A DNA stretch of 18,592 bases from an uncultured Bacteriovoracaceae bacterium. Its GTDB lineage: Bacteria > Bdellovibrionota > Bacteriovoracia > Bacteriovoracales > Bacteriovoracaceae. Location of the stretch: contig CAZCDT010000060.1 in the NCBI GenBank assembly GCA_964497525.1, forward strand, positions 1 to 18,592, read 5' to 3'. This document shows, in pieces, positions 1-18,592 of this stretch; the stretch's first letter is position 1; each line of letters starts with the position of its first letter. The notes under the pieces were generated by a model that saw nothing but the letters and a program-made list of their open reading frames with translations, had not been told where the DNA came from and did not search any database. The position numbers were made by a program, and so were the translations under genes.

Positions 1-36
1 GCACGGGCACCAGCACGGGCACCAGCACGGGCATCG
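1..36. repeat. GC-rich 12-nt tandem repeat (GCACGGGCACCA ×3, third copy degenerate) inside the 3' part of the CcdA-like coding region.
   Basis: The sequence reads gcacgggcacca gcacgggcacca gcacgggcatcg. On the minus strand this encodes (PVLV)n at the C-terminal side of the partial CcdA-like ORF. On the plus strand another frame reads HGHQHGHQHGHRHH... and terminates at 88..90. Confidence 0.5.
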
Positions 37-604
37 GCATCATGGCGGTGGATGCAATCAATATAGCAAAAACAAAAACAGGTAATCCCGTTCCGATCCC
101 GTACATTGAAGAGAAAAAAACAGTGGAGGAATGTTGAGTCGCAAGTGGAATTAGACTTCCAAAAAAGAGGGCCGCAGAAACAGGGCAAAATGATAAAGCA
201 AACAGCACGCCGAGAGGAAAGGCTCCCCATATTCCCATGTTTTGAAACAACTTTTGCAACTTTGAATTACCGCCAAAAGAAGGCAAAGGGATCGATATCA
301 TCTCAAGTAGAAACATCCCGATGACAATTAGCAGTGGGCCTATTATTTTAGAAATTTGAGTTTGTAAAAAAAACGACAGACCTGGAATTTGCACAAGACT
401 TTCCATTATTAGATATGCAAGAACGACGTAAGTAACAACTCTGCCAAGTGTATAAAGCAGACCAGTAAAGAGAACAATTCTTTTCTTCTCAATTTTTTTT
501 GAAATAAATGAAATTGCAGCAATATTAGTGGCCAAAGGACAAGGAGAAATTGCAGTCAATATCCCGATCCACAGCGCTGAAGCTAAGCCGAATATTAGTT
601 CCAT
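1..604 (-). CDS. CcdA/DsbD-superfamily-like polytopic membrane protein (thiol-disulfide electron transfer). Partial: continues beyond the left edge of the window.
   Basis: The reverse-strand frame is open from the ATG at 604..602 to position 1 (≥201 codons), which is why the complete-ORF track omits it. Translation is MELIFGLASALWIGILTAISPCPLATNIAAISF...GVLFALSFCPVSAALFFG...TAMMPMPVLVPVLVPV. It has at least five hydrophobic helices and two intramembrane Cys-Pro motifs (SPCP, SFCP), as in CcdA/DsbD-type proteins. A GGAG SD sits 7 nt upstream. The stop of the upstream gene (606..608) lies 1 nt away, indicating coupling. The family assignment is from memory, not from a search. Confidence 0.5.
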   Translation of the reverse strand, partial: MELIFGLASALWIGILTAISPCPLATNIAAISFISKKIEKKRIVLFTGLLYTLGRVVTYVVLAYLIMESLVQIPGLSFFLQTQISKIIGPLLIVIGMFLLEMISIPLPSFGGNSKLQKLFQNMGIWGAFPLGVLFALSFCPVSAALFFGSLIPLATQHSSTVFFSSMYGIGTGLPVFVFAILIASTAMMPMPVLVPVLVPV

Positions 605-605
605 C

Positions 606-1145
606 CTACATCTCCAAAAAACGCTTAATTTCTGATCTGATATAATTTTTGAACATGGTTTCATTTTTTGCTAATTGCCATATTTTATTTATATTTTCAT
701 ACTTTTCTTCTTTCCCATCGTTTGTTAAAGACAAAAACAAAGATATAGATTGAAGTTGGTAATCACGGATATAGTGATTATAAGCAGGCTCATCTACATT
801 GTAATTTTGAAAAGTAAGTCGTTTCTCGCTTATTTCTTTGGAGAAAGATTCTTTAATTACATCTCTAATATAACCTTCCATTAAATTACAGGTGTAACAA
901 CGGTTAGTTCCATGAAAGTATAGGCCATTAACCACTTTTCCTTTTTGAACCGCTTGCGATTCAACTTGAGAAGTTGTCACTGGTATTGCTTTCGATTGTG
1001 CAACTACGGTTACCGCTTCCTTGTTTTGGTTTTGCGTGCTACTTTGATTACTGCTATTTGGTGATAAACTTGTTATCGCTAAATACACCACAGAAATAAT
1101 AACAAATATTCCTAATATAATTGAAACAATTTTTTTGCTATTCAT
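606..1145 (-). CDS. Membrane-anchored thioredoxin-like protein with a CxxC (CYTC) motif. Function unknown.
   Basis: The track start at 1148 is a TTG. The real start is probably the ATG at 1145..1143 (MNSKKIVSIILGIFVIISVVYLAI), preceded by an AGAGGA SD. It has an N-terminal transmembrane anchor, then a Ser/Gln-rich linker, then a hydrophobic strand followed by CxxC (LYFHGTNRCYTC) as in thioredoxin-fold proteins. Its 5' end abuts the stop of the Trx-family gene. Confidence 0.55.
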   Translation of the reverse strand: MNSKKIVSIILGIFVIISVVYLAITSLSPNSSNQSSTQNQNKEAVTVVAQSKAIPVTTSQVESQAVQKGKVVNGLYFHGTNRCYTCNLMEGYIRDVIKESFSKEISEKRLTFQNYNVDEPAYNHYIRDYQLQSISLFLSLTNDGKEEKYENINKIWQLAKNETMFKNYIRSEIKRFLEM

Positions 1146-1157
1146 CAAATTCCTCTT

Positions 1158-1394
1158 TTATTTACCTTCAAGCAATGCTTTGATTGCCGCAACATCTAAA
1201 ACTTTGCCTACGACTTTTACTTCATCATCAATCGCTAAAGCGGGGGTCATCATAACTCCCATATCTGTAATTTTATCGATATCTTCAACTTTTTCTAAAT
1301 CACATTTGACGCCACTTTCTTTGATTGCCGCGGCAGCGTTATCAAATAGCTTTTTACATTTTGGACAACCTGTACCTAAAATTTGAATCTTCAT
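1158..1394 (-). CDS. Small thioredoxin-family protein, redox-active-disulfide-protein-2-like (CPKC active site).
   Basis: The product MKIQILGTGCPKCKKLF...ALLEGK is about 78 aa. The ATG at 1394 is preceded by a GGAGGAG SD; the track start at 1406 is a TTG inside that SD. A GxGCPKC motif near the N-terminus and the ~78-aa size match this family. Confidence 0.8.
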   Translation of the reverse strand: MKIQILGTGCPKCKKLFDNAAAAIKESGVKCDLEKVEDIDKITDMGVMMTPALAIDDEVKVVGKVLDVAAIKALLEGK

Positions 1395-1419
1395 AAACTC
1401 CTCCAATTACTTTTTAATA

Positions 1420-2733
1420 TTATATTTCTGCTATAGAAAAAAAGTGTCCGTAAATCATGCCAGAGATTGTGGCCATAATTATTACAAGTGTTACAAACAC
1501 CACTGTTTTCTTGGTTCCCATTACAGTTCGAATAACTAACATGTTTGGTAAACTTAAGGCCGGACCAGCAAGCAAAAGTGCAAGAGCTGGCCCTTGCCCC
1601 ATTCCGTTTGCAATAAGTCCTTGCAATATTGGCACTTCCGTAAGAGTTGCAAAATACATAAAAGCACCAGCAAAAGAGGAAAAGAAATTTGCACCAAAGG
1701 AATTACCACCAACAAGATTTACAATCCATTCTTTTGGAATAATGCCCTCCGTCTCTGGCCGACCGAGCAAAAATCCTGCAATGACAACACCGAAAAGAAG
1801 AAGAGGTAAGATTTGTTTAGAAAATGTCCAAGAAGATGAAAACCACTCTTTGGTTTCATCTGTTCCTGTATTTGCAATTATTGATAATAAAATAAAACCG
1901 ACAGTAAAAGGCACAATAGGATTTTCAGGAGATAGAAAATGTACTATTCCCACTGTAATTGTCGCTCCAATAATTTTCCAAAGCCTTAGTCCAAACCACT
2001 GCCAGAGAATTATATTGAAAGCGAAATAAAAAGCTGAGGTGATAATCCATTTACTCGAATATAGTGAAAACCATAGGCCGTGAGTTTCAAGTGGCCTTCC
2101 CCAATTTGCAAAAACTAAAATTCCGACCATGGAAAGAAAATATAAAATATTTTGATATAAAGGCCGAGTGACCTCTGGTTCTGGCAGCATCATCTGCTTG
2201 TTTGATTTTGCAATTTCTTCTTTTCTGAAGATAAAATGCATCAATAGACCAATGACGATACTAAAAACGATAGCACCAACGGCCCGCGCGACACCAAGAT
2301 GAAACCCTAATATTTTCGCAGTTAAAACTATTGCCAAAATATTAATTGCTGGGCCTGAATATAAAAATGTAGTAGCAGGACCAAGGCCTGCACCCATTCT
2401 ATAAATTCCAGAAAAAAGAGGAAGAATGGTACAAGAGCAAACCGCCAAAATTGTTCCAGAAAAAGCGGCAACAGTATATGCCAAAGCTTTATTTGCCTTA
2501 GCACCTAAGTATTTCATCACAGATGCTTGACTAACAAAGACTGAAATTGCTCCCGCAATAAAAAATGCCGGTATTAAACAAAGTAAAACATGCTCTTGAG
2601 CGTACCATTTTATGAGGTGAAGTGACTCCATTATCGCGTTATCAAATTTGGCATTTCCGATCGGCAAAAAATACAATCCAATAAAGATGATAATCATCCA
2701 AAATAGTTTCTTCCATTCCGCTTTAAAATCCAT
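1420..2733 (-). CDS. arsP: ArsP-type permease (PF03773/DUF318 family; organoarsenical efflux permease-like).
   Basis: The 437-aa polytopic membrane protein carries the family-typical C-S-C motif in a TM helix (AVCSCTILPLFSG; compare TPFCSCS in ArsP). It lies 10 nt downstream of arsR in the same orientation. Confidence 0.75.
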   Translation of the reverse strand: MDFKAEWKKLFWMIIIFIGLYFLPIGNAKFDNAIMESLHLIKWYAQEHVLLCLIPAFFIAGAISVFVSQASVMKYLGAKANKALAYTVAAFSGTILAVCSCTILPLFSGIYRMGAGLGPATTFLYSGPAINILAIVLTAKILGFHLGVARAVGAIVFSIVIGLLMHFIFRKEEIAKSNKQMMLPEPEVTRPLYQNILYFLSMVGILVFANWGRPLETHGLWFSLYSSKWIITSAFYFAFNIILWQWFGLRLWKIIGATITVGIVHFLSPENPIVPFTVGFILLSIIANTGTDETKEWFSSSWTFSKQILPLLLFGVVIAGFLLGRPETEGIIPKEWIVNLVGGNSFGANFFSSFAGAFMYFATLTEVPILQGLIANGMGQGPALALLLAGPALSLPNMLVIRTVMGTKKTVVFVTLVIIMATISGMIYGHFFSIAEI

Positions 2734-2743
2734 ATTTCAACCC

Positions 2744-3034
2744 TTATTCTTTGGTATTTATGACTGCCTCAATACAGTCGATATATTTTAATACACACGG
2801 AGTACGCAAACTATAAAACACTTTAAGCCCCCGCTTATCATCTTCGATTATGCCTGCATTTTTTAAAACAATTAGATGGCGTGAAAGTGTCGACTGATCC
2901 ATTTCAAATAATTCATTTAATTCACAAACACACAACTCTTTTTTCTTTGCCAAGGCCTCAATAATTACAAGACGAGCAGGATGCCCCATTGCTTTGATAA
3001 TTTCGGCCCGTTTTTTATATTTTTTTAAATTCAT
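2744..3034 (-). CDS. arsR: ArsR/SmtB-family metalloregulator carrying the As(III)-binding ELCVCEL motif.
   Basis: The track start at 3067 is GTG. The likely start is the ATG at 3034..3032 (MNLKKYKKRAEII..., 96 aa), preceded by a GGAG SD 8 nt upstream. A helix-turn-helix is present (HPARLVIIEALAKKKELCVCELNELF...QSTLSRHL). The Cys-Val-Cys sits at the position of E. coli ArsR ELCVCDL. Confidence 0.85.
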   Translation of the reverse strand: MNLKKYKKRAEIIKAMGHPARLVIIEALAKKKELCVCELNELFEMDQSTLSRHLIVLKNAGIIEDDKRGLKVFYSLRTPCVLKYIDCIEAVINTKE

Positions 3035-3134
3035 TTTTAAACTCCATGCATATTTTGTAATATACACATATTGCTAATTTAAAGCAAGAAGGAATTTTTA
3101 CACCTTTAATCACTACTAAAATAAACAGTGAATG

Positions 3135-4322
3135 CTATTTGACTGGAGAAAGAAGTGCTGCCGCAGAATAATCTCCCGCATGAGAAAATCCTGCCAAAAG
3201 AATATCACCTAAAGAATCAATTTTCTTCGACGAAAGCGCTAACTCTAAATTAATAGGAATCCCTGCTTGAAATAAATTACCTAAACTCTCAAAAGATTCG
3301 ATATGCCGTTCTTTTGGGATTTGTATAGCTTCACGCCAATTTCGCAAAAATGTATGATTTGGTTGATTGGTAATCAATGCAGCTAAATCACGGCCCTTTA
3401 TTTTACTACGCTCAAGAATCTCATTCATTACTTTTGGCACCAAGCGAAAACCGCGCATAACAATCATAAAAACAGCACTACAACGATCAAAAGAGGATCG
3501 CAGTTTTGTGCTAGACTCCCCCATTACTCCACTAATTCCTAAAAATGATTGCTCTGTTTCGGGAAAGGAGCTTTTTCCTTCTGGGCCTAAAAGCACCAAC
3601 GCATTTAGATTTTTTGCCAAGGAATAAATCTCATCATAAATACCAGCTCTAGTCGCTTCAGCGCCGATCCAAAAAATAATCTGATTTTTATGTTTTAGTA
3701 AATCATCGATAAATAATTTATCAACATTGCAATTAGCAGTAGAAGAGTACGGCCGGATCTTATTATCTTTTTCATTTAAAATTAAAACATCTGATATTTG
3801 AATATTTTTAGGCAAAACAATAACTGCTGGGCGACTGTTCTCTAGGGCCCTCTTGTATGCCATTAGTACAATTTACTGAGTTCTCTTAGTATCTACAAGC
3901 TTTTCTGCATAACAAGTAATAGCTTTAAATATCGTCATAATAGAAAAGCTATCACCAAGTCCACTACTATCTTGGAAAGCACCATTACCTTCAAGAGAAA
4001 GAGATGGTGCTCCAACAAAAACTAGCATCGGAATTCGGGAATTATAGGCCTCGCCAAGTCCTGCTAGAATATTTAGGGCCGCACCACCTGACGTTGCTAA
4101 GACCACGGCCATCTTACCTGATATTTTGAAAAAACCATCTGCCATTGTCACTGCACCAAATTCATGTTTTGCTAAAACGATTCTTATATCAGGAAAAATT
4201 GTTCGTCTTTTTCTTTCCAAAGAATCAAAAAGATCCTCAATGTTTGCACCACTTATTCCAAAAAAATGAGTCATCTGTAAATCAGAGACCAATATTTTAG
4301 AAATTGCATCAACTACTTTCAA
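3135..4322 (-). pseudogene. Thiamine-pyrophosphate enzyme of the acetolactate synthase/pyruvate oxidase family. It is interrupted by an in-frame TAA and truncated before the C-terminal TPP-binding domain.
   Basis: ORF 4322..3873 is a TPP_enzyme_N (PYR) domain (FGISGANIEDLF...HEFGAVTMADGFFKISGKMAVVLATSGGAALNILAGLGEAYNSRIPMLVFVGAPS). ORF 3863..3135 is the central domain (IIFWIGAEATRAGIYDEIYSLAKNLNALVLLGPEGKSSFPETEQSFLGISGVMG). Both lie in the same frame (both starts ≡2 mod 3), separated only by TAA at 3875..3873 plus three codons. No GDG...N TPP-binding motif follows before arsR. A GGAG SD and a TTG start are retained at 4322. Confidence 0.6.
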
Positions 4323-4417
4323 AAAAACTCCTACGAATAAATCTTTTAATTATCAAAAAATTGCCATCATAGCTGAAATTTGAAAGAAAAGGGAGTAATA
4401 ATATGTTTTTGTAATTC

Positions 4418-6085
4418 TTACCCAAAAAAGATAATGAGTAGCTGCACCCCTATTACTCGCATCATCATGGTTAAAGGGTATACAGTTGCATAAGCTATTG
4501 CAGGTGTATCTGATTTTGCAATCTGATTTGCAAATGCTAGGGCCGGTGGATCTGTCATGCTTCCAGAAAGAAGCCCACAAACAGTCATAAAGTTTTTTTG
4601 AAGTATAGCTCTTGCAATAATCCCAACAAGAATTACAGGTATTACAGTGATTAAGGCCGCAAGAAGCATCCAATAAAAACCATCTCCTTGAAAAAGTGTT
4701 GTAAAAAACATTCCTCCTGCTCGAATACCAACACAGGCCAAAAAAATTGAGATTCCTATTTCTCTTAGCACATAATTAGCACTTGTTGGCATGTGCCAAA
4801 TAAGAGGGCCTATTTTTCCAAGCCAACTAAACAGTATGGCAACAAGCAATGGTCCACCAGCAAGACCAATTTTAAAGGCATAAGGTAATCCTGAAAATTT
4901 TATTGGAATACTACCAAGAATAACTCCTAGCGCTATGCCTACAAATACAGGAATAATTTGTGGATGATTAAAACTTTTTATAGAGTTTCCTAAATAATCA
5001 GCAACATTTTTAAGTGCTTCTTTTTCTCCAACAACAGTAACAAGATCGCCAAAGTTTAATTTATGATTGCTTGCGCCAGCAAATTCGACTTCTCCTCTTC
5101 TAACTCTTGTAATAACAGCTCGAAATTTTTCATACAAGTTTAAATCCAAAAGACCTTTACCAATTATTTCATTTTTTGTTACTAAAATGCGTTTTTTCCC
5201 CAATGGACTAGTTAGCGCAGAAATATCGACATCAACCTTAATTCCTATGATTTTTTCAAGTTCAAGCAAGTGTGCACGACTACCAACAAGATGAATAACA
5301 TCATTAATCTTTAAATGAGTATTGTTGAGCGCTACAAAAACTTCTCCATCACGCATTACTCTTGAAATAACAGTTTCTTGATCTTTTAAGCAGTCAAGTT
5401 TTTCGACAGGCAAATCACAAATGGCAGCATTAGTAACCTTTATATTAATGTTTTCTAAGTTTGGTGTTTCTTTCTTTGATAGATCTATAAATTGGGCCTC
5501 TTCGGCATCAATATTAATCTTAAAAATATTTTTTAAAAATAACATAGACAAAATAACCCCAAGAATACCAAACGGATATGCGATCGCATAACCTAACGCT
5601 GGAGTTTTTACAATTTCACTAGCATTACCATGAATACTTATTAAAGCTTGTTGTGCGGCACCCAAAGATGGAGTATTGGTTGTTGCTCCAGAAAAAAGGC
5701 CAACAGCAACATTGATGTCGACACCACCAAATTTAGAAATTAAAAAAGTAATAATAAGGCCTAATATAACAATTAATGCAGCTAAAATATTTAACTTTAA
5801 GCCTTCTCTTCGAAACGAAGAAAAAAATCCAGGGCCAACTTGCATCCCAACTGTATATACAAAAAGAATCAGACCAAAATCTCGTAAAAATTCTAAAGTG
5901 TGTGGATCAATTGTAAATCCAAAGTGACCGATAGCAATGCCAACAAATAAGACGCCGGTAATTCCTATGGAAATACCACCAATTTTAATATTTCCAAGGA
6001 ATAAACCGGCCGCAATAACAATACTTAGAATAATCATTGTTTGGGAAACGGAAAAAACGGTAAATAGATCTAAAAACCACTGCAT
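4418..6085 (-). CDS. YidE/YbjL-family putative transporter (AAE/aspartate:alanine-exchanger-type duplication with two central TrkA_C/RCK_C domains).
   Basis: The product is 555 aa from the ATG at 6085 (MQWFLDLFTVFSVSQTMIILSIVIAAG...), with an AGGAG SD 5 nt upstream. The track N-terminus at 6136 runs through the leader repeats. The architecture is N-terminal TM block, two soluble RCK_C-like segments (ISRVMRDGEVFVA..., ITRVRRGEVEFAG...) and a C-terminal TM block, as in YidE/YbjL. Confidence 0.8.
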   Translation of the reverse strand: MQWFLDLFTVFSVSQTMIILSIVIAAGLFLGNIKIGGISIGITGVLFVGIAIGHFGFTIDPHTLEFLRDFGLILFVYTVGMQVGPGFFSSFRREGLKLNILAALIVILGLIITFLISKFGGVDINVAVGLFSGATTNTPSLGAAQQALISIHGNASEIVKTPALGYAIAYPFGILGVILSMLFLKNIFKINIDAEEAQFIDLSKKETPNLENINIKVTNAAICDLPVEKLDCLKDQETVISRVMRDGEVFVALNNTHLKINDVIHLVGSRAHLLELEKIIGIKVDVDISALTSPLGKKRILVTKNEIIGKGLLDLNLYEKFRAVITRVRRGEVEFAGASNHKLNFGDLVTVVGEKEALKNVADYLGNSIKSFNHPQIIPVFVGIALGVILGSIPIKFSGLPYAFKIGLAGGPLLVAILFSWLGKIGPLIWHMPTSANYVLREIGISIFLACVGIRAGGMFFTTLFQGDGFYWMLLAALITVIPVILVGIIARAILQKNFMTVCGLLSGSMTDPPALAFANQIAKSDTPAIAYATVYPLTMMMRVIGVQLLIIFFG

Positions 6086-6096
6086 GTAAGCTCCTG

Positions 6097-6112
6097 TTGA
6101 GTAATTACTCAA
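6097..6112. promoter_or_regulatory. Perfect 16-bp palindrome TTGAGTAATTACTCAA immediately upstream of the transporter SD. Candidate operator.
   Basis: Positions 6097..6112 read TTGAGTAATTACTCAA, which equals its own reverse complement. It lies 1 nt from the SD (ctcct 6091..6095) of the 4418..6085 gene. Confidence 0.4.
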
Positions 6113-6253
6113 AAACTTAGGGAAAAAATTACTCAAAAGTTTGGGGCAGATACTAGGAAAACGATGGTGCCCGAGTGAGCTGTACTAATGTACAGCGCAG
6201 CGATGGGCAGCCTGAAGTTTGACAACGTAGATGCCCTAAAGTTTTGAGTAATT
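6103..6253. repeat. Three copies of a 20-nt unit AATTACTCAAAA(A/G)(C/T)TT(A/G)GGG: two direct (6103..6122, 6127..6146) and one inverted (6234..6253). They bracket an ~87-bp core of roughly 50% GC.
   Basis: Read directly. Copy 1 is AATTACTCAAAAACTTAGGG. Copy 2 is AATTACTCAAAAGTTTGGGG. Copy 3 is CCCTAAAGTTTTGAGTAATT, the reverse complement of AATTACTCAAAACTTTAGGG. The core contains a perfect hairpin GCTGTAC-TAAT-GTACAGC at 6179..6196. Confidence 0.5.
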
Positions 6254-6304
6254 ACCCTATTGACTTCCGACTTGTCGCCGAGCTTATTTATACAACAATC
6301 AATA

Positions 6305-6751
6305 CTATTTGCCTACAGGGGCCAAAGCTTTTACAACACAAGTTGTGCTGTTTAATTTTAATTCAAATTCAGAATATAGATCTTCCATAACTTGTTTAAA
6401 TGCAATTCCATCACTTGTTGCGACATTGCCATTTGATTCAATAGAGATTTTAAAAGTTGTTGCCGTAACTCCCTCATTAAAAATAATTTGATCAACAGCA
6501 TCTGCAATAACTTCTCCAATTCCATTAAAAATATCTGTTACAATATTTCCTGATGATGCTTTTTTCCTATCAAATGCAACCCGACAAACTTCTCCATCAA
6601 GACTTAAGTTAACATCCTGTAAATCAGCACTACTTAGAGATGTCAACCGAACATCACCTCTAGAATTTTTCATTTGAACTTCTAAATCAACCATTTGCGC
6701 GCTAGCGGCAAGAGATAAGGTACTAAGAGCAATTGCAACACCTAATTTCAT
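6305..6751 (-). CDS. Small secreted protein of unknown function (signal peptide).
   Basis: The ATG at 6751 is preceded by an AAAGGAG SD 5 nt upstream. The track start at 6778 is TTG. The N-terminus MKLGVAIALSTLSLAASAQ is a typical Sec signal with an AxA site. I recognised no family. Confidence 0.6.
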   Translation of the reverse strand: MKLGVAIALSTLSLAASAQMVDLEVQMKNSRGDVRLTSLSSADLQDVNLSLDGEVCRVAFDRKKASSGNIVTDIFNGIGEVIADAVDQIIFNEGVTATTFKISIESNGNVATSDGIAFKQVMEDLYSEFELKLNSTTCVVKALAPVGK

Positions 6752-6991
6752 AAAAACTCCTTTAAAATCTATTAACAATGAAACAAATTACTGCACACGT
6801 CCAAATAAAAACACTTATCCATGAATAATATGCTTTAATATATTTTTTGCAATCTGGTCTGTTCTTTTTATATGGCCTGTCTAAAAACAAGACACTTTTT
6901 GAAACAATTTCACATCTTGCAAGTAATTAAGCACTTATTTAAAAGCTAAGATACTATCTCTTTACGGCATCAGTTTTTTAAGAGAGGACAA

Positions 6992-7558
6992 ATGGCACTA
7001 ACCTTTGACCACATTCATTCTGGATATGACACTTTCATGAAAGTCGTTGGTTTATACCGCATAGATCAACTCAAAGAGTTATTGCAATTAAAAGGCAATG
7101 AATCTCTTTTGGATGTTGGTGGTGGTACAGGACATATCGTGTCTTTTTTAATTAACAATCTAAAAGATGCGACAATCATCGATGAAAGCCAACAGATGCT
7201 TTCCCATTTATCTAATAATGACAAAATTACGAGCATAGTTGGAGATGCAACACAACTTCCCTTTAAAGATCAAAGCTTTAATCGAATTATAATGTGCGAT
7301 GTTTTACATCATCTAAAAGATCAAACAAAAGTGCTCGCTGAAATAAAAAGGGTTTTAACAGATGACGGCATGTTTGTAATGTATGACTTTGATAAAGACG
7401 CTATGCTTGTAAAAATTCTCGTTTGTTTAGAAAAGATTTTTTTTAAAAATGTTTTATTTCACAACGCTGCATCATGCGAGAATTTATTAATTACAGCAGG
7501 ATTCAAAATTAAAAACTTTATAAAAGGGAATATATATTATGTCGTTTGTACAAAATAA
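6992..7558 (+). CDS. Class I SAM-dependent methyltransferase (small, ~188 aa).
   Basis: Motif I is LLDVGGGTGHIVSFL, followed by an acidic post-I residue (IIDES), motif II (GDATQLPFKDQSFNRIIMCDVLHH) and motif III (LTDDGMFVMYDF). A GAGG SD lies 5 nt before the ATG. The size and motif layout resemble PmtA/UbiE-like small methyltransferases (inference). Confidence 0.8.
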   Translation: MALTFDHIHSGYDTFMKVVGLYRIDQLKELLQLKGNESLLDVGGGTGHIVSFLINNLKDATIIDESQQMLSHLSNNDKITSIVGDATQLPFKDQSFNRIIMCDVLHHLKDQTKVLAEIKRVLTDDGMFVMYDFDKDAMLVKILVCLEKIFFKNVLFHNAASCENLLITAGFKIKNFIKGNIYYVVCTK

Positions 7559-8438
7559 ATTAAAGAGAGCAAAGCTAATGCTAAAGCTCCTTGGCCACCA
7601 TCTCTGTAAAAATTTTGTTACTGATGCTGATTATGCGAAAGAATACGATACGGTATCTTTAACCTATGATATTTGGCAAGCACAAATGGGCAAACATACC
7701 GATGCCATGATTACTGCCTTAAAAAAATATTTACCAGAAAATAGCTCAAACAATTTTAACGTATTAGATATCGCTTGCGGAACAGGATATATCACAAATG
7801 CGATAAACTTAATTAATCCAGAAGCTAAAATTACAGGAATTGATATATCTGCAGGCATGTTAAAAAAGTGTCAAGAAAATAATAAAAACTGTAAAAACCT
7901 AACTCTTTTAAACCAAGATGCTCTATCCTTTTTAAAAAATAGTTCACAAAAATTTGACCTTATAACTTGTGGTTGGGGAATTTCTTATTTTGACCCAGAA
8001 ATTCTTCTTAAAGCATGTGCTAATGCATTAACAAAAAATGGGCTCGTTGCTTTTATTGGAAATAGGCAGGGAACACTAAATGGTTTATTAGAGTGCTACT
8101 TAAATGTCATGACAAAGCATCAAGATCAAGTTGGAAAGCTTTTAAATATTTCTTCCAAACTTGCAAAAGATAAAAACGACTTCCAATCATGGTTTGAAAA
8201 ATCTGGTTTTGTAACACTTAAAGCATGTGATGGAGTTGAAGTTGTCTGTAAAAAAACAGCGAATGAACTATATCACTGGATTCAAGACTCTGGAGCAGGA
8301 GCTGGAACTAGAGTTATGTTTAAAAATGAATTTGTTATCAAACCATCGATTATTAGTGAACTTTCAGAAAAAATGAAAAGCCAAAACCAATACTGCATCA
8401 ATCATAATTTCGTTTGGATTGTTGCAAGAAAAATGTGA
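7539..8438 (+). CDS. Class I SAM-dependent methyltransferase (UbiE/CmoA/BioC-like N-terminal pattern) with a ~130-aa C-terminal extension.
   Basis: Motif I is VLDIACGTGYITNAI, with ITGIDIS post-I, NLTLLNQDALSFL and FDLITCGWGISYF. The preceding YD...YD...G.H pattern is typical of UbiE/CmoA-type enzymes. It overlaps the upstream methyltransferase by 20 nt, indicating an operon. Confidence 0.8.
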   Translation: MSFVQNKLKRAKLMLKLLGHHLCKNFVTDADYAKEYDTVSLTYDIWQAQMGKHTDAMITALKKYLPENSSNNFNVLDIACGTGYITNAINLINPEAKITGIDISAGMLKKCQENNKNCKNLTLLNQDALSFLKNSSQKFDLITCGWGISYFDPEILLKACANALTKNGLVAFIGNRQGTLNGLLECYLNVMTKHQDQVGKLLNISSKLAKDKNDFQSWFEKSGFVTLKACDGVEVVCKKTANELYHWIQDSGAGAGTRVMFKNEFVIKPSIISELSEKMKSQNQYCINHNFVWIVARKM

Positions 8439-8447
8439 GGAGACTTA

Positions 8448-9781
8448 TGTATTTATCAAATTTACCAACAATTATTCGTATGATTTGCGATAAAAATGTT
8501 AGAAATTTTTTAAAGCAAGCAGATCAAAAATTCTCATCAAATGCAGAGAGTAAAAACTATAGCAAAAAACAGCTTTTTGAAATCGTAAAAGCGATGTTTG
8601 ATGGTGAAAAAATTGTTCATCATCAAGGGAAATATGTGTTTTCATCTTTTTTACCTCCGGTACCATCTGGAGCATTAAAAAATGGAATAAGAAAAGAGAG
8701 TCGTTCATACAGTGATAGGGTAACATCTAAAAGAGATGCTCCCGTTTCTATGTATATGGCAATCACAAAAAGATGTCCTTACCGTTGCGCGCACTGTAGT
8801 GCTGCAATTTCAGATGGCAAAGATGAATTAACAACAAATGAGTGGCAAAAAATAATTGCCGATCTTCAAAATATGGGAGTGGGGATTATTGGTTTAACAG
8901 GAGGCGAACCTCTTCTTCGAAGCGACGTAGAAGAACTAATTTCTTCAATTGATGATCGCTCTGTTCCTTTTTTATTTACAAGCGGTGCTGGCCTTACCAA
9001 AGAGAGAGCTCTTAGCTTAAAAAGAAGTGGTCTTTTTGCTATAGGCATTAGTCTTGATTCATATATTAAAGAAGTTCATAATCAAAGAAGAGGTGGCAAT
9101 AAGGCCTTTGATCTTGCAATCGCTGCTATGAAAAATGCCAAGGCCGCCGGTCTTTACACTATGGCACAAATCGTTGTTTATAAACATCAACTAAACCGTG
9201 ACTACTTCTTTAAATATTTAAAATTTGTAAAATCAATCGGAGTACACGAAGTTCGAGTACTGGAACCAATTCGATGTGGAGAATTAATTAAGGAAAATGA
9301 CGATGTTTTTTATACCGCAAAAGATCGTAAACTTTTAATAGAACTTCATCATGAAGCAAATCGAAGGCCATGGCTTCCAAAGGTTACAACTTTTGCATAT
9401 ACCGAAAGCTATGAACGTTTTGGTTGCGGGGCCGGAGTACAGCATTCATATATTAATGAGAAAGGCGAACTTTTTCCTTGCGACTTTTTGCCGATGAGTT
9501 TTGGTAACGTAGTTAAAGAAGGTGTAAGTACTCTTTGGTCAAAAATGAGCGAGATCGTTGGAATTCCAAAACCTCACTGTTTTGCCCAAGTAGTAAATCA
9601 CGATTTGTGGAAAATATCTAAAGGCGAACTTCCTTTAGACACACAACGCTCCACAGATCTTTGTGTTAAGTACCAGGCAAAAGAGTATCCTCTAATTTAT
9701 AAAATGCTCCAACAATCTCCGGAGTTAAAGCTAAAAAGATCTCTTGTGGCAAAAACAGTGACAACAACGATAATAAAATAA
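8448..9781 (+). CDS. Radical SAM enzyme with a C-terminal SPASM/twitch-like Cys cluster and a ~105-aa N-terminal extension.
   Basis: The ATG at 8448 is preceded by a GAGGAG SD 5 nt upstream. The track start at 8414 is a TTG inside the end of the upstream methyltransferase. The CxxxCxxC motif is TKRCPYRCAHCS (Cys 109/113/116 from the ATG), with a GGEP SAM-binding motif (GLTGGEPLL). The C-terminal region reads RCGEL...FGCGAGVQHSYINEKGELFPCDFLP...PHCF...DLCV, consistent with a SPASM/twitch auxiliary-cluster domain. Confidence 0.8.
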
Positions 9782-9792
9782 GGATCTATTGC

Positions 9793-11343
9793 ATGGTAAC
9801 AAAAATCATATTTTTACTTTTTTTAACAACAAAACTAATCTTGCCAACTGCTATTGCAACAGAAAGTGGCGATGGAACTTTTGACGATCATAGTTTTTTA
9901 TATGAACAAACATCATCATTTTTAGATGATATAACAGAGCGCTCTTTTTATGCTTTTAAGAAAGAGAGACATACACTAGACGCTTTAAATGCAGAAGAAT
10001 ATCCTTTTGTTTTAAGAACAAGAGTTCCACATGAAGTTGTTATCGTTGACAAGGGTATTGCTGAGTTAGAACTGCGACTACAAATGATTAATAAGGCAAA
10101 AAAAAGCATTAACTATGAAATGTTTTTGATCGAACATGACGAAAGTACAAAAATAGTAATGCAACACTTGATGAAAAAAAGTCGAGAGGGCGTTGATGTA
10201 AAAATTTTAATCGATGATCTTCCTTTACTCGTATATTTTGATAAAGCATATATGGCCGTTTTACTTGAAAGTGGAATCAAAATAAAAACATATAATAAAA
10301 GTAATGCTGTTCAACTTTTTGGAAAAGGACAGTATCGAAACCATCGAAAATATATTTCGATCGACCAAAAATTTGCTCTGGTAACAGGACGTAATCAATC
10401 AAATGAATACTTTAATCTTGGCGAAAAATTAAATTATTATGATAGAGGAATCCTTGTAACAGGACCAATAGTCTCTGACCTTGATAAACAATTTAATGCT
10501 TTTTGGCAGCACTCTTATACTACAGAATACAAACCAAAAACCAAAGATATAGACGCATACTTAAAATGGACAAAAAAAGAGAGAGATTATTTATACTCAA
10601 TAACAGATGATGACCTTTTGCTCAGAGATTTAATAAATAATCATGGCGAAGAAGAACTAAAAAAAATGCCTCGAGGTTTTTGCTCAAACATGATGATTAT
10701 AAGCGATTTGCCAGGTAGAGGAATGAAGAAAAAAAGACTACATAGGGAAATTTTTAAAAGGATACAAGAAGCAAGAGATACTGTCTTAATAGAATCTCCA
10801 AGTGTTATTCTTGAATTATTTGAAAGAGATATTTTCAGAGAGTTACTACAAAAAAATGTCGAAATAAAAATTAATACAAACACCTATATGTTTCCATTAA
10901 AAGATGCAGCCGCAATGCTCGACATAAATGTTTCTAATGATAATATGAGCTACTGGAACAGAAAAGGCGTTATTGTTTACACTCCAACAGGAAAAGAAAC
11001 AATACACGAGCCACAAGTAAATTTTAAAAATAGACAAAATAATTCTGGTTGGAATATTCATACAAAATCGATCATCATCGATCATAAAGATTTCATGATC
11101 GGAAGCTATAATATTGATCCAAGATCAAAAGAGTTTTCATCTGAAATGGCAATTTTTTGCGAAGGGAATAAAGAATTAACAAAAGAAGTTGAAGATCTTT
11201 TTTATCAAAGAGCAAATGACGGTGTTTTATTTGAAAAAAACAATAGACCTCCTGGGGGATTTTTGAAAGATACGAGCACAAAAACAAAGATATTATATAA
11301 TCTGCAAAAACCTTTTGTGCATCTTTTTAAATGGCTTCTTTAA
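9793..11343 (+). CDS. Secreted phospholipase D / phosphatidyltransferase superfamily protein with two HKD motifs.
   Basis: The signal peptide is MVTKIIFLLFLTTKLILPTAIA. HKD motif 1 is HRKYISIDQKFALVTGRNQSN (HxKxxxxD...GxN). HKD motif 2 is HTKSIIIDHKDFMIGSYNID (HxKxxxxD...GSxN). It starts 11 nt after the radical-SAM gene's stop, on the same strand. Confidence 0.8.
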   Translation: MVTKIIFLLFLTTKLILPTAIATESGDGTFDDHSFLYEQTSSFLDDITERSFYAFKKERHTLDALNAEEYPFVLRTRVPHEVVIVDKGIAELELRLQMINKAKKSINYEMFLIEHDESTKIVMQHLMKKSREGVDVKILIDDLPLLVYFDKAYMAVLLESGIKIKTYNKSNAVQLFGKGQYRNHRKYISIDQKFALVTGRNQSNEYFNLGEKLNYYDRGILVTGPIVSDLDKQFNAFWQHSYTTEYKPKTKDIDAYLKWTKKERDYLYSITDDDLLLRDLINNHGEEELKKMPRGFCSNMMIISDLPGRGMKKKRLHREIFKRIQEARDTVLIESPSVILELFERDIFRELLQKNVEIKINTNTYMFPLKDAAAMLDINVSNDNMSYWNRKGVIVYTPTGKETIHEPQVNFKNRQNNSGWNIHTKSIIIDHKDFMIGSYNIDPRSKEFSSEMAIFCEGNKELTKEVEDLFYQRANDGVLFEKNNRPPGGFLKDTSTKTKILYNLQKPFVHLFKWLL

Positions 11344-12253
11344 CTTGTTCTTGAAATTTGCTTTGCAAGAGTTCATCAAGCCATTTTTTTAAAGCATTAT
11401 CATATAAGTGCTTGGCAAGATATTTAAATCCTGATTTGCCTAAATGAAATGGATCTTGATACAGCGCTCCAGTAAGTATTCTGATTTTAAACATTGCTTC
11501 AGTATCATTTTCTATTTCTGGATTTCCTCCAATTTGCATTGGATTTTCTGGTGGAGAAATTTCTTCTGGTGGTAGAGTCTGTCTAGGCATAAGACCTACG
11601 CGAGAGTTCCCAAAATAATAATGCATCAATCCAAAATGATGAACATATCTAACATTATCACCATTATCAACTTTAGAAATTGCCTTACTTATTCTAAGTA
11701 ATCGAGCATTCATAACATCTGGAGATGGTCTTCCATGGTGATTAAAGGCCTTAACAAATTTTGGTAATAATTTTGTAAATTTTAAAAAATTCGGATAGTC
11801 ATATCCACTTACAAGAACTTTTATATCCGAACGCACGTCTTGTATTTTATCAATAATTTTTTGAACATTCCTATAAGATTCCTCAAATGCCGCCCACTCT
11901 TCTGCTGGTGTCATCTCAGGATTCCAATGGTATCTCATATCATTGCCACCAACACTAAGAATTACTATTTTTATATCTACACTATCTCTAATTTTTTTTT
12001 CAATTCTATTTAAATATTTTTCGCTGGCCCATTGATGCGATGTTGATCCCTTGTCTGTCATATTAATACAACCACGAATTTTTACTTTATTATAAACTTT
12101 ATTCTCCTTTAGCACTCCGGCCAATGAACCATTTAGACACATAAATGCGGCCCAACTATCACCCATCATAAGAATTGCGGGTCTTTCAATATCTTTAGAA
12201 AAAACTAAATTAGAAAAAAGAAGTATCGCAAGGATTAATGATATTAAACGCAT
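11327..12253 (-). CDS. Secreted SGNH/GDSL-family hydrolase (lipase/esterase).
   Basis: The ATG at 12253 (MRLISLILAILLFSNLVFS, a signal peptide) is preceded by a GAAGGAG SD. The track start at 12268 is a TTG in that SD. Block I is GDSW (LMMGDSWAAF), block III is GGND (LSVGGNDM) and block V is DxxH (DPFHLG). Its 3' end overlaps the convergent PLD gene by 17 nt. Confidence 0.8.
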   Translation of the reverse strand: MRLISLILAILLFSNLVFSKDIERPAILMMGDSWAAFMCLNGSLAGVLKENKVYNKVKIRGCINMTDKGSTSHQWASEKYLNRIEKKIRDSVDIKIVILSVGGNDMRYHWNPEMTPAEEWAAFEESYRNVQKIIDKIQDVRSDIKVLVSGYDYPNFLKFTKLLPKFVKAFNHHGRPSPDVMNARLLRISKAISKVDNGDNVRYVHHFGLMHYYFGNSRVGLMPRQTLPPEEISPPENPMQIGGNPEIENDTEAMFKIRILTGALYQDPFHLGKSGFKYLAKHLYDNALKKWLDELLQSKFQEQVKEAI

Positions 12254-12445
12254 TTTTAACTCCTTCAAATATATTACGACTTTATGCTAAAAACACAGCA
12301 ACGAATAATTCTTTTTACATACTTTTTCCACAACACCGAGCGTTAACTGATATTTTTTACACGCTTTTTTACCGGTTATCCTTTGTATTTTAATAGAAGT
12401 TTGTTACTTTTATTTTCTAATTTTATATCAAACAAGGAGTTTAAA

Positions 12446-13276
12446 ATGTCTGAATTTGAAAAAGCAATGAATGAAATCTTTAGAGGGCAAAATCCCCTAC
12501 TAAAAGGTGGATTTTTTCTTATTATTTTCTTAGGCATTATTATTGTACTGTCATCATACTACATCATAAATCCAGGACATCGAGGAGTGATGGTAACTCT
12601 TGGTTCTGTGTCAAAAGATTTTAAAGCAGAGGGACTTGGGTTTAAAATGCCTCTCATTTCTCAAATAATACAAATACCAGTTAAGCAAATTACCGTCGCA
12701 ACAAATGCTGAATCATATTCGTCAGATCTTCAGCAAATCAATATTGGTCTTTCTGTTTTATATCGTATTCCAGAACAATCTGTTGTCCCTCTATATCGCC
12801 AATATGCAGGAAATGTTTTTGAAGCATTAATTGATCCAAGGGTTCAAGAAGCAGTGAAAGAAGCAGTGGCACTTGAAAGTGCAGAAAGCATTGTTAAAAA
12901 AAGAGAGTTAATAAAAAATAGATCTCTGGAACTTGCGAGAAAAAAAATCGGAGATATTTTAATTATTGAAGATTTAGTGATTAGAAACATTGGCCTATCA
13001 AAAGAGTTAGAAAATGCAATTGAACAAAAAATGGTGCAAGAGCAAGAAGCTGCTAAAGCAAAATTTACCCAGCAAAAAGCAGAGATTGAGGCCAAGACAG
13101 CTATTATTAAAGCACAAGGGGAAGCACAGGCTATCAGTGTTCGCGGAAAAGCAATTAGAGAAAATCCTGGAGTTATTGATTTACAATTAATAGAAAAATG
13201 GAATGGAGTTAGTCCTTTGGTTGTTGGAGGAAATGGTAAAGGAGCAAATATTTTATTACCTATTAATCAGAAATAA
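12446..13276 (+). CDS. SPFH/band-7 (prohibitin/HflKC-like) membrane protein.
   Basis: The ATG at 12446 is preceded by an AAGGAG SD. The track start at 12383 is TTG. It has an N-terminal TM (FFLIIFLGIIIVLSSYYII), a PHB domain, and a C-terminal coiled-coil rich in Ala/Glu/Gln/Lys (EQKMVQEQEAAKAKFTQQKAEIEAKTAIIKAQGEAQA). Confidence 0.8.
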   Translation: MSEFEKAMNEIFRGQNPLLKGGFFLIIFLGIIIVLSSYYIINPGHRGVMVTLGSVSKDFKAEGLGFKMPLISQIIQIPVKQITVATNAESYSSDLQQINIGLSVLYRIPEQSVVPLYRQYAGNVFEALIDPRVQEAVKEAVALESAESIVKKRELIKNRSLELARKKIGDILIIEDLVIRNIGLSKELENAIEQKMVQEQEAAKAKFTQQKAEIEAKTAIIKAQGEAQAISVRGKAIRENPGVIDLQLIEKWNGVSPLVVGGNGKGANILLPINQK

Positions 13277-13292
13277 TTGCATACATAACCTT

Positions 13293-13362
13293 TGGCACAA
13301 TTTGCTGGTTACAAGCTGGCCAAATTTTTTTTAAAGCTGGCATTTTGTGCCCATTTTTTTTA
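13293..13362 (+). terminator. Possible intrinsic terminator after the SPFH gene (7-bp stem, long loop, then a T-run).
   Basis: GGCACAA at about 13293..13299 pairs with TTGTGCC at about 13344..13350 and is followed by CATTTTTTTTAATTTT. The loop is long (~44 nt) and has internal GCCA/TGGC pairing. This is weaker than the terminator at 16566..16606. Confidence 0.3.
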
Positions 13363-13523
13363 ATTTTCTAAAATATACACTATTCTTTTATACTCTTAGT
13401 CACAACAATACTTTGACTTGTATTTTTGGAAACAAAGAATGAATAATAGAAAATAAAGATAGCGAAGAGATATCAAACGATATACTTTATCGACAAAAAG
13501 CGTGGGAACTTGAAACTTCAAAA

Positions 13524-14237
13524 ATGGCCCTTTTGGGTGAAATGGCCGGAGGTATGGCCCATGAAATAAATACCCCTCTTGGAGCAATCCTTCTTAGTCT
13601 AGGACAAATAAAAACGGCCATTAACAAACCAGTTATTCCAAAAGAGTTAATCACTGAAATTGTTGATGATATCGAAAGTTCTGTTGCTCATATTTCAAAA
13701 ATAATTAAAGCATTAAAAAGTTATTCAAGGGATGGAAAGAATGGTCGTTTTGTTTTTTCTAATTTTTTAGAAATCATAGATGATGCAATTCAAATTTGTG
13801 AATATAAATTAAAGCATCACTCTATTTCTATTGAAGTAAAAAATAGCGATAATTCAAAAGAAAACTGGGGACTAGAGTGTAATCCAACTCAAATAAATCA
13901 AGTTATCGTAAATCTAGTCAATAACGCAAGAGATGCAATTAAAGAACACAAAACTAAATGGATCAAAATTGATATCGATAAAGATGATCAAAAAATTTAT
14001 ATTACCATAACTGATAGCGGAAAAGGGATTCCACAGAATGTTCAGAAAAAAATTTTTAATCCTTTCTTTACAACAAAAGAAATAGGAAAGGGCACAGGGC
14101 TTGGTCTTTCTGTTTGCAAAGGAATAATTGAATTACATGGAGGAACGATTCAATTAGATAAAGAGAATGAAAATACCTGCTTTAAAATAGATTTACCAAG
14201 AAGACCACCTCCTCCAGAGGAAGAATCAAATGAATAG
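13524..14237 (+). CDS. Cytoplasmic, sensor-less histidine kinase (HisKA + HATPase_c only).
   Basis: The H-box is MAHEINTPLGAIL, the N-box NLVNNARDA, G1 ITDSGKGIP and G2 GKGTGLGLSV. There are no TM segments and no sensor domain, and the product is only 237 aa. The start is uncertain: there is no SD, and the in-frame upstream codons already look like part of the dimerisation helix. The 3' end overlaps the response-regulator gene by 8 nt. Confidence 0.75.
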   Translation: MALLGEMAGGMAHEINTPLGAILLSLGQIKTAINKPVIPKELITEIVDDIESSVAHISKIIKALKSYSRDGKNGRFVFSNFLEIIDDAIQICEYKLKHHSISIEVKNSDNSKENWGLECNPTQINQVIVNLVNNARDAIKEHKTKWIKIDIDKDDQKIYITITDSGKGIPQNVQKKIFNPFFTTKEIGKGTGLGLSVCKGIIELHGGTIQLDKENENTCFKIDLPRRPPPPEEESNE

Positions 14238-15576
14238 TGAGATTTCAATTTTAGTTGTTGATGATGATGAAAAATTTAGAAAAACAGTTAAACGCAGTTT
14301 GCTGCTAGCTGATTATCAAGTTATGGAAGCAGATAATGGTGCTGATGCTAGTTTAATGTTGGATAAAAAAAGATTTGATTTAATAATTTCAGATATCAGG
14401 ATGCCAAAGATGGATGGTATCGAATTGTTAAATATAACCAGAAAAAAACACTCTCATATACCTGTAATTTTAATGACAGGTTTTTCTGAGATAATTGAAA
14501 TAACTGAGGCCTACGATCTTGGGGCACAAGGCTTTTTAAATAAACCATTTAAAGAAGATGCACTAATTCATGAAGTCGAGACAATTTTAAACAAAACAAA
14601 AGAGTCTTACTCTAAGACAAATGATTTTCATTTAAAAAACAGATTTAGATTCATTGACATAGGAGATTTCATAAACGGTAGCCAAATAAAATATCCTATT
14701 TTTTTAAAACTAAATGATAAAAAATTTGTAAAAATTGCTAACGAAGGAGAAGATCTTTCTGAAGATAGAATTGAAGTCCTAAGGAAGCGTGGGATTAAAG
14801 AACTGTATTTAGAAAAGGATCATTTTCAAGATTATGTCCAACATACATTAGGGTTTGCATATCATGTTTCAGCATCTCCACTTTATACAAATGAGCAAAA
14901 AGAAGATGTTTATATTACAACATGTAATTTATTAATAGAGCTTGGTATCAGTGAAGGAATGGATCCAATTATTTTTGAACAATCTTTAACATTAGTGAAA
15001 CAAACCCTTCTGCTTGTAATTGAGCAAGACGCACTATTTGCCCATCTTACGAAACTAAAAAACAGTTCTGAACGCGTCTACTCACATTGCATGAGTACTG
15101 CTCTTATTGCAATGATGCTTGCAAAAAAAGCACAGATTGTTTCTGTACATAATCATATGAAAATTATTATTGCAGCATTTTATCACGACATCGGACATGA
15201 TTATGAAAATAAAGAGTTAATGCAAAAATCACGTTTCCTCTATAACGAACACGAAATGGCCTTATATAAGGCCCACACGGAAAAAGGTGCAAAAATTCTT
15301 TCTGATATTCCAGAAATAACTCAAGATATTGTTGATATCGTTGCTCAGCACCACGAGACCGTAGATGGTGGCGGTTTTCCAAAAGGGCTAACAAAACATG
15401 CGATTCATCCACTTGCAAAAGTATTGCGGCTAGCTGATGAATACAGTAACTGGTTTATTGGTGTTCCCGGTTATGTAAAATTATCAAATCATAAATTAGT
15501 AATAGAAAAAATAGAATCAAATCATCAAAAGTATGATAAAAATCTATTAGAATATCTTAAATCACTATTTAAATAG
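14230..15576 (+). CDS. Response regulator: REC, then a DUF3391-like linker region, then an HD-GYP phosphohydrolase (GYP replaced by GFP).
   Basis: REC features are ILVVDDDE, the phospho-acceptor in DLIISDIRMPKMDG, and LNKPF. The middle region (IDIGDFINGSQIKYPIFLKLNDKKFVKIANEG...) resembles the domain found N-terminal to HD-GYP domains. The HD motif is FYHDIGHD, followed by HHETVDGGGFPKG. A GAGGAAG SD precedes the ATG. Confidence 0.8.
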   Translation: MNSEISILVVDDDEKFRKTVKRSLLLADYQVMEADNGADASLMLDKKRFDLIISDIRMPKMDGIELLNITRKKHSHIPVILMTGFSEIIEITEAYDLGAQGFLNKPFKEDALIHEVETILNKTKESYSKTNDFHLKNRFRFIDIGDFINGSQIKYPIFLKLNDKKFVKIANEGEDLSEDRIEVLRKRGIKELYLEKDHFQDYVQHTLGFAYHVSASPLYTNEQKEDVYITTCNLLIELGISEGMDPIIFEQSLTLVKQTLLLVIEQDALFAHLTKLKNSSERVYSHCMSTALIAMMLAKKAQIVSVHNHMKIIIAAFYHDIGHDYENKELMQKSRFLYNEHEMALYKAHTEKGAKILSDIPEITQDIVDIVAQHHETVDGGGFPKGLTKHAIHPLAKVLRLADEYSNWFIGVPGYVKLSNHKLVIEKIESNHQKYDKNLLEYLKSLFK

Positions 15577-15608
15577 CTTAAAAGTCGTAACTATTTTAGA
15601 TTATTTTA

Positions 15609-15950
15609 CTAAAACTCTTCACAGCTAATAATTGCAGAAGACTCTTGGTTATCTACGGTTAACATTCCATCAGAAACTAGAGCTATAACTTGATTATTGT
15701 CTAACACCAATAATTTCTCAATTCCTGCATCATTAGATTGTTTAATAATTTTTGCAACAGCATCAGGATAAAGCTGGCCAAAACCATTACCGCGACTAAT
15801 TGATACTTGATTAAATGAACCTGAAACATCAGACTGGGCCTTAATGAATGAGCCATTTTCTGCATGACAAAATATCATTGTATTTGCAAAGACGTTAATA
15901 GTCATAGTCATCAAAGCACAAGCTGTAATAATACGTAGTTTATTTATCAT
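15609..15950 (-). CDS. Small secreted protein of unknown function.
   Basis: The product is 113 aa. The ATG at 15950 is preceded by a GGGAG SD. The N-terminal signal-like region is MINKLRIITACALMTMTINVFA. I recognised no domain. Confidence 0.5.
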   Translation of the reverse strand: MINKLRIITACALMTMTINVFANTMIFCHAENGSFIKAQSDVSGSFNQVSISRGNGFGQLYPDAVAKIIKQSNDAGIEKLLVLDNNQVIALVSDGMLTVDNQESSAIISCEEF

Positions 15951-16069
15951 ATAAATCTCCCTTTTTTATTCAATCACGCTTAGGTTTTTGTAATATAAGA
16001 TGATTTTTTCTAAAAAAAAATATATCTTCACTATCTGTAAACTTTATATGCTATTTTGGTAAAAAAAGA

Positions 16070-16098
16070 TTGCCGAACAATATTTATCAGATTAGATT
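16070..16098 (+). promoter_or_regulatory. Candidate sigma70-type promoter for the 16134..16490 gene.
   Basis: TTGCCG (16070..16075), a 17-nt spacer, then TAGATT (16093..16098). It lies ~35 nt upstream of the AGGAG SD and ATG. This is a hexamer-spacing match only. Confidence 0.3.
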
Positions 16099-16133
16099 TT
16101 GCTCGTAAAAAAACAAAACAACAGGAGATTATA

Positions 16134-16490
16134 ATGAAATTTTTTGTAACATCGATCGCTTTAACAGCAGCAATTTCAACAGTTTCAGCAGAATCTGTAT
16201 TTACCTGTACAGCTCCAGTAGAGGATATGCCAAGTAGATCTTTTTGCCTTGAATACACAAATGTTCCTTCAATGCTTGAAGGAATAATGAAGCAAAGTTG
16301 TGCTTCTGAACTTAATGGAACACTTGGAACAGCGTGTGAAAAAACCCCATATTCTGGATTTTGTTTACCTGAAAATTCAGAAGAAACTCCATTTGGTATG
16401 TATATGCATTTTTATGGCATAACAGATAAGGATTTCCAGGAAATAAAAGATGAGTGTACTTCTGAAGGTGGAAAATGGATTAACAGATAA
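16134..16490 (+). CDS. Small secreted cysteine-rich protein (6 Cys in the mature part). Function unknown.
   Basis: The ATG at 16134 is preceded by AGGAG 7 nt upstream. The track start at 16056 is TTG. The signal peptide is MKFFVTSIALTAAISTVSA. The mature ~99 aa contain 6 Cys, consistent with three disulfides. Confidence 0.55.
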   Translation: MKFFVTSIALTAAISTVSAESVFTCTAPVEDMPSRSFCLEYTNVPSMLEGIMKQSCASELNGTLGTACEKTPYSGFCLPENSEETPFGMYMHFYGITDKDFQEIKDECTSEGGKWINR

Positions 16491-16514
16491 GTTAGTAATT
16501 TTTTGTATATTATC

Positions 16515-16546
16515 GCCGACTTTTCGCCCATCCTGGGCATGTCGGC
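16515..16546. other. GC-rich compound palindrome (REP-like nested hairpin).
   Basis: The element is GCCGAC-ttttc-GCCCA-tcc-TGGGC-at-GTCGGC, with a 6-bp outer and a 5-bp inner stem. No U-run follows on either strand. It lies between convergent genes in an otherwise AT-rich spacer. Confidence 0.4.
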
Positions 16547-16565
16547 ATACAAAACATCCTGTTTA

Positions 16566-16606
16566 TAAAAAGGCCAAGTATTGATCATATCTTGGCCTTT
16601 TTTATT
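16566..16606. terminator. Bidirectional rho-independent terminator between the convergent 16134..16490 (+) gene and recO (-).
   Basis: AAAAA-GGCCAAG-tattgatcatat-CTTGGCC-TTTTTT. A perfect 7-bp GC-rich stem is flanked by an A-run and a T-run, so it can function on both strands. Confidence 0.75.
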
Positions 16607-16610
16607 GATA

Positions 16611-17391
16611 CTACTTAAGCATCTTGAAACTTTTAAACAATTTATCATCCTGTCCTGTGTGAATAATTAAATATCTCCAAATTCGCTTCCAATCCAAAGA
16701 GTGATCTTGTAAATAATCTACACACTCTGGGTACTTTCTTTTTAAAAGTGATCCCAAATTATTCCAAAGATAAACATCCAGGGGCATTTTTTGAGTATCA
16801 CAATTAAGACATACAAATCCTCCATCTGTAACATTTAAAGCAGAAATATTTGATTCGTTTAATGTTTTTTGACAGTGGATACAGCAGTCAAATTGAAAAA
16901 AGATTCCAAGTTCATGAATTATTTTTAATAAAAAAGTTATTATGTGAGCAGAGATATTTAACTTTAAATTTGTTGCATCCTTTTCTAAAGCAAAAATCGC
17001 ATTAGAAAAAACGGTAAAAAAACCTTGATTGTCGGTCATCTCATAAGAAAATGAATCATTTAAATTAACTTTTTGAGTAAAAATATTTGCACACTCTAAA
17101 TATAAGCATAGAAGTATAAAAGCATTGTGATTCTCTCTTATCTTTTTGTGATACCACAATGCACTCCACTCTTTTGCTGTATACAAATCTGTTGTATTAC
17201 TTGAATGGTTTAATTCAACCATTAACATATAACCTATTTCTAAAATAGAACTTTTTATTTTTCCCACCACCAGCACCACCATAAAAAATAGCAGATACCT
17301 GCATCCCACTACGAAGAAGCAAAGTACCAATAATATCCCTTTCTTTGTAGGGAATTTTTTTTATTAATATTCCTTCTATTTTTTTTTGCAT
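16611..17391 (-). pseudogene. recO: recO (DNA repair protein RecO), disrupted by a +1 frameshift in a homopolymeric A tract.
   Basis: ORF 17397..17215 encodes the RecO N-terminal OB-fold region (MQKKIEGILIKKIPYKERDIIGTLLLRSGMQVSAIFYGGAGGGKNKK). ORF 17330..16611, in another frame, continues from ...KIKSSILEIGYMLMVELN... through the helical domain and a C-terminal Cys4 zinc finger (CCIHCQ...CLNCD). The two frames overlap at GGGAAAAATAAAAAG, forward coordinates ~17242..17254. Deleting one A there restores ...GGGKNKSSILEIGYM.... Confidence 0.7.
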
Positions 17392-17393
17392 AA

Positions 17394-18455
17394 TCAACTA
17401 GTATAAATAATTTCTTTTATTTCATCAAAATATTGCCATAATTTTATTTTTACATCAAAAGCTATTGCAACCGCCATCGAGTGTTTTGAATCTTTAATAA
17501 ACTCAAATTCATTTAAAGAATGTAACTCATACTTTTCTCCTTGTCTGCCTCCCCTACCAACCATTTGAATAAAAAAATCTTTTTTTTCTACTTTATAGGT
17601 TATAAAAATTTTTCTTATGGGAGGTAAATTAACACCATGACTTAGAGCAATCGTTGCAAAAATTACTGCAGGAGACATCTCCTGTAGTTTCTTTGAAAAA
17701 GAAGTTGTCTCGCCACCTTTACATCCAATGGCCAATATTCCATTTTTTTTACACCACATAAGCCATCGATCAACCTCTTCTCTATAACGGCAAAACACCA
17801 GTATAATTTCTTTTGATTTTGACTGTTTTTTTAACTCGTACATCAATCGACGATTTATCATTTTATGGCCAATTTCTTTAAAATTTGGATATGAGTTTAT
17901 TTTTGCTGGGGGAAATTTTAACTGCATATTCCCGTGATTTATGATGTAAAGATCTTGCACTGAAGTACTAATGTCATTTTGAATACGATTTAAGAGTGAT
18001 TCATTTAAAGTTGCCGTTAGTCCTAAAACAGGAACAGATGTTTCAAAAACACCCATAAGAGTTTCGATTAATGCGTGTCGAAAATCATCTCCCCACAAGT
18101 AGAAAAGATGAAACTCATCTATTACAACTAAAACAGAGTCCTGATTTTTATATAAAAAGGCCAGCATTTCGTCATCTACCATCTCGGCCGTTAAAAGTAT
18201 CATCGATGATTTCGATTTATAAAATTCATATAAAGTATTTTTTTTATTCTTACCACTCTCTAAAAGAAGTATTGGATAATTTCCTTTTAAGCGTTCAAAA
18301 AGCTCGTTAATTAACGCGCGCAAGGGAGAAATAAATACAACCTTTTTAAAATCTGTTGGGAATATATCTAGTAGCATCCTTGTTTTCCCTGCCGCGGGAG
18401 GAGCAATGTATATGAGGGAATTATTTGGTATAAGTAAGGGTGTTATCCAATGCAT
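17394..18455 (-). CDS. Minimal RecQ-like SF2 DNA helicase core (353 aa; no zinc-binding, RQC or HRDC regions).
   Basis: Motif I is APPAAGKT and Ia is ISPLRALINE. Motif II is VVIDEFHLFYLWGDDFR, compared with RecQ IDEAHCxSQWGHDFR. Motif III is LTATL and motif VI QMVGRGGRQG, compared with RecQ QExGRAGRDG. The stop TGA (17396..17394) overlaps the recO TTG and lies 2 nt before the recO ATG. Confidence 0.7.
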   Translation of the reverse strand: MHWITPLLIPNNSLIYIAPPAAGKTRMLLDIFPTDFKKVVFISPLRALINELFERLKGNYPILLLESGKNKKNTLYEFYKSKSSMILLTAEMVDDEMLAFLYKNQDSVLVVIDEFHLFYLWGDDFRHALIETLMGVFETSVPVLGLTATLNESLLNRIQNDISTSVQDLYIINHGNMQLKFPPAKINSYPNFKEIGHKMINRRLMYELKKQSKSKEIILVFCRYREEVDRWLMWCKKNGILAIGCKGGETTSFSKKLQEMSPAVIFATIALSHGVNLPPIRKIFITYKVEKKDFFIQMVGRGGRQGEKYELHSLNEFEFIKDSKHSMAVAIAFDVKIKLWQYFDEIKEIIYTS

Positions 18456-18520
18456 AAAAAAAGAGATTGCACACTGCTATCAATTGATGAATTCATAAAT
18501 TATTGGTAAAACACAAAAGA

Positions 18521-18592
18521 TGGAGAAAATTAAAGTGGAAATTTATCATAAACAATCAAATATTGATCTTGAACCAGGGTGGCTATCTCACC
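18521..18592 (+). CDS. 5' end of an unidentified gene that runs off the right edge of the window.
   Basis: ATG at 18521, translating MEKIKVEIYHKQSNIDLEPGWLSH with no stop before the window end. It is divergent from the helicase gene. It is too short to assign. Confidence 0.3.

Follow-up and report, generated by a model that had tools for sequence, protein, structure and literature searches.

The two methyltransferase genes and the radical-SAM gene at the centre of the window (the whole 18,592-nucleotide stretch of DNA analysed here, from an uncultured Bacteriovoracaceae bacterium) very probably form, as gene order across genomes indicates, an evolutionary unit of three genes rather than four, beside which the gene of a phospholipase-D-family protein would be a bystander. 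Of the explanations weighed below, we lean, at slightly better than even confidence, towards one that combines this three-gene unit and its bystander with a membrane substrate.

Organization of the locus

The first-pass annotation had proposed a co-directional, operon-like group of four genes, and all four open reading frames are present on the plus strand at the coordinates given then. MT1 (6992..7558, 188 aa), a small class-I SAM methyltransferase (Methyltransf_11, E=2.4e-20), overlaps by 20 nt the second cassette gene, MT2 (7539..8438, 299 aa), a class-I SAM methyltransferase with a cap domain. The third gene encodes the radical-SAM enzyme (rSAM; 8447..9781, 444 aa), and its stop lies 11 nt ahead of the gene for a secreted phospholipase-D-family protein with two HKD units (PLD; 9793..11343, 516 aa), with AAGGA overlapping the rSAM stop. 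The 20-nt overlap and the 11-nt gap are as first reported, whereas the gap from the MT2 stop (8438) to the rSAM ATG measures 8 nt, not 9. This ATG at 8447 is preceded by GGAG and backed by an alignment with 31 homologues, from which the TTG at 8414, taken as the start by the mechanical ORF call, receives no support. Also as first described, a convergent gene for a secreted SGNH/GDSL hydrolase (11327..12268, minus strand; Lipase_GDSL_2, E=1.7e-8), given here for context only, and an SPFH gene (12383-13276) lie beyond; the 3' end of the former overlaps that of PLD by 17 nt. The rSAM-PLD-SGNH arrangement recurs in a second sample, on a contig (L001) identical to this one.

A 213-nt intergenic region (6779..6991, plus strand) separates the MT1 ATG from a divergent 157-aa ORF (6305-6778, minus strand) and presumably holds the cassette promoter; a promoter scan of these 213 nt returned nothing above shuffled sequence. 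Between the four genes, terminator-like and promoter-like sites did not exceed the shuffled-sequence level either, and no Rfam family matched anywhere in the window. The earlier impression that the combination matches no described cassette is borne out: no identifying model from NCBIfam, Pfam or PADLOC reached its cutoff, the PDB yielded neither a close sequence relative nor a solved structure that identifies it, and our literature searches found no paper describing it.

A three-gene unit recurs across bacteria and archaea

We compared 70 non-redundant loci, each with enough upstream sequence, and found the order MT1-MT2-rSAM in 51, always with an MT1 orthologue (29-40% identity) directly upstream of MT2. 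One methyltransferase is kept in 15 further loci (11 MT2-rSAM, 4 MT1-rSAM), and rSAM stands alone in the remaining four. Typical sizes are about 190 aa for MT1, about 290 aa for MT2 and about 424 aa for rSAM, and junctions typically range from -4 to +10 nt, with a median of -4 nt. Since order and junctions recur in 51 of 70 loci and in many phyla, the spacing of the first three genes is more than chance. When ORFs of at least 80 aa were clustered over 83 loci (the cassette loci and this window), the only recurring families were MT1, MT2 and rSAM, and Pfam annotation of the neighbours (128 downstream, 120 upstream) revealed no enriched partner, the largest family having six members. The cassette is translationally coupled and self-contained, without a conserved fourth gene. 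Its hosts are dozens of bacteria and archaea, mostly anaerobic; many are halophilic or alkaliphilic Clostridia, and the others include Spirochaetota, Thermotogaceae, WOR-3, Holophaga, the PVC group, Asgard and DPANN, and it has evidently spread by horizontal transfer through many such lineages.

Features of the encoded enzymes

The domain calls of the first-pass annotation stood for the methyltransferases, the radical-SAM core and the secreted two-HKD PLD; the SPASM label needs correcting. Although rSAM matches Radical_SAM at 77.7 bits, its SPASM match is marginal, at 23.0 bits for a cutoff of 21.5, the alignment lacks the CX2CX5CX3C block that marks a full SPASM domain, and only four cysteines are conserved outside CxxxCxxC (C327, C345, C378 and C406). 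Because this amounts to a single auxiliary-cluster cysteine set, rSAM is, by its sequence, a twitch-like and not a full SPASM enzyme, with a one-cluster C-terminal domain. A conserved N-terminal domain of about 100 aa is helical with a beta-hairpin, the C-terminus is hydrophilic, and the conserved residues are mostly polar, which would fit a head group and a soluble metabolite equally well. The rSAM clade with methyltransferase neighbours carries FLPPFPS and GCGAGxQH motifs. The best structural matches are mainly peptide-modifying enzymes (SkfB, SuiB, PqqE and anSME, also ChlB, TigE and CteB), with BlsE, MoaA and viperin also ranking high, and GDGT-MAS is a detectable relative.

Both methyltransferases match the generic class-I models Methyltransf_11/25/31 (Methyltransf_31/25 for MT2), and the top NCBIfam matches of MT1, UbiE/MenG and DVU_1556, all fall far under their cutoffs. 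In MT2, residues Y36, Y43, D77, G81, G83, D102, Y150, N175, G252, G256 and H289 are invariant and family-specific. Its AF2 model (pLDDT 96.9) comes nearest, at a TM of about 0.6, to the small-molecule methyltransferases BioC, Tam, JHAMT, OxaG/RoqN and TmtA/GtmA and to phosphoethanolamine methyltransferases. The N-terminal helix of MT2 has a net charge of about +4 and a hydrophobic moment not above that of control segments. Neither transmembrane nor signal segments are predicted for MT1, MT2 or rSAM, which thus appear soluble. In natural fusions MT2 is joined with rSAM (P0309, 684 aa; P0344, 645 aa), with Lnt or with multi-pass membrane domains.

Variant architectures suggest a membrane-bound substrate

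The membrane or lipid theme proposed at first had leaned on the PLD, SGNH and SPFH neighbours, which, being specific to this genome, are weak evidence; it draws its support instead from variants found elsewhere. In locus L059 MT2 is fused to an Lnt part that scores 205 bits against an equivalog cutoff of 133. N-terminal multi-pass transmembrane domains, of two unrelated families, occur in five MT2 cluster representatives, and one of these (L092) has as its flanking genes a membrane protein and an rSAM of the family (35% identity over the full length). In the Petrocella clade a cardiolipin synthase gene (319 bits; cutoff 290) lies directly upstream of MT2-rSAM, and the locus continues into KamA-like and GNAT genes. 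Five PVC loci read DUF3419, LysO-like membrane protein, MT1, rSAM, so that a BtaA-like gene and a membrane protein stand in MT2's place; the betaine-lipid synthase BTA1 is annotated as DUF3419 (PMC10685587). These variants are a minority (six among the 149 representatives of MT2 clusters, a single Cls clade and five loci from PVC bacteria), and together they suggest a membrane-bound substrate. Tentatively, and with a little less than even confidence, we propose that the cassette acts from the cytoplasmic side of the membrane and that its substrate is a lipid or carries a lipid anchor.

An exported small molecule would also fit the commonest of the occasional neighbours, exporters (MATE in three loci, EamA in three, LysO in five, MFS in three, ABC-2 in five) and alpha/beta-hydrolases, the latter directly after rSAM in at least four diverse loci. 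On this reading, which we consider rather unlikely, the cassette would make or detoxify a soluble compound (such as a betaine-type solute, a xenobiotic or a metalloid in methylated form) that is then exported, and the membrane fusions would reflect coupling to export and not a lipid substrate. The MT2 folds, the polar conserved residues of rSAM and its resemblance to BlsE, MoaA and viperin all agree with it, as do MarR/XRE regulators nearby, the halophilic and alkaliphilic Clostridia among the hosts and the KamA-like and GNAT genes of Petrocella. However, Pfam recognises neither the Lnt::MT2 protein nor the two independent multi-TM::MT2 fusions as members of a transporter family, diacylglycerol is what BtaA-type enzymes act on, no exporter family exceeds about 7% of loci, and a riboswitch was found upstream in none of the 16 loci searched.

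The phospholipase-D gene is probably a local neighbour

PLD has a hydrophobic, signal-like N-terminal segment and two PLDc_2/HKD units, in which the family never varies at H184/K186/D191 and H423/K425/D430. It reaches 96.6 bits against the cardiolipin-synthase equivalog, whose cutoff is 290, and PLD-family proteins of a Bdellovibrio sp. and Halobacteriovorax marinus are relatives at about 31% identity. Taken by themselves, these nearest named relatives would make this low-GC genome probably a relative of the Bdellovibrionota, and PLD a secreted enzyme typical of its lineage. The synteny search in related genomes, while upholding MT1-MT2-rSAM, went against the proposed four-gene unit: this genome apart, PLD lies downstream of none of about 70 cassette loci, and MT1, MT2 or rSAM lie near none of 82 loci of its relatives, secreted PLDs of the Bdellovibrionota type. 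The SGNH gene, too, is absent from every other cassette locus and PLD locus. We interpret PLD as probably a neighbour specific to this genome, co-transcribed and outside the cassette pathway. Transcription of the cassette most likely reads through into it, and with a junction of 11 nt the genes are plausibly co-expressed and so, to some degree, functionally coupled. The rSAM of this window ends in a unique 20-aa tail that reaches to the PLD start, as fits a secondary juxtaposition. The closest PLD relative, P0125 (45% identity), has no contig placement, so a link between PLD and the cassette may exist in the immediate lineage.

It is therefore improbable that all four genes serve one pathway, in which the cytoplasmic trio would build or remodel an unusual phospholipid, methylated or cross-linked, and the secreted PLD would exchange or remove its head group on the membrane's outer face. 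The tight junction, which lacks a terminator-like site and has its ribosome-binding site overlapping the rSAM stop, would suit such a pathway, as would the identical arrangement in the second sample, the membrane-linked variants, and a PLD-superfamily enzyme (Cls) adjoining MT2-rSAM in the Petrocella clade as well. That Cls, however, is TM-anchored, of housekeeping type, upstream and not orthologous to PLD; the H. marinus and Bdellovibrio sp. relatives sit in other contexts; and a Sec-type signal places PLD in a different compartment from the soluble Fe-S/SAM enzymes.

Other readings of the radical-SAM enzyme

The peptide-modifying twitch/SPASM enzymes that head the structural matches would also allow rSAM to be a maturase, of a RiPP or of a protein encoded elsewhere (possibly a lipoprotein), with both methyltransferases acting on the same polypeptide. 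Its N-terminal domain is placed where RiPP recognition elements sit, and the fusion of MT2 to Lnt might hint at lipoprotein N-termini. Yet Pfam gave no PqqD/RRE match, the 700 bp next to the cassette contain no short ORF (18-90 aa) that is conserved beyond near-identical genomes, flanking genes in several loci abut the cassette and leave no room for one, and neither a protease nor a dedicated exporter is conserved. This reading is quite doubtful, and the first-pass suggestion of a matured and exported product loses ground both to the missing precursor and to the twitch-like rSAM.

Mss is a bacterial synthase of membrane-spanning lipids, which it makes by coupling two fatty-acyl tails (Sahonero-Canavesi 2022), and its homologues are reported from Firmicutes, Thermotogae, Spirochaetes, PVC, gamma-proteobacteria, candidate phyla, Asgard and DPANN (PMC13159169). 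That spread resembles that of the rSAM family, Sarcina MAGs carry the cassette, and GDGT-MAS is detectable as a relative; even so, membership of rSAM in the Mss family is highly improbable. Mss is reported in all Thermotogales, whereas the rSAM family has a single Thermotogaceae member, a MAG with Clostridia as its nearest relatives, and cultured Thermotogales, Thermoanaerobacter, Moorella and Dictyoglomus are absent from the best 80 genome loci and best 120 protein matches. By description, the basis on which we set the two apart, Mss has hydrophobic C-terminal regions, unlike the hydrophilic one of rSAM, and coupling tails requires no methyltransferases.

An anti-phage defence system of viperin-like rSAM, methyltransferases and a DrmC-like PLD nuclease, hinted at by partial PADLOC matches (pVip, 53 bits, rSAM core; mad2 methyltransferase domain, 58-65 bits; DrmC, 31 bits, one HKD), is effectively refuted, as these matches are confined to generic catalytic domains, PLD is secreted with two HKD units like lipid-acting enzymes and unassociated with the cassette elsewhere, and no other defence components are present.

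Proposed function

For the three-gene unit acting on a membrane substrate, we envision that the first step would be a SAM-dependent alkylation of a lipid nucleophile, as suggested by the BtaA-like homologue of SAM:diacylglycerol aminocarboxypropyl-transferase that replaces MT2 in PVC bacteria. MT1 and MT2 would methylate nucleophiles (O, N or S) of the same molecule, and MT2, fused to rSAM in some organisms, may work with it as a physical complex. The radical-SAM enzyme would abstract a hydrogen atom from a polar portion of the substrate and then, via its single auxiliary cluster, carry out either an oxidative step (dehydrogenation or decarboxylation) or the formation of a C-C or C-X bond. Taken together, the cassette is best read as a widespread and undescribed SAM-dependent tailoring module, outside any curated family, that may act at the membrane.

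Gene organization in the window

Four co-directional open reading frames lie on the forward strand of the window, at the places given in the first-pass annotation. MT1 (6992-7558; 188 aa), a class-I SAM methyltransferase, is followed by a second such enzyme, MT2 (7539-8438; 299 aa), whose gene overlaps that of MT1 by 20 nt, then by a radical-SAM enzyme (rSAM), and finally by PLD (9793-11343; 516 aa), a secreted phospholipase-D-family protein that starts 11 nt past the rSAM stop. The rSAM start was assigned to the ATG at 8447, which lines up with the position where 31 homologues begin and has a GGAG just before it; because of this start, the gap between MT2 and rSAM is 8 nt, not the 9 nt annotated earlier, and the other two spacings stand as first described. 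An AAGGA overlaps the rSAM stop, just ahead of the PLD start. At its C-terminus, rSAM carries about 20 extra residues (PELKLKRSLVAKTVTTTIIK, window 9722-9781), absent in all 31 aligned homologues and modeled with a pLDDT below 50, which end 11 nt before PLD begins. Between 6200 and 12500, no terminator-like or promoter-like signal rose above the level of shuffled sequence, and Rfam searches of the window and 15 loci found no riboswitch upstream of the cassette. The GC content of the cassette (0.342) and its GC3 equal those of the host, leaving no compositional sign of recent transfer; the arrangement is therefore not recent. An identical rSAM–PLD–SGNH contig is contained in a second sequencing run, and the convergent SGNH hydrolase and the SPFH protein near the cassette are as previously described.

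Several other genes in the window merit brief mention. On the reverse strand at 606-3067, upstream of the cassette, lies a separate small operon for a regulator of the ArsR family, an ArsP_1-type permease (437 aa) and a CxxC-containing protein (180 aa) that has no Pfam match. Two adjacent reverse-strand ORFs at 3135-4322 resemble remnants of genes or a chimeric gene, the first being a 149-aa TPP_enzyme_N fragment and the other a 242-aa protein in which a TPP_enzyme_M piece is joined to a FabH-type ACP_syn_III_C end. At 13524-15576, the gene for a 237-aa HisKA/HATPase histidine kinase, which has neither a sensor nor a TM region, overlaps that of a response regulator with an HD-GYP-type (HD_5) output domain. 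A 353-aa DEAD/Helicase_C protein with partial PADLOC matches to DpdF and PsyrT adjoins a RecO_C-containing protein at 16611-18455 on the reverse strand.

A widespread three-gene cassette

Searching for rSAM homologues returned more than 3000 matches, including hundreds of full-length relatives of about 424 aa at 45-53% identity, which their sources name merely "radical SAM protein". The contexts of five such relatives showed the order MT (~189 aa)–MT (~287 aa)–rSAM, with overlapping or abutting genes and PLD absent. We then scanned one genome per species and kept the best 80 loci, the majority of which belong to Clostridia. Other bacterial hosts are Spirochaetota, a Thermotogaceae MAG, WOR-3, Holophaga foetida, Aminicenantes, a gammaproteobacterial MAG, Saccharibacteria and, within the PVC group, Akkermansia, Kiritimatiellia, Lentisphaerales and Victivallales; archaeal hosts are Asgard, Bathyarchaeia and Nanobdellota. 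Among the 70 loci that are non-redundant and include 1.7 kb or more of upstream sequence, the complete MT1–MT2–rSAM order is found in 51, MT2–rSAM in 11, MT1–rSAM in 4 and rSAM alone in 4, and the median junction is -4 nt at both cassette junctions.

When ORFs of at least 80 aa from the cassette loci and the window were clustered, MT1, MT2 and rSAM were the sole recurring families. Neither this clustering nor a Pfam search of 248 flanking proteins (the two nearest genes per side; 128 downstream, 120 upstream) yielded a conserved fourth gene, with no Pfam family occurring in more than six of the flanking proteins. A full-library search with MT2 gave 28 cluster representatives at E<=1e-30 and 164 at E<=1e-10; among the matches listed, P0309 (684 aa) and P0344 (645 aa) are natural single-polypeptide MT2::rSAM fusions, the former keeping the family motifs FIPPLNSKSF and GCGAGCQH. 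These fusions, together with the recurring gene order, therefore define the MT–MT–rSAM cassette as a conserved, physically cooperating unit.

No curated family, structure or paper giving the cassette a function was found in Pfam, NCBIfam, PADLOC, the PDB or the literature, and literature searches linking a radical-SAM enzyme to betaine lipids, to phospholipid head groups or to a pair of methyltransferases returned nothing relevant. The earlier impression that the combination is not a described cassette is borne out, all matches being at superfamily level. We conclude that the cassette is real, widespread, SAM-dependent and composed of three genes, and that it lies outside every curated radical-SAM and methyltransferase family tested.

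Anatomy of the radical-SAM enzyme

The Pfam Radical_SAM profile places rSAM within the superfamily (77.7 bits against a cutoff of 29.5). Radical-SAM cores are partial TIM-barrels in which a CxxxCxxC motif binds the SAM-cleaving [4Fe-4S] cluster; the corresponding residues, C110/C114/C117, are invariant across 32 rSAM sequences, as are many polar residues of the barrel. The AF2 model can be overlaid on SkfB, BlsE and MoaA, yet sequence identity to SkfB, BlsE, SuiB, PqqE, anSME and MoaA is only 16-21%. Profile searches of the PDB with rSAM, and searches with MT1 and MT2, gave remote or no matches. N-terminal to the barrel, a conserved domain of about 100 aa comprises three helices and a hairpin and carries the motif GEK...Y...FLPPFPSKAF.

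The first-pass annotation had called rSAM a SPASM enzyme. SPASM domains hold two auxiliary clusters through a seven-cysteine motif, CX9-15GX4C...CX2CX5CX3C...C. Besides the CxxxCxxC triad, the seven invariant cysteines of rSAM comprise C327 (GCGAG), C345 (PCDF), C378 and C406, and these four extra cysteines would suffice for a single auxiliary cluster. The family alignment lacks the CX2CX5CX3C block that marks true SPASM domains, and the Pfam SPASM match (23.0 bits, cutoff 21.5) spans only the first ~40 residues of the domain. The earlier domain calls thus hold at the superfamily level, and the full SPASM assignment does not; judged by its cysteines, the C-terminal domain would be consistent with a one-cluster twitch type.

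Placement in a housekeeping family, such as anSME- or MoaA-like enzymes, was named beforehand as an outcome that would speak against a novel cassette, and no curated cutoff was reached. Against NCBIfam equivalog models, rSAM scored 114 bits for NirJ2 and 104 for AhbD (cutoff 500 for each), 100 for PqqE (cutoff 381), 83-87 for MoaA (cutoffs 284-325) and 88 for the mycofactocin maturase MftC (cutoff 265). The cassette may work "like" twitch/SPASM tailoring enzymes that are paired with class-I methyltransferases. Unlike the known twitch/SPASM enzymes, however, rSAM misses every curated family cutoff 3-5-fold, has four auxiliary cysteines in place of the seven-cysteine set, possesses its own N-terminal domain, and is partnered by two class-I methyltransferases, one of them sometimes fused to it, with no adjacent precursor peptide.

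Anatomy of the two methyltransferases

Class-I methyltransferases share a Rossmann-like fold, a GxGxG SAM motif and an acidic residue ending strand 2. Both MT1 and MT2 match the generic class-I models of Pfam and NCBIfam, MT1 matching Methyltransf_11 over the full profile length. Their best named matches (UbiE/MenG, DVU_1556, BioC) reach a third to half of the curated cutoffs: MT1 scored 68.7 bits as a UbiE-subfamily member (cutoff 158) and 67.5 as DVU_1556 (cutoff 155), and MT2 scored 65 as BioC (cutoff 185). MT2 is still further from PmtA (30.7 bits against 390), the glycine/sarcosine methyltransferase models (GSMT/SDMT) give about 27 bits against 350, and neither MT1 nor MT2 reaches the NCBIfam cutoff for ArsM.

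In MT2, the class-I hallmarks are present as an invariant LD(F/I)ACGTG motif and an invariant D102. Its AF2 model (pLDDT 96.9) has an alternating beta/alpha core and matches class-I methyltransferases in Foldseek at E ~1e-15. Fold neighbors at a TM of ~0.6 are small-molecule methyltransferases with a cap domain, namely BioC, trans-aconitate methyltransferase, JHAMT, OxaG/RoqN, TmtA/GtmA and phosphoethanolamine methyltransferases. The N-terminal helix of MT2 is basic, and in a test for an amphipathic helix its hydrophobic moment was not above controls.

Variant architectures and the substrate

Variant architectures of three kinds, which make up a minority of loci, link the cassette to the membrane. 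On at least three independent occasions, MT2 has become joined to a membrane domain. In a Nanobdellota MAG (L059:5129-9266), MT1 is followed by a 769-aa Lnt::MT2 fusion and rSAM, and an alpha/beta-hydrolase lies some way beyond them; the Lnt part exceeds its equivalog cutoff, and the same fusion recurs in the representative library as P0234. Five MT2 cluster representatives carry N-terminal multi-pass domains of two unrelated families, and at one locus (L092) the multi-pass::MT2 protein is flanked by a membrane protein and a family rSAM (35% identity, full length). The Petrocella clade lacks MT1 and has a bona fide cardiolipin synthase gene ahead of MT2–rSAM. In five PVC loci, a DUF3419 protein and a LysO-like membrane protein take the place of MT2, followed by MT1 and rSAM; the betaine-lipid synthase BTA1 is annotated as DUF3419 (PMC10685587).

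As a separate observation, a KamA-like aminomutase and a GNAT acetyltransferase follow the cardiolipin synthase–MT2–rSAM genes in Petrocella sp. FN5 (L040:5341-11801), a pair that, on reading the sequences, resembles the ablA/ablB osmolyte genes.

We interpret these architectures tentatively: radical-SAM and double-methylation tailoring of a membrane-bound substrate is the most likely mode of action among those considered. The lipid theme proposed in the first-pass annotation gains from the minority of variant loci elsewhere and loses from the window itself, where MT1, MT2 and rSAM all look soluble, with no signal or TM segment. A soluble, exported metabolite as the product is possible, if somewhat unlikely. 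The commonest occasional neighbors of the cassette, exporters and regulators, would suit an exported small molecule equally, and the fusions and substitutions just described point to the membrane.

PLD as a probable bystander

A genuine four-gene lipid pathway that includes PLD, the unit originally proposed, has the tight spacing in its favor and is improbable on the comparative evidence. The cassette is absent near PLD relatives at the Halobacteriovorax marinus locus, the Bdellovibrio locus and 80 metagenomic loci (21-34% identity), a count that leaves out the closest relative, P0125 (45% identity). Synteny in related genomes was the measure set for the four-gene unit, and at these loci the four genes do not stay together. 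The unique rSAM C-terminal tail reaching up to the PLD start fits a secondary juxtaposition, as does the pairing of an exported PLD with cassette proteins that lack signal or TM segments. PLD is very probably a lineage-typical bystander transcribed together with the cassette, which consists of three genes.

PLD itself contains two PLDc_2 units. Two-HKD enzymes of the phospholipase-D superfamily have two HxK(x)4D motifs, and both are found here, HRKYISID (184-191) and HTKSIIID (423-430), invariant across 10 family members; PLD accordingly belongs to this superfamily. Its N-terminus holds a single hydrophobic, signal-like segment. Such a leader is present in nine of the ten closest family members, the tenth and shortest, from a Bdellovibrio sp. 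MAG, starting after it. Like cardiolipin synthases, PLD has two HKD motifs with flanking GGxN and IGSxN signatures, and its N-terminal half resembles Cls models; it differs from them in having what looks like a cleavable signal peptide where they have two N-terminal TM helices, and its family is restricted to Bdellovibrionota-type sequences. It falls below the ClsA/ClsB equivalog cutoffs (96.6 bits against 290 and 65.3 against 281). PLD has few homologues; among those with a named source, the closest come from the Bdellovibrio sp. MAG and H. marinus SJ and share ~31% identity with it, and no sequence relative was found in the PDB.

At the Bdellovibrio sp. MAG locus (L091:5562-8404), the PLD homologue is preceded by a 424-aa radical-SAM protein, which is not the cassette enzyme and belongs to the unrelated N_Twi_rSAM family (291 bits, cutoff 170).

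Comparison with known systems

By analogy, the nearest conceptual counterparts of the cassette may be betaine-lipid synthesis by BtaA/BtaB and the methyl-ester logic of BioC/BioH. BtaA/BtaB resembles the cassette in a SAM-dependent alkylation that precedes SAM-dependent methylation by a small Methyltransf_11-type enzyme, and in the five PVC loci rSAM is accompanied by the BtaA/BTA1-type (DUF3419) gene and an MT1-type gene. The window, in contrast, has no DUF3419 gene, and a profile comparison gave no specific kinship between MT2 and DUF3419 (hhalign probability 0.7%). Betaine-lipid synthesis is not known to include a radical-SAM step, and our literature search found none. The cassette hosts are anaerobes, in which DGTS is not tied to cassette genes. 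As for the BioC/BioH pairing of a carboxyl O-methyltransferase with an esterase, the best NCBIfam match of MT2 is BioC, AbBioC is among its top fold matches, and an alpha/beta-hydrolase with weak BioH/MenH similarity directly follows rSAM in at least four diverse loci. However, no bio genes lie near cassette loci, and the hydrolase is missing from the window and most loci.

[quoted passage not shown] In contrast to GDGT-MAS, rSAM has fewer clusters, and it differs from Mss/Tes in its hydrophilic C-terminus and obligatory methyltransferase partners. Mss homologues have a reported taxonomic spread similar to that of the rSAM family, and the whole of Thermotogales is reported to carry Mss (PMC13159169). 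A member of Mss would be an orthologue of Tmari_0825 / WP_129545148.1, in a family expected throughout Thermotogales and in MSL-producing Clostridia. Among our best 80 loci and 120 best proteins, Thermotogaceae contribute one MAG, whose nearest relatives are Clostridia. On this indirect phyletic comparison rSAM is probably not an Mss orthologue: the universality is not seen, and the expected fold and hydrophobicity do not agree either. The archaeal rSAM loci L043, L045, L048, L052 and L059 (Asgard, Bathyarchaeia, DPANN) fall in groups with reported Mss homologues (PMC13159169).

PADLOC matches to defense systems (DISARM, prokaryotic viperin, MADS) are partial and at domain level, and no partner genes occur in the window. 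A peptide or protein substrate, to which the resemblance to SPASM tailoring enzymes might point and which the earlier RiPP/exported-product alternative assumed, is improbable: in ~80 loci no conserved short ORF that could encode a precursor lies within 700 bp, and no PqqD-type Pfam match was obtained. RiPP maturases have an adjacent precursor gene and an N-terminal recognition element, in the position that the three-helix-plus-hairpin domain occupies in rSAM.

Implications

The cassette is common, crosses the divide between bacteria and archaea, keeps its gene order tightly and exists in fused forms. It also carries a caution for annotation: PLD lies 11 nt away and is nonetheless evolutionarily unrelated to the cassette, so tight spacing alone does not equal pathway membership. 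In a bolder proposal, which we consider unlikely, the cassette would make an undescribed membrane lipid whose head group or lipid anchor is altered by radical-SAM chemistry and methylated on O or N, and its producers would include diverse anaerobic Bacteria as well as Asgard, DPANN and Bathyarchaeia archaea; the co-transcribed, secreted PLD would process the product further in this predator-like genome, and some Asgard "Mss homologues" would be members of the cassette rSAM family. If lipid modification proves true, a radical-SAM step would be added to the bacterial chemistry of head groups and lipid anchors, and the cassette could explain methylated or betaine-type lipids of anoxic environments that are so far unassigned. 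The cassette likewise bears on the reading of radical-SAM "lipid synthase homologues" from Asgard and DPANN genomes.

Follow-up and report, generated by a model that had tools for sequence, protein, structure and literature searches.

A frame change in recO on a contig of an uncultured Bacteriovoracaceae bacterium

The recO gene on a contig of an uncultured Bacteriovoracaceae bacterium (18,592 nt, the entire contig of the NCBI record; this whole stretch is referred to here as the window) is not a single uninterrupted open reading frame. Homology to the RecO family places a switch of frame at 17250-17256, after which the original frame runs into a TGA at 17215-17217. The gene as sequenced is a pseudogene or broken allele. 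A real, recent loss-of-function allele, produced by a single indel at the codons of a Lys-rich loop, is favoured over an artefact, and we give this reading about an even chance of being correct. In either case the well-conserved gene, on a draft contig, has suffered a singleton frameshift of an ordinary sort, which is not a regulatory device. The features of the locus are as follows.

16611..17391, minus strand: disrupted recO, 781 nt (3n+1), assigned from its ORFs, Pfam and TIGR00613 matches, a family HMM, an AlphaFold2 (AF2) model and Foldseek
17251..17391, minus strand: 5′ segment in frame 0, codons 1-47 (MQKK...FYGGAGGGKNKK), OB-fold strands 1-3 and the Gly/Lys loop
17250..17262, minus strand: frame-change site, AAAAATAAAAAGT, where family homology moves from frame 0 to frame +1
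16611..17252, minus strand: 3′ segment in frame +1, from AGT (Ser48 in the 260-aa numbering) to the stop, OB strands 4-5, helical domain and zinc finger
17215..17217, minus strand: premature TGA in frame 0, ending a 58-aa product begun at the ATG at 17391
16800..16883, minus strand: zinc-finger motif C171-x2-C174 ... C195-x2-C198 (260-aa numbering), intact as read from the sequence
17394..18455, minus strand: DEAD/DEAH-box helicase gene upstream of recO, intact, 353 aa, with Pfam DEAD and Helicase_C domains

Structure and products of the interrupted gene

The gene is spread over two ORFs on the minus strand, which are to be annotated as one frameshifted recO and not as two proteins. The N-terminal ORF (17215..17397) has 60 aa counted from a TTG, the true start of recO being likely the ATG at 17391, and the C-terminal ORF (16611..17330) has 239 aa. 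That two RecO ORFs overlap in different frames had been claimed in an earlier note on this DNA and is confirmed here: the overlap is 116 nt and the matches are to RecO_N, RecO_C and TIGR00613. Outside the switch at 17250-17256, the 116-nt overlap is non-homologous read-through in both frames. At the junction the minus strand reads GGT GGT GGG AAA AAT AAA AAG TTC TAT, with GGG at 17265-17263, a run of five A's (A5) at 17262-17258, T at 17257, a second A5 at 17256-17252, G at 17251 and T at 17250. The frame that follows is shifted by +1 from the one before it; it reads (K)SSILEIGYMLMVELN... and is open to the stop at 16611, the 3′ segment containing no further stop or frameshift. As the gene has a length of 3n+1, taking away 1 nt or adding 2 nt yields one ORF, of 259 or 260 codons. 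On an HMM of the family, the 5′ segment (codons 1-47) scores 74.8 bits and a 203-aa C fragment (MVELN... to the stop, lying inside the 3′ segment) scores 165.6 bits.

The repaired gene is a bona fide Bacteriovoracaceae RecO according to Pfam, TIGR00613, the AF2 model and Foldseek. Before repair, the N fragment matches Pfam RecO_N at model positions 1-40 and the C fragment matches RecO_C with 30.1 bits (cut-off 22.1). In the repaired protein RecO_C (PF02565) scores 29.4 bits against the same cut-off of 22.1, RecO_N (PF11967) spans residues 1-75 with 21.7 bits, under its cut-off of 27, and TIGR00613 aligns residues 3-220 to positions 1-198 of 239, across the junction, with 44.2 bits (cut-off 48.7). 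The whole Bacteriovoracaceae RecO clade is divergent; a homologue of the contig protein carries the name RecO in a JGI record, and a sequence-profile search of the PDB with an 8-sequence alignment gave no match.

The AF2 model of the repaired protein (mean pLDDT 80.9, pTM 0.82) has a five-strand OB fold (E3-15, E19-26, E31-36, E55-62, E70-79) that superposes on RecO structures. Searched against the PDB with Foldseek, its best 11 matches are all RecO, with E-values from 2.8e-11 to 2.1e-05 and TM scores of 0.70-0.79 to RecO structures. The best (E = 2.8e-11) is D. radiodurans RecO (1U5K/1W3S, TM 0.66-0.78), and the others include RecOR complexes and RecO from E. coli (3Q8D), C. jejuni (7YMO) and T. 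thermophilus (8AB0). The contig protein shares with the solved RecOs the N-terminal OB fold, the helical domain and the CxxC...CxxC zinc finger. It differs from them in being only 13-18% identical, in its broken reading frame and in a Bacteriovoracaceae-specific [FY]GGxGGGKKxK loop. The Cys4 zinc finger of RecO is intact as a sequence motif, and its C171 is invariant across 71 homologues.

In the model the frame change sits in a low-confidence loop between OB strand 3 (31-36) and strand 4 (55-62). The N-terminal ORF is thus not a whole OB fold, and the barrel itself is cut. The earlier note had called this piece the N-terminal OB-fold ORF, which holds for strands 1-3; strands 4-5 are, in the AF2 model, encoded after the shift. 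If translation begins at the ATG at 17391, in coupling with the upstream helicase gene, 47 correct residues and then 11 wrong ones (FYFRNRLYVNG) would be made before the TGA at 17215-17217 ends it. Such a 58-aa product would comprise OB strands 1-3 only, and strands 4-5, the helical domain and the zinc finger would not be made. An allele of this kind would leave the cell without RecO, and RecFOR-type loading of RecA on SSB-coated gaps would be lost; we infer that the lesion abolishes RecO function. The lesion should have no polar effect, since the helicase-recO unit ends with recO and the following gene lies on the opposite strand. The TGA stop of the helicase gene lies 2 nt before the recO ATG, and the same helicase gene directly precedes recO in 58 of the 78 related loci, which suggests a clade-specific helicase-recO repair operon.

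Relatives of the gene and the size of the lesion

The relatives come from a scan of 185,579 GTDB species representatives, which gave 78 recO loci, 77 of them covering the frame-change site. They belong to MAGs or genomes of the Bacteriovoracaceae or Halobacteriovoraceae, plus a few that are probably mislabelled. The closest long match is at most 47% identical, and two at 52-54% are short matches ended by contig edges. A search of 5.8 billion protein sequences returned the window's own C fragment and otherwise only sequences of at most 43% identity. Of two scans of JGI metagenomes, the one with peptide patterns found no relative and the one with a degenerate FYGGAGGGKN pattern yielded a single chance match in a high-GC contig; exact look-ups of the recO C fragment and of the helicase found nothing on record.

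Every one of the 77 relatives that cover the site is in frame there. Their spacing is constant: [FY]GGxGGG is followed by four residues (usually KKxK) and then by [SGP]S-x-[IL]-E. The resulting clade-specific Gly/Lys loop, [FY]GGxGGGKKxK[SGP]S, lies between OB strands 3 and 4 (17250..17283 of the window, minus strand) and has low pLDDT. Its length is the same in the 77 loci while the A runs that encode it range from 2 to 9 nt, reaching at least 7 nt in 19 relatives and A9 in five. The earlier note had proposed a comparison with recO in close relatives; in these 77 loci, none of which is a close relative, the shift is absent throughout.

Where a related locus contains recO in full, the gene is one in-frame ORF, the exceptions being MAG MFD01721.bin.2.225 and possibly one more, so loss of the gene is unusual in the family. 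The recO of MFD01721.bin.2.225 (CAVVFE010000006.1, locus extract 3998..4785) has two frame changes (frames 2, 3, 1), both away from the Lys loop, and this double change could be an assembly error. A recO of the Halobacteriovorax/Bacteriovoracaceae type with the clade loop is also carried by a 2.03-Mb 'Sulfitobacter sp.' contig (JBLHVN010000001.1) and likewise by a 'Flavobacteriaceae' contig (CAXPDR010000030.1); these MAGs are probably mislabelled taxonomically.

The constant spacing bears on what was gained or lost. According to the earlier note, removal of one A makes the gene whole. In silico this does restore the frame, as one 259-codon ORF reading ...GGGKNKSSILEIGYM..., but leaves the protein one residue short in comparison with every homologue. 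Adding 2 nt (KNKK) gives GGGKNKKSSILEIG, with the exact spacing of the family, and restores GGGKNKKSSILE. Scored on the HMM, which was built from 71 intact homologues, the 2-nt repair reaches 281.1 bits as against 274.0 and 271.8 bits for two 1-nt repairs. Since the spacing is identical throughout the relatives, the simplest lesion is a loss of 2 nt and not one extra A; a single event of this kind would be the most parsimonious account of the aligned sequences. Three ancestral sequences would fit equally well. AAA-AAA-AGT (A7) may have become AAAAAGT by loss of AA, AAG-AGT may have become AAGT by loss of AG, or AAG-TCT-TCT, a codon pair common among the relatives, may have become AAGTTCT by loss of TC. 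With the lost pair ambiguous, a homopolymer event is not required. The description of the lesion as a +1 frameshift inside an A homopolymer is therefore correct as to the frame and the A-rich site, whereas the 2-nt loss may lie outside the homopolymer.

The lesion is also young, if it is a mutation at all. Of the 45 columns conserved to at least 85% among the homologues, 42 are retained in the repaired RecO, which thereby outranks 21 of the 71 intact homologues, and neither half of the gene has a second stop or frameshift. This lack of decay makes the event evolutionarily instantaneous, that is, a very young mutation or an artefact.

Accuracy of the contig and cause of the frame change

The window contains a second damaged gene. 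At 3135..4322 (minus strand) a TPP_enzyme_N ORF is stopped by an in-frame TAA (3873-3875), and in the ORF after it a truncated TPP_enzyme_M (model positions 6-83 of 137) is fused without a spacer to ACP_syn_III_C (1-87 of 90), the junction lying at about 3400-3470. The 33 homologues of this fusion are without exception ordinary FabH-like proteins, mostly of ~330 aa, that match its C-terminal 45% only, and the TPP_enzyme_M/ACP_syn_III_C architecture was not found in any other database protein. An independent assembly is available for part of the window in the form of Logan contigs from SRR15237810. One (SRR15237810_12899) is 100% identical over 1691 nt (window 2220-3910), covering both the stop and the fusion, and a second, in the histidine-kinase region, is 100% identical over 1045 nt (window 13261-14305). 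The TPP/KAS-III lesion is thus not specific to one assembler, and with zero differences the NCBI contig proves accurate in the parts open to comparison, and genuine lesions do occur in this genome. The earlier note had linked recO to this relic, which is reasonable: the relic is real at the level of assembly, and the contig holds at least one genuine gene wreck. None of the Logan products covers recO, the helicase gene or the neighbouring genes.

A real lesion would have arisen in the DNA that was sequenced, most likely as a deletion by replication slippage. The behaviour of other homopolymers on the contig argues for this reading. ORFs of the contig contain 235 A/T runs of at least 5 nt (137 of 5, 61 of 6, 27 of 7, 8 of 8 and 2 of 9 nt), and the frame is broken at just one of them; the other 234, among them an A9 and an A8 in the opening 12 codons of recO itself, keep the frame, which speaks against a systematic homopolymer problem. 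The 18.6-kb contig has one frame change, as against two within the recO of MFD01721.bin.2.225 alone, and a frameshift-ridden assembly, which the latter may be, is what systematic error would look like. Counting against a real lesion are the short draft contig, its thin coverage, the pristine state of the gene and the rarity of loss in the family.

These same points make an artefact a serious candidate, to which we would give somewhat less than an even chance. The recO of the organism would then be intact, and the consensus would lack 2 nt, or have 1 nt too many, in the A-rich stretch; low coverage, slippage during PCR or MDA, or a local assembly error are possible causes. Such an error would account for a frameshift that is unique to this contig, in a low-complexity, A-rich site, in a gene with neither half decayed. 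The contig is a draft from a poorly covered organism: the Logan contigs of SRR15237810 are only 1.0-1.7 kb long, which suggests poor coverage in that run, and the recO region is absent from them. No paper on this run turned up in a literature search. The genome is also absent from the GTDB representatives scanned, though its FYGGAGGGKN motif fits the search pattern. Against an artefact stand the 234 runs that are in frame and the two independently assembled Logan contigs, which show zero differences over 2.7 kb. The inferred lesion is moreover one of 2 nt. An indel of 2 nt is not the typical single-base homopolymer miscall of sequencing platforms. The contig also holds the TPP/KAS-III wreck, which is independent of the recO lesion, is not of the artefact type and cannot be a homopolymer miscall.

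In the GeneTack scheme a frameshift that is confirmed by homology and not shared with homologues is either an error or an indel mutation, the two not being told apart (PMC3711429). The recO case resembles the singleton frameshifts of that study (Antonov et al. 2013, PMC3711429) in having homology on both sides and in not being shared with homologues. It shows no substantive difference from them and is a textbook member of the class. A search of the literature on recO frameshifts found no recO-specific precedent, the results being mostly matches to the words 'recombination' or 'recoding'. The earlier note had offered three causes; artefact and inactivating mutation remain serious candidates, and the third, phase variation, is disfavoured by the A5 tract and the in-frame relatives.

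Phase variation would make the A tract a contingency locus at which slipped-strand mispairing turns recO ON and OFF and so creates repair-deficient subpopulations. We consider this very improbable. The frame does change in A-rich sequence, and in relatives the A runs that encode the loop are as long as 9 nt, which makes the site prone to indels by its nature. The tract here is A5-T-A5, however, which is far below classical contingency tracts, and calls of poly-A/T phase variation use a minimum of 7 nt (PMC3711429). No relative is out of frame at the site, not even the five carriers of A9. Under the 2-nt model reversion would need a gain of 2 nt. No length variant was found in the search of 5.8 billion proteins, the GTDB representatives or the JGI metagenomes, because no close relative is present in any collection searched. 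Compared with the contingency loci of Neisseria, Haemophilus, Campylobacter and Helicobacter, recO is alike in that its frame shifts in an A-rich run close to the 5′ end; it differs in its tract of 5 nt, in the lack of ON/OFF variation among the 77 relatives and in being an atypical gene class, neither a surface nor a restriction-modification type gene. A broader version would see the broken recO as a living allele, in which the Lys-codon A tract present in every Bacteriovoracaceae recO (2-9 A's) is a mutational soft spot that repeatedly yields RecO-deficient cells, partly rescued by slippage or by low-level -2/+1 decoding on AAA AAG. This is likewise highly unlikely; if true, predator populations would contain a subpopulation with altered recombination and repair.

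Recoding is an extremely improbable explanation. Full-length RecO would be made from the gene as it stands, either because ribosomes shift by +1/-2 on AAA AAG, in a programmed or compensatory way, or because RNA polymerase slips on the A run. The sequence AAA AAG is shift-prone since tRNA-Lys pairs weakly with AAG, as at the A AAA AAG site of dnaX, and it is present at the junction. Were the A-site tRNA-Lys to re-pair by -2, moving from AAG to AAA, the product would read KNKK-SSILE and have the length found in the family, and AAG and UUC are minor codons here (12.7 and 5.4 per 1000). However, the -2 product is the mirror image of a 2-nt deletion, and the shift is conserved in none of the 77 orthologues covering the site. 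The site has neither an in-frame stop nor a very rare codon, and re-pairing of the P-site tRNA on AUA would be required. The downstream RNA fold is unremarkable (z = -1.02, with 32 of 200 shuffles folding as well or better), and the sequence upstream of the shift is G-rich because it encodes the conserved glycines. A dnaX-type motif shifts by -1, which here meets a stop after three codons. The A5 is too short for transcriptional slippage, which has been described in bacteria for runs of ~9 A/T (PMC5009743). Thus recO shares AAA AAG and A runs with -1 frameshifting in dnaX, +1 frameshifting in prfB and the poly(A) slippage rescue of Buchnera and Blochmannia, but the direction is wrong for the dnaX motif, the stop or hungry codon, the structure and the conservation are missing, and the run is too short. 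Spontaneous slippage at the site is expected to provide at most a trace of RecO.

A functional split gene is rejected, as the break lies inside the OB barrel, no relative is split there and the called C fragment begins at Met60, inside OB strand 4.

Other genes of the window and meaning of the lesion

Two further groups of genes lie elsewhere in the window. A tight cluster with overlapping gene ends at 6992..11343 (plus strand) contains two SAM-dependent methyltransferase-like ORFs, a radical SAM/SPASM protein and a PLD-like (two-HKD) protein, the last two being those on which Pfam was run; its products may modify lipids or small molecules. At 13524..15576 (plus strand) there is a short histidine kinase of 237-263 aa, depending on the start, with HisKA and HATPase only and no sensor domain. 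Its gene overlaps that of a response regulator with an HD-type (HD_5) output domain.

The significance of the recO frame change beyond annotation is small. It teaches that the spacing of an indel across homologues can show the obvious repair, here the dropping of one A, to be probably wrong. Should the change be an artefact, the record has to be corrected by 2 nt and recO annotated as intact. If, as favoured here, the lesion is real, a Bacteriovoracaceae lineage, or the cells that were sampled, would have just lost the RecFOR mediator, and the loss of recO together with the TPP/KAS-III relic would hint at a somewhat raised load of pseudogenes.
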